Assembly: GCF_003704095.1 (NCBI RefSeq)
Contig: NW_020844463.1
Location: forward strand, 186,001-250,000
Direction of reading: 5' to 3'
Length of the DNA stretch: 64,000 nucleotides
Source: Pocillopora damicornis
Lineage: Eukaryota
Positions within the stretch are counted from its first letter, which is position 1. The number at the start of each line of letters is the position of its first letter. The translations under genes were made by a program, and so were the position numbers. Positions 1 through 64,000 of the stretch are shown here, one piece after another. The notes below the pieces were generated by a model. That model was not told where the DNA came from and made no database searches. It worked only from the letters and a program-made list of their open reading frames with translations.

Positions 1-220
1 GAAATAATATTTCCAAACTTTGTAGGTGACTACACAAGAGAATACAAAGGATGGAGGACGTACTTTGAACTGAGCATTTTTTATTTGAGGACGAGACGGT
101 TTAAGTCGGCAAACGGAAAAAAAAAAAAAGGAAAAGCATAACAAGCCAAAACAAATCTGTTCAAAGGAGGGAAAAACCTGACGCTTCATAGATAAGAATT
201 ATAAACACATCGTCACTTAA

Positions 221-1675
221 GTGCCGCTCTCGCTAAGAGCGGTCCTCTCGACTTCCCTTCGGAGAAAGCTTTTCTTTTATTTTTAATAACTGTTTTATTT
301 TTTCCAAATTAGGGCTGAAAAACCCAAAGCCACTCCAATATTTGCTTACCATGAATTAAGTAAACATTTTAAAAGCTAGAATTCTCGTTAAAATGAAAAA
401 TTCTTCAGTCCATTGTAATCACTTTCGATTCTAATTCGTTACATTAACTAATTTTGGTTCCAACGCGAAACAGGTAGTATGACAAAACGAAAAGTTTGCA
501 CAATCACGTCACGCAATCCATCAAGCCGGGTTTGTCCAATTGATTTTGATGGTCGCAGGGAAATGTCGAGTTTGTCGTTCAAAACCGTTGTGGTCCATAA
601 GAGCGTGACATCATTAATGACGGAAACAAATTTTTAGAAAGGAGGGCGAGTTCATCGGGTTGCGCGTACTAAATCTCGGGAGAAACTGCAGGAATTGTTT
701 TAGAGTGTATGCGTTTTGTTTTGTAAATATAAACTCTGACCTATTTTAACTTGTTTTTGTGTCCTTTTAAGCAACGCGATATGTCTGTTATGACCAGAGT
801 GCCAAAGTTTGTTCTTTAATTTTGATCTTCTCCACACTGTGCGTAATTCATGACCTGATATTTCAACGTAAATTATCGGAAAGGCGCCTTTTGATTACTT
901 TTGTTTACTTTGAAAGTCACGCAAACGCGCAAGCGTTACGACCGATAACGTTTACGCAACGTTTTAGGACAACTCGGCATCTATTCTCCATTCAGCTGCT
1001 ATGAAAACCTAAAATCCTCAACGTAGAAGATAAACGAACGAAGTTTGAACGGTCAAAAGGAGATCTTGGTCAATTTTCAGAATCATGCAAATAATCTTTG
1101 ACACGAATGCAATTGAGCAAACACATCGTTTTGCGTTGTTTGTAAGAAGTTGGTGGATGGAAGCTACAGATATACCCGCAGGTTTGAGGCAATCCGTGAC
1201 CTCATTGATGTATAAACTATGCACTGATATGTTTTTTTCAGCCCGATTATCGCCTGTGTTATGAGAATTCTTTCGTACAAAGTAGTGAATTTTTAAAATG
1301 CAAATTAAGGTCGCAGAGAAGGGTCTCCTCTGATCCCGCTGGTAAGAAAAATATTTCAGATGAAGTTTCCATATTTTGTCTGTGAACTAACTGAATACAT
1401 CTTGTAACTTGTAGCGAGATAGAATTCTGTGAGCTACATTGTTGCAGTCGCTGCGCGCTGGACAAAATCTTTGAAATTTACACTTTTGATCGTTGTCCAC
1501 AGGAGTGGTCTTGCCAAAAATCATTTTTGGCTTGTACGACGCAAGAAAAAGAGAATTGGAGAACAACTAAGCTATTTTTGAAACATGTGTCCTTAACCCT
1601 TTTCATGGGCAAAAAATAAAAAAAAAGTTTTCTCCGACGGGAAATCGAGAGGACCGCTCTTAGCGAGAGCGGCAC
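221..1675. mobile_element. Non-autonomous DNA transposon/MITE-like element with ~47-bp terminal inverted repeats, probably in intron 3 of gene A
   Basis: 221-267 GTGCCGCTCTCGCTAAGAGCGGTCCTCTCGACTTCCCTTCGGAGAAA is the reverse complement (2 mismatches) of 1629-1675. No credible ORF inside and no clear TSD. Confidence 0.75.
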
Positions 1676-1946
1676 AAATTTATAAAATGCAGTTCATTTC
1701 GAGAAATAAAATATCAAAAATAAAGTGAACTAAGAAAAAAGAGTAAATAACAGCGACATCACCAAGACACCGGAGCAAACAAACAAAATGAAGACACAAG
1801 GACTGGAGCATCTAACGAATTTGTGGCTAACCTCAAATATGAATATAAAATCAAAGTGTGACAATTATTAAAAATAGAAAAAATTAAAAAAGGCTATATT
1901 ACGAAACAAAGTCCAAAACGACCACATAGAAAGAATAACGGCTCAC

Positions 1947-3938
1947 CACTTTGAGTCCCTCATGAAGTCCATCGAATACCCTTGACTCTTGCAAACAAAC
2001 TTCAAATTCGCTCGGCGAAACCTTTTCAATCCAAACCAGCATTGCGTCGTATTTCCGGCCTTTCTTGGTGTGGTGCGGAGTGACGTGAACTGTAGGAGTT
2101 GTTTTGAAGACCTGAATTCAACAAAAAAAATTAAATGTCACTCGTCGCAAAATAGCATTATCTAAGAAAAAATGGTTTCTGGAGAATCTTCCAGGCCAAA
2201 AGATCGATGCAAAACTAAATTGACTAGAGTAAGGTAAATCAAGGGTCACTCTATTGAATCATTTATACATGAGGCACTTCGATTAGGAAAACTGCGCATA
2301 ATCAAAAAACTAAAAAAAAAATTAACAACAACAAAAAATGGCAAAGCAGACGGCTTTTTACACAAAGCCCATTTAGATTCCCAACAAACAATTTCAATTA
2401 GCTGCAGGCATCGAGATTTGAATAAAGGGGTCATATGAAACCCAGCACTTTTAACAACTTGGTCACTGAAAACTCAAACAATCTTACATTCTTAAATGCC
2501 ACCCGGTTGCACTGTGATCCTGTAGTGAATTTGCTGAACAACGTTGCACCATGTTCAGCTCCTGTCTGTGGACCTTGAAATGCAAACCAGTCGATGGTGA
2601 AGTTATCTCCTGCTCCTCGGCCCCCTTCAACAACACAGGCTTTGAAACGAACATTGCTCACTTCTTCTACCCATACAAATATAGAATCGTAGACACTGGA
2701 CGATCCATTTCCACGGTTCACTGATGCGAATACGCTCACTGGTGTTCCCTTCTTAAAACTTTTGCTAAATGAAGCTTGCTGGCAAAGATAATCGTCATTT
2801 GCTTGAGTGAAGTGAATTTTTCCTCTCTCGATGACTAAAATAAATTATAGAATTCAGCTTAGTTAACCCCATGATGCCGTGTATGATAAATGTAAGGGTA
2901 TTTGGAATGCATCTTCAAGGCATACAGTCGCAATGAATAATCTGAACGTAAGAACTCAAATTATACAAGCAAATTGCCAAAGGAGCATGAGAGACAAAGG
3001 GATATGAAGGAGCCGTGACAAGTAGAATTAGCCGTTTAACTTGCGATTTATCGGCTTATGCGGTGGCGCGAGTTTTAGGAACCAATCAACCAAAGCGATG
3101 AAGTAAGACAATAAAGTTCCTGTTTCCTTTCAACGTCATTAACTAACAAAAAAAATCATAATTTTTGGGGTTCCAATGCGGGCATAACGAGGTAGAGGTC
3201 ACTTTTGCAGATCAAAATCCAACTTTTTGGAGCTGTTTTTTCATTACTTCACTATTTCGGAAATGTTACTTCATTTTGGAGAGATAATAAAACGTGCGCT
3301 CGGAGAGGAATGAGTGCCTCGCTCAGAGAAATGAAGAGGAAAGCTAACGAAGAAGGAGGCGATGGTTTGCAAGATATATTCGAAATTCCTTAATATTTTA
3401 TAATCTGTTTTTGCAATGAACTATTCGTCTGCTTCAACCTAATTTCACAAAGTTATTCATTCCAGGAGAGATGGTTTATTATTTTTGCGAGTATCGGTTA
3501 TATATTTATTGTTCAAGATACTGGGAGTTGTGCAACCATTTAGAAAAAGATGAGTATTGATCCCAAATGTCATAAATATCAAATGAGTAAGTATTTGTAT
3601 CTGCATTACTTGTATTTGAAGCTACTGAGTGCCGTGTAAATTTGATAAAACTGAAATGTTGGGACTGTCGATTAGCCGGCAAACACCGTAAAAAAATTGA
3701 TCTAATCTTCAGAAATAAATGTTAATTTTAAAAGGAACGATTCAGCTTTATCTGCTTCGACACTAGCTTCGCAACTTCCGATCCTTAATACTACTGAAGT
3801 TTTACAAGGGGTAAAACTGGGCGGTGAAAGATGAAAATAAAATCAACAACATTAAAAAAACTTACCATTTCCTTCGACACTGATGAGTATAAAGAAAGTT
3901 ACCAGCACCAACAATAGTTGCCTCGCAGAAGGCACCAT
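1947..3938 (-). CDS. Gene A (5' part): secreted H-type-lectin-like repeat protein, paralogue of gene B; presumably continues beyond the left edge
   Basis: Exons 3866-3938 (MVPSARQLLLVLVTFFILISVEGN, signal peptide), 2488-2834 and 1947-2111. All have GT/AG sites and an open frame, and their lengths (73/347/165) equal gene B exons 1-3. Confidence 0.88.
2488..2834 (-). CDS. Gene A exon 2 (repeat 1 and start of repeat 2)
   Basis: VIERGKIHFTQANDDYLCQQASF...IDWFAFQGPQTG...QCNRVAFKN; closely similar to 14859-15205. Confidence 0.9.
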
Positions 3939-4829
3939 GGCTGCAATGTATAACGTCGCGTGAACGCCACTCCTTTGGAATGGAGACTTCTTCAAAAACA
4001 AATGAATTTACGATTTGGTAAAGTGATAGCATATCTCCAATAGCAAGTGCGCGCGCAAAATGGGAAGTCTTAGGATTATCTGTTTCAGCGCAATGTGGGT
4101 AGATTGCGCTTTAACGAGGTCACCAGAACAATTGAAAATAGGAATATCTACTTATTTTGATATCCAATATAAACATGAGAGGGATTCCAGCTGAGAAAAA
4201 AATTCATACGAAACACGCAAAAAGCTGTCAAGTCTTTCCAGAGGTCTTGAAAATCATCCAACTCCGATCAAGTATTCATTCATTTCATTAAAGGTACAAG
4301 GAGACATCCCGTTTCATTTTTTTACAAAAAGAAAAGGGGGAACAACTCATATCTATTGGCGTCAAACGGGATTTCTCTCTTATTCGGAGTAAAGATGTTT
4401 TCCATTTAGGGTGGTTTTGAGATGTAGTACTAAAACCGGATCATTTTGAGTGACTCAAATTCGTGCAATTCTCCGAAAGAAAATAATCCCATTCTGCACA
4501 AAAATTCAACATCGTCGCACTGCAGTCTACTAATAAAAGGCCATTTCCTTCCACAAAAACGACTTTACTACGATACTTTCCATATTTGTAAAAAGTCTCT
4601 GCGTCATACCTTACTCCCATTTTCATATCACAGTGTATTACGCAAGTGTCTTCAAGTGCGCCTAAAAAAAAGGTTTCTGAGTTTGACCCTGACGAGGAAT
4701 TTTGAATGGTGCGCTATGTCTGTACAAACCAAACAAGAAATGATCGAAATGGCTGTTCCTCTCTGATGTATGCAATTGTCGCTGTTGTAGGAAAGAAGGT
4801 AAAATCCCCAAACAGCACAGAGTAAAAAC

Positions 4830-4950
4830 TGAGAGACAAATATTGTATTTATCTCTATGTATGTGCGTTTTTTTCTGGTTCGTGACATCTCGGAAGAATA
4901 GGTAGGATTCAAACATTTGACCTTCCGATCGATACTTCGAATCTTCTATT
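4830..4950 (-). mobile_element. Degenerate tRNA-derived SINE head
   Basis: Minus strand reads AGCTCAGTAATAGAAG...GAAGGTCAAATGTTTGAATCC (A-box/B-box-like). A related copy lies at ~16950-17040. Confidence 0.45.
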
Positions 4951-6793
4951 ACTGAGCTGTTATAAAATCATAACTATTAGACCATTCTAGTCGGCTAGAT
5001 ATTTGCCGTCGACTTGGTGCTTTTGTGAGATGGCCCGACGTGGAATGGAAGATGGCATCTTTAGTGGTTGTTATGTAACAAAGGATGATAAGTGATTGAT
5101 AACAGGCCGATATATCAGCCCTTAATTGAGGTCACATTCTTGATTACAACCTCATTATTGTCGGTAATTCAGACAACAAAGAAATGTAGCGCTATAAAAT
5201 AAACGTTCCCCATTTTAAATTCCAACGTATATGGAACCCTTCAAATCTATCAAAAGGACGCTGTTATTAACTTTGTAGTGTCTTATTCCGGCTCGAGGTT
5301 GACGTGTTTGCCGTGGTACTGCATTCAAAAATATTAATAATTCTGCAAGTTGATAGAAAGAAGGTTCAGGCTTGTACTTAAAGCCAAGCAAGTTTAGGAA
5401 CAAAGATATTCCTCATGATATACATTTCATTCGTGACTTTAGGAACCCCGTTTAATTTTTGAAATTGAAATTAATACTTCGACAGCACGGCAATAAACGA
5501 GAAAATAAATGCAAAGATGCTTGCAATACTTTGACTAGCTCGGTCTCTTACACAGGATTAGACGAAGGAAAAGTCCCACTATTTTATGTGCACGGGCCAA
5601 GAGCAAATCTCATGTTTGTTTAAGTATACAAATTCTCAAAGGAGTCGAAAGAATATAGGTGGAGTTGATCAGGAGTTTCATTATCGTCAATCGTTCAACG
5701 GATTTGAATCAACTGATGAAAAGCCAAAATTGAAGACTTTTTGCTGATACTACTAGAATATAAACATTTATCAGACGTGATATCAAAGTCATCATGGATT
5801 GCTTTCAAAGATCCATTCATAAGTGTTTGATATGAATGACTTACGCTCAGACGAGGTCAAGAGTCAAGAAAACGGAAAAAAAGAGTAAAATTAATTAGTT
5901 TTGACAAATGCTTTTTTTTTTCTTTTACTTTAGGGAATATCATAAGTGACGCTTGCTCCAGTGGGTGGCGTAATCGCAAATTGAATGGGGCACGTGAGTT
6001 CGATATCCTGAAATCATGTTATACCTTTAAACAAAATTTGTATATAAAGAAGAAGTAATGTATCGGGGGAGGGGATAGAAGTTCAAAGACGGAGGGAAAG
6101 GGGGAGTGAAATAATAATATACGAAATAATAGAGGGGGAAGGGAGCTTGGGCACTGAGATATTTATCAGTGCGTTCAACCAAACCGATTTATTTTGTTCA
6201 CAAAAAATGTTATTCCAGAATATCCTTTCATAAAATTGTCATTTCCAATGATTGTTTTGCATGCCGCGTGGTTTGCACAATATAATCTCACTGTGGTTAA
6301 ACCATGTTCGCAGAGTTGCATGAGGCTATTATTTATAACTTCAGGCCGCTTTGTTCCTCTGGTCCGACAAATTTATTCACTATATATACGTTTCTCTTTT
6401 AATATATTGTAGAATTTTATTCAATGACAGGATACTAAAGTATGAATCTACACGTTTTTCTATGGATGTGACCGTTTCTCAGTAATTCACATTTAAACCC
6501 AAAATAAGAATAGTACCATAAGAAGTTTGTAATGAAAAATAATTGATTTCGACATTCGAAATGATAGCGTTCTACTAACACTTGTTTTGTTTTGAATCTT
6601 TAAAGTCCCATAGAACAGCGATTGCAAGTATAATTAACGATGGTATATGCTCTTACCATTTACTATTCGGATTTTAAATCGTAGGTTTAACCAAAGCTTT
6701 TGCCTTCAAGAATTAAGCACAGAATTCTGTGTACAAATCGAAAGGAACTGAGATATCATTGTTTTAGTGTGTGTGTTTTATGGGAGCTGTCTT

Positions 6794-7482
6794 CTAATTA
6801 TGGCAAACAGCACTTGCATCCTCATGATGACCGCAGTTGTGATACCAACGATACCTACGGCGATACCACCCCCAGTAGTAGTAATAGTAGTAGTAGCTCC
6901 TATTCTCATACGGACAGTCCAGCAATGATTCCTCTTTACCTTCGCAGGAAATATGGTATCGATGAATAGGACCCGAGCCTTGCCCGTAAGCCGCACCACG
7001 AGGTGCGGAGGTTGCACCCTTAAAGCCCAACTCACGGCAAACGACATTGGCATCATTCAAATTCCAGGTGTGGTCACACACGGTGCCCCATTTGCCTCCC
7101 TCGTAAATTTCAACACGGCCATAGTGGTGGGATCCTCCCGCTAACCGAACAACAGATGAACCATGGGTGCACTTCACACCAGCGTCCCGTTTATGCGTGC
7201 AGTCGTGCTTCCCCCATCCTCGATGTCTGCATTCATGGAGATAGGACTCACTTCCTGAACAAGACAAGTCGTCGAGCCATATTGGTCCGCTTCCTTCGCC
7301 ATGTTGAGCGCCCTTATAAACTTGTATGGCTCTTTTGTAACCAAGCTGTTTACATATTACGTTAGCATCATTCAAGTCCCAGGCATCGTCGCAGATGGTC
7401 CCCCATTTGCCATCGTAGAAAACTTCCACTCTGCCAGTTGACCGGCTGGTGCTGTTTATGCGCACGCTTCCATCGGTAATAG
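6794..7482 (-). CDS. Gene B terminal exon: two group-A (6-Cys) SRCR domains
   Basis: GRVEVFYDGKWGTICDDAWDLNDANVICKQLG...; GRVEIYEGGKWGTVCD...HEDASAVCHN*. Confidence 0.95.
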
Positions 7483-10400
7483 CTGACAATAAAGCAAGTG
7501 ATATTTTGTTCTCGGGTAACAAAGTAAATAAAATTCAAGCATGAGTGCGTCAAAATTAAAATAAAATAATCCTTCGTAACTGTGCGTTTTATCGGTTTCT
7601 GTGTCTAACTGTTCTGGCATGGAAAATGCGAATTATTGACAACGTTAATAAAATTCCGCTAAAGAAATCATCACATTTACTGACTCAGTCAGCTTTAAAA
7701 ACTCTCTACGGTGGCCGATTTAAATAATTAACTCGGTTTGTGAAACCAAATTATCTTGTTATACCCCACCAACGCAGCACCACAGTTTTCGTAAAAAAAC
7801 CTATTACCCTTACATAATATACTGTACGTGTGTTTCTTACTCAAAACCACCCTACCTCGATAACGTGCGCGAAATCCCCCAAATTCCTTAGAGCCATCAG
7901 AAGTAAATTTCACGAGAAGTTCGTTAGATGTGCTTGTCAAAGATTGCTTGGGGAGAGTATTTCCAAACAGAGTACCAATTACGGGAGCAGATCGTGACAG
8001 GCCATCATACACGGTAACGATGTCGACTTTATCCTCGGTATCCAAACGTATAAATACAAGTTCAATATGTCCATTGGTGGTTATGTTCCACGAGCAATCC
8101 ATTTTGCTTTTATAGGTTACTGAAACTCCAGGCTCATTTGACTCAATATATCCCATTGAATCGGACTGGACAACAGTCACATTTGCACAGGAGGGTATTA
8201 CCGTGGCGTTCGGTGCTGTGAAATTTAAAACAATAAGCTTCTCTCCCATAACTCCAGTCTAAACTGCATCAAAATTCACTTTTCTTTTTAATCTTGTTTG
8301 TCGTGATAATGCAAAAAAATAATTTTAAAGAATACCGTATACGAATTACAGTGAAAGAAAAACTGTGTAGCTGATACAACGTGTTAAACAATTTATCACT
8401 ACTGAACATTGAAAATGGCCCAACATGAAGTGTAAAATGTCACTTAAAGGAAGAAGGGAAATAAACCTTGGTGCGCTCTATACTTACCGCCACAAGTCTT
8501 TCCGGTTCCAGCCAACCCTGGAAAACATCTACATTTGTAGGTGCCAGGAATATTCTCGCAGACAGCTTGGGCATCGCACGTGAACGTTCCCAATCGACAC
8601 TCATTCATATCTGTTTCCAGATGAGAAAGATAATAGCAAATTAGCTACAATGACTGTACAGTCCAATAGCGAGAACTTGCTCTTGCCAGTATAAATGGTG
8701 CCTGGTATTTACTCAGTTTTGTGTGTTTCAACAGAAAATAAGGAATGGGGCATTTAATGTAACACCATCATTTGTCAGATCTCAGCGGTATCGAATTCTG
8801 TTTATGGGTTGAAACATACGATTAACGAGTGTTCACCAAAGAGAAGCGTTCTGAGTTTGTTTACAAGGCTCTTAAGTGGTTAATTGTTGATTGAATTGAG
8901 AAAAAAGGAAGAAAGAAACGAATGAAACTCAGTGATATCTAAATTAATAACGTTAGAATACCCTTTTAACGAGAATTAAACCAACCTTCGCAGTTCTTGT
9001 TTGCATCCAAACGGAATCCTTTATTGCACTTACAGGTGTAAGAGCCTTCATTGTTGATGCAATGGGAATCATGCGGGCAGTGATAATTGAAGTCTCTACA
9101 TTCATCATAATCTGCAGGGGAAGAAAAATTTTGATGACATTTTCGAAAGACAATTAAAAATATATAGCAGCCCAAACTAAAGCTAGCCAACTTAAGAGAA
9201 GATGCGTTAACCAACATCGTGCATGGAGATGATAGCTTCATGTGTAAATTATGCTTACTAAGCGATGAGCTAACTTTAACCAACAGAAAGAACGAGAAAT
9301 AGACATTTACAAAGTATTGTAGAACATCCTGGAAGTTTAGAAACCAACTATTCTGGTAGAATTTCATCAAAATTACGTAATTTGATGAAGATTCTAGAAA
9401 GTTCCATGCTGTGTCATCAGAAGTTCAATTATGCGTGTCAACATGACTAAGCATTCTACAAATTTCCAGAAACTGCTCTTTACATTCCCTATCCATAACA
9501 CTAAGCCGACTGTGACATGTGTACCTTCAGAAAATTTTAGGTGTGCTCATACTTCCAGAGGGTTTAAAAGGCCTGATATCCCATAGCAATAGAAATGATT
9601 GTTATCTTCACCAACCTTTCTTGCAGGTAAATCTGTGACAATCAGTACAGTTCACGTCATTCCACTCGTAATGATGGTTTTTGAGGAAGCCAAGAGTATG
9701 AACACAATCTTCATTGCCATAGTTGTTTGGTTGGCCCTTCGCCCAGTTCTTAAATTTAAATGTGCTCCCATCGCTCCACACGAACTTCCCTTCTGAGTTG
9801 ATATCGGTGAGCCCTAGCCAAGAGTGCTCTCCGCCATGCAGACTCTGGACATAAACGTTTTCTTCCTGGCTGTGTATACTTGGAAGGTTAGCTCCCTGCG
9901 TGGCGCATTTTCCCTGGCTGCTGCCCCACGAATCACATGCAGCCACTTGTCTATAGCAATACCCTCTGAAATAATTCCAGTCGTCGTCGCAAATGCTTTC
10001 TATAAATTAAACGATAACACACTTTCGTTTATTGTATCCAGAGTTTCAGCATCTATTATACTTGTTCCTTTATCTAAGCAATCATTTCGAACGTAAATTT
10101 GCATAAAATAATTTGTGAGGTAAACAATAAGTAATCTGTGAAACGGGAATGAAATTTTAAGTTATAGTCCATAGATAGGGCATAAACTTTTATAAATGTA
10201 TCCCTTCTCATTTCAGAATAATTTATTTTTGTTGCTGTTGTTCTATCATCGATGCATGCCATCTCTTCACCTCTCCGTCTATCCTGGCTTATTTTTCTGA
10301 ACATGCAGGAAACACAACTTTATATCTAAGGTCATCAGAGGCACAAAGACACTCAGCGAACATTGGACTCTAAAATCATATTTTACTTACCTCCCATCAC

Positions 10401-13400
10401 TGCGTATGACACATTTAGTGGGTCAAAGCGTTGTACATACAGTTCTTTGACACAGATTCGAAATCCAGAAGTAGTGATAGACTAGGAAGGGAAAAAGTTA
10501 TTAAAGATACACTAAATAAAAATTCTCATACTCAAACCCCAAATAGGAGTAACGGAAATAAACAGAGAACAACCAAACAAAAATTGAAAAAGAACATAGA
10601 TGCAACAAAGAAAAAGAACAAAGAAGCTTTATAAGGGTATTGGATACTTCACAACACCAAGTTAGCATCCGTGAAGCATAAAATTTCATCGGTACGTAAG
10701 TTTCCTGTAATAGTCCATAGCTTTTGAGGACCGTTAGGTTTTAAACATCATCCTTATGCGCCTAAACCAATAAGCACGAAAAAAATTGATTCTTTACGAA
10801 TATCGCAGCTGTCTATTAATTAAATGAAAGATGACTAATGATTAAGACAAAATTTAGAAATAAAGTTACAAATATGAGATATAAACTATTACAAGAGTGT
10901 AGAAGCAGCGTCAACGAGGAGAAAAACAAAAACAAAGAAGGATTCCATTTTCACTTGCTTACCTCGATCCAGCTCACGATTCCATTACACTCTGCTGCAG
11001 CATTGCCTCCACTGGTAGAATGTCTGGCAGTTACCAATATTGTTGGTGGGTAGGTGTAAGCCGACTGAAGGTAACTCACATCCTTTTGATAGAAGTAATA
11101 ATTGATTAATCGATTAGCCTCTTTTACTGCCTTCAGGATAGGCGATCCCAAGTGCAGATTGTCTCAGCTAGGCATATTCTTGGTTAAGAAAGCTCCCCAG
11201 CGAGGTTTGAGATAAATACACGATTAAAATTAATTGAAAATTGATTCTGTATCAATAAAAGGCTTCCAGAACGAAATATAACTTTATTTGAATTAGGGTA
11301 TACATCACTCACCTTACAGAAAGCGTAGTTGTAATTTATTGATGGCAAACCAACATTCGGAAACATGACTTCGCTGCTCTCTTTAACCATCGGTCTAGGT
11401 GTTTTGCCAATTGCAAGCCAGTTCTGATCCAAAAGATAAAGAGACGAAGAATCAGTTATCGTTTTTACTTGGTATCTATCAAATTTTCTCTCTGATACCA
11501 AATTCACATTCATTAGGCATTCATTTTATTCATTTTTATTGATACTATGTAAAGTCGTGTATTTTATGAGTCAATGTTGTAAATTTAAGATTCTTAGAGA
11601 TGAAAATAGAGCCGGTAATCAGCGTACCGGATTTCTGTGGAGGTTGAGAAATTTCATGAAACGACAGCGAATAAACGACACATCCAAAAATAAAGATGGC
11701 ATCGAACTAGACCAAGATTGGCACGAATCGAGTGCTCTCGGTTTTCCATATGTTTTAGCCAACTTTAAATTTGAATTTGACAATTCCTACCACTGATATA
11801 TCATCATGAACTCCAGCGAAGTTTTGAAGCTCCCTGAGACAAATCTGAAAAGAACTCGTGGAGACATCCTCAAGCCACACGGTGCTAGCATCGTGCCTCA
11901 GGCTTGATCTGTAATGGACAGCTGTGGTGAAGACTTGTGGTGGCTCAGAATACTTCCCCTAAGGAAAAAAAAGAAAATCCTACGGCTTAGGTCAGGTTGA
12001 TTTAAAGGAGAAGAAACGAACCAAAAAAGTTATTGATTTAGCTCCAGTCTTAGCGGTTTTTAGCGTAAAGATATCTAAAGGTTTTGGGGACGGGGCAATA
12101 TAAAAACAAGAAAAAGAAACATTTTAGCTATCTGGTAATAGCCACCGCGATGACCCTTAAACTGATTAAAGAAGAGGAAAGGAAGGAAAAAGAAGTGTTG
12201 TGAAATGAAAAGGGTTAACCCACGAACTATTAGCTTGATTTCAAATGTGAATACAGCAGAGAACGTACTTTTGGAAAAGAAACGGTCCGGCAAGTGGTTC
12301 CAGTCCACCAAGTTAAGAACATCTCCTCGCCTGCTACTCCTCCAGGTGGGGCTCCCTGATAGGCCATCCAGTCAATTAAAGCAAAGCTGTCCGCAGGGTA
12401 GTCATTCCTTCCAGCTCGCGTAACGCAGGCTGTGAACTGAGTAGTGTTGATGCTCTCGACCCAAGGTGTGGTGGCCTCGTGTACCAAAGTATCATCAGAA
12501 TAGTTGAAGTGATTGACAGTCAGTTGTACGTAAATTTTCATATGAGGATAGAAAATGAAGGGTTTAAAATCAATCACTTCACACTGATCCTCTGCCCACG
12601 AGGGTGTGTTCTGGAACTCGTGTCTGCCTTTCTGCATCGGAAAACCTACAATCATGATGAAAACCATCTTTGATTAAGTCCAGGTAAAAGTGGCGTCTTT
12701 ATTTGAAAGTTAATTTGTGGGAAGGGGAAAACTCGAGGGTCTCAAACAGGTAACCAACCGAAGTATCCAGTATGTTCTCCATGATTGCTTGGAAAGATAT
12801 TTTTTTGCCAATTAGTGGTTAGAACAAGGTTACTACATAACTTTAGCAATTTAAGCAGAGATAAGGGCAAGATGATGGCTAAAAAGTAAGTCAGTTGAAC
12901 TCTGCAAACCACTCATTGCGTAGTTTGCTTACCTCTGCAGCTTCCTGGATGGTAGTTGGTGTAGTTTCCACGTGTTTTACAAATCTCTTTTTTGAGGAAA
13001 CACATGTTTTTGAACGTGCGACCGTTGGAAGCACAGACTTGTTCCTCGTATGATGGGCAGTTATCCTTACAGATACAATCAAATCTCCAGGGGGTATAAG
13101 CAAAGCAAAAGCTTTCGTAGGTACAGTTAACATTTCTGCACGGATCAAGGTCTGAAAACGAAAGAAATATTATAAATGATTGCTAAATTGCATTTAATAA
13201 TAAGGAGTGGACGTCAAAGAAAACATGAAATAATTTTCACACTTACCCCCAATAACCAAATAGTCTATGGACACATCACTCCTTTGACTATCGTATCCTG
13301 CCCAGTCTTTCATACAAATTTGAAAATGTTTCGCGGTCACTTCCTACAACATGATAGTACAAGAGTTCCAGAAACCAAAAGACAACGAAAGGAAAACAGC

Positions 13401-16003
13401 AAAAACAAATGCAACAAAAAGGGAGGAAAGCACACAAAAGGAAAAGGAAATAAAGAAAAGATTTGACAAAAAAGAAAATGAGCAAGGGAAGAATGGGAAG
13501 AAAAGAAACTCACACAAAATCGAGAGAAGAAAATTACCTTAAATACACCAGGAAAGCAGAAAAATAAGGAGAATGATGTGATTAAGAAGTGGGCGACATG
13601 AGCCAAGAAACAGAAGTCACTAACTCCAATCGAACATTTGCATTACGCATCTTTTCAACCATTATGGTAGGCGAATTTATGAGTGATGTGCAAAGGATAT
13701 TACATTTCAAGTTAAAGTCACCTCCATCCAGGTGATTAAAGGTTCCTTATACTTTGGGCTACAGCCATCGTGCGACTTATTTCCTTTGGCAGCATCGAAA
13801 ACAGTAGTGAGAACCACAGGCGGCGTAAAAAATGGCTCGTCAAATTTGATAGTCTGTCAATAAATAAAAGAATATATAGAATTAGAGTAACTGATTTAAG
13901 TTTGAATCCTGTGAAAAAAGGCAGAGTGTTGTGTTAAGCTAATTTAGATCAAATTAACAGAAAAAAGATTATGGCCTCCGTCATTCCTGACTCTCGCAAT
14001 AAGGCAGGAGTTTCTTAGACAAGAACCTACTGCGCCTATGTCACTACAATATTAACTAATAATTTTGAAGAAAGTAGACTTACCCTACAGAGAGCATACT
14101 TTTTTTGTGCTGCAGGTAACTCCTTTGATGAAAACATGATGCTTTTCGACTCTTTACACCTCCAGGAAGAAGGATAATTCTCGAAAGCCATCCAGTCCTT
14201 GAACAAGAAAAAAGGAACAATTTTCATTAAGTTTTGGCGAGCTAAACACTAAATTTTGGGCACATCCATATTAAATTGATTTGAGTACGAGCACCAAAAC
14301 ATCAACACAATTAAATGAGCGACAGACTGAAAAGATGATAATCATAATATTAATGCTTGAGAAAATATATGAAATTATACTGATTATAACGATGATAACA
14401 ATAAATAATTTGAAATAGAGAAAACAACGGAGGAGGAACTGCATATGGATGAGCAAGGAGACACAAACCAATTTATACCTATTTGTATGCACAAATTTTG
14501 TACATCTCCGGAAAAAAATGAAAAAACAACACAGAAAAAGATAACGGTTGTACAAGTAATCACTTACCACCCTGAGTTTTTCATGAGATCCATCAAATAC
14601 CCTGGATTCACGAAGGCAGACCTCAAATTCACTTGGAGAAATATTCTCGATCCAAACTAGCATGGCGTCATGCTTCTGGTCCTTGATTCTGTGCTCAACA
14701 GTGACGTGAACTTTCGGAATTGTTTTAAAGCCCTGAATAGGGAATTAAGTGTTGGAGAAACGTTACATATTATTTGTTTCTTACTTCATATGTCTAAGTC
14801 AACTCTCTACACCAATTACCCCTAATGTCTTCGAAAGATTAGGTAAAAAATATCTTACCTTTGGAAAAGTCACCCGGTTGCATTGCGATCCTGTAGTAAA
14901 TCTACTAAACATTGTTTCACCTTGTTGAACTCCTGTCTGTGGACCTTGAAATGCAAACCAGTCGATAGTGAAATTATCTCCATTTCCTCGACCTCCTTCA
15001 ACAACACAGGCCTTGAAACGATCGAATCTTATATCCTCCACCCATACAAAAATGGAATCGTATACACTGGACGATCCATTTCCACGGTTGACTGAAGCAA
15101 ATACCCGTACGGGTATACCCTTGGTGAAACTTTTGGTAAATGTGGCATATTGGCAAAGGTAATCGTCGTCGGCTTGACTAAAGTGAATCTTTCCTCTCTG
15201 CACTCCTAAGTAGAAATTATGGTCTTAGGTTATCTAAAATAGTACTACATATCTGCGAATTAAGAATGCCTTTAGAATTTTTAGAAATGCCATACACTTC
15301 ATCACGCTTAGGGGGCCGAGCTTGCTAATTATTGTTCAGAGGGTGGCTTGTTTTTTTTTACCAAAAATAGCAAATATTCTAGATGTGTAAAAAAGGTCTA
15401 CTGAGAATATTTCAGGATATTTTCTTGGAGTTTTTAGTATCCGCTACGCTGTCATTAGATTATGATTTCATCGCTGTAAAAGGGGTTAGAGGCACTTGCA
15501 CCTATTCACTGTAAATATTCAACAAAATTGAATTTTTTATACGTTTTTGATGTTGTCTTCCTTGGCAAGTCTCAGAAATTTTGAACGATCGTTCACCTAT
15601 TTTTCCTTCAATATTGTTTCCCAGACCCCTCAACCATTTCTTTCTATGCCAACCTAATTACAGAAGTTTCTTCGTTGTAGGCTAAATAATCAAAATATTG
15701 CGATTGCATTTTTCAAGCTCATCTAGATGCGAAACTTTATTTGGTGGTGTACGGTATTCCCTTTAACAAGATTTTATGTATCACGTTGCGCTTGGGTGTG
15801 TCATTATAAAAGAATTCACGAAGCTCTGAATTTCGATTAATGCTTTACTAAATAACGCTAATGAAAGGTATATAATAGCCTGACTTGAAAAAAGTGAGAG
15901 GTAAAACTTGAAAGATTCAGAGAAACCAACCTTTTCCTTGGACGACACCAAAGATGAAGAAACAAACCAACAACAATGCTCCCTGCCTTGCAGACAGCAT
16001 CAT
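6794..16003 (-). CDS. Gene B: secreted multidomain lectin/scavenger-receptor protein (SP, 3 H-lectin-like, FOLN/Kazal, 3 H-lectin-like, CTL, 2 cbEGF, CUB, 2 SRCR), ~1231 aa, DMBT1-like C-terminus
   Basis: 17 exons with GT..AG sites and a continuous frame: 15931-16003, 14859-15205, 14568-14732, 14084-14197, 13722-13853, 13247-13343, 12933-13151, 12269-12645, 11791-11958, 11313-11423, 10963-11082, 10391-10481, 9616-9999, 8986-9111, 8488-8610, 7856-8215, 6794-7482. Sum 3696 nt = 1232 codons including the stop. No TM segment seen. Confidence 0.9.
7856..8215 (-). CDS. Gene B exon 16: CUB domain
   Basis: GYIES...Y...MDCSWNI...LVFIRLDTE...VTVYDG...LLVKFTSDGS...GGFRARY; phase-1 introns on both sides. 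Confidence 0.92.
8488..9111 (-). CDS. Gene B exons 14-15: two calcium-binding EGF domains (8986-9111, 8488-8610)
   Basis: DYDEC...CINNEGSYTCKC and DMNECRLGTFTCDAQAVCENIPGTYKCRCFPGLAGTGKTC. Confidence 0.9.
9616..9999 (-). CDS. Gene B exon 13: C-type lectin domain
   Basis: CDDDWNYFRGYCY...WLGLTD...WSDGS...NWAKGQPNN...EDC...WNDVNC...FTCK. Confidence 0.93.
10391..12645 (-). CDS. Gene B exons 8-12: second triplet of H-lectin-like repeats
   Basis: Five exons (377/168/111/120/91 nt) repeating the motif C..V.F...(F/Y)..PP.V.....W(V/L/I)E.I....F..C......(D/N)W.A. Confidence 0.85.
12933..13151 (-). CDS. Gene B exon 7: follistatin-N/Kazal domain
   Basis: DPCRNVNCTYESFC...CICKDNCPSYEEQVCASNGRTFKNMCFLKKEIC...HPGSC (a different frame from the listed ORF). 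Confidence 0.9.
13247..15205 (-). CDS. Gene B exons 2-6: first triplet of H-lectin-like repeats
   Basis: Five exons (347/165/114/132/97 nt) with the same motif and intron phases as exons 8-12. Confidence 0.85.
15931..16003 (-). CDS. Gene B exon 1: signal peptide
   Basis: MMLSARQGALLLVCFFIFGVVQGK; 73 nt, phase-1 donor GTTGGT. Confidence 0.85.
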
Positions 16004-16029
16004 CTCTTCACTGTGTCATCGACGTGTAC

Positions 16030-16215
16030 GCCCCTGTTGGAGTGGAGACGTCTCCAAGAGGCAAATGAATTTACGGTAGATGTAACACGACTGCGTAATC
16101 ATCATTTACGTAAAGTATCTGAATCGCGTGTTTCAGCACATTATTGCATAAGATTCCTTTGACGAGGTCACTTGAACAATAGCAATTGCGACATGGTAAA
16201 ATCTACTTATTCCCA
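16030..16215 (-). promoter_or_regulatory. Conserved proximal upstream block shared by genes A and B
   Basis: Collinear motifs TGGAGAC, AATGAATTTACG, TGTTTCAGC, ACGAGGTCAC, GAACAAT and ATCTACTTATT also occur at ~3975-4160. Confidence 0.55.
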
Positions 16216-18746
16216 ATGCCATTGGCAAATAGAGCAAGAATTTTTGCCAAACAGTTAATTTTGTATTGCCCGTCGGGAATTTTGGCAGCTATTACAGCAT
16301 TTCTTTTACTTTGCTAGGGGCGAAGGAAAAAATATTCTATGTCCATTTTTTTAAAACATTGCCTTATCTTGAGGAGAAGAAACACCACTGATCAAAACGT
16401 GGATTCTCCTTTCACGGGAATCACATATTTCTGATTGTGATATTCTTAGCTCCTCTTAATTCAGGCAATTTTCCAAAATCAGAAATTCAGACATGCAAAA
16501 ACAACTTCATGTTCTTCTATTATGAATAAAACCTTGAAAATAATCTACAAGAAACGAAATAATATACGTGATAGAGTTTGTTAAAATAATTTTAGCTCAT
16601 TACCTACACGAAAGAAGGCGAAACTTTTAACGTCAAGAATGGCTTTGTGAGAATTTTCTTTGTTCGTTGTGTTCAGCTAAAAAGAGGTCAAACTTGTTGA
16701 CCCCACCTCCAGTGTTCAAAACGCGTTATGCAACTGTGGTTAGCCCCTCTAAAACAATCGTTTATTTTATCGCATTCTTGACAACATTCCTTCCATTCAC
16801 GTTTCTCTCTCCCCCAAAAATGTATATCTTCTAATCTCAAATGTTAATTATACCCATTTCAATTGCATTGAGAAATGACAAAAGAAAATTGGCTTTTTGT
16901 GGAGATATGATTATAAAACAAAAAAGGATCTTTCACTTCCGTTATTAAGGAATACTCAGACTAAGAAATTCCATGTGTTTGAAACAAGTTTCAAGTTACG
17001 ACCTTGCGACTAGTACTTCGAATCTTCTGCCAAAGAGGTACATCGTAAAAGGAACTCGGTCAAAATGAGTTAATGACTTCAGTATCCATATGAGACAAAA
17101 ATCGGTAAATGCGCGGTAAAACACGTATGAAGTAATCCTGTATAAAACATGTGATATCGATAATGTCCCTGACGTGATGATCGGTAATGAATAGATCCAC
17201 ATAAAGCCAGTGTAATATTTCTTAAGTAAGGTCAAATTCTTGATTCAAATCTTTTATTTCATTAAGCTCTTTGATAACGAATAAAACATTGATCTAGCTA
17301 AGTGAATTCCATCTTAAGCAGCATTAAACATAAGGTTTAAAAAGATTTCGTCTTAAGCACTTTCAGCGGTGTGCAGCCTTTTGCACAGGAAGGAAATTAG
17401 GGCTAAAGTGAAAGCAAGATTTCGGAAAATATCAGTTTTGATTTTAAAAGTATGGAAATGAATGAAGGAATCACAGGAATATCATCAGGCAACACTCTGG
17501 GTTCCATTTACGATTTCATCTTCCAACTGAACTAAAAAATTTTTGGTTCATTTTGCGTGCTGTAAAAAACCTGTTAAACCAGTCGGCTGCGCGGGCTAAG
17601 CTTCCCAATCCACTTTGCTTTTCCCACCTTATGAGAATGAGCAGAAACACTTGGCAGAAAAAAGCAGTAAAAATACGGCTCAACTCGTAAGAATACTCAA
17701 CGATACTACATACAAAAACGTCTAATAAGGTATATACGTCGAAAGGTTTTCGCTATGCTCATTAAGTAAAGATACACTAGGTAAGACATCGAAGTTGACA
17801 TTGCACGAAATTCAAATTCCATTGAGAAAAAGGTAGCCAGGGATTACTTGAGCTTAAACGAGGTCAGAAATCAAGACGACAGATTTAACTTAATCTGATC
17901 AGTAGGAAAAAATTTAAATCGATAAATAAAAGCAGTAGTAAGGTACAATTTGATTTAGTTTGGAAGAATCTCCTTTAGAAATCTACTTTTGTTAAAAGAA
18001 AGCGATCTATTACTAAATTTTGTAATCTAGAGATAACTGCTCCACCGGATTCTGGCTGCGAAGGTCATTTCAGTGGCGTCACACAATCAAAACGGAATAA
18101 CAAATTGTATGTTGATATCTAACTCCTGTCTCCAAGGGGATAGAAATTCAGCCCCAAGCCTGAGTGGGTGGGGATGGGGCTAAGGGAGAGGTGGTTGGGG
18201 TGCTCGAAGATCAAAATATCTTCCCTAAGTCCAATTTTTAAGCATTGAATAGGAAACGTGTGTGTCTGTGTGTGAGTGTTTGGGGAAGAGCTCTCGTTAG
18301 TAAAACAGAACATTTAACCTGTTTCCATATTATTAAAGGTGAAAGTGAAATGTGATCATCGCAGTAATATTCCATATTATTGGCTCTTTTTATTCGAAGG
18401 GGGTGGTAGCGGGAAAACCCCATTATGCTATGTTAAGTCGTTAACCAGTGTCTCTTCTATTTCATTGGCTGATTATTATAACTCTGAAGCGTTACATGCA
18501 TAATAACTTTGAGTCCGAAACAACACTTACAGCAACCTTTCTTTAATTAATCGAGATATACAGGTTGGTTATGAATAAATTCACACAGACCTACACGAAC
18601 AATCAACAGATTGATATATGAAAGGGTGCACACTACAAAATCTGCAATATAATGTCAAATGCTTTGACAGAATGATGATAAGTAAGCAATGGAAGCAATG
18701 ATTTTACCTCTGACACCTAAAAAAAATGTCAGGCATAGTAAATGTC

Positions 18747-18930
18747 ATAGTAACGCGTACAGAAACAATTTGATTATTATCAAAGTTATACAAATTAGGT
18801 ATGATTGAATACACGAACTGAAAAAAATTGAAACGACCAGCAACTGTGCTCTAACCTAGACGACAAGGCGAAGCCTACAGTTAACATTACTTTATTCCTG
18901 CCCAACGACTTATTTCAAAGACTCTTCCTT
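18747..18930 (+). repeat. ~185-bp dispersed direct repeat (copies at 21421-21604 and, diverged, ~46440-46525)
   Basis: ATAGTAACGCGTACAGAAAC...CCCAACGACTTATTTCAAAGACTCTTCCTT is nearly identical in the first two copies. Confidence 0.85.
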
Positions 18931-21900
18931 AGATGCGAAACCAAATGAAATACTTATATATATGTAAATTAGCTTTTCTGGTTCCAAAAATATATGTAAA
19001 AACTATAAAATTTCAGTCACAACTGAAGTCAAGAAAACATGCACACTATTCTGAAAGAGGTCTGGCAACAACTCCCTCTTGATTGTCAAATTCGTCTGGC
19101 TGCACATATCAACTCGTTGTTGCCTGCACTAGACCTGTTTGGGGACTTACTACCAATTACTTTCATTTTAAGATCAACTACACTGTATTAGCTACACAAT
19201 AAATATATGTTTCTAACATTTACATATTTCTTATAAATATTTCTATATTTTCATATATTCTTAGTGCATTATAGCATGGCAGGGGATCTGTTTCTTTCCG
19301 CAGTCACATCGCTGTTCTTATTTGAATTAATGTAGTACCTTTTTTGTGTTAAGAGCCTGTCCACGAGAGCGCCAGACAGTCGTGCTACATGCCATCTCAC
19401 CGATTTCAATAAAACAATTATTGCTCTAGGCGGTCGCTTAACCAAATAAACCTACATTTTTTTGCTCTTTATACAAGATGACTAATGAAGAAAGGTAAAA
19501 AATATGAAAAACTTTCGATATTTTTTGTAAGAATGGAAAATTTCACGTTTAGAGAGATGCATGTAGGCGAAAAATCGATGGGAAAATCGTAGCGTTTCTT
19601 TTTTCTGTCGTTTATTAATTTGGAGATTTGCTAAAATCAAAAAATATGGCTTTGGTACGACACAAAACATTTATCAGTCTATAATTTGATTGTTTATCGT
19701 CATCATTGCTCATTTTAGGAGATTTTAAAGTCACACGCTGCATGTTAGTTGACATTATTACATGTTCCACTACGCTACAACTTCGGCTTTTACAGACGAG
19801 AAATTCAGCGCTCTCGCTTGAGAGCAAATATCAATAGTTCTATCAAACTAAAACTGTGCTTCTATCCCGAAAATAAAATTAAAACAGAGTTGTCGTTGTC
19901 ACTTACCGCCATAAAACATTTCCATCCAGAACTCCGCTAAGCTAACATCTGTTGCGTGACCCAAAGACTCCGTGGGAATTATTTAAGCGCGTTGTTCACG
20001 CTGTCTGCTAGATAACAATTTCAGAATAATCTGCAGATCTCTATGATTATTTGCTTGCTTCGATCGTAAAATATCTTCATTTTTTCTCAAGCATTCTATT
20101 ACTACATATAAATCTACATCTCTCTAGATCAAGTGTTACCGGCGATTAATTGCATGACTTATGAAATTTATTTATTATTATGAGTCAGCAGTAGCAGTAC
20201 CTGTACCCTCTTCTGCAGTCTTCGTCTAAATTTTGCAAGGTGCCTCCTTATCTTCTGCCTTGTTCAGTCAGTTTCGACCTCTGAAGCTAGATCATCGACA
20301 TCGCCCTCTTTGTCCTCATTCATATTGACCCCGTCAATAAACAAATTTTTGTTACGGCAGATAACCGGCTGAAGTATCGAGCGATTTGCTGCTCTATCAA
20401 CCGGTCAGTCTTAGACAACATTCCTGGCCGATGCGTCTCTTAAACTCGATATTTGGGAAGTCACATTAGAGGCGGTTGCCTTATTTGTTTCCTCCCCTGT
20501 CCAGCACACGTCTAAGAGATAATTCTTTGCTTTCTCATATACGAATAGTAAATACAGGCGTGACATTTTTCGAACGTTACATGTACGAGTACGTGATCCG
20601 TTTGAGGATCACAGATTTAGTGTAAATATTTGACCCCTCAGCATCACGTAATTTCTCTAGTTTACAGAGGTCTTAAAACGCTTCTTTGCATGGATTTGCA
20701 TTCTGCGGGTAGAAGGCTAAAAGCGAATTTCTAGGGCGTAATTGCCTTTGATTTCTCAATTGAAGTTGTCGCAAACACAGTTTTTGGGGGTCACGAAACA
20801 ACAAAAACTTATCAGGACCAAGTTTCATGTTCTAATGAGAATAAATAGCAAATAAAAACATGTTCTCTTGAGAAATACAGTTATAGATAACAGATGCTCT
20901 TTAAAACAAATAGTGATAGAAAAGGTTTCTGTTCTGCTCAATTTTGACTTTTCATAGCTTACTTCCAAATCTGAGGGAACGCGTTGAGGGAATAAAAAAA
21001 ACATACACGTGTGATAATTCACGGAAGAGTACATTTCAAGGTTGCTGAATGTCTCTTTTGAATAAGCAGCACGCCAGTGAAAGCTAGTTTCGAGGCATTG
21101 ACTGAACGACAAGTCAGAGACGCCAATAAGAAACAAAAATATTGCTTGTTGAAGGAAAATAGTGGAACCGGAACTGGAACCGGAAACAAATTTTAAAAGT
21201 TCCGATTAAACATCTGCACAGGCTTAGTTAGCAGAGGTAGCTTAGGTACCAAACCTTCTACGTTTTAAGGAGCTATGTTAAGGAGATCTGCGCTGTACCT
21301 TAACACTAATCCTCTCTCCTTTATTTCGGGCGTCCCGTGCGTTATTGCCAAGAAAATTGCCATGCAATTTCAAACATAGAATTAAGCAACAATGTTCTGT
21401 AGACTCATTCAATTGTATTCATAGTAACGCGTACAGAAACTATTTGATTGTTATCAAAGTTATACAAATTAGGTATGATTGAATACACGAACTGAAAAAA
21501 TTGAAACGACCAGTAACCCTGCACTAACCTAGACGACAAGGTGAAGCCTACAGTCAACATTAGTTTTATTCCTGCCCAACGACTTATTTCAAAGACTCTT
21601 CCTTGCCACTTGCGGGCTCTGCCTAGAAACGTTAAGCGGCAATTTGTCAATGTGAGCACGCTACAACAAAGTGGTGCATTGCAGTACTACGAAATGAATT
21701 ACTTATCACTTTTTTGTTTGCAACAAATCTATGAGTAACAAACCACACTAGCATCCTCACTACATGTACATTCATGTTTTCCCCAGCCAAGGAACGAACA
21801 ACAAGGCAACATTGGCTCTCCCCCTTGGCAGTAAACACCATCCATCCTGACTGGGTCAGAACCCTGAACGTCTTCAGTGCAACAACTAGCCCGAGATGCA

Positions 21901-23019
21901 CCAGAAAAGCCACGCTAACGACACACCACACTGGCTTCGTTAATTGTCCAGTGATCATCACACACTGTGCCCCACTCCCCGTTGTGATAAACTTCTGCGC
22001 GTCCTTAGTTTGCTCTACCGCCCATTAAACGGATAGTGACTGTATAATGAACGTAAATAAAATGATTCCTGAGTGAGAGATATAATTAATTGGCCATAGG
22101 ATACCTCTGAGACAAGAAACTTTGAGACCTTCATATTTAATTCTGCTTGCAAAAAAAAATAAGAATTGGGACCTTTTGCTGTTCCTGTTTGCTATAAAGG
22201 ACTTCAGTAATTTACCTGTGCAGGACTGGTGACCATTACTGAAATATCCGGGCGAATATCTACATTCATATGAACCAATTCTATTGACACACTGAGCGTT
22301 CGAATTGTAGGAGATAGATCCCGTCTGACACTTATCCACATCTGTTAAAGCAGTATGGGAACCCGTCAGAGTTAAAGCTATATTTTCAAAATCGATTAAA
22401 TTTTGAAAATATTAAGTAATATGACCGTGTGGAATACAATTCGGTTTGTAATCATACGGGCAATTGACAAAACCGGACGACCGCGAAGCACACACTGACA
22501 ACGAAATGAGCCTTCAGTATTCTGACAATTGGCATTCGGATCACAGGCGGGAATGGAAGAACTACATTCGTCAACATCTGCAAAGAAATCAAATTGTCAG
22601 TAGTGGAGTTTCGATTGATCATTTTTACTGCTTGTAACTGTACAAGGAAATATAAGGAGAAGTGACAGGAGACCTATTCAATCTCGCTGGTGTTATTTTT
22701 TATCACTTGGGCGCACTTTGTTATATCGAAACACTCTTCGTGAAGGATGGTCAAATCAAAACTAGACAACTAAGATAAGTTTTCAATGCCAACGTAAAAT
22801 ACATGCCTGAATTACTTCGCCTTTACCTAATAACCGACAGCATACTAAAAACAATACATGCTTTCTTAAAACTGCAAGTTTTCTAATAATAACTTCCTGA
22901 CATTCGGCAAGTTCGTAAGAAAATTATCAACTGTCTTTCACTTTTATACCTCAAAATTGTCTCACTTTAATTCGAATTGATATAACCACAATCCACATAC
23001 AGTACTATGCAAAAGTAAT

Positions 23020-23345
23020 GCAAACGATTATCGTTATTTATCGCGATAAAAGCGAGATATCGGCGATATGTAAGCGATATTTCCGTTGGAATGATATATC
23101 GGCAATATACCGCCGGGCTATTGTTCTAACCGTGAGATATCGCCGATATATCGTTGAGCTCCTCACGAATTATCGTTTTCCCTGAGCGATATATCGTTTA
23201 TCCTGAACGATATATCGTTTGAACTCAGCGATATATCGTTTGAGCTCAGCGATATATCTTTTGAGCTCAGCGATATATCGCCGCCGCCTAACAATATCTC
23301 GTTTAAACTAAGCGACATATCGTCGTGTCGGTAAGATATCGCCAT
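23020..23345. repeat. Subterminal array of CGATATATCG palindromes (21-bp period); matching array at ~31720-32035
   Basis: Units such as CTCAGCGATATATCGTTTGAG repeated in tandem; these produce the spurious DISLSS ORF. Confidence 0.85.
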
Positions 23346-23849
23346 TATTAAGTGTTAGATCGGTGAGGCAACATTGCGCCACTCGGCGAATTTTTCATCA
23401 ACCTGATACTGTCTGAGCGAGTAGGAAAGTAAACCTAGTGTATCATTCTATTCGAAGTCTGTTTCATCAGCGTGAAAAGGGCAGTATAAGGAATTTATGC
23501 CAGTTTCGCTACATACAGAGTCGGCTATGGTCGAAGTTTGCCACACGTTCGCTGCACATCACTTAAGCAAGTTCGCTACTACACAAAATAACACAAAATA
23601 ACATTTAACACTTATATAGCGCTTATTCGCATGCGTTCTAAGCGCTTTACATCCATTGTATTACAGTATGACTTAGAAATANNNNNNNNNNNNNNNNNNN
23701 NNNNNNNNNNNNNNNNNNNNNNNNNNNNNNNNNNNNNNNNNNNNNNNNNNNNNNNNNNNNNNNNNNNNNNNNNNNNNNNNNAAAAAAAATACAACCAAAA
23801 AAAAGCAGAGGTAATGAAGGTCAAGGTCAGAGAATGGACTTTTCCAACT

Positions 23850-24500
23850 GCTGTATCCAAGGAAAGTAAAAGTAGGCTGGCAAACAGGAAGCAGTACTTG
23901 ATGGTTCATAAGCCAAAGGGAGCAGTCTACTTGAACCTCAGCATTTGTTGGAAAACTCGTTACACAACATCAGCCCAAATGTCAAGTACTACTTAACACA
24001 TGGCTACTGCATACCCCAGGAAAGAACCAACAATGTGCCTTACCAACCGTGGGTATGCCTAAAGAAAGGCAATGGAGGTATTGTCACTAACAAGTGTTTT
24101 TGTGTAGCTGGGTGAGGGCATTTCATCTGTACTGCCATTGTGTGCAAATTGATTGTGATAGTTAACCTCTTTTATAGTGAGTAACATTTTGGCTTTGATA
24201 AATTTTGGTTACAGCTGACAATGTTTTGAACAAAGGATTAGCTACTTTTATAAACCATTTCTGTCAATTGTCACCCTGAACACTCTTAAGACCACAGGCT
24301 TAGCTGCATTTTGCAAGCTTGGGGAGATTTGCAAACACATGAGTGCCCTTCTTTACTACATTACTTCAGAGATCAGGGAAGAAAGAAACAAGAGTTGTAA
24401 ATCCAAATTCCAAGCATGGAGTAGACCAAGTAAGGGTGCATTCAAGAAATATACAGCTAAGCCCCTAGCGGTAATTAGGATGCAAAAGGCTACATCAAGG
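23850..24500 (+). pseudogene. Intron-containing SWIM zinc-finger gene remnant, transposon-associated type (YqaJ/ISL2EU-like second ORF)
   Basis: HNISPNVKYYLTHGYCIPQERTNNVPYQPWVCLKKGNGGIVTNKCFCVAG|GTGAG...LGEICKHMSALLYY...SCKSKFQAWSRP gives CxC..CxH. The acceptor looks mutated and there are upstream stops. Confidence 0.62.
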
Positions 24501-25122
24501 ACTGTGATGCTTTTCAACTGAAAAGGGGTAACACACTTCAGGTCATGCTAAGATCCTTGATGTTTAGCAGACAGCCAATGAAACTTAATCAAGAAGATAT
24601 CCAGACACTGAATATTACTTCCAACAGGAATTGTTATTTGTTATTTCATTACAATAACCCATGGCCAATCATGACAAGTCTAAACTTTGTTACACATGAA
24701 GAAGTAATTGCCAGTGAAGCAGCAGTTGTATTCCCAGAGTGTTATAGCACTAACTGATGACATCAAAATGAAATATTTCAATCTTTCATTGGAAGGAAAA
24801 TATTCTCTGTTTCTGCAGGAACTAATACAGATCATCACTACAAAACCACACAAAACAAAAGGATTAACATTGACTTTCTGAAGGTGTTATGCATGTGACA
24901 TGGTTTGTCTAAAATGAGGAAACTATCACACATTATCTACACCTATGACATTTAACACACTTTATTCTTCAAATTATAAATTGTGATTACTAGAATACAA
25001 ATTGCTAAACAATTTAACAACAAATAATTTTGTAAAGCAGTTAACTCTTTACTCGCGAGAGAAGCCAAGTATCCGCCATTTGAAGAGTTCTGCCGATTTC
25101 TGAAGACGGAAGCAAGGATTGC

Positions 25123-37402: not shown

Positions 37403-38938
37403 CGCCCAAGGTTTCCCATTGGCATTTGGATCACAGACGTGGACGGAAGAACTGCATTCGTCAACGTCTGCAAATAAATCAAATAGTCAGTGGTGGAACT
37501 CCGATTGATAATTTTTGCTGCCTGTAACTCTAAAAGGAAACATACCAAAATCTTTAACACCAAATACTCTTTACAGAAGAGGTTAAAAGGGAGAAGTGAC
37601 AAGAGACCTGTCCAATATCTGTGGTGTCATTTTTCAACACTTGGGCGCACTTGGTTATATCGAAACAATTTCGTGGAAGGATGTTCAAATTTGTTGGAAC
37701 AGCACAATTCAAAACTACACACTTCAGTGCATAAAGGCCTTGGCGACAATACGGGAAAAGTACTTAAGGACAAATAATGCAAATGCTATTTTTCAAGCAA
37801 TTGTTTATGTAAATGTTTTTCACTCAATCACGTTTTACATTCAAAAGTGAAATTATTTTAGTAAGCGAATACAACCTAAATATAAATTTCTAAATGGTTG
37901 ACAGTGTAAAACACCGATGAATATAGGAATACATGCCATTTTCCGCACGATAATCGAACGGTAAATACAAGAAAATGCGTGGGAATAACCGCATTCAGGT
38001 GGTGAACCGCCGCTAACAACGCGTTTTCTCAACGCAAACAGCTGCAAACGCTAGAAAACATTGTATTTCAATTTGTTAACCAACCCGTGAACGTTGGACG
38101 ACACTTGGTTTTCAAGCGTTATCTACGCATTTACTGTCCTAGAAAATGGAAGAAACGCATTGTCTTCAACGGAAAACGTCTGTGAAAACAATGTTTTGTT
38201 ACTGAGAAAACACCAGTAAACAACGGAATACAAACTGTTTTCCCGTCTGTTAACCGTACTCTTAACACTAAGAAAACAATCGTTTTCATAGAGTTCACTG
38301 TGGAGGAAAACTGCTGGATAATGGAACGAATACTCCAATTTGCCGACTCGAAAACAACGGGAGAAAGTTGGATTTTCTTTTCGGAAAATGTCAGAAAATG
38401 GGTGAATAATGCTGCGTTTTCAAATATTCACAACTTGTTTTCCGAACGGGTGAACACCACTTTTTTTGCAGTGTCAGGTATAATGGAGTAAACCCAGAAT
38501 CTGGCACTGACGGCTTACCCTCCTTCACTTGTCTTAATCTCTTTACACGTTTCAGCCGGAGGTTCACTTATATCACTTATCATTCCATAATATAATTATT
38601 CTTAATTCTTCATTTTCTCTTTTCTTCTTTTAGCATTAAGATATTACCTCTCTTCGAGTCTTTTTTAGTACAAAATCCTCTTCTCTGGCCTCCTTAGAAC
38701 GGTTGCCCAACTCGCAAATGTCTTCGGTGACGACGTAGTTGCAACTTTGGCATATGATATCTTGGTAACATTCCCGTAAACACACATCACCGAGATCCGC
38801 TTTTGGGATCTTTTTGAAGATGTGTCCTTGCAGCATCATACCCAGGATCGACACCTCTCCTTTGGCGTTGCTGTGTTGAGAATTTGCATCTAAGAATGTT
38901 GGACTTACAACCATTAGCAGTAGCAGAGTGAGGGCCAT
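37403..38938 (-). pseudogene. Gene D: deleted duplicate of gene E (SP-PAN exon, partial exon 2, internally deleted cbEGF)
   Basis: 38648-38938 closely matches 52402-52714 but has a 3' deletion. ~38490-38570 ELPAETCKEIKTSEGG* has a stop and no acceptor. 37403-37467 DVDECSSSVHVCDPNAN is truncated. Confidence 0.8.
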
Positions 38939-40740
38939 CTTGCTCCACTCAGCAGCTTGATGACCCCTGATGGCGATAAAAGTATCAGTAGATTCGGCTA
39001 ATGGAAAAATTTGCCAGGTCGCTTAGACTTAGTGAAAGGAGGCGACAAGATCGTTTAAGGATTTATTTATTGTTTGCGAAAAATTTAGGGGGCGCTAATA
39101 GCTGTCTACAGCCATATGAAACAATCCTATCCCATGTTGAAATGAATAAACGACCCTCAGGAAACCGCAACGATGACGTGGCCAAACAAAAGATCTACTT
39201 CACAGAACAATATCTCTGCATGTGCGTTTTTAGCTTTGTACATTTCAAAGCCCTCTGAAAAACAACTATGTGAATTCATGACATTTGCGTGGTCTGAGAA
39301 ACAAAACACCGAGGGTGATTTAATGTAATTTCCATTATTATTTTGATAGTGAACAATATTTCCATGCATTATGCTGAAGTTGAGATTTGCCATCTTGATA
39401 GACAGTTGACGCATCTAGCCATTCGCTAAAAGTATAAAGTTAATTCTAAGATCAAACCACGTCTTTCTCGGCGTTACGGTACTCACACCGTAAGGTCCCT
39501 CTAAACGAATTTAACCCTCCCTGAAGTGTACTTAAAGAAGGAAACAAAAAAAAAAAACCAAAACAATTATCGTTTCCAAAGTCGACGTAAGTGGAACAAT
39601 ATACATATAACATCCTTATTCTAGCTTACTCCCGTCGATGCAAAAAAAAAATGTTCACCCAGAGCTTAACCCTCTTTCAAAACATTGATTTTAAATAAGA
39701 TAAATTAAATAGAGCGTGAGTAAAATTTGACAAACATCTAAAGCGATTTCTTTAAATAGCATGGATTTACATTCCGTTTAAGCCGAAAGGTTTTACTAAC
39801 GAACTACTGCAAAAACAGGCTCACCAGAGACAAATGTCTTCTCACCAGAAGAACTGCTTCTTTCTTTTGCTACACGCTCTTACCAGATATGAATTATGTC
39901 TTGAGCACCGACAAGCTGGTCTAAAAGTTGTATTTCCAAAGGGTTTGGGTAAACAAGCGTTGCTTAAGCTATTTACGCAGTTTTTGACGATGTTGCGCAG
40001 CCAAACAGTAAATATAATAGTATGAATCCGAAGAGGAATGCTCTAGTTCCTTCTCCATGTGGATATATGAACCACAAATACTATAATAAAAGTAAAAACG
40101 TGAAGACCAGTATATCGATAAATAGGAAAACTTTTGAGCTGTGGTCCATCTTTCGGGAGAATATTACCTTTAGTGTTTTGCTGAGCTTAGCATACATTTA
40201 AACTTCTCATATTGCATTTGTTTTGTGTAAGTTAAGGAAATAAGAGATGTTTAAAAGTTGGACACCTGGAACTATCACTTTAACATTGATCATAATTTTT
40301 CTTTCTGCTCTCTCGCGAGGAAAATACTTCTTCAAAATTTGAAGCCTGAGGTTATGAGGCAAAGTCCACTTCTTAAATAACGTTATTTACAACACCTTTT
40401 TATAAGATGAAACAAAAGCAAACTTGACTTATTTTTGTCATTAAGATAGTCTGGTTTTATTTATTGGTTAGTTAATATAAATTGGTCTCCATAAAGAGTT
40501 TTAAAGCTGACGTTTCGAGCGTTACCTCTTCTTCCTTATCATTCCTTCTACAATTTGTTTTTTAATTATTTCTTCCACCTAACCGCAAATTAAAATAAAT
40601 ATGCTGCTCAGATGGTGACTGTAATAAAACTTAAAACATCAATCTCCAACTTAAGAACCACCCTTACGTTTTAACAGCAATAAACCGAAAATACGATAAC
40701 AAAAAGAGATATATGTAGATCCTTATAGAGATAAATAGCA
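38490..40740 (+). repeat. Segmental duplication of gene E exons 1-2 plus ~2 kb upstream (partner ~52200-54980; partial third copy ~60310-61050)
   Basis: Collinear non-coding matches such as ATGACATTTGCGTGGTCTGAGAA, GTAAGGTCCCTCT, AAAAGTTGGACACC and TTTCTTCCACCTAACCGCAAAT. Confidence 0.85.
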
Positions 40741-41170
40741 ATANNNNNNNNNNNNNNNNNNNNNNNNNNNNNNNNNNNNNNNNNNNNNNNNNNNNNNNNN
40801 NNNNNNNNNNNNNNNNNNNNNNNNNNNNNNNNNNNNNNNNNNNTCACCACCTGAATGCGGTTATTCCCACGCATTTTCTTGTATTTACCGTTCGATTGTC
40901 GTGCGGAAAATGGCAATATGGAAAAATTATGTAACCTGTATCTCAAAGAATTGTAGTCTTATTCAACAACAAAAAGCCTAAAAACAAAAAAACCATGACA
41001 AGAAAGTAATTAGTTAAGGAGAAATGGCATGAAATGGCAACTCTATACCCTATATGGGGAGAGTAGGGTCAATACTTTAAAAGTAATACTTAGATTCTTC
41101 ATCTGTCCACAAATCCATTTACTTTTTTTCTCAGCGGGCATGGTGACGCATCCTGCAATCTGATTGGCTT

Positions 41171-42122
41171 GGATTCCGATGGCGTAAAGAAAATAAGATA
41201 AAACATAAGAAAGCATTAGAATTAATGTAAGTAGGTATGAATTATATTTTGGGTGCGACACAGTTATTTCAGCCCGAGCCGCTGGGTGAGAGTCAAATGG
41301 ATAAAGACGACCGAAAACTAACAATTGAAGGATATTAACTTGATAAAATCGACCCTCTTACAGAGAAAACCTAGGGCCCACTGATTTCGTAAAACCATAG
41401 TTTGGGTTAGACCTCGTGTTAATTACCGGCCCTATTGGTGTATTATAAGATATTTTGCCACGTATAAATGGATGTCAGTCAGTGCATGACTCTTCCTCCT
41501 TGAAAGGCGTGATTAATCAGGGGAAGGCGTCTCGAATATCACGGGAAAAAATCGCTCTTTAATTTGCCATGTACAGAAGCTTAAGACAAATAGGACTCGA
41601 ATTCGTCCATAGGAAAATCTTACTGTCTCAGTTCACGTGTCATGAGTCATACGCAGTTTGTTTCGTGGGTAAGTTGTTGCATGTCGCGACTGAAAAGTTT
41701 GTGTGAAATAACAATGCGATCGTCCCTATTCTTGCTTAGTGCGGTTAAGCAAAGCGTAATATACTCGGGAAAGGTGGCAGCTAGGTAGCGCTATAGAAGC
41801 CAAAAAAATAACAAAATAAATTATTCTGGTTTCAGATGAAATTTGGCTGTTAAGGAAGGCTTTGACTTTTCGACAAGCCTTGTAATCCAACCTTTATAAA
41901 CCTGTGGAAAAGTGCGACTGTTCTATAGATAGATAACCGTTAAAAAAACGAGCATGACAAGCGAGTGTTAGTAATTTTTTCCACAACCGGATTCCGACGG
42001 CGTAAAGAAAACAAAATAAAATTGAAAAAGTAATAGAGTTAATGTTGGCAGGTATGAATTATCTTTTGGGCGCGACACAGAGTCATTTCAGCCCGAGCCG
42101 CTGGGCGAGAGTTAAAAGGATA
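41171..42122 (+). repeat. Pair of ~130-bp direct repeats (41171-41303, 41989-42122)
   Basis: GGATTCCGA.GGCGTAAAGAAAA...GGTATGAATTAT...GCGACACAG..ATTTCAGCCCGAGCCGCTGGG.GAGAGT. Confidence 0.75.
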
Positions 42123-42488
42123 TTTTTTCCGAATGACTTAACACTGTGTTACAATTATTATTAAATTGTTATCACTTTGAAGGGCATTGAGAAAAAAAAA
42201 GAAAAAACTGGAAAGTGACAACAAAAATGACAATAAAACAGTGGGAACAATCACGCAAACAAGCTAGCGATCTGTAATACATTTTAGCCCGCTAAAAAAA
42301 TGTAGCCCAAGAAATGCGCCACGATGCCCGGCGGCTATGCCCATTAAAGGCGTAAAAGGTGCATAAGTCGAAACGCTCGCAACAGAACCTGCTACCAGGC
42401 TAAACAGACGGCGGTAGGAGGTCTTATAGACGGCGGTAAACCCTTTTGGGAAACGAGACGATATAAACCAAAAACTGAAAACTACATG

Positions 42489-42856
42489 AAGAATTAGATA
42501 TATGAAAATTCACATATTTGCACTGCGGTGGAAAGATGAAATTAGAAGATCCTCGCAGCTTAGAACACTACTGAAACTAGTAGTTGTAAGTAGGATCTGA
42601 AAAAAATTTCAGGCCCGTACCGCAGTGCAAATATGTGAATTTTCATATATCTAAATCTTCATTCACTCGGATGTTTATTTGTACCCAATTCATTGACCAG
42701 CTCCCAGTTGGCTTGTTAGCTCAATTGGTAGAGCGCTGCACCGGTATCGCAGAGGTCATGGGTTCAAATCCCGTACGGGCCTGAAATTTTTTTCAGGTCC
42801 TACTTACAACTACTAGTTTCAGTAGTGTTCTTAGCTGCGAGGATCTTCTAATTTCA
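42489..42856. mobile_element. tRNA-derived SINE-like insertion with internal inversion and 13-bp TSD
   Basis: TSD TGAAAACTACATG at 42476-42488 and 42857-42869. tRNA-like head at 42710-42782 (TAGCTCAATTGGTAGAGC...GGTTCAAATCC). 42489-42620 is an inverted copy of the body and tail. Confidence 0.82.
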
Positions 42857-42869
42857 TGAAAACTACATG

Positions 42870-43130
42870 TTATCATTAATCATTAACCTGTCGCGTGTAT
42901 CCATTCTTTTGTAATCTCTTGTTTTGACTATTATTGGTGGCGGTCTTTTGTTCTTAAGCCGAATAGTCGCATATATTAAGTTATGATCCGATATCCCCAA
43001 AGGGGATACACCTGTAGCGCTGACAAGATCTTTTCTTGTGGTTACAATAAGATCAATTAAGGAGCTTGATGTTATTGTTTGTCTTGTGGCTTCTTGTATG
43101 ACGTTCTCCATATTAAACATCTCGAAAATG
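42870..43130 (-). mobile_element. LINE APE-endonuclease C-terminal fragment
   Basis: ATRQTITSSSLIDLIVT...GISDHNLIY...KTRDYK. Confidence 0.78.
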
Positions 43131-43231
43131 GNNNNNNNNNNNNNNNNNNNNNNNNNNNNNNNNNNNNNNNNNNNNNNNNNNNNNNNNNNNNNNNNNNNNN
43201 NNNNNNNNNNNNNNNNNNNNNNNNNNNNNNN

Positions 43232-44484
43232 GGAGTGCCTCAGGGTTCTGTTCTAGGCCCACTGCTTTTTTTGTTATATATCAATGACATACAGGAATCA
43301 TCAGATAAGCTTAGTTTTACCTTTTTGCGGATGACACAAATATCCTTTGCTGATAAAAATCTGAAATCGTTGGAACTCTGCGTAAATCAAGAGCTTAACA
43401 AAGCATATGATTAGTGAACTGCAAACAAATTGACCTTGAATATTTAAAAAAGTAACTTCGTCATGTTTTGCCCTGCCCAAAGGAAACTTTCCTATCAACC
43501 TAAAATCGTGATATTTGATAACAAACAAAACAAGAAGGTGGCTCTAAAGCATAGAGGTTATGTCATATATCTCGGGATTTTAATTGATAAAAATTTGTCT
43601 TGGAAACACCATATTGACCATGTAATCATTAAAGTAAGCAGAACCGTACGATCAATCGCAGAATTACGACACTTTCCGCCAACGCATACCCTCTTAAATA
43701 TATACCAAGCTCTTATAGCTCCTTACTTAACATACGGTCTGACAGCATGGGGTCAGGCTTGTAAATCTTACCTTGACAAGCTCCTAAAGTTGCAGAAATG
43801 AGCTCTTCGCTTTAACTACTTTTCTGATCATAATGAGCATGCAATTCCTTTATTTGTTGACGTTCATATCTTACCGCTAAAATTTGTTTATTATGAATCT
43901 ATTGCTAATTTGATGTTTGACGTTCGAAACAGAACAGCTTCATCCAATATTGAAGACCTATTTCAAGATCTATCTAATGTTCATTCTTACAATACACGTT
44001 CTTCTGCCTCTAATAACTTCTATACCAAACCTTCTAGGCTATCCGTTCAAGCGAATTCCTACTCTCGAATAGGAGTAAAAGTGTGGAATGCAATACCTCA
44101 AGCATTAAGAAATCTTTCTAAAAATGCGTTTAAAAGAAAACTCAAACGAATTTTATTCAACATATTAGGTTCACAAGACTCTAATATAGATTTATCTGAG
44201 ATTATATAAAATGTAAATTCCTGGTAATAATTCTCCTGATCTATCCTGACTATTTTTATAAACAGTAGCTGTACCTTTTATATTTTAAATTAGGTCAATG
44301 TAACGGTTTTTCTTGTTGTTATTCAATACTGTCTCTTTCCCTTCTCTTTTATCAGTTAATTTCTAGGGTCTTTTTTTGCAATTCGGCTATTGAGGCATGG
44401 CCCGCCTAGATTAGTCTTTGCTAGTTGCGGGCATGCCCTTTTCTGTAAAATTTAATTGGAAATCAATAAAGTGTGTATGTGTGT
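43232..44484 (+). mobile_element. LINE (L2/CR1-like) RT 3' fragment with 3' UTR
   Basis: GVPQGSVLGPLLFLLYINDI, frameshifted FADDT, YLGILIDKNLSWKHHI, HSYNTR, KVWN. Ends AATAAA plus a (GT)n-like tail; several stops. Confidence 0.9.
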
Positions 44485-45362
44485 TCAGTTTCAAAAGCTA
44501 TAAATCCAGTTCAAATATTTCAACAAGATTAAGTGCCTTCTGTGCTCGAGTCTTTAGTTCTTTTAATTTTATGTGTGTGATTGTTTGGTTTTGAGGTCTA
44601 GAATTTCAGTTCCTCTGTGAATCCCCAGGCTTTTAATTCTGTTACCTGTAAATGTACTTAGTAAGTTGTTGATTTTCACCGTTCAGTTTTCTTAAACTTT
44701 CCTTTTCTCTGACATATTCTATTCTAATCTCTGAAATCTTTAACCAGTTTCTCCTTTTCATTCCTCAAGATTTTGATATTTTGCTCTCCAGATACATATT
44801 TCTTTCTCTGCTTTTTCAAGTTTTGACTGAATGGCATGCAGATCTGCTCCCTACTTCTCTACCCAGGTCACATCATTTTTCAAAATAACCAGCTTACGCA
44901 ATTTTTCCTCATGCCCCTTTCTGTTTTTACAATTTCCTTTTCTGTTCAGAGTCTGATTTGTGATTGAAGCGGTTTGAAAGTCGGCCTTCAATTCGATCAC
45001 TCTCTCAACTGATCTTAAACGCATGGCCAGGGATGATTCCATTTAGCATGTCAATGTATGCAAGGCCTGGGGTGTCTTTTTTCAATTTTCTTTTTGCAAT
45101 TTTGCCATTGCATTAGTGCGGCATTCTTGACCGCCAGCCAGAATAGGACTTCATTACCACCTTCACTTTGTTTTGTCACATATTTTAACTGAGCTGCTGG
45201 TGGACCGCAAATATATATGAGGGGGTCACGGACCGGGTGACGATCAGACACTTTTCATTATTGTTTTGATTTTTTTTCCCGCGCGAAACCAAAACAAAAA
45301 ATTCTTAAATTTCTCCAAAAGGGCATCTTATACCGAGCCCCCAGCCTCGTGATCACCCCCTG
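44485..45362 (-). mobile_element. Degenerate coiled-coil ORF remnant, possibly the 5' end of a DNA transposon cut by the LINE
   Basis: Stop-riddled reading ...KLEKAEKEICIWRAKYQNLEE...KLKELKTRAQKALNLVEIFELDL; putative terminus CAGGGGG at 45362. Confidence 0.3.
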
Positions 45363-47639
45363 TAGTTACCAGTCTTTTATCTGTCATTGAGCCGTAGGTA
45401 TTAAAATAGCTATCGTTTTTGCACAGCATTTAGTGCGAAGAAGAGAGACGTTCAGTACTGTTATTTCAGCGCGATCGAAGGAAGATTACTGTTCGTAGAT
45501 GCGTTCATATTTGCTGAAAGTAGGCAAAAAAAAGCGGCAATATTTTTAGGGTTTGCAAAGTTCTTTTTGCCGTAAACGTGGAATGACATCTTTGAACTTA
45601 AACAATTTGATTGGGATGGATCGATACCAGTAAGGGATTTCGGCTGAGTTAAGATTCGGGAAATGATATTTACGAAGGTAGACGCCATTTTCCGTATTGT
45701 AATGGGAATAAAACGTTGTAAGTTATAACGGAAAAAACCGCAACGACTGTTTCATTTACCAAAACACTGTAATTCTGTAATGAAAGTACTGATGAGTATC
45801 ATTCAAACTGGCATTGGGATGGCGGGGTTACGTCCATGATACGAATTTTATTAACTGGTTTTAAATGAATCCCATACTAAGCTTTGTATTCTTCAGCGAG
45901 TTTTTAAACTCTTCTAAGACTCTAAGTCTTGCGGTCTATTGCGCACGCGCGATTCGGAATTTCTGGCCATGATTGGCTCATTACGTGGAAAACCCTGTTA
46001 TTACGTATGCTACGCCGCAACGTATCATATCCTTAGACAAGTCTGTGATTTAATTCTTCTCGTTGGTCAGCTAATTACTATAATTCCAGAGGTCTGTGAA
46101 GACGGTATTTTTATTATAGTGTCAAAAATAACTCTTGCCTAATAGCAATGCCTTATTACTACCAGTGATATGTAATTTGAGTATGATTGAATAGGCCTGC
46201 CTAGACGAAAAATAAAAAAAATTTTCATTTCAAAACCTACACATTTAATAACTTGTACTATATATTTTCAAATGCTTCGATAGTATTACGTTTTACAGTA
46301 GTATCGCCTTATAAGCACAAGGCTTGTTAAGTTTCTCGTACATCACCCCGCATAAAGGTGTCTGCCAAGAAAAAGCTATGTATTTCAAATATGGAATTAC
46401 GCAAAAAATGGTCCAAAGTCATATTTAATTTTTTTTCATTGTAACACCAACATGTACAGCAATTATATTCTATTACTATCAAAGGTATATAAATTGGTCA
46501 TGATTGAATACACGCTCTGAAAAAAGTACCTTAACGGCACAAGGCCTTAGACTTGCTGCTATCAAATACATTTGACTTCCATAGATGGCAAAACTAACTG
46601 TCATTCACTTACATTAATGTGAATTAACCATTCTAGCTCCAGTTACATGTGTACAAATTATTAAGTTTTCATTCAAAGGCAAGAATAATAAGGCTAATTT
46701 TCATGAACACAAACGATTGCTGATCATGTTACCATTAGGAGGTCTATGGCAACCCCTCCTTGTTGCTTATTAAATTCGTCTATCTAAATGTATTATCTCG
46801 CTATTTCCAGCACTGAGTCCTCTTGGAGACTTACTTATCATTACGTAAATCAAATAATAGCGTTGCCTGTACCGAACCTTCTACCAATACTGCTCTTACA
46901 CAATACACCTTTTATCGCAAATTTGCTGCGAAAACTACTACTAACGCTACGTTACACGAGATTATTTTTAAAGAGACAGTCTTGCCAAATTTAAGCCTCC
47001 TAAAGCTCTCATGTTTAACAAGCTCTTGTTTGTTAAACACTATGATAATTGTTATCATCATCATTTCTATCTTTCATATCATCTTTTTTTTTTTTGCTTT
47101 CGATCCTTAGGTCTTATACGAAATATGCTCCGCAGAATAACTAGAAGGGCTTTGTTTTCCATTTTTTTTTTCGGGTGCACGTGCCAAAAAAATTCCATAA
47201 AAGGCGGAAAAAAAAGATGTACGTCTACAGCGGTGTCGCTAATGTGTTTAAACAATAGAAAAATGAGATGATTGTTCAAAATACGCCACGGATAATGATT
47301 ACCGAAATTATTGGTAAACCTTAACTGCCCTAAAATATTTTAATATGTTGTATTCGGTAATTATCTCATTGTGGCGAGTGTACCAAATACGTAAACAGTG
47401 CCTCTCACACGTGCTAATTGGCTGGTTCGGATGTAATTGACAAGTACTGTTTGCCTCCAAGCATGATTGTTGATCTTGCAAATATTCGTCATCTTGCGTT
47501 GCTAATTTTTGAACCGAGATCAAAAACTAGCAACGTGTCAATATGACAATGCTACAATAAGGTCGTGAGATCAATGCCACGAAATAACTTGTTACAAAAA
47601 AAATTGTTTTAAGGAAATTTTTTTTTCTTTGCGACCAGT

Positions 47640-47965
47640 CTAGTTATTGCACGCCACACTGGCATCCTCACTATGTACACAGTTATGTTTTTCCCAGCCA
47701 GGGAACGCACATCGAGATAACATTGCCTCTCCCCCTTGGCAGTAGACATCATCCATCCAGACTGGGTCAGAACCCTGACCGTATTTAGCGCAACAACTAG
47801 CCTGAGATGCACTAGAGAAGCCGAGCTGACGACAAACCACATTGGCTTCGTTAATTGTCCAGTGATCATCACACACTGTGCCCCACTTCCCGTTGTGATA
47901 AACCTCTACACGGCCGTAGTTTGCTCCACCGCCCATTAAACGGATAGGAGCGTCCTCATTAGTGG
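47640..47965 (-). CDS. Gene E terminal SRCR exon
   Basis: IRLMGGGANYGRVEVYHNGKWGTVCDDHW...ASCCAKYGQGSDPVWMDDVYC...SEDASVACNN*. Confidence 0.9.
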
Positions 47966-50900
47966 CTGTGTGATCAACATACTACTGACTAAGTATTGGA
48001 GGTACCTGAGATCAAACTGGCCTCAGCTGTGCTTGAATCATTTAAATTAGGTTTTAAATCATCCGAGGAACGGTCTCGGGAGTGCTGTGGAAATCATGCT
48101 TAACCCTTTAACTCCCAAGATCTTATTGTCAATTCTCCCCTGGTGGTAGATGAGAATAACAAAAACCTGCCTGCTACGTTCGAGGAGAGCAATAACAAAT
48201 AACATTGGCAAAAAGTAAAAGTTATCACCGAGAAGCAATGAAAGAAGTAACCATGGAGAAGACTTGGTTGAAAATATATTAAAATATCAAAATTCCAAAA
48301 TACATACAGTGTGAGAGAAATAAGGACATTTCGCCAAAACGAGCCCCTTTAGCAGTTTAGAAGTTTTCTTGCTATTGTTTTTGTAGTTGCTGCTGTTTTT
48401 AACTGCACTTACGTCGTTTTCAATAATTTTATAACACGAGCTGAGGTCGCTTACAGTGTTCAGAGATTGTACCAATTAAAATAAACTGAGAAGCAGAATG
48501 TCGCGGCAATAGGTCTTCCCTACCCAAAAATAATGTAGAAGACAAGAGGAGGAAGCGTAAGGATATAAAGGAAGAAGGATCCATCAACTGGATACTAAAA
48601 AATCAAAGCAATAACGAACAGGTGTGCTATAATAGGATTATAAGCCCTCTTAAATGGGTTTTTAGTCAATCAGAAATAACCTCCTAGCAATTCATCTAAT
48701 TTCCTTAGAAGTTTTTTTCAACTATACCTATTTCTTCTTCTTAGCTAAAGAGTGCCACTATAACACAATATATTAACTGGCCTAGGATTGAGACCATTGC
48801 ATCATCTACCTGGCAACCAAATGTGCCTTAAATAGCCTTACCTGTGCAAGATTTCCCATCACCAGAGAATCCACTCACACACTGACAGTGAAATGAGCCT
48901 TCAGTATTCTGACAATTGGCATTTGGATCACAGACGGGTATGGAAGAGCTGCATTCGTCAACATCTACAAAAATCAAATGGACAGTAGTGGAACTCCGAT
49001 TAATGACTTTTACTGCTTGTAACTCTAAAAGGAAGCATAGGAAGAAGTGACAAGAGACCTGTTAAATATCGGTGGTACTATTTTTTAACACCTGGAATAA
49101 CACAATTTAAAATTTTCCCCCCTCAACTCTCCCTCCTATACACCCTTAAATCTCTTGTTAATTCGATTTTCTGAAATTGATTCTTTCCGCCCTTAACTCT
49201 AAAAGGAAACAGAGCGAGAACTCCGCAAGAAAATTACTCTTTGAAGCTAAGCTTAAGGGATTTGAGTAACAGACTACCTGGTCATGCTGGTTGGTGTTAT
49301 ATGTTAACCAACTATAAAGAAATACGGACGCATATGGTTATATCCAACCACTCTTTCTTGGATGGATGTTAATATTCCTTGAATAACAAAGTTCGAAATC
49401 CCCATCCTACACATCCTCCGTAAGTCTCTTAATGATTCGATTTTCTAAAACTGCACTTCTACCTATTTATTGGTTCCCTTAGAGAGGAATCGGAGAGTAA
49501 GGAATCTACTTCAAAAACATAACACACTTACATGACTAAGGCCCAAACATCTGCGCGTACCATGCAACCACCAAAACTGCCTTAAAAAATAGCCTTACCG
49601 ATGCAAGATTTCCCATCACCAGAGAATCCACTCACACACTGACAATGAAATGTGCCTTTCGCATTCTGACAATTGGCCTTTGGATCACAGACGGGGGCGG
49701 AAGAGCTGCATTCGTCAACATCTGCAAAGAAATTAAACAATCAGTAGTGGAGCTCCGATTGATGACTTTTACTGCTTGTAACTCTAAAAGGAAACACAGG
49801 TAGAAGTGACAAGAGACCTGTTCAATATCGGCGATGTTATTTTTCAACATATGGACGCACTTTGTTACATCGCAACACATTTCGTGAAAGGGTGTTCAAA
49901 TTTGTTGGAACAACACCATTCAAAACTTTCAATGCCAAAGTAAAGTGCATGTCTGAAATACTTCGTCTATACCTAATAACCGACAGCATACTAAAAACAA
50001 TATATACTTTCATTAAACTGCAAGTTTTCTGATAAGAAATAAGTCACTTCTTGAAGGTAGGGCTGAAAGGGATATCTGACAAGTGACCTGGTTATGCTGG
50101 TTGGGGCGTTTCGTGCCCAGTCACTTTGTACCCGGCTTTGTCGATTCGCACTCAGTTGGTTGAGTCACTTTGTACCCAAACTAATCAAGTAGATTGTTCA
50201 TGCTTATATGTTAAACGATAAGAATAAACAGAAATAAACGAATTTACAACCGTCTATAACAAAGAGATAAAAGTCTCACTTTCGCTGGCTCTTATTTTGT
50301 TTTATATTTTATTACTTATAAAGTATTACTTTTATTTTATTGTTTTTATATATTTTTTTAAATAAACGAATTTACAACCGTTTATAACAAAGGGATAAAA
50401 GTGTCACTTTCGCTGGCTCTTATTTTGTTTTATTTCCACCTTCCTTCAGTCTCTTTTTTATTCTATTTTCTAAGAGTGTGCTGGTAACTATTTGTGTTCT
50501 CATTATCTCAAGAGAGGGACCAAAGAGTAAAGTGTCTAGCCCCAAAATACAGCACACTCACAAGACTAAGGCCAAAACCTCGGCGTTCATCAAGTTACCA
50601 CCCTATCTCTCAAGAATATCCTTACCGGAGCAAGATTTCCCGTCAGCAGAAAATCCAGTCTCATCTCATTTCCTTACAAGTTTTTTTCAACTCTACTTAT
50701 TTCTTCATCTTGGCTAGAGTGCCANNNNNNNNNNNNNNNNNNNNNNNNNNNNNNNNNNNNNNNNNNNNNNNNNNNNNNNNNNNNNNNNNNNNNNNNNNNN
50801 NNNNNNNNNNNNNNNNNNNNNNNNATCACCAGAGAATCCACTCACACACTGACAATAAAATGTGCCTTCCGTATTCTGACAATTGGCCTTTGGATCACAG

Positions 50901-52714
50901 ACGGGGGTGGAAGAACTGCATTCGTCAACATCTGCAAAGAGATTAAATAGTCAGTAGTGGAGCTCCTATTGATGTTTATTACTGTTTGTAACTAAAAAAA
51001 AAGGAAACACAGGGAGAAGTGACAAGACTCCTGTTCAATATCGATGGTGTTATTTTTCAACACCTGCGTACACTTTGTGACATCGAAACACCTTTCGTAA
51101 AAAGATGTTCAAATTTTTTGGAACAACACCATTCAAAACTTAACAACTAAGATAAGTTTTTAATGCCAAAGTAAAATGCATCTCTAAAACACTTCAGCAA
51201 TAGCTAATAGTCGACAGCATACTAAAAACAATACATACTTTCATGAAACTTTAAGTTTTCTGATAATAAATTAATCACTCCTTTGGTTGAGAGGGATAAC
51301 TGACAAATGACCTGATTCTGCTGGTTTGTGTTATATTTTAACCCGTTACCAGCCTTCTTATACCAGGGACGTTTCATTCAAAGCCCAGTCGCTTTGTATC
51401 CGGCTTAGTTGATTCGCACCCAGTTGGTTGAGTTGTTTTGTGCCCAAACTAATCAAGTAGATTGTTCATGTTAATATGTTAAATGATAAGAATAAACAGA
51501 AAAAAACGAATTTACAACCGTTTATAACAAAGGGAGAAAAGTCTCACTTTCGCTGGCTCTTATTTTGTTTTATTTCCACCCTCCGTCAATCTCTTTTTAA
51601 TTTTATTTCCTAACAGTGTACTGGTAACTATTTGTGTCCCCTTATCTCAAGAAAGGGACCAAAAATTAAAGTGTCTATATCCAAAACATAACACACTTAT
51701 AAGACTAAGGCCAAAACCTCGGCGTTCATCAAGTTATCACCCTAACTCTCAACAATATCCTTACCGGAGCAAGATTTCCCGTCACCAAAGAATCCAGTCA
51801 AACACTGACAACGATATGAGCCTTCTGTGTTCTGACAATTGGCCTTTGGATCACAGTCAAAGATGGAAGAACTGCATTCGTCAACATCTNNNNNNNNNNN
51901 NNNNNNNNNNNNNNNNNNNNNNNNNNNNNNNNNNNNNNNNNNNNNNNNNNNNNNNNNNNNNNNNNNNNNNNNNNNNNNNNNNNNNNNNNGTTTGTGTAAA
52001 TATTTATAACTCAATCGCATTTTACATTCCAAACTGAAATGATCTTAGGGCCAGTAATGATTGTCTACATTTTTTAATGTGGAGTTTTCTCTGAGAGGAT
52101 AAAGGCAAAAAACTTAAACATCGATTTTCATGATGAATTAAGGTACCTTCTGTTTTCATGTCGCAGTAAGCGAATACAATCTTTTCAGGTATGATGGAGA
52201 AAATCCAGTATCTCGCACTGACCGCTTGCCCTCCTTCACTTGTTTTAATCTCTTTACACGTTTCAGCCGGAAGTTCTGGAACGGACCCGAGAGGCACTGA
52301 AAAACAACGGATTGTTTCTTGTTTACATATATCACTTATCATTCCGTAATACATTCTTAATTCTTGATTTTCTTTTTTCTAATTTAACATTAAGGTCTCA
52401 CCTCTCTTCATGTCTTTTCTGAAATAATATCGTTCAAAGTTTGGTACAAAATCTTCTGGTCTGGCTTCCTTAGTACGGTTGCTCAATTCGCAAATGTCTT
52501 CGGTAAAGACGTAGTTAAAACTCTGGCATCTGATGTCTTGGTAACATTCCCGTAAACACACATCACCGAAAGCCGCTTTTGTGATATTCTTGAAGATGTG
52601 TCCTTGCAGCATCATACCCAAGATCGACACCTCTCCTTTTGCGCTGCTATGTTGAGAACTTGCATCTAAGAATATTGGACTTACAACGATCAGCACTAGC
52701 AGAGTAAGGGCCAT
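47640..52714 (-). CDS. Gene E: secreted SP-PAN-fibrinogen/COLFI-like N-subdomain-cbEGF x4 or more-SRCR protein (uromodulin/DMBT1-like)
   Basis: Exons 52402-52714, 52147-52296, 51765-51887, (gap) 50825-50931, 49599-49721, 48842-48964, 47640-47965. Phase-1 GT/AG sites and open frames; two assembly gaps inside. Confidence 0.82.
48780..51889 (-). repeat. Tandem exon+intron repeat array (123-bp cbEGF exon within ~0.75-1.2-kb units)
   Basis: Repeated DVDECSSS..CDP.ANCQN..G exons whose introns also match each other and match 22560-22900, 32320-32530 and 37020-37730. Confidence 0.88.
52402..52714 (-). CDS. Gene E exon 1: signal peptide plus PAN/apple domain
   Basis: MALTLLVLIVVSPIFL...GMMLQGHIFK...CLRECYQDIRCQSFNY...CELSNRTKEARPEDF; donor GTGAG. 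Confidence 0.88.
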
Positions 52715-55700
52715 CTTGCTTCACTCATTGGCTCGACGACACCTAATGGCGATAAGAGTACTAGTAGATTGGACAGATGGAAAATTTTGCTAAGTCGCTG
52801 AGACTTTTCAAAGATTATTTATTGTTTGCGAAAAATCCAGCGGGCGCCAACAGTTGCTTAAAGCCATATAAAACAATCCTTTTCCAAGTTGAGACTAATA
52901 AAAGACCTTCGGGAGATCGCAACGTTGACCTGTCCAAATAAAAGATCTACTTCACAGAACAATACCCCAGCTCCTGCGTTGTTTTTTTCTTACCCTTTGA
53001 AAAAGAACAACATGAAATTATGACATTTGCGTGGTCTGAGAACCAAAGCACAGAAGGTGAATTATTTTAGTTTCTATTTAAAAGGGGGTTGGCTCGGTTG
53101 AGGTTGAGGTTTGCCGCCTTGAGAGACAGGTGACGCATCCAGCCACTCGCTAAAAGTATAAAATCAATTCTACGATCAAAGGTACTCACAAGGTAAGGTC
53201 CCTCTGGACGAAACTAACCGTCCATGAAAGGTACTTAAAGAAGGAAACAAAAACTAACATAAAAACCAAAAGAGTTATCGTCCTCTAAATCCAGGGAATT
53301 ATCAAGAGCACGCTTGTCGACGTAAGCGTAACAATATACATACATAATCCTAATTCTAGCTTACTCCCGTCAATGCCAAAAAAACAATTTCTTAGAGCTT
53401 AACCCTTTATAAATAAGATAAATTAAATGGAGTGTGAGTAGAATTTGACAAACACTTGAATCTGCTGCTTTAAATAACATGAATTTACATTTCGTTAAAG
53501 CCAAAAGGTTTTACCGACGAACTACTAAAAAAAACAGGCTTACCAGTAATAAATGTCTTCTCCCCAGAAGAACTGCTTCTTTCTTTTGCTATGCGCTCTC
53601 TTTGGTTATCAGATATGAAATAGGTCTTGGGTATCGACAAGCTGGTGTTTAAAACATGGCTGAAAAGATGTATTTCGAACAAGTTTAAGTAGACAAGCGT
53701 TGTTTAAGCTAATTTCGCTGCTTTTGACGTTGTTGCGTAGACAAACAGAAAATATATCACATTACATAATTTTTTTTGTTGAGTAAAGTTGGATAAGAAC
53801 ATCAAAACTTCTTAGTTGTATAGGCATAAGTACGAGGGAAGTTATGATATTACACGTATAAGTAAGAACACAGATAGGAATGCTCTGGTTCCTTCTCCAA
53901 GTTGATAAAATGAAAATCAGTTTATCTCATTGATTATACTAAGCAACCAAATTGAATGAACTTGTTTGCTTAATTTTACTGTTATTCAATATCTTAAGAC
54001 ACGAATCTTCAAATTAAGAACCACCTTCTTTCTTTTCCATGCTTTGACAGCAATTAACCACAAATACGGTAATAAAAATAAATACATGAAGACCATTATA
54101 TAGGTAAATAGGAACAATTTTTGGGCTGTCGTCCATCTTCAGTGAGAATTCCGCGGAGCTTAGCATACATTTAAACATTTCATATTACATTTTTTTTCTA
54201 AAAGTTAAGGAAATAACAGATGTTTAAAAGTTGGACACCAGAAACTATTACTTAAACGTTGATCATAACATAACATAACATACTTTGTTGACTTTCCTCA
54301 AGGGGGCTTTTCAAAGACAATAATAATAATAATAATAATAATAATCATAATGTTTCATTCTGCTCTCTCGCCAGGAAAACACTTCCTCAACATTTTATTT
54401 GAAACATTTGGAAACCTGTCTTTCAAAACTTCACGTCAGAAAGCAATCTATTTTTGTAAGTTTGAGCCGTGAAAGCAAGTGATGCATAAGCATGCAATAA
54501 AAATATGAACCTGCCGTGTTCTTTTCCGATATTTATCCTGCACTGGTCTCCTGCTTCTTAAAATGAATGGGGGAGTCTTTCTTTCAGAATTACTGACAAC
54601 TTCCTGTTTATTGCCTAAGGTTATGAGGAAAAGTCCACATCTTAAATTAACGTTATTTACAACACCTTTTTAACAGATGAAACAACAGCACATGACTTAT
54701 TTTTTCATTAAGATAATTTGGTTTCATTCTCTGAGTTGTTAATGTAGATTGGTCTCCATAAAGAGTTTTAAAGCTGACATTCGAGCATTTCATTGCTTCT
54801 AAAATTTGTTTTTCTAAGTATTTCTTCCACCTAACCGCAAATTGAAATAAATATGCTGCTCAAATGGTGACTGTAATTCAATATCTTAAAACACCAATCT
54901 CTAGCTTAAGAACCGCTTTCATGTTTTAACAGCAAAAACCGAAAATCCGATAACAAAAAGAAATATATGTAGATAAATAGCAACAATTCTTTGGTTGTGT
55001 TCCATCATTAATGTGAATATAATCTTTTACAATTTTGCTGAGTTCAGCTTACATTTGAACATTTTACATTTCATTTGCAATTATTGCCTTTAAAGTAGGG
55101 AAATAAGAGAAGTTAAAAGCCTGCCGTTTTAACGTTGATCAAAATTTTTCTGCTTTTGTTTTCATTACACCTAAACACCACCTGTAAGGAGAAGATTAAA
55201 GAAATCTTTCCCGCAGGTTCCATTACCTGTCAAACAGTAACAGAAGAACTACAGGAAGAGGGAATACTGTCCTTAGATAGCAAAATATTTTTCGTTAGGC
55301 GCACTCCGTTTGAATGTTTATGTCGCAATAATGATTGCAATGTTTGTCGCGTAAAATGTTTAATTTAAGAGAGGATGTCAGCATCCATCGAACAAATCTG
55401 TAATATTTTGGCAAGTCACCCAAAATTCGTTTTCACTCCTACATTCATGTTTTGTAGCCCAATATGTCCTAATAATTTTAGTGTAGTTTTTTTGTGAAAA
55501 TATATTTTAGTTTTCGAGAATTAATTATTTTCGTTCGACCACTCAAATATGCAAATTTTAACCGTGAATATTACCCGAGTTGTGTGACCTCCTATAACGA
55601 ATATACCTGACCTCCGGTAATTATGTCAACATAATCCGTTGTTTTATCATCTAAACTTAATCCCCTGTCGTTATTGAAGCTGGCAAAGGAACATCTATTT

Positions 55701-57924
55701 TTTGGTGAATATTTTTGGCCGAAATACTTTTCCTGTGTCGAAAAGTAGCATAAAAGAAGACAGTTTTAACGATGACCGATATGACAGAGTCTACTGAATT
55801 TCTAGCTTTTAAAAGACAAAAGGACGGTTACAAAGTAAAAAAATTTCCTTGTGTATTTATGTATTTCTATCCTGAGACGAACTCAAAGTCCGGCAAAATT
55901 TACTTGCTAGCGACTATAAAATATACACGGTCTGCTTACTTGCCGCCACCGAATTTATACGAAACGAGTCATTTCTGAATTAGTTTATGGGAATTTTCAT
56001 TGCAGAACGAAACACTCATTCTGGACGACCTTTTGTACCTGTATAATGTGAACGCGGTACGACACTCATATCTGTTTGAATCCTCTTTAAGAGGGGGGGA
56101 AGCATAGAAAGGTACAGAAAAGGAGATAAATATTTGTCATTTCTCACCCTCTGAGTCAACCTTGTCGCGTATCTTTTTATCTTTAGATGCACCTCCCACG
56201 AGGTTTTTCGCGGGTGATTCCATGATAGCCAATCATAAGAGAGCTGTGGTCGTCTATTGTTTCCGTCACATGCAGGCCGCACGAAAGGATCTCAATAACG
56301 GCGAAATGAGCGGAAAGTTTATCCGACGAAAGTTCTGATATCTATCAGGCAACCTCCCGCCATTTTTTAAGGTGTTATGCAAACGTCAGCGTGTTTTCGC
56401 GGGAAATTAAAGAACTCCCCACACATATCTTAGTTCTAAAAATAAAAACATACGGGTCAGGGTTGACCCAAGGGTACAATTCGTATGGAGGCTCCGAATG
56501 ATGGGCTCCTGGTATTACTCACATTTTTTTTACATTAATTACCGAGCAAATTTCAAGTAATAATTTCAGGGAGTAAAAAGCAACAACGAAAGGATTTCTA
56601 TCAAAGCGAGGTGCCATTTTCAGTCCTACCATGTCGGACACCTTGAATAAAGGGTGACACGCAAGCAGTTTCCTGCAGCTTTGACATAAAATAATTTTGA
56701 TGCCTCTTTGAAAAGAAAGAAAAGCTTGAACAGCAGATATCGCAAGATCTTTGGCTCGAGTTCTGGATGCACTTAAATAGTCTGTTTAACAAATACAAAC
56801 GTACAGTTATTTTAATCCCTACTAAATAATGTCAAGACGAACAAAACTTTAAAAGTATAGCCGTCCTCCCTCGAAGCAGGACAGATTTTGTCAAGCATAA
56901 AAATCTGACAGATCAGTGCCTAAAAGTTTTTATAATTAATGAATCAGTTCGCGTAAATTTTACGAAGTAACATTGACAAATCACATTTTTTGTTTTTAGG
57001 TGCTGACGGGGGAGGGGAAGGGGGAGGCGATCGGAAATGGGTAAAGATGCTTGTCGTACCTCTAAGGGGTCAAAATCAGCGGTCTGGTAACTTTCATGGT
57101 CTCTCAAACTTAAGTGAACTTCCAGAGACCTAGCTGATACCTTTTAGAGTGTTTTTCATTCGAAAAATTAAATGAAATAAGCATTAACAGGACCATTTTA
57201 TGATCTGACTTCCGGCTCTAGAGTACGTCGATAAAAGAGTTTTTATTTTTAGGATTTTTTAAGTTTTTGTGTTTGAATTGGTACATTTTAAGGGTAGACA
57301 TAAATTGTAACTACTCCCATACGGATAAGACTCAGGTAGCTTTAATAATTTTATAGGCGTCGTTTTCGAAATTCCCGGCGCGCATCCCCGCCCTCTTACC
57401 GTATTTCTTCACCTATAAGCCGAGGCCCTACAAGTTAGAGACCTTCCAAAAGACTCGTGTTGTCCAAAGAGCGAAATTCTTCATTGTAACCGGCCATTTG
57501 AGTGAGCGAACCTCACGGAATAAATTGGGAAATGGCTCACCGAACACAAAACCTAATGAATGAGAATAAATACAAAAGAAAAAAAAGGGAATCAGTGAAG
57601 ATTTAAATACTATTACGCGACTGAAGAAACACAACAATGCCCTCAGTTACNNNNNNNNNNNNNNNNNNNNNNNNNNNNNNNNNNNNNNNNNNNNNNNNNN
57701 NNNNNNNNNNNNNNNNNNNNNNNNNNNNNNNNNNNNNNNNNNNNNNNNNNAAATACGTTGTTGTCATGACAATTTAAATGTATGTATAGGTATGTATAGG
57801 GGTCCCCCGGGAGATGCTGATACGTGCTGCACACTTGAAATTTAGCAAGGAAAAATTTTGATGTGATTTTTGGTGAAGAGAAACAAGTTTTGTCAGCGTC
57901 TAGTAGCTAATGCGGAAGGGCCCT

Positions 57925-58094
57925 TTACCACAGTGTGCATAATTACGCGTCCCGCCAAACGGCGGGAAGTCAACAAAGTGTTCAGACATTAGTATAGAAA
58001 ACCCCGCCTCCGTCTGGATTTTTTCTAGCCTCTTGACCAATTCCCAATCGAGACCCAAGTCTGACGGGACGCGTAATTTTGCACAAGGCGGTAA
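57925..58094. mobile_element. ~170-bp MITE-like fold-back element
   Basis: TTACCACAGTGTGCATAATTACGCGTCCCGCCAAAC versus GTCTGACGGGACGCGTAATTTTGCACAAGGCGGTAA (imperfect ~36-bp inverted repeats). Confidence 0.6.
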
Positions 58095-61000
58095 GTAGCC
58101 TACTTACCGGAGCCAGGTTTTATGAATTTTCCAGACGTCTTAACTTCTATCTGTGATACACACTTGCCAATTCCCTTATGGCTTTTGGAATCGACTTTTA
58201 AGTTAAAACCCTACCTTCACCTTGGCCAAACACTTCTTTAAGCACTCTACATCTACTATTAGAACCACGACTCCACCCAACACCGAGATCTAATCTAACT
58301 CACTCCGCTACTGACTTGTCTTTTTTACAACTAAGCAAGGGAATGACTTGAGATAGGCAACTTCGGTCTTCTCGATAACTAAACCCACAAGTTCCACCAG
58401 CGATTGATTTAAGTAAACAGCAAATCTCCATGTTAGCATGTAAGTGAGACGCTTATACAACAAATCAATTAGCTAAATCAATCTATAGCTTGTCAATCAA
58501 ATTGACTTTTGTAAACATTATTTGATTTCCGCCGGAAAAGAAATCATTGATGGATCTGAACACTTAAGTTTTCTGAATGCAGTAATTCCTAGAATGTTTT
58601 TCAAGATATCATGCGAAGAGGAAAAAAACCCATCTCTTGAAATTTCGGAGGTTGATTCAACTTTGAATTTCTATATGTCACGCTTGTTATGTAAATAATG
58701 TAATAAGATGGAGAAGGTATATAAACTGGAACTCAAATCTGGCTAGAAGATGGTAGAGCAAAACGTAATCATCTAAACAGCTAATAAAATCATAAATAAA
58801 CAAGGTAACAGCGTTATGTTAGATTCTTTTTTTCAAATTGTGGTGATGTATGCCAGTAAACCTACCCACACCGAGAGTAAAGAGAAAATACGATAAACAG
58901 TGTATCTTTCCTGCAAAGCGACGTTTCAAGTGCGATTACTTATCAAAGCGTAACAGAATCAAAGGGCGCCCGTGGCCAACTCGTGGATAAAATATTAAAG
59001 AGATATATACTTGTAAAGTCGCTATCACTAAACTAAGGTGTTAAGATAGAAAGTAAAACCATTGCAAGAATAGAAATTATAGTACTTGAGTATGTGATGG
59101 ATACTTGCTGAGTATGTGCATACTTGAGTATGTGCAGCTGGACCTCTGCCCTAAACCCCCCCCCCCCCCCTTCTCTGAATTAACATCTAAGTAGTAGTAA
59201 TGGCTAAGAGTGATGAAGCAAAATATCGTACATAATCACTCTAGGTTGATAATAAACATTCTACCTTGTACTGCTTATACCGTGATTGCAGCATTCCCAC
59301 GTGCGTAAAGTGATTGTAACTTAGGAGAAACGCACGCTTGTTACACCAAAAAAACCCGCGTGTAGCAGAAGAGGCCGATCACTCGCAATTTCTCCTAGTT
59401 TTGAATTTCCCTTTTGTTTTAAATTACACGCATATGCTTGTATTTTTTTACACGGGTACGATGGAATTGATTGGAAAAGCATTCCTTTAAATAGGAAGTC
59501 GTCGTGCGTTCCGAGCGAAAAAGATCGTCAAGTGATCAAAACAACACCGGCCAAAGTATGGTCACGTGCCCGGCAACGATTTGTAGAAACCGATCATATT
59601 TTATTCTTACCATCAAAACAGTCACGTTTGCATAGAAAAACAAAACGAAACAACATTAACGAAAAGACTGAAATTGGCCTAGCTGCCGAAACGTCCCATA
59701 AAAAAACCCCCGAAACGAAAGAAGTAATTATATAAATTAACATTTTTTGTATGTCATAGGTACATGTTTCCGTGGGAATTTCCATCTCAACAGTTTGCTC
59801 TGTCACTCACAAACTCCTCGTGATTCTCGTTGCTCCTTATTATGTTTAGCGCATGGAAAATTTGAAGACCCTTCAAATTTGGTCTTTAATCATAGCACTA
59901 ATCTGAGACATTCGAAGTCCATTTCAATTTAGTAAATGTCGAAACAGCCGAGTAAAGACAATAACCATCGTAACGATCGATGCAATCACAATGGCGCCAT
60001 GACTTCAGACTTCTTCAGAAGGATAGATCATGAGTTCGAAGACGACTAATTACGACTAATTACAAAGAGTCCAAGCCAATTTGCATATCCCATAGCGCCC
60101 ACAACAACTCGTTTCTAGGCTACCGCGTATCCACGAGTTAAAAACTACAGGAAGGGAAGACTGTCCTGAGACATTAAACATTTTACATTGGAATATTTAA
60201 TGTGAGCTTTTTTAGGCCAGAAATATTTACGTTTCAATAACGATAGAAGTACTTAGCCGGAATAAAATAAAATTTTGTTGAGTAACTTTTTTACTCTGCT
60301 TTCTCCGAAGTAAAACTCTTAATCGACATTGCTTTTGAAAGATTGGACACCTGACTTCTAAAACTGCGCGTCAGTAAGCAATCTCTTGTCTGTTTAGCTT
60401 GACTCGTAAAAGGAAGTGATATCTAGGTAAGCAAAAAAATTTATCCTCGCCGTATCGCTTGCAAATATTTACATTTTCCAATAGATTCACTCGCATTAAT
60501 GCTTCCTATTTATCAAAACGCAGTTACTGATTGAAAAAAGCGGAATTACAAGGTAAACTTTTCAGGCCAAATACACGAAGTCTAACCCCAGACAATGATT
60601 TTATGTAATAAGTGGGCCTGATTAAGTAAATGTCCTTGTCCTTCCACTCTTAGCTCACGGTCATTTTAACACCGTTCACAAAAATAAATATTCAGATGTA
60701 AGGTTAGGCTACATTAAGAATTGTTTACGACGTGGTTTTGTTAAAAAACGGTCAAACTTTGTTTACAAAAACAGACCTTAGTCTCACCTTTTCCGCTCTC
60801 TCGCTTTGAAAACGCTTCATCAACATTTCATTTGAAAAAAAGATTGGAAATCTGTCCTTTAAAACTGCAAATCAGAAAGCAATCTCTCGTTAGCTTGAGC
60901 TGTGGAAGATTGCACTAAAACCTACTCCTGCTGTTGTTTGCAAATATTTTTTATGCACTGGTCTCCTGCTTAATAATTACTGACAATTTCCTGTTTATCG

Positions 61001-62511
61001 CCTGACTCTGAAAAAAATTCCACGTCTTAAAGTAAAGTTATTTACAACACGTACATGTTCAAAATGCTAAATTCTCTTTCTATACATGACCACACTAAAT
61101 GAATCTGCTCCCTCAAACAAAATAGCGAATTATAAATGATGAAGATGGTAAAATACATTTTGAGAGCATTGTGTGCCGAATGTCTTCCTGTTGATATTGT
61201 CATCAATTTTTAACTCATCAGTATGTTGTCGTAGATCTTTGGTTCTCTATGAGAATAGACACCGCGGGATATATGGATTAGCTAAAAAACAGTCACGTAA
61301 AGTACTAATTTTCTCATTGCTTTTCTAATCGAAAACTTTTAGTGAGAATTTTTAAGTCTTAACCTTGAAAAAATGTTGATAATGGTAAAAATTACAACGA
61401 GGTTGTCTTAAACTTCCAATGTAAAGCATTCTTCGGCTCAAAAACTATCCTTTGTATTGGTCGTCTAATTATTTATTCCACATTCGACGTTGTCGTAAGC
61501 TTAGGAAAAAACAAAATTTAATGGTGCCAAATTGCTAATTATAATAAAAAAAGAACGAAAACAAAAAGAAAAGAAAAGAGATGAAATAAGGTATCGTTTT
61601 GAAAAATGAAACAAGGTCGGACCTGACATATTTTTTGTCATCATCATCGATGTTTTGCTATCGTTTGTGTTACACGAGAAAACTTTCATGACAACTTTGC
61701 CACGACAACATTAACAAGGGCATGTTGCACGAGACCATTTTTAACTTAAGACTCTAAATGAAATATAAGTCAAGGCTACTGCTTGTTTAATATAAGAGGT
61801 GATCGGAATTCTTGGCAGGCATTTCGTAAAAGTTGATCTTGCAGATATTCTTCATTTTGGCTTATGTATAAAGTGTATTTGAAACGATAAAAAACTTAAC
61901 AACGTGTTACCAAATCAAAAGTTAACTAGTTACCGGTATAATGTTACGTGGGGTTTGATTTTAGGTACAGCGGTGTTGCGCGAGAAATCAATTTTGTAAC
62001 TCGTACCGTATAGCACAACCTTTAAGGAGAAGGTAATGAAGAGAAAATGAAAATAGATTCATAACTTCCTCTTCCATAAGTCTGAATTATAAAAGAATGG
62101 ATTCTTTCATATCCCTCGTGAGGAGAATGTAATCTTTTCGTTTCTGCCAGTAAAGAATCAGTTAGTACCCATTAGGATACAGGCTTGCATTAGTTTAAGA
62201 CTATTCAGGCTGCTTCGTTCAGAGGCAGCTGAGACATGTATAGAAACAATGTTTGCATACATAAATCTTGAAGATTACCTTTACAGGTACTTAAGTAATT
62301 CGACTTTTTAACTATTATTTCCAATTCCTCACCGTAGCCCACGGAAGTGTGATCACAGCCACCAACAACATTAACCCAGAGACAAAAAGTCGCTTCTACG
62401 TCAATAGGAGCATGCTGAAAAAAAAGGTCGTGAATTGCAATACCACAAAATGACTTGTGGCAAAAAAAAAGTGTTTGTTTCTTGCATATCAGGTTTTTGT
62501 TTGCGACAAAT

Positions 62512-62700
62512 CTAATTGTTACAAACCACGCCAGTATTCTCAGTATGTTGACGGTTTTCGATTTCCCGCCCAAAGAACGTACAGAGAAATAATATTGCAT
62601 CTCCCGCTTGGCAGTAGTCTTCATCCACTTAGAATGGGTCAGACCCCTGACCTTATTTAGCACAATAACTAGCCTTGGTTGCACCAAAAAGGCAACTAGC
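62512..62700 (-). pseudogene. Gene F: degenerate terminal SRCR exon fragment
   Basis: GATKASYCAK*GQGSDPF*VDEDYCQAG...TGVVCNN*; homologous to 47640-47820, including the 3' flank. Confidence 0.8.
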
Positions 62701-62779
62701 AAGGTTTGCCCCTTGGAAATCCCAGAAACCTTTGAGCAAACACGGGAATCTGATTACTTGCAAATCATTCATAACACCT

Positions 62780-62872
62780 CACTCCACTTCGATGGGAAAG
62801 TATAACATGGTAATTGGTATGATCAACGGAGCTGATAACGTAAATTGGCCACCATAAAGAGTTTCAAAGTGG
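62780..62872 (-). mobile_element. Diverged Penelope-like terminal fragment (others at ~40490-40530 and ~54757-54790)
   Basis: GATGGGAAAGTATAACATGGTAATTGG...AACGTAAATTGGCCACC resembles 29345-29430. Confidence 0.55.
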
Positions 62873-64000
62873 ATGAGCCACAAAACGATTGCGTATCAAA
62901 ATTTTACTCAATATTTCATTGTTTTACTCCGAAAATTCGCCTGCACTTTTTTCTATTTTCAACAATTACAATAGGAACTAAAAGTACCCAACAAATTTAT
63001 TTAGACTCCGCTATAAAGCATGTATCACTTAAAAAAAAGCTGCAGGGAAATATTCATTAGCTATCTTTCAATTGGCTATGTAATGGTAGCTTATTCTATT
63101 TAGAGTCCATTTTTTCAGCTATCGCGGGGTTTTGAATTGGTAAATTTGCTTTGATCTCAGGCAAATGTGAAGAATGCCTTTATCGCTAGCAATAGCTCTT
63201 AACAAAAATCAATTCTTACTTTCCCTCTCTCGCTGCAATTGAAATACGTCAGCGACAATTTACTTCAGGAGCGGCTGGGCTTGCTTAGGAAGATACAAAG
63301 CACAGTATAGTAGACATTATCAAACGCAAGATGGTTTTACAACAGTTCCATGCCGGGGCCATAAGCAAGACAATGATAAGATAAACTGAAGTGGTTAAAC
63401 GATTAAGCTCGCTACAGACTGGGAGATATAGAGACAATAGAGGCTTCGTTTAAAAGGAGGATGGACGACCTAAATATGATTTTGTAAATACAGTTACGCT
63501 TTAGGTAGACACAAATAATCACTTATTTAACTCAGCACCCCTTTGTAATGCATAAACTGAAACACGCATAACAGTATATCCATTGATGGTAACACGCTGT
63601 TCAAAACATTAAAGCACTACAAAAATCATGTGTGCTTCCTATAGCAGCTACATTGTATTGGTCCAAAAGAATATTCCGTATCCACTTGTTCCTCTTAGAA
63701 TACATCACGCAAGGACTCGTGTTAACCTTATCGTGTGACGATTTTGGAAAAATTCGCCTCAGTTTACCATGATTATTAAAGTAAAGCATTGAAATTTCTA
63801 GAGACAAAAATGATTGCTTTATTAAGGTCTTTTGAGGTATGAAATAATGCATACTTTCCGGTGGGAACAAACGTATTTCAAAATAGTTACAACTGGAAAA
63901 AAAAAGAAAAATTTCCAATCATCTGGATAATACTAACGCAAATAGATAAGAGTTCCCTGGTCTAACTTTTTCTGTCGACCAACAGATTCTTGTTTTTTTT

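What the first reader, a model, noticed from the sequence alone, without database searches (positions are those of the whole stretch)
6794..16003. Secreted all-in-one recognition protein joining two lectin classes, Kazal, EGF, CUB and SRCR
Seen: a clean 17-exon frame with a signal peptide and no TM or GPI-like tail. Known: CTL, CUB and SRCR are pattern-recognition/mucosal modules (e.g. DMBT1) and Kazal domains often inhibit proteases. I do not recognise this architecture from any named gene. Inference: a mucus or matrix agglutinin for microbes or symbionts.
Basis: partly seen in the sequence, partly recalled or inferred. Interest (0 to 1): 0.75.

Follow-up and report, generated by a model that had tools for sequence, protein, structure and literature searches.

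The report
Coral LePin-type lectin with SRCR tail
This is a real, expressed stony-coral gene for a secreted multi-lectin protein of the already named LePin family (tied in a soft coral to the uptake of symbiotic algae), here with an extra scavenger-receptor-like tail, so it is a variant of a known kind and not a new kind.

Summary
A minus-strand gene of 17 exons runs from 16003 to 6794 (3693 coding bases, 1231 codons). It encodes a signal peptide, two five-exon cassettes of three H-type-lectin-like repeats each around a Kazal exon, a C-type lectin, two calcium-binding EGFs, a CUB and two SRCR domains, and no membrane anchor. RNA contigs from four studies show 11 of the 16 splice joints directly and a twelfth through loose ends, linking every domain class into one transcript.

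The first ~840 residues (through the EGFs) match LePin, a secreted lectin of the soft coral Xenia. The LePin papers report that it binds algae and that its knock-down lowers alga uptake.

Thirteen database protein clusters carry the full architecture with the CUB-SRCR tail. Five named stony-coral species are among them, and all are annotated "uncharacterized".

The gene lies in a tandem cluster in a genome that matches Pocillopora damicornis. Relatives carry other tails on the same chassis (fibrinogen, D8C, TLDc, olfactomedin, pentraxin). All module boundaries are phase-1 introns.

Likely role: a soluble glycan-binding bridge or agglutinin. This rests on homology; nothing was tested.

The parts
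15931..16003 (-). Exon 1: ATG and signal peptide (24 codons plus 1 base; ends in phase 1)
   Evidence: Hydrophobic core with small residues at -3/-1, judged by eye; no signal-peptide predictor was on hand. Homologue N-termini are alike. No RNA joint was examined.
14859..15205 (-). Exon 2: H-lectin-like repeat 1 and the start of repeat 2 (first exon of cassette 1)
   Evidence: H_lectin E 0.1, below cut-off. 41% identical to exon 8 by MAFFT (36% by tblastn). Family profile E 1.9e-46, partly by construction because exon 2 is a row of A3.
14568..14732 (-). Exon 3: core of H-lectin-like repeat 2
   Evidence: H_lectin E 0.011. 42% identical to exon 9. E2/E8-type profile hits it at 6.7e-10.
14084..14197 (-). 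Exon 4: end of repeat 2 and start of repeat 3
   Evidence: 34% identical to exon 10. Abuts exons 3 and 5 in P0388.
13722..13853 (-). Exon 5: middle of repeat 3
   Evidence: The loose end at 13345 in 4 of 4 RNA runs continues with the letters at 13724 onward.
13247..13343 (-). Exon 6: end of repeat 3 (cassette 1 ends in phase 1)
   Evidence: RNA joint 13151/13247 in 4 of 4 runs.
12933..13151 (-). Exon 7: cysteine-rich lead-in plus Kazal domain (phase 1-1)
   Evidence: Kazal_2 E 3.2e-8, 34 bits. RNA joints on both sides in 4 of 4 runs. The loop C-P-S-Y-E-E-Q-V-C is conserved in the family.
12269..12645 (-). Exon 8: H-lectin-like repeat 4 and the start of repeat 5 (first exon of cassette 2)
   Evidence: No Pfam hit of its own. 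Profile of homologues 2.5e-69, by construction.
11791..11958 (-). Exon 9: core of repeat 5
   Evidence: H_lectin E 0.0047. (5.6e-10). RNA joints.
11313..11423 (-). Exon 10: end of repeat 5 and start of repeat 6
10963..11082 (-). Exon 11: middle of repeat 6
   Evidence: RNA joint 11081/11312 (cut +1) in 3 of 4 runs settles the acceptor at 11082 rather than 11064.
10391..10481 (-). Exon 12: end of repeat 6 (cassette 2 ends in phase 1)
   Evidence: 100% protein identity to the neighbour paralog at dS 1.69, which indicates strong constraint.
9616..9999 (-). Exon 13: C-type lectin domain with QPN...EDC...WND (phase 1-1)
   Evidence: Lectin_C E 1.6e-20; motif shared with 95 of 137 family proteins; dS 0.108 against the neighbour, which suggests exon-scale gene conversion.
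8986..9111 (-). Exon 14: calcium-binding EGF 1 (phase 1-1)
   Evidence: EGF_CA 1.9e-10. One X12 contig spans EGF2-EGF1-CTL.
8488..8610 (-). Exon 15: calcium-binding EGF 2 (phase 1-1)
   Evidence: EGF_CA 1.3e-9. Joints in 4 of 4 runs.
7856..8215 (-). Exon 16: CUB domain (phase 1-1)
   Evidence: CUB 1.6e-16. Joints in 4 of 4 runs.
6794..7482 (-). Exon 17: two SRCR domains, then TAG (6796-6794)
   Evidence: SRCR 3.2e-61, two stretches. Joint 7482/7856 in 4 of 4 runs. RNA was not examined below 7401.
6840..6905 (-). Tyr/Trp/Arg-rich insert (with a (TAC)n run) in the last loop of SRCR 2
   Evidence: Read. Absent from all 13 homologue C-termini printed. Not covered by RNA here.

Best explanation
The gene encodes a secreted, soluble member of the anthozoan LePin lectin family with an added CUB-SRCR-SRCR tail.

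Shown here: the exon structure, its expression as one spliced mRNA from exon 5/6 to exon 17, the domain set, purifying selection, membership of a tandem paralog cluster, and the same full architecture in five named stony-coral species.

Inferred: how it works. It would act as a multivalent glycan-recognition bridge. The two triplets of H-type-lectin-like repeats and the Ca-dependent C-type lectin (QPN/WND site) would bind sugars on microbes or Symbiodiniaceae. The two calcium-binding EGFs would form a stiff stalk. The DMBT1-like CUB-SRCR tail would either bind further, polyanionic microbial ligands or dock the complex to a host partner. The outcome would be agglutination or hand-over to phagocytic receptors, as proposed for Xenia LePin.

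The Kazal module more likely serves as a conserved spacer between the triplets than as a classical inhibitor. This paralog need not be the one that recognises algae.
For: One gene, expressed. Eleven RNA joints plus one loose-end joint in 4 studies chain H-lectin cassette 1, Kazal, cassette 2, CTL, EGF, EGF, CUB and SRCR.

Family.
- A profile of exons 2 and 8 finds 426 proteins at E <= 0.001.
- Of 10 long hits scanned, 8 carry H_lectin above Pfam's cut-off, 5 carry Kazal_2 above cut-off and 5 carry Lectin_C, in the same order.
- P0190 (Pocillopora verrucosa, 1199 aa) has the whole set: H_lectin 69.4 bits, Kazal_2, Lectin_C, EGF_CA, CUB and two SRCR.
- Thirteen clusters carry CUB+SRCR on this chassis.
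- All 16 exons after the signal-peptide exon match such proteins in order at 40-89% identity. They match P0388 at 69-100%.

Six repeats. The E2/E8-type profile hits six places in 5 of 5 full-length homologues, and hits window exons 3 and 9 at about 6e-10.

LePin function, from passages I read. [quoted passage not shown] It is a secreted lectin found on algae. Its RNAi lowers new alga-containing cells and alga attachment. [quoted passage not shown]

Constraint. dN/dS against the tandem neighbour is 0.00-0.21 in all 16 exons compared.

Secreted. There is no anchor or relic of one.

CTL site. QPN...EDC...WND is kept, as in 95 of 137 family proteins.

Tail. Its SRCR part is 33-56% identical to DMBT1/SSC5D-type proteins.
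Against: - No binding, localisation or cell-type data exist for this gene. The function is carried over from an octocoral protein that lacks the CUB-SRCR tail.
- The genome holds at least 12 near-full exon-8-type copies, so roles may have diverged.
- The H-lectin assignment is weak on the window's own exons (13-17 bits against a cut-off of 24).
- Only 3 of 111 exon-8-type fragments reach H_lectin at E <= 0.001.
- Two profile searches of PDB sequences found no H-type lectin, only chance-level neuroserpin and nanobody rows.
- I could not compare with the Xenia LePin sequence itself. Its three printed peptides map only loosely.
- Contigs cannot give expression levels.
- Four joints and the Tyr-rich loop were not seen in RNA.
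Confidence: 0.62

Rival explanations
1. It is the functional counterpart of Xenia LePin in this coral: the specific secreted lectin that marks Symbiodiniaceae for uptake by gastrodermal cells.
For: Same chassis as LePin. A 2026 preprint on Stylophora pistillata, of the same coral family by my recollection of taxonomy, reports in passages I read 'multiple paralogs of LePin' expressed in a transitional alga-hosting cell state (10.64898/2026.07.18.739195). The DMBT1-like tail recalls the DMBT1 requirement in Xenia.
Against: At least 12 paralogs in the genome carry many different tails, and nothing singles this one out. There are no cell-type data for it. Authors working on Oculina arbuscula could not confidently identify LePin (PMC12278269).
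Confidence: 0.18
2. It is a structural extracellular-matrix, adhesion or skeletal-matrix protein. Its EGF, CUB, SRCR and follistatin-like Kazal modules would serve matrix assembly, not microbe recognition.
For: Calcium-binding EGF, CUB and Kazal/follistatin modules are common in matrix proteins (general knowledge). The Kazal loop is conserved rather than variable. Sources name some relatives 'Aggrecan core protein', 'Fibrillin-1' and 'Uromodulin', but these are automatic names.
Against: Seven of the 13 modules are lectin domains, and the family's one tested member binds algae. None of the 12 papers listed in a skeleton/mucus search holds 'H-type lectin'. The main text of a Stylophora skeletal proteome paper holds none of six terms tried. 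Supplements were not seen.
Confidence: 0.12
3. Its main activity is protease control: the Kazal domain inhibits a serine protease, microbial or host, and the lectins merely target it.
For: Kazal_2 is above cut-off with all six cysteines. LePin's name itself refers to a 'kazal Protease inhibitor' domain.
Against: The loop that would hold the reactive site reads P-S-Y in most of the family. Of 113 matches among 137 proteins, P is kept in 112, S in 88 and Y in 101. From memory, reactive-site loops of true Kazal inhibitors are hypervariable and have a protease-matched residue at that place. There is one Kazal against seven lectin domains. No inhibition data exist.
Confidence: 0.05
4. The 17-exon model merges two genes, or is a decaying pseudogene copy in a tandem array.
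For: Tandem paralogs lie 2.9 kb apart. Some RNA contigs are chimeras between the paralogs. Two of the 12 exon-8-type copies elsewhere in the genome contain a stop.
Against: RNA joints link every module from exon 5/6 to exon 17. All exons are open. dN/dS is 0.00-0.21. There is colinearity with annotated full-length proteins in five named species.
Confidence: 0.03

Closest known systems
[quoted passage not shown] (Hu et al., Nature 2020, PMC7332420; bioRxiv 10.1101/2022.12.13.520278), and the 'LePin-like' proteins of other anthozoans
   Same: N-terminal signal peptide and no membrane helix. H-type lectin domains on both sides of one Kazal domain, followed by a C-type lectin and EGF domains. The Xenia antigen peptides printed in the preprint find their best places in the H-lectin cassettes (exon 5 or 11, exon 10 or 4) and at the CTL/EGF border of homologues, in that order.
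   Different: This gene adds a CUB and two SRCR domains after the EGFs. It is one of at least 12 paralogs, four of them in tandem on one contig. No functional data exist for it.
DMBT1 / CUZD1-type soluble scavenger receptors (SRCR plus CUB)
   Same: The tail holds CUB and SRCR domains. The SRCR part is 33-56% identical to proteins that their sources name DMBT1 or SSC5D. In Xenia, DMBT1 and CUZD1 are markers of the same cell type as LePin, and DMBT1 RNAi lowers alga uptake.
   Different: There are only two SRCR domains and one CUB, and no zona pellucida domain; the protein ends right after SRCR 2. Each SRCR has six cysteines by my count. SRCR 2 carries a Tyr/Trp/Arg-rich insert not seen in 13 homologues.
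H-type lectins (Helix pomatia agglutinin, Dictyostelium discoidins; SLL-2 of the octocoral Sinularia is recalled, not checked)
   Same: Pfam H_lectin is the only family hit on the repeats and is well above cut-off in full-length homologues. [quoted passage not shown] That fits repeats coming in threes of about 95 residues with no linker.
   Different: Here the three domains sit in one chain, twice. Repeats 1 and 4 are very divergent: 3 of 111 relatives reach the Pfam model. There is no sequence-level match to any solved H-type lectin. Fold and sugar-site residues were not tested.
Follistatin/agrin-type Kazal modules
   Same: A six-cysteine Kazal domain preceded by a short cysteine-rich stretch in one phase 1-1 exon.
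   Different: It is a single copy, flanked by lectin triplets. The lead-in stretch hit no Pfam model, and its likeness to a follistatin N-terminal subdomain is my recollection only.

Membership tests
LePin family (as defined in 10.1101/2022.12.13.520278, Methods passage seen) | Predicted H_lectin domains | tested here: met
   With a caveat. Single exons give 13.1, 16.3 and 17.4 bits (cut-off 24), because the repeats are split over exons and the joined model was not searched. The close homologue P0190 scores 69.4 bits. Six repeats per protein are found in 5 of 5 homologues, and window exons 3 and 9 are hit at about 6e-10 by the exon 2/8 profile.
LePin family | Kazal domain between the H-lectin blocks | tested here: met
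   Kazal_2 34.0 bits against 22.8. It lies between cassette 1 and cassette 2, with RNA joints on both sides.
LePin family | C-type lectin (CLECT) followed by EGF domains | tested here: met
   Lectin_C 74.2 bits; EGF_CA 41.2 and 38.5 bits. One RNA contig spans CTL-EGF1-EGF2.
LePin family | Signal peptide and no transmembrane helix | tested here: met
   By inspection only; no SignalP or TMHMM was on hand. Exon 1 has a hydrophobic core. There is no hydrophobic C-terminus and no downstream helix.
LePin family | BLASTP match covering at least 60% of Xenia LePin | not testable with these tools
Only three 15-residue peptides from the preprint could be placed, which is weak.
LePin family | Binds Symbiodiniaceae and promotes their uptake | not testable with these tools
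   This needs bench work.
DMBT1/CUZD1 scavenger receptors | SRCR and CUB domains | tested here: met
   SRCR 204.3 bits in two stretches; CUB 61.0 bits.
DMBT1/CUZD1 scavenger receptors | C-terminal zona pellucida domain (the feature is recalled; PF00100 stands in the DMBT1 rows, and that it is the ZP model is also my recollection) | tested here: not met
   No such hit on exon 17, and the stop follows SRCR 2 directly. The gene is therefore not filed as a DMBT1 member.
H-type lectins (Pfam PF09458) | Match to the family model at its gathering score | tested here: inconclusive
   Below cut-off on every single exon. Exon 8 has no hit at all, and 3 of 111 of its relatives reach E <= 0.001. Above cut-off in whole homologues.
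H-type lectins | Beta-sandwich fold, trimeric assembly, sugar site between protomers | not testable with these tools
Kazal-type serine protease inhibitors | Six-cysteine Kazal pattern | tested here: met
Kazal-type serine protease inhibitors | Reactive-site loop suited to a target protease (criterion recalled) | tested here: inconclusive
   The loop P-S-Y-x-E-P/Q-V is conserved in 113 matches among 137 family proteins. This is unlike the variability I recall for true inhibitors. There is no assay.

The most novel reading that the evidence does not exclude
Stony corals may use the LePin chassis (two H-lectin triplets, Kazal, C-lectin, EGFs) as a constant carrier onto which different recognition or effector heads have been shuffled. 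The heads include CUB-SRCR, fibrinogen, D8C, TLDc, F5/8-C, olfactomedin, pentraxin and Ig.

Three observations point that way. Every module border is a phase-1 intron. The genes sit in tandem arrays. The chassis shows signs of being homogenised by gene conversion.

On this reading the CUB-SRCR form is a 'Rosetta-stone' fusion of two activities, LePin and a DMBT1-like scavenger receptor, which in Xenia are separate genes acting in the same alga-uptake pathway. It predicts that the two work as one physical unit.

In addition, each triplet would be a single-chain pseudo-trimer with three non-identical sugar sites, free to diverge one by one.
Probability: 0.3. Interest if true: 0.6.

Novelty: new variant of a known kind. 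Interest (0 to 1): 0.38.

Why it matters
LePin is one of the few coral proteins with bench evidence for a role in recognising symbiotic algae. Its authors propose it as a target for steering symbiont choice.

In stony corals the single Xenia gene corresponds to many paralogs. One group could not confidently identify LePin in Oculina arbuscula (PMC12278269). Another reports multiple paralogs in alga-hosting cell states of Stylophora.

This window supplies three things:
- an exact, RNA-supported exon model for one such paralog in a Pocillopora genome;
- evidence that a whole subfamily joins the LePin chassis to a DMBT1-like tail;
- a simple exon-phase rule that explains how tails were exchanged.

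That gives concrete candidates for specificity determinants, namely the faster-evolving first triplet, CUB and SRCR. It also gives a testable link between two steps of the Xenia uptake model. It does not reveal a new kind of molecule.

Tried and rejected
- Sequence search of solved structures with the exon 2+8 profile and with a 111-row profile found no H-type lectin. It gave only neuroserpin (E 0.0045 and 1.3) and a nanobody (E 0.65), which I take as chance.
- Pfam on all 111 exon-8-type fragments: 3 of 111 reach H_lectin. So repeats 1 and 4 cannot be called H-lectin on their own.
- A region search with the C-terminal half of P0219 was swamped by multi-SRCR proteins. Of the 120 rows listed out of 4601 hits, the only chassis protein was the query itself. 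It says only that the tail is DMBT1-like. I did nothing further with those rows, which include vertebrate and primate proteins.
- Recent duplication or whole-gene conversion with the neighbour is rejected. Introns do not align and dS is 0.57-2.4. Only exon 13 has dS 0.108.
- A membrane-anchored or read-through form like the neighbour's is rejected for this gene.
- Alternative isoforms suggested by loose ends: two of the four unexplained loose ends are the neighbour paralog's sequence, so those contigs are chimeras. Two (X1 at 12337, X15 at 7438) stay unplaced.
- The exon-8 tree (133 rows, 125 columns, quick method) is too short to settle how often tails were gained. It shows only that tails are mixed inside a starred clade of 33 rows.
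- Skeleton or mucus role: no support in the texts searched. Supplements were not seen and I did not ask for them. The domain-architecture figures of the LePin papers (Extended Data) are not held, so CUB-SRCR paralogs may already be drawn there.
- Literature claim: that the CUB-SRCR form is not described in words rests on searches and on the passages read only.

Full report
**What is there**

On the minus strand between 16003 and 6794, open frames and splice sites define 17 exons.
- E1 16003-15931, E2 15205-14859, E3 14732-14568, E4 14197-14084, E5 13853-13722, E6 13343-13247.
- E7 13151-12933, E8 12645-12269, E9 11958-11791, E10 11423-11313, E11 11082-10963, E12 10481-10391.
- E13 9999-9616, E14 9111-8986, E15 8610-8488, E16 8215-7856, E17 7482-6797, then TAG at 6796-6794.

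The lengths sum to 3693 bases, or 1231 codons, and the intron phases fit throughout. Phases were checked by arithmetic, every search used single exons, and the step of searching the joined model was left out.

**Expression and splicing**

Twelve RNA runs on record hold part of the stretch. I laid contigs of four of them, from four studies, on 7401-13400. All were poly-A, oligo-dT or cDNA libraries.

All 11 predicted joints from E6 to E17 appear with CT..AC ends at the predicted bases.
- Eight joints are seen in 4 of 4 runs.
- Two are seen in 3 of 4 runs.
- The joint 9111/9616 is seen as a joint in 1 of 4 runs, with fitting loose ends in the other three.
- A loose end at 13345 in 4 of 4 runs continues with the letters of the E5 end, which gives a twelfth joint.

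Single contigs chain EGF2-EGF1-CTL, CTL-E12-E11-E10, E8-Kazal-E6 and CUB-EGF2. Introns show no or little depth, for example 9201-9600.

RNA also fixed the E11 acceptor at 11082. These four joints rest on unbroken colinearity with the annotated protein P0388.

**Domains**

Exon-wise Pfam scans give the following, each above the curated cut-off.

| Exon | Pfam family | E-value |
|---|---|---|
| E7 | Kazal_2 | 3.2e-8 |
| E13 | Lectin_C | 1.6e-20 |
| E14 | EGF_CA | 1.9e-10 |
| E15 | EGF_CA | 1.3e-9 |
| E16 | CUB | 1.6e-16 |
| E17 | SRCR, two stretches | 3.2e-61 |

H_lectin is the only family hit on E2, E3 and E9, but it stays below cut-off (E 0.1, 0.011, 0.0047).

E2-E6 and E8-E12 are paralogous five-exon cassettes. 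E2 against E8 is 41% identical by MAFFT and 36% by tblastn. E3 against E9 is 42%. E4 against E10 is 34%.

A profile of E2/E8-type sequences finds six hits in each of 5 of 5 full-length homologues, at places that fit three plus three repeats. It hits the window's E3 and E9 at about 6e-10. Each cassette of about 285-289 residues therefore holds three H-lectin-like repeats of about 95 residues without linkers.

The caveats are real. Only 3 of 111 E8-type fragments reach the Pfam model. No solved H-type lectin is found by sequence.

**Secreted**

E1 has a typical hydrophobic core, judged by eye. The protein ends ...AVCHN. Nothing between the stop and the next gene encodes a helix or resembles the neighbour's anchor.

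**What it is**

The profile search of 1.84 billion representatives gave 426 proteins at E <= 0.001. Long hits repeat the order H_lectin, Kazal, H_lectin, Lectin_C, EGF.

A word-indexed search from P0001 listed 120 of 140 hits. Nearly all are from stony corals and sea anemones, and nearly all are named 'uncharacterized'. My hand tally of the precomputed Pfam column gives these extra C-terminal modules.

| Tail | Proteins (of 120) |
|---|---|
| D8C_UMOD | 25 |
| TLDc | 21 |
| Fibrinogen_C | 18 |
| CUB+SRCR | 12 |
| SRCR only | 1 |
| F5/8 type C | 2 |
| ALK/LTK glycine-rich | 2 |
| Olfactomedin, pentaxin, Ig, COLFI | 1 each |
| Other single cases | 4 |
| No extra tail, or truncated | about 31 |

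The names of eight tail types were confirmed on examples and of D8C_UMOD; the Ig and remaining labels come from my memory of the accession numbers.

With, 13 clusters carry CUB+SRCR on this chassis. They come from Oculina patagonica (5), Montipora capricornis (2), Pocillopora verrucosa (2), Orbicella faveolata (1), Acropora digitifera (1) and two unnamed metagenome proteins. Acropora millepora and the anemone Exaiptasia have an SRCR-only form.

**Literature**

[quoted passage not shown] - A preprint reports that it is secreted and found on algae and on the mouth surface, and that its RNAi lowers new alga-containing cells and alga attachment. [quoted passage not shown]
- Two 2026 preprints mention LePin homologues with 'more diverse' architectures in Palythoa and 'multiple paralogs of LePin' in Stylophora.

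I saw passages only. The figures that draw the architectures are not held, and I did not ask for supplements. I found no text that describes the CUB-SRCR form.

**Genome context**

The window is G000:C1098:186001-250000. G000 has 234,350,878 bases in 4393 contigs.

One of its contigs has the length (46,637) of the record that holds the P. damicornis protein pdam_00023371, and it encodes that protein's residues 193-317 at 100% identity. So the genome is, or equals, a Pocillopora damicornis assembly.

E8-type exons occur at least 12 times at near full length, two of them with a stop inside. Four lie in tandem on this contig at 136665, 152560, 183077 and 198269; the last is this gene.

The next gene downstream starts 2.9 kb after the stop. 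Its E1 lies at window 3938-3867, and it has all 17 exons in the same order. P0388 of P. verrucosa is its likely orthologue, since its identity to my exons runs the same way.

Introns of the two genes no longer align. dS is 0.57-2.4 for 15 of the 16 exons compared, but 0.108 for the C-lectin exon, which suggests exon-scale gene conversion. dN/dS is 0.00-0.21 throughout. The second triplet, Kazal and C-lectin are the most constrained, while the first triplet, CUB and SRCR change faster.

This gene has no trace of that.

**A rule in the exon structure**

Introns inside the cassettes are phase 0. Every border between modules is phase 1: signal peptide, cassette 1, Kazal, cassette 2, C-lectin, EGF, EGF, CUB, SRCR pair (arithmetic). 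That is the classical condition for exon shuffling (general knowledge), and it fits the many tails on one chassis.

In a tree of the E8 region (133 rows, 125 columns, quick method), this gene pairs with P0388 (support 99) and then with two Oculina CUB-SRCR genes (95). They sit inside a clade of 33 rows (99) that mixes CUB-SRCR 13, fibrinogen 6, ALK-GRD 3, TLDc 2, olfactomedin, Ig, SRCR-only and six without a tail. Either tails were exchanged repeatedly, or the chassis is homogenised within lineages. The short alignment cannot tell which.

**How it most likely works (inferred)**

The likely role is a soluble, multivalent bridge.
- Discoidin-type H-lectins are trimers with the sugar site between neighbouring domains (passage). 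It is untested.
- The C-lectin keeps QPN...EDC...WND, like 95 of 137 relatives. From memory, EPN marks mannose-type sites and QPD galactose-type sites, so QPN leaves the specificity open.
- The Kazal loop P-S-Y is conserved in the family, which argues for a structural role rather than an arms-race inhibitor.
- The SRCR tail is 33-56% identical to DMBT1/SSC5D-type proteins, but it lacks their zona pellucida end, so it is DMBT1-like and not a DMBT1.

In Xenia, LePin and DMBT1 are separate and both are needed for alga uptake. Their fusion here hints at a joint action.

**Verdict**

The architecture is a tail variant of a named, widespread family, annotated but unstudied. Interest is moderate.

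Noticed in passing
window 1947-3938 (minus strand), continuing in L001 (G000:C1098:176001-186000): A tandem paralog with the same 17 exons starts 2.9 kb after this gene's stop. Its last exon runs ...VVCHN, a stop, then an intact hydrophobic helix and a basic tail. This gene lacks that segment.
   Followed up: partly
window 9607-10012: The C-type lectin exon is 96% identical at DNA level to the neighbour's (dS 0.108), while all other exons have dS 0.57-2.4 and the introns do not align. This looks like gene conversion confined to one exon.
   Followed up: partly
window 6840-6905: A Tyr/Trp/Arg-rich insert with a (TAC)n run replaces the usual short G-W-G loop of the last SRCR domain. It is absent from all 13 homologue C-termini I printed. 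I did not check it in RNA.
   Followed up: partly
window 47643-51885 and 21732-22339 (minus strand): Further exons resemble the EGF exons (four hits at 48.8-51.9 kb, one at 22.2-22.3 kb) and the SRCR exon (47% and 39% identity), with no H-lectin exons nearby. They are probably other EGF-SRCR genes. N runs lie at 50725-50824 and 51890-51989.
   Followed up: no
RNA contigs laid on window 11311 and 12297 (run X5): Loose ends of these contigs are the neighbour paralog's sequence (L001 5887-5916 and 7073-7101). So assembled RNA contigs jump between the tandem paralogs, which is a trap for anyone who builds transcripts of this family from short reads.
   Followed up: yes
proteins P0104, P0120, P0132, P0135, P0068: Proteins of 270-400 residues consist of three H-lectin-like repeats and nothing else. 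Some have a Gly/Ser/Ala-rich start and a lipoprotein-like signal that looks bacterial. Single-chain triple H-lectins may therefore exist well outside Cnidaria. The sources are unnamed.
   Followed up: no
G000:C2193:899279-923755 and C2193:234452-246807: Two further clusters of exon-8-type matches lie on another contig, several in tandem. They suggest more LePin-like arrays in this genome.
   Followed up: no

What the first reader, a model, noticed from the sequence alone, without database searches (positions are those of the whole stretch)
10391..15205. Six H-type-lectin-like repeats arranged as two triplets: possible single-chain pseudo-trimeric lectin modules
Seen: six ~90-110-aa repeats share C..V.F...F..(P)P.V.(V/T)...W(V/I/L/M)E.(V/I)....F..C.....(D/N)W.A and come as 3 + Kazal + 3. 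Known: H-type lectins (Helix pomatia agglutinin, discoidin C-domain, octocoral SLL-2) share a similar V.F..F..P.V / F / W.A pattern and work as trimers with sugar sites between protomers. Inference: each triplet folds as an intramolecular pseudo-trimer with three non-identical sites, making a multivalent glycan reader. The family assignment comes from my pattern recognition only.
Basis: partly seen in the sequence, partly recalled or inferred. Interest (0 to 1): 0.85.

Follow-up and report, generated by a model that had tools for sequence, protein, structure and literature searches.

The report
Coral LePin-like lectin: two pseudo-trimers
This is an expressed coral gene of the known LePin family (secreted lectins that tag symbiotic algae for uptake), and its six H-type lectin domains are predicted to fold as two single-chain three-in-one sugar-binding modules, an arrangement I could not find described for this lectin class.

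Summary
Window 10391-15205 is exactly exon 2 to exon 12 of a minus-strand coral gene (ATG 16003, stop about 6797). All 11 introns are confirmed by RNA contigs from four studies.

These exons encode six repeats of about 90-105 aa, arranged 3 + Kazal + 3. A five-exon cassette was duplicated.

The H-type lectin assignment holds:
- Full-length homologs pass Pfam H_lectin (up to 68 bits against a cut-off of 24).
- The model of the window's own repeat 4 matches HPA, HaA and SLL-2 at Z 7.8-8.3.

The pseudo-trimer idea is supported in silico, on natural homologs only:
- 24 of 31 longer homologs have 3 or 6 repeats, including prokaryotic ones.
- A three-repeat homolog folds as one rigid body (pTM 0.89).
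- Repeats 4, 5 and 6 of a Pocillopora homolog dock together (score 0.83, best control 0.19), using the same alignment columns in each repeat.

LePin has the same H_lectin, Kazal, C-lectin and EGF set and is a secreted alga-binding lectin of Xenia. Here it carries extra CUB and 2 SRCR domains and belongs to a family of at least 12 copies.

Sugar binding and the sugar sites are untested. The window's own spliced protein was not folded.

The parts
15931..16003 (-). Exon 1: start codon and signal peptide (hydrophobic core LLLVCFFIFGVV), ending in phase 1
   Evidence: Read from the sequence. It is the only block conserved with the upstream region of the neighbouring paralog (70% over 160 nt). The RNA joint 15931 to 15205 is seen in runs X1 and X10.
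14859..15205 (-). Exon 2: whole of H-lectin repeat 1 (type A) plus the first strand region of repeat 2
   Evidence: Open frame. Paralogous to exon 8 (E 2.7e-18). Joints confirmed.
14568..14732 (-). Exon 3: core of repeat 2 (type B, the most canonical H_lectin type)
   Evidence: Pfam H_lectin E 0.025 on this piece. 43% identical to exon 9. Joints confirmed.
14084..14197 (-). Exon 4: last strand of repeat 2 and first part of repeat 3
   Evidence: Paralogous to exon 10 (E 2.4e-6). Joints confirmed.
13722..13853 (-). Exon 5: middle of repeat 3 (type C)
   Evidence: Pfam H_lectin E 0.12. Joints confirmed.
13247..13343 (-). Exon 6: end of repeat 3, ending in phase 1
   Evidence: Paralogous to exon 12 (E 1.3e-4). 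Joints confirmed.
12933..13151 (-). Exon 7: Kazal domain between the two triplets
   Evidence: Pfam Kazal_2 E 5.7e-8, 33.2 bits against a cut-off of 22.8. Joints confirmed.
12269..12645 (-). Exon 8: whole of repeat 4 (type A) plus the first strand region of repeat 5
   Evidence: AF2 model m316c126fc558 has six strands and pLDDT 76. Z 8.3 to HPA and 7.8 to SLL-2. Joints confirmed.
11791..11958 (-). Exon 9: core of repeat 5 (type B)
   Evidence: Pfam H_lectin E 0.0069. Joints confirmed.
11313..11423 (-). Exon 10: last strand of repeat 5 and first part of repeat 6
   Evidence: Sequence. Joints confirmed.
10963..11082 (-). Exon 11: middle of repeat 6 (type C). The acceptor is at 11082, not at the later AG.
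   Evidence: The RNA joint 11082 to 11313 is seen in runs X5 and X10. Homology to P0001.
10391..10481 (-). Exon 12: end of repeat 6, ending in phase 1
   Evidence: Sequence. The RNA joint 10481 to 10963 is seen in all four runs.
9611..10006 (-). C-type lectin domain exon (open frame)
   Evidence: Pfam Lectin_C E 1.8e-20, 74 bits.
8447..9424 (-). Two calcium-binding EGF exons, inside the open frames 8969-9424 and 8447-8644
   Evidence: Pfam EGF_CA E 9.1e-10 and 4.9e-10.
7731..8258 (-). CUB domain exon (open frame)
   Evidence: Pfam CUB E 4.9e-16.
6797..7534 (-). Two SRCR domains followed by the stop codon. No membrane-spanning segment follows.
   Evidence: Pfam SRCR E 4.8e-61, two stretches. 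Translation.

Best explanation
The stretch is the N-terminal two thirds of an expressed, secreted mosaic lectin of a stony coral. The gene belongs to the LePin family (lectin plus Kazal protease inhibitor domains).

The domain order is: signal peptide, three H-type lectin domains (types A, B, C), Kazal, three more H-type lectin domains (A, B, C; a duplicate of the same five-exon cassette), C-type lectin, two calcium-binding EGF, CUB, two SRCR.

Each A-B-C triplet most likely folds into one compact body. In it, the three six-stranded beta-sandwiches sit around a pseudo-threefold axis, as the three separate chains do in snail and octocoral H-type lectins. Inter-domain grooves would then be fixed within one chain and free to diverge from one another.

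The protein would work as a soluble multivalent pattern reader. Two pseudo-trimeric H-lectin heads and a C-type lectin would bind glycans on algae or microbes. The Kazal, EGF, CUB and SRCR parts would engage proteases or host receptors, as proposed for Xenia LePin, which coats Symbiodiniaceae cells before phagocytosis.

Shown here: the exons, the splicing, the transcription, the six repeats, the domain identities, and the H-lectin fold of repeat 4.

Predicted on natural homologs only: the pseudo-trimer packing.

Inferred: sugar binding, and a role in alga or microbe recognition.
For: - Gene model and expression: all introns are confirmed by RNA contigs of four studies.
- Repeats and the cassette duplication.
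- Domains: Kazal; Lectin_C, EGF_CA, CUB and SRCR.
- H_lectin above Pfam's cut-off in homologs of the same architecture, from Oculina, Porites and Pocillopora.
- Fold: the window's repeat 4 model matches HPA, HaA and SLL-2 and the trimeric phage or pyocin fibre tips at Z 7.8-8.8; the next fold scores Z 5.0.
- Repeat number: 15 homologs have three repeats and 9 have six, out of 31 homologs of 250 aa or more. The rest are visibly truncated models.
- Prokaryotic examples: three-repeat proteins also occur on a bacterial-type contig and an archaeal-type contig.
- Rigid body: the three-repeat protein P0091 gives pLDDT 89.3 and pTM 0.89.
- Whole-model matches are single-chain pseudo-trimers: EBV dUTPase (Z 5.9, 184 aa) and the PCSK9 C-terminal domain (Z 5.4, 199 aa).
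- Docking: the ESMFold2 test of R4, R5 and R6 of Pocillopora P0001 (46-77% identical to the window, exon by exon) scored 0.83 against a best control of 0.19. The mark was reached by 51 of 78 solved complexes and 2 of 108 mismatched pairs. The runs share at least 76% of contacts and partner pLDDT is at least 74.
- Geometry: repeat 6 touches both repeat 4 and repeat 5, and the contacts use the same alignment columns in each repeat.
- Conservation: predicted interface positions are more conserved among 14 coral homologs (0.71 against 0.60, Mann-Whitney p 2e-5).
- LePin: the literature describes a secreted protein with the same domain set that binds algae, and RNAi lowers uptake (PMC7332420; bioRxiv 10.1101/2022.12.13.520278; 10.64898/2026.04.08.717340).
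Against: - The packing evidence is prediction only. It comes from homologs, not from the window's own spliced protein.
- Both predictors may reproduce the known H-lectin homotrimer from memory, a caveat the tool itself states.
- Triplet 1 was not tested directly.
- No sequence-level match to any solved H-type lectin could be obtained. The HPA sugar-binding residues therefore could not be mapped.
- The type C repeats (R3, R6) lack the H-D-A motif kept by types A and B, so fewer than three sites per module may be active.
- The A/B/C position types are not conserved outside cnidarians.
- The conservation test is confounded by buried strand residues.
- Which of the 12 or more paralogs, if any, is the functional LePin ortholog is unknown.
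Confidence: 0.7

Rival explanations
1. Beads on a string that trimerise between chains. Each H-lectin domain is independent. Three copies of the whole protein align in parallel, so that R1 pairs with R1 of the other chains, R2 with R2, and so on, as ordinary H-type lectins do.
For: All solved H-type lectins and the related phage or pyocin fibre tips are homotrimers of separate chains (entries listed). The predictors could simply be copying that geometry (caveat).
Against: This does not explain why repeat number is 3 or 6 in 24 of 31 homologs from corals to prokaryotes. Linkers within a triplet are only a few residues long. A single chain of three repeats gives pTM 0.89. Different repeats dock on each other at 0.83 against 0.19. 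The repeat types A, B and C have diverged to about 25-35% identity while keeping the same interface columns.
Confidence: 0.15
2. H-lectin fold without lectin activity. The triplets are rigid scaffolds or protein-binding modules that present the Kazal, C-type lectin and SRCR parts, and they no longer bind sugar.
For: No match to solved H-lectins at sequence level, so the known GalNAc-binding residues cannot be shown to be kept. Pfam detects only one or two of the six repeats even in full-length homologs. The same fold is used in bacterial minor pilins for protein contacts (TcpB and CofB).
Against: Xenia LePin binds algal cells (bioRxiv 10.1101/2022.12.13.520278). The octocoral H-type lectin SLL-2 is a known symbiosis lectin. 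Several invariant polar residues of coral homologs (R199, N236, H247, G270 in P0001 numbering) lie at a predicted inter-domain groove, which is where H-lectins bind sugar.
Confidence: 0.12

Closest known systems
LePin of the soft coral Xenia sp., and LePin-like proteins of symbiotic anthozoans (Hu et al., Nature 2020, PMC7332420; bioRxiv 10.1101/2022.12.13.520278)
   Same: N-terminal signal peptide, H-type lectin domains, a Kazal domain, a C-type lectin and EGF domains, and no membrane anchor. Named homologs with the same 3 + Kazal + 3 + C-lectin + EGF layout come from Oculina, Porites and Pocillopora.
   Different: The window's gene adds a CUB and two SRCR domains at the C-terminus. It is one of at least 12 paralogs in this genome, four of them in tandem on its own contig. 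Orthology to Xenia LePin was not testable because no Xenia sequence was at hand. The LePin text searched for those words (the bioRxiv preprint) does not mention triplets, trimers or structure models; the two other LePin texts were read only at their LePin or H-type lectin passages.
Classical H-type lectins: Helix pomatia agglutinin (2ccv), Helix aspersa agglutinin (4q56), octocoral SLL-2 (3wmp), discoidin I and II C-domains (2w94, 2vm9)
   Same: The six-stranded beta-sandwich fold (Z 7.8-8.3 for the window's repeat 4; Z 8.1-9.4 for P0091) and the Pfam family PF09458 in homologs. The threefold arrangement is predicted.
   Different: Those are single-domain protomers that assemble from three separate identical chains. 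Here three diverged domains are fused head to tail in one chain, twice. No sequence-level match was obtained, and the sugar-site residues were not mapped.
Single-chain pseudo-trimers derived from trimeric ancestors: PCSK9 C-terminal domain, herpesvirus monomeric dUTPase (EBV 2we1) and its relatives pp71 and ORF10
   Same: They work on the same principle: three beta-sandwich modules in one chain around a pseudo-threefold axis. They are the only PDB chains that align over the whole three-repeat model (Z 5.4-5.9, 184-204 aa).
   Different: The module folds and functions are unrelated and the scores are low. This is an analogy of architecture, not homology.
C-terminal tips of phage tailspikes and R-type pyocin fibres (4ru4, 4ru5, 6cl5, 7eea)
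   Same: The same H-lectin-like fold at equal Z (7.0-9.9). They are trimeric and bind surface glycans.
   Different: They are homotrimers of separate chains at the end of a fibre, and they are not tandem repeats.

Membership tests
H-type lectin (Pfam PF09458, H_lectin) | Sequence match to the family profile above the curated cut-off (24 bits) | tested here: inconclusive
   The window's exon pieces score only 13-17 bits (E 0.007-0.12), because every domain but R1 and R4 is split by introns, and R1/R4 are a divergent type. The joined protein was not searched. Full-length homologs of the same architecture pass: 68, 57, 53, 45, 45, 42, 38, 35 bits.
H-type lectin (Pfam PF09458, H_lectin) | Six-stranded antiparallel beta-sandwich superposable on HPA, SLL-2 or discoidin | tested here: met
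   The model of window repeat 4 has six strands. It gives Z 8.3 with 82 aa and rmsd 2.7 to 2ccv, and Z 7.8 to 3wmp. The top 12 matches are all this fold, and the next scores Z 5.0.
H-type lectin (Pfam PF09458, H_lectin) | Threefold assembly of domains with sugar sites between neighbours | tested here: inconclusive
   Predicted as an intrachain pseudo-trimer on homologs: pTM 0.89, docking 0.83 against control 0.19, and the same columns at the interface. This is a prediction only, the window's own chain was not folded, and the sugar sites were not located.
H-type lectin (Pfam PF09458, H_lectin) | Conserved GalNAc-binding residues and measured GalNAc binding | not testable with these tools
   No alignment to a solved H-lectin sequence could be obtained. 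Binding needs an experiment.
LePin-like secreted lectins of anthozoans | Signal peptide and no transmembrane segment | tested here: met
   Exon 1 encodes a hydrophobic signal peptide. The last exon ends after the second SRCR with no hydrophobic tail. No predictor program was run.
LePin-like secreted lectins of anthozoans | Joint presence of H_lectin, Kazal, C-type lectin and EGF domains (the filter used by Hu et al.) | tested here: met
   Kazal; Lectin_C and two EGF_CA; H_lectin by fold and by homologs. There are extra CUB and SRCR domains.
LePin-like secreted lectins of anthozoans | BLASTP match covering at least 60% of Xenia LePin at E 1e-10 or better (the criterion in bioRxiv 10.1101/2022.12.13.520278) | not tested
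   No Xenia LePin sequence was available through the tools.
LePin-like secreted lectins of anthozoans | Expression in alga-hosting gastrodermal cells and binding to Symbiodiniaceae | not testable with these tools
   Only bulk transcription and correct splicing are shown. The cell type and the binding are unknown.

The most novel reading that the evidence does not exclude
The single-chain pseudo-trimer of H-type lectin domains is an unrecognised lectin architecture that occurs across kingdoms (cnidarians, bacteria, archaea, protists). In LePin-like proteins it would be the unit that reads algal or microbial surface glycans. Because the three domains are fused, their inter-domain sites are free to diverge (types A, B, C). 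The expansion to 12 or more paralogs in this coral would then diversify recognition of symbionts and microbes. The two triplets may further stack into a one-chain copy of the HPA/SLL-2 hexamer, with Kazal as the hinge.
Probability: 0.35. Interest if true: 0.75.

Novelty: new variant of a known kind. Interest (0 to 1): 0.55.

Why it matters
LePin is one of the few coral proteins with functional evidence for the first step of coral-alga symbiosis: recognising the right alga. How it reads the algal surface is unknown, and standard annotation sees only one or two of its six H-lectin domains.

If each triplet is a fixed pseudo-trimer, three things follow:
- The binding units are defined. They can be expressed as compact pieces of about 33 kDa and put on glycan arrays.
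- Specificity differences between paralogs and between coral species become testable.
- H-type lectins gain a second assembly mode, fused rather than associated, which also occurs in prokaryotes.

If the prediction fails, this remains an ordinary new member of a known coral lectin family.

Tried and rejected
- Sequence links to solved H-lectins failed. Profile or single-sequence searches of PDB sequences found no HPA, SLL-2 or discoidin. I tried the R1/R4-type profile A1, the triplet profile A3, P0091 and the R2/R5 core profile A5. Mapping of the sugar-site residues was therefore abandoned. A mapping from my memory of the HPA sequence suggested that the conserved H-D-A motif lies near HPA Arg63, but that is a lead only and is not used as evidence.
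- Foldseek alone gave only weak E-values for repeat 4 (0.02-0.2). The fold call rests on the VIA-align second look.
- I tested whether the A/B/C position types are ancient. They are not: non-cnidarian triplets mostly resemble type B at all three positions. The triplets outside cnidarians therefore may have arisen or homogenised independently.
- The ESM Atlas look-up of the coral triplet returned only unnamed cnidarian fragment clusters.
- P0004 against PDB sequences returned only Kazal (agrin, follistatin) and C-type lectin matches.
- The joined (spliced) protein of the window was not built, searched or folded. All searches were exon by exon by reference, and natural homologs served as stand-ins.
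- The N runs in the window were left untouched.

Full report
WHAT IS THERE

The window is animal DNA with about 37% G+C. Stop-free segments on the minus strand between 6.8 and 16 kb carry recognisable domain pieces.

Reading the splice sites gives the following gene:
- Exon 1 is 16003-15931. It holds the start codon and a hydrophobic signal peptide, and ends in phase 1.
- Eleven exons follow, from 15205 to 10391.
- Then come exons for a C-type lectin, two calcium-binding EGF domains, a CUB domain and two SRCR domains, with the stop near 6797 (Pfam; translation).

The finding's coordinates are exactly the first base of exon 2 and the last base of exon 12.

RNA contigs from four runs of four different studies show every one of the eleven introns in 10300-16100, at the predicted bases. 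All have CT..AC on the + strand, which is GT..AG on the gene strand. One run matches the window almost letter for letter. The gene is therefore transcribed and spliced as modelled. Lower-depth contigs that retain introns are also present.

THE REPEATS

The eleven exons encode six repeats of about 90-105 residues, with a Kazal domain (Pfam Kazal_2, E 5.7e-8) after the third.

The two halves are exon-by-exon duplicates of a five-exon cassette (all E-values):
- exon 2 with exon 8: E 2.7e-18
- exon 3 with exon 9: E 1.6e-13
- exon 4 with exon 10: E 2.4e-6
- exon 6 with exon 12: E 1.3e-4

Weaker similarities run across repeat types (down to 8.5e-5). So there are three repeat types in the fixed order A-B-C, A-B-C.

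FAMILY

On the window's exon pieces, Pfam H_lectin is only sub-threshold (E 0.007-0.12). This is expected when a 67-position model is split by introns.

An exhaustive HMMER search with exon 8 found 332 relatives. The named full-length ones are hypothetical proteins of Oculina patagonica, Porites evermanni and Pocillopora damicornis. They have the same layout, and they pass Pfam's H_lectin cut-off (up to 68 bits against 24) together with Kazal, Lectin_C and EGF.

The most divergent repeat type (A) has no Pfam hit at all. I therefore modelled the window's own repeat 4 with an alignment of exon-level homologs (A1). The model has six strands and pLDDT 76. It aligns to Helix pomatia agglutinin (Z 8.3, 82 residues, rmsd 2.7), Helix aspersa agglutinin (Z 8.3), octocoral SLL-2 (Z 7.8), and the trimeric tips of phage tailspikes and pyocin fibres (Z 7.0-8.8). 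After these the scores fall to 5.0. The H-type lectin assignment is therefore sound.

THE PSEUDO-TRIMER

Four lines of evidence agree.

(a) Counting. With a repeat profile trained on the homologs, 15 of the 31 homologs of 250 aa or more have three repeats and 9 have six. The remaining 7 are visibly truncated gene models. Three-repeat proteins also sit on a contig with bacterial gene content and on one with archaeal gene content. Some metagenome proteins have six contiguous repeats and no Kazal.

(b) Rigid body. A protein consisting of three repeats and nothing else (P0091, 278 aa) folds with pLDDT 89.3 and pTM 0.89. That pTM is not attainable for three independently placed domains.

(c) Whole-model matches. 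The only PDB chains that align across that whole model are known single-chain pseudo-trimers. These are the monomeric EBV dUTPase and its relatives, and the PCSK9 C-terminal domain (Z 5.4-5.9, 184-204 residues). The scores are low but consistent.

(d) Docking. The three repeats of triplet 2 of the Pocillopora homolog P0001 were given as separate chains to the docking test. P0001 is 46-77% identical to the window, exon by exon.
- The score was 0.83 and the best of 3 controls scored 0.19.
- The mark was reached by 51 of 78 solved complexes and 2 of 108 mismatched pairs.
- The runs agree in at least 76% of contacts, and partner pLDDT is at least 74.
- Repeat 6 touches both other repeats. The closest contacts pair the same alignment columns of different repeats: the strand before the conserved His, the W-x-E strand and the last strand. 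That is what a threefold axis produces.
- The predicted interface positions are more conserved among 14 coral homologs than the rest (0.71 against 0.60, p 2e-5). Buried strand residues confound this test.

Caveats on the pseudo-trimer:
- All of this is prediction.
- It was done on natural homologs, because the window's spliced protein has no reference and was therefore neither searched nor folded.
- Triplet 1 was not tested directly.
- The predictors know the H-lectin homotrimer and may be copying it.

WHAT IT IS CALLED

A literature search showed that the domain set H-type lectin, Kazal, C-type lectin, EGF defines LePin. LePin is a marker of the alga-hosting cell type of the soft coral Xenia (PMC7332420). 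It was later shown to be secreted, to coat Symbiodiniaceae cells, and to be needed for new alga-containing cells (bioRxiv 10.1101/2022.12.13.520278). LePin-like genes are reported across symbiotic anthozoans, with some variant architectures (10.64898/2026.04.08.717340).

The window's gene is thus a LePin-like gene with an extra CUB-SRCR-SRCR tail. Its genome holds at least 12 good copies of the type A exon. Four of these lie in tandem on the window's own contig, including the next gene, whose first exons lie at window 1947-2844.

The LePin preprint, the one text searched for those words, does not mention triplets, trimers or structure prediction. The other two LePin texts were read only at their LePin or H-type lectin passages. 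Searches for tandem or pseudo-trimeric H-type lectins found nothing relevant. This covers the held library only.

HOW IT PROBABLY WORKS

The protein is likely a soluble reader with two rigid three-domain H-lectin heads and a C-type lectin for surface glycans. Its Kazal, EGF, CUB and SRCR parts would make contacts with proteases or host receptors.

Fusing the three protomers fixes the stoichiometry and lets each inter-domain groove evolve separately. Types A and B keep an H-D-A motif next to the W-x-E strand, and type C has lost it. The number of active sites per head may therefore be fewer than three.

Sugar binding itself, and the mapping of HPA's GalNAc residues, could not be tested.

VERDICT

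The gene is a new member of a known family. The new element is the structural reading: fused pseudo-trimeric H-lectin modules, which also occur in prokaryotes. It can be tested directly with recombinant triplets.

Noticed in passing
window 1-4012, minus strand: A second LePin-like paralog starts here. Its conserved 5' exon is at about 3858-4012, repeat 1 at 2494-2844 and the repeat 2 core at 1947-2114, and it runs off the window start. Its type A exon of triplet 2, just outside the window, is 95% identical to ours. Four such genes lie in tandem on this contig, and the genome holds at least 12.
   Followed up: partly
window 6840-6905, minus strand: The last SRCR domain carries a run of Tyr, Trp and Arg residues (seven Tyr in a row, then W/R/Y). 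It is inserted before the final conserved Cys region and is seen in the open frame 6797-7534.
   Followed up: no
window 21650-22411, 38639-39022 and 47643-52720, minus strand: Further secreted mosaic genes lie upstream. Two PAN/Apple-like first exons have near-identical signal peptides (38.6 kb and 52.4 kb). There are several calcium-binding EGF exons (48.8-51.9 kb, 22.2-22.6 kb) and SRCR exons (47.6 kb; also 21.7 kb, which is in a different frame and possibly broken).
   Followed up: no
window 10454-10992, 11395-11820 and 13316-13750: RNA-library contigs at 10-50 fold lower depth run straight through introns. They may be unspliced precursor or DNA carry-over. One run also shows an acceptor shifted by one base at 10964.
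   Followed up: no
L001:3313-4533 and L002:8001-12938: Prokaryotic proteins have exactly three H-lectin repeats. One is a 406-aa protein with a lipoprotein-like N-terminus and a Gly/Ser-rich linker, on a bacterial-type contig. The other is a 1645-aa protein that also hits C1q, on a contig with proteasome and KH/beta-CASP genes (archaeal-type).
   Followed up: partly
whole genome G000: The assembly size (234,350,878 bases in 4393 contigs) matches what I recall for the published Pocillopora damicornis assembly. This is from memory only and was not tested. The Pocillopora protein P0001 would then be a paralog from the same species.
   Followed up: no

What the first reader, a model, noticed from the sequence alone, without database searches (positions are those of the whole stretch)
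21729..52714. Exon shuffling in progress: different N-terminal heads on a shared cbEGF-SRCR tail
Seen: gene C (separate signal exon, one PAN type, EGF) and gene E (fused signal-PAN exon of another type, fibrinogen-like subdomain) have dissimilar 5' halves. They share similar cbEGF exons, the surrounding intron sequence and the terminal SRCR exon. The terminal SRCRs of B, E and F end C-x-N-stop (C-Y-S-stop in C), and the head-to-tail junctions are phase 1. Inference: recombination through the repeated EGF-intron unit swaps heads, generating a birth-and-death repertoire of secreted receptors.
Basis: partly seen in the sequence, partly recalled or inferred. Interest (0 to 1): 0.7.

Follow-up and report, generated by a model that had tools for sequence, protein, structure and literature searches.

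The report
Old head-tail swaps in coral genes
In a coral gene cluster for secreted PAN-EGF-SRCR proteins, near-identical front ends sit on different back ends and unrelated front ends share back-end pieces, a readable record of exon shuffling that is likely older than the split of Pocillopora species, and the swapped gene flagged here is broken.

Summary
The mosaic is real, but it is an old record, not shuffling caught in progress. E (PAN-B head, four cbEGF, SRCR) has open exons and spliced cbEGF-SRCR RNA. C (PAN-A/EGF head) is a pseudogene: frameshifted signal exon, three in-frame stops, truncated cbEGF, 9-kb transposon holding both gaps. C's head abuts E-type EGF intron without a gap. A paralogue 95 kb away (C') carries the same scar, then switches to the tail of a lectin-headed neighbour (G). 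E's head is 94% identical to a head on a CUB-CUB-SRCR tail in other Pocillopora records (E2). Head and SRCR trees conflict (p-AU 0.00015 and 0.0004). All 31 pattern-matched cbEGF exons are phase 1-1. The proteins are soluble, not membrane receptors. This is classical phase 1-1 exon shuffling with birth and death, unusually legible at DNA level.

The parts
52402..52714 (-). Gene E exon 1: signal-like N-terminus fused to PAN type B; ends in phase 1
   Evidence: identical to database protein P0164
52147..52296 (-). Gene E exon 2: 150-nt phase 1-1 exon, weak match to the N-terminal subdomain of COLFI/fibrinogen-like domains
   Evidence: E=0.073 here; 0.001-0.18 in four paralogues; all below cut-off
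48842..51887 (-). Gene E array of four cbEGF exon + intron units (units 85-88% identical), with a gap at 50725-50824; the gap 51890-51989 lies just before it. RNA joints suggest more units or another order
47640..47965 (-). Gene E terminal SRCR exon ('CC' type), ends CNN-stop; 3' flank covered by RNA contigs down to 46411
37022..38938 (-). Gene D: dead paralogue of the E head (shortened PAN end, stop at 38517, insertion in exon 2, cut cbEGF at 37468-37418), followed by unit intron that abuts the C block at 37022/37023
   Evidence: junction bridged in 4 of 4 DNA runs
34402..34521 (-). Gene C signal exon, 120 nt, out of frame with an in-frame TGA in this assembly
   Evidence: 4 of 4 DNA runs hold contigs with an extra base at 34462, which may be alleles or paralogues
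33395..33657 (-). Gene C PAN type A exon (phase 1 in, phase 0 out), open
32607..32721 (-). Gene C EGF exon (phase 0 in, phase 1 out) with in-frame TAA at 32709
   Evidence: the stop is also in run X6 (record 30, no differing letter over 32653-33360)
32546..32589 (.). Fragment of a high-copy dispersed repeat marking the junction between the PAN-A head and E-type intron
32078..32541 (-). E-type EGF-intron scar directly behind the C head, gap-free; shared with paralogue C' (82%)
22998..32061 (.). Multi-copy DNA element with 48-nt terminal inverted repeats and TA on both sides, with a nested LTR-retrotransposon-like insertion (about 23599-28934); holds gaps 23682-23781 and 28265-28364
   Evidence: (DUF5641); joint 23594-28934 in 4 of 4 DNA runs
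22489..22895 (-). E-type intron 3' half plus truncated cbEGF exon of C (82-86% to E units)
22216..22341 (-). Decayed cbEGF exon of the other (G/H) type, absent from E
21729..22039 (-). Gene C terminal SRCR exon, 85% to E, stops at 22007 and 21917
   Evidence: a T>G variant at 22005 removes the first stop in contigs of 4 of 4 DNA runs
62512..62727 (-). F: decayed 3' half of a CC-type SRCR exon

Best explanation
This cluster holds genes built from phase 1-1 exon modules in which near-identical heads sit on different tails and unrelated heads share tail pieces, and the swaps likely arose by rare non-homologous rearrangements inside introns before the Pocillopora species split. Shown: the mosaic, the intron phases, two intron junctions, the tree conflict and the decay of C, D and F. 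Inferred order: (1) the E-type cbEGF-intron unit arose behind a PAN-B head (D, E, E2) and was amplified in tandem; (2) a PAN-A/EGF cassette was joined to such a unit about 30-60 nt after its donor, at a dispersed repeat, giving the ancestor of C and C'; (3) in C' a second break inside that intron exchanged the E-type tail for the cbEGF' tail of the lectin-headed neighbour G; (4) PAN-B heads ended up on two unrelated terminal modules (CC-type SRCR in E; CUB-CUB-SRCR' in E2). Because every module starts and ends in phase 1, any such join keeps the frame. Most products later died. The surviving products would be soluble multidomain binding proteins; a role in microbe or glycan recognition is inferred from the domain families and is untested.
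For: C' (G000:C1098:118399-125899) matches the C head at 83-88% including introns, carries the same E-type scar (82%), then from about 123766 matches G (129080-127153) at 81-82%, with no gap from head to tail. G's intron has no similarity to the E unit (scores 31-44 vs shuffled maxima 41-54). 0 of 4 other EGF-A paralogues carry E-type intron, whereas C and C' do (scores 126-261 vs shuffled maxima 38-56). E and E2 heads are sisters (94% aa, 100/98*), yet the SRCR data reject an E+E2 clade (p-AU 0.00015), and the head data reject E2+P0173, whose SRCRs group together (p-AU 0.00044). E2 is on record from a 28.8-Mb contig and as Logan records (P0204, P0166, P0210, P0212). 31 of 31 pattern-matched cbEGF exons in C1098:30-340 kb are phase 1-1. 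Both head types carry the same six tail classes in database proteins: SRCR, CUB, fibrinogen C, TLD, D8C, glycine-rich. Age: swapped segments are 80-86% identical; the C' protein vs its P. meandrina counterpart 225/229 aa; G000's E2 SRCR vs P. verrucosa 98% aa.
Against: No single molecule in my data spans head to SRCR in C (two gaps, inside the transposon) or in E (two gaps); Logan contigs are short. No listed contig bridges the repeat at 32546-32589. E+C SRCR sisterhood is 93/89 in the protein tree, not starred, and 92/95 with F included in the DNA tree. At 15-20% divergence, later deletions could have erased a homologous crossover site; both junction introns do show deletions. Direction and order of events are unrooted: Stylophora P0024 already has PAN-A-EGF on a CC-type SRCR, though trees reject it as a simple orthologue of C (p-AU 0.02 and 0.039). 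Database gene models from fragmented assemblies can fuse neighbours, so some head-tail combinations may be false. Dating rests on protein identity of two orthologue pairs, not on a clock.
Confidence: 0.75

Rival explanations
1. One reading: heads are being swapped now by homologous recombination through the repeated EGF-intron unit.
For: The unit is repeated four times in E and lies next to heads D, E, C and C'. RNA joints show cbEGF orders not in the assembly: a cb4-like exon followed by cb1 in 3 of 4 runs and cb4 to cb4 in 1 of 4, so unit number may vary or be under-assembled.
Against: A homologous swap needs the unit behind both heads beforehand; 0 of 4 other EGF-A paralogues have it. The C' switch enters an intron with no homology to the unit. 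No swapped segment is near-identical between partners; C vs E pieces are 79-86% alike. The C' architecture is shared with P. meandrina.
Confidence: 0.1
2. C is not a separate gene: D and the 'C tail' are one dead duplicate of E, and the PAN-A block (37023-32570) was inserted into its EGF array. This is a variant route to the same head-on-unit junction.
For: The D-C region is collinear with E (head B, cbEGF, unit intron ... unit intron, cbEGF, SRCR). The block's upstream edge abuts D's unit intron exactly at 37022/37023, bridged in 4 of 4 DNA runs.
Against: The unit pieces on the two sides overlap by about 200 nt in unit coordinates, so a clean insertion does not fit. C' and the C2083 copy carry the same head block without a D head in the aligned upstream region. 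A deletion fusing tandem D and C fits equally well.
Confidence: 0.25
3. Scaffolding artefact: C's head and tail, or E's, were mis-joined across gaps.
For: The assembly has 4393 pieces and 7 gaps in the window. The flanking element is multi-copy. Neighbouring contigs at C1098:92-126 kb look flipped.
Against: The decisive adjacencies are gap-free: C head to E-type intron, C' head to G-type tail, D head to E-type cbEGF, E cb3-cb4 to SRCR. Both C gaps lie in one nested insertion that DNA contigs skip (23594-28934, 4 of 4 runs). C' and E2 recur in other species' records.
Confidence: 0.07
4. No shuffling: a long ancestral gene held all modules and the copies lost different parts, or gene conversion homogenised tails.
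For: Deletions are common here (C2083 lost EGF and half its SRCR; D lost parts). Fused neighbours occur among database models (P0022).
Against: Three unrelated heads (PAN-A, PAN-B, lectin-Kazal) each start with their own first exons, and differential loss does not explain close heads on distant SRCR clades (59% nt E vs E2 SRCR against 94% aa heads). A deletion that fuses neighbours is itself a route of exon shuffling.
Confidence: 0.05

Closest known systems
Exon shuffling of class 1-1 (symmetrical phase 1) extracellular modules (Patthy model; recalled, and cited as diagnostic in passages of PMC5400394)
   Same: Single-exon EGF, CUB and SRCR modules flanked by phase 1 introns, recombined within introns, with tandem amplification.
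   Different: Textbook cases are ancient and inferred from phase alone; here two intron junctions and their donor sequences are still alignable at 80-86%.
Sponge aggregation factor cluster (PMC5400394; passages read)
   Same: Clustered secreted modular genes with an extreme phase 1 bias (154 of 155 introns there; 31 of 31 cbEGF exons here) and species-specific architectures.
   Different: Different domains (Calx-beta, VWA, Wreath); a putative allorecognition role is proposed there, none is shown here.
Cnidarian SRCR repertoire (Neubauer et al., PMC5119243; passages read) and Nematostella trypsin family (10.1101/645952; passages read)
   Same: Cnidarian SRCR proteins with novel domain combinations, including SRCR+CUB; domain trees that conflict, taken as exon shuffling.
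   Different: The passages returned show protein-level architectures; PMC5119243 has no occurrence of 'apple', 'shuffling' or 'fibrinogen', and PAN-headed SRCR proteins and intron breakpoints did not appear in what I saw.
DMBT1-like soluble SRCR proteins (database names of P0204, P0173; function recalled)
   Same: Secreted SRCR, with CUB in E2; a GRVEV-type motif (recalled as the microbe-binding region).
   Different: One SRCR, no ZP domain, PAN head and cbEGF stalk; not a DMBT1 orthologue by architecture.
Repeat-mediated origin of chimeric genes in Drosophila (PMC2211543; search listing and start of abstract only)
   Same: A dispersed repeat marks the PAN-A/E-unit junction and the break in C's cbEGF.
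   Different: Here the repeat is on one side only, so repeat-to-repeat homologous exchange is not shown.

Membership tests
Class 1-1 exon shuffling | Modules coincide with exons flanked by same-phase (1-1) introns | tested here: met
   31 of 31 pattern-matched cbEGF exons; E exon 2 is 1-1, SRCR exons start in phase 1, PAN-A+EGF form a two-exon 1-1 cassette
Class 1-1 exon shuffling | Modules of one gene have conflicting histories | tested here: met
   p-AU 0.00015 (SRCR) and 0.00044 (head)
Class 1-1 exon shuffling | Recombination points lie in introns | tested here: met
   C/C' junction 30-60 nt after the EGF donor; C' switch at about C1098:123768
Homologous (NAHR) head swapping through a shared unit | Both partners carry the unit at the crossover | tested here: not met
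   G intron and 4 of 4 native EGF-A introns score at shuffle level against E units
Ongoing diversification (shuffling in progress) | Near-identical donor and recipient, or combinations that differ between haplotypes | tested here: inconclusive
   Divergence of 14-20% argues against; haplotype-level structure is not visible in short contigs
Birth-and-death multigene family | Tandem paralogues with many pseudogenes | tested here: met
   Of 6 CC-type SRCR copies seen (E, C, F, C1098:250376, C2083, C1088) only E is open; D and C heads are broken
Scavenger receptor (membrane SR-A/SR-I) | Transmembrane segment | tested here: not met
   E's SRCR exon ends in a stop right after the domain; P0164/P0220 end there
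Soluble pattern-recognition protein | Binds microbial or glycan ligands | not testable with these tools
   No binding data; the structure model was uninformative (mean pLDDT 46)

The most novel reading that the evidence does not exclude
Pocilloporid corals run a genome-wide head-by-tail combinatorial system: dozens of PAN-headed secreted genes draw on a common set of terminal effector or binding modules (SRCR, CUB-SRCR, fibrinogen C, TLD, D8C, glycine-rich), new pairings arise at dispersed repeats in phase 1 introns fast enough to differ between species or colonies, and this serves as a germ-line diversification engine for microbe recognition.
Probability: 0.2. Interest if true: 0.7.

Novelty: new member of a known kind. 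Interest (0 to 1): 0.42.

Why it matters
Exon shuffling is usually inferred from intron phase long after the breakpoints have decayed. Here two junctions, their donor genes and reciprocal products lie within about 150 kb and still align, so mechanism (non-homologous join vs unit-mediated crossover) and rate can be tested directly with the long-read Pocillopora and Stylophora genomes. It also points to a large family of coral PAN-headed secreted proteins with interchangeable tails (at least 69 PAN-A-like exon matches in this genome) that my paper searches did not find described. The process itself is established, and the flagged chimera is dead, which caps the interest.

Tried and rejected
Protein search with the E SRCR exon was swamped by multi-SRCR proteins of other animals and gave nothing usable. 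PDB sequence search with E exon 2 found nothing. AlphaFold model of P0164 was low-confidence (mean pLDDT 46, pTM 0.27) and was not searched further. RNA contigs showed no listed splice joint for C's signal or PAN exon, but 17 joints and most pieces were not shown and contigs cannot prove absence; only part of C was in that stretch. No DNA contig among those listed joined 22997 to 32062 (empty site of the whole element); 295 joints were not shown. I first took 'C tail = shared block with E' and dropped it when the pre-SRCR introns failed to align. The DNA tree of E-type units did not resolve where C's unit branches (90/88 at best). I considered C'/G being two haplotypes of one gene and rejected it: 81-82% identity and different heads. 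Paper searches with no hit: 'PAN apple'+'Pocillopora'+'domain architecture'; 'PAN domain'+'coral'+'expanded'+'fibrinogen'+'EGF'; 'exon shuffling'+'lancelet'+'phase 1'+'domain combinations'. Searches gave only general or other-family papers. Subscription journals and supplements were not seen, so an earlier description of this family is not excluded. Earlier scan notes: none near, by words or by sequence; one unrelated note.
Full report
Setting. The window is G000:C1098:186001-250000 of a 234-Mb assembly in 4393 pieces. Gene E's first exon is identical to a database protein labelled Pocillopora damicornis. All genes discussed in the window lie on the minus strand, and the window has seven 100-N gaps.

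Gene E. Exon 1 (52714-52402) fuses a signal-like stretch to a PAN domain; exon 2 (150 nt) weakly resembles the N-terminal subdomain of COLFI/fibrinogen-like domains; four cbEGF exons follow, then a terminal SRCR ending CNN-stop. All junctions are phase 1. RNA contigs cover the SRCR and its 3' flank in runs X16 and X18, join a cbEGF to the SRCR (X16) and exon 2 to a cbEGF (X18). The last joint could come from E2, which has a near-identical exon 2. A cb4-like exon spliced to cb1 appears in 3 of 4 RNA runs, so the array is probably under-assembled or variable. No transmembrane exon follows.

Gene C is dead. Its signal exon is out of frame with a TGA, the EGF exon has a TAA at 32709, the E-type cbEGF is cut at 22489 by a repeat fragment, and the SRCR has stops at 22007 and 21917. 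The EGF stop is also in run X6; the first SRCR stop is polymorphic in 4 of 4 DNA runs. A 9-kb element with inverted ends (22998-32061), a multi-copy family, sits in the head-tail intron. Both gaps fall in an insertion nested within it, which contigs of 4 of 4 DNA runs skip (23594-28934). D is a dead copy of E's head, and F is half an SRCR exon.

What C and E share. They share the 3' half of the EGF intron with the cbEGF exon (82-86%) and the SRCR exon (85%). They do not share the intron before the SRCR, and C has an extra cbEGF of the G/H type. The tail is therefore two shared pieces, not one block. The key adjacency needs no gap: E-type intron begins at 32541, about 65 nt after C's EGF donor, behind a fragment of a high-copy repeat. 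In the genome search with E, this intron stretch matched C, C' and one weaker place elsewhere, so it is not itself a common repeat.

Reciprocal products. C' matches the C head at 83-88% including introns and carries the same E-type scar (82%). At about C1098:123768 it switches to 81-82% identity with G, whose head is a lectin-like/Kazal/C-type-lectin array like gene B's; there is no gap between C' head and these tail exons. G's intron has no similarity to the E unit. Four other EGF-A paralogues lack E-type intron altogether, so the PAN-A head most likely moved onto the unit. On the other side, E's head is 94% identical to the head of E2, which continues with one E-type cbEGF and CUB-CUB-SRCR' and is on record from a 28.8-Mb P. 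verrucosa contig and Logan records.

Trees. Using 18 SRCR rows, E groups with C (93/89) and an E+E2 clade is rejected (p-AU 0.00015). Using 15 PAN-B heads, E+E2 is 100/98* and E2+P0173, whose SRCRs group together, is rejected (p-AU 0.00044). Rows were chosen by me from the fetched cluster and from full-length database hits; single-exon ORFs were left out. The trees are unrooted for these purposes, so they show conflict, not direction. Stylophora P0024 is PAN-A-EGF-SRCR with the same CC-type SRCR, but both trees reject grouping it with C and the C2083 copy (p-AU 0.039, 0.02).

Wider family. Of 43 PAN-A hits, 20 are multidomain by my reading; of 40 PAN-B hits I read 20. Both head types occur with SRCR, CUB, fibrinogen C, TLD, D8C and glycine-rich tails. 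The glycine-rich label for PAN-A tails and the partial fibrinogen tail of P0199 are my reading of the sequence. Some models may be fusions from fragmented assemblies. In C1098:30-340 kb, 31 of 31 cbEGF exons caught by my pattern are phase 1-1.

Age. Swapped segments differ by 14-20%. The C' protein model differs from its P. meandrina counterpart at 4 of 229 residues, and that counterpart already has the G-type tail. The swaps are therefore likely several times older than the species split. This compares intron DNA with protein and is rough.

Mechanism. Shown: mosaic structure, phases, two intron junctions between non-homologous sequences, tree conflict, decay. Inferred: rare non-homologous joins (deletions, duplications or inversions inside the cluster, one at a dispersed repeat) create new head-tail pairs; phase 1 symmetry keeps them in frame; unequal crossover among E-type units changes stalk length; most products die. 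Whether C arose by insertion of the head block into a D gene or by fusion of tandem D and C is open. Function as soluble recognition proteins is inferred from domain families only.

Literature. Phase bias as a sign of exon shuffling and a clustered sponge example: PMC5400394 (passages). Novel SRCR domain combinations in cnidarians: PMC5119243 (passages). Exon shuffling in Nematostella trypsins: 10.1101/645952 (passages). Domain shuffling in coral skeletal proteins: PMC3748352 (title and abstract passage). PMC6208414 (passages) has no occurrence of 'EGF' in its main text. Searches for this PAN family returned nothing; supplements and subscription papers were not seen.

Verdict. A real and unusually legible case of a known process. 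Interest 0.42.

Noticed in passing
window 1942-15224 and C1098:136-188 kb: Tandem B-type genes (three lectin-like exons with no Pfam hit for the two tested, Kazal, C-type lectin, two EGF, CUB, two SRCR); at least five copies in the cluster, some decayed; G carries this head on a nine-cbEGF' and CUB tail.
   Followed up: partly
window 6797-7150 (-): Gene B's last SRCR has an in-frame Tyr/Arg/Trp-rich insertion (a run of tyrosines) absent from its paralogue at C1098:177.4-177.7 kb.
   Followed up: no
window 24219-27848 (+): LTR-retrotransposon-like ORFs (integrase-like ORF with DUF5641; Pao/BEL type by recall) nested in the 9-kb inverted-repeat element; a further very high-copy repeat at about 29300-29650.
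   Followed up: partly
window 43232-44364 and beyond gap 43132-43231: A 2.6-kb transcript contig (runs X16, X20; about 92% identical) maps between D and E and is not part of these genes; unexplained.
   Followed up: no
window 48099-48141: A short, extremely high-copy element in E's last intron ends many unrelated RNA contigs in 4 of 4 runs.
   Followed up: no
G000:C1098:92320-96076 and 109069-125899: Contigs between gaps look flipped or out of order; the head and first CUB of E2 are missing from the assembly although its last CUB and SRCR are present.
   Followed up: partly
G000:C1098:90-108 kb (L011, L012): SRCR exons of E2 and its neighbour H1 are 96% identical, far closer than other pairs, suggesting a recent duplication or gene conversion of this tail.
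   Followed up: no
G000:C1088:25710-26424 (L042, L043): Decayed gene with a PAN-B-type second exon directly followed by a CC-type SRCR, no cbEGF.
   Followed up: partly
window 18745-18930 and 21419-21604: 94% identical 187-nt direct repeat in the 3' flank of C, also related to E's 3' flank.
   Followed up: no
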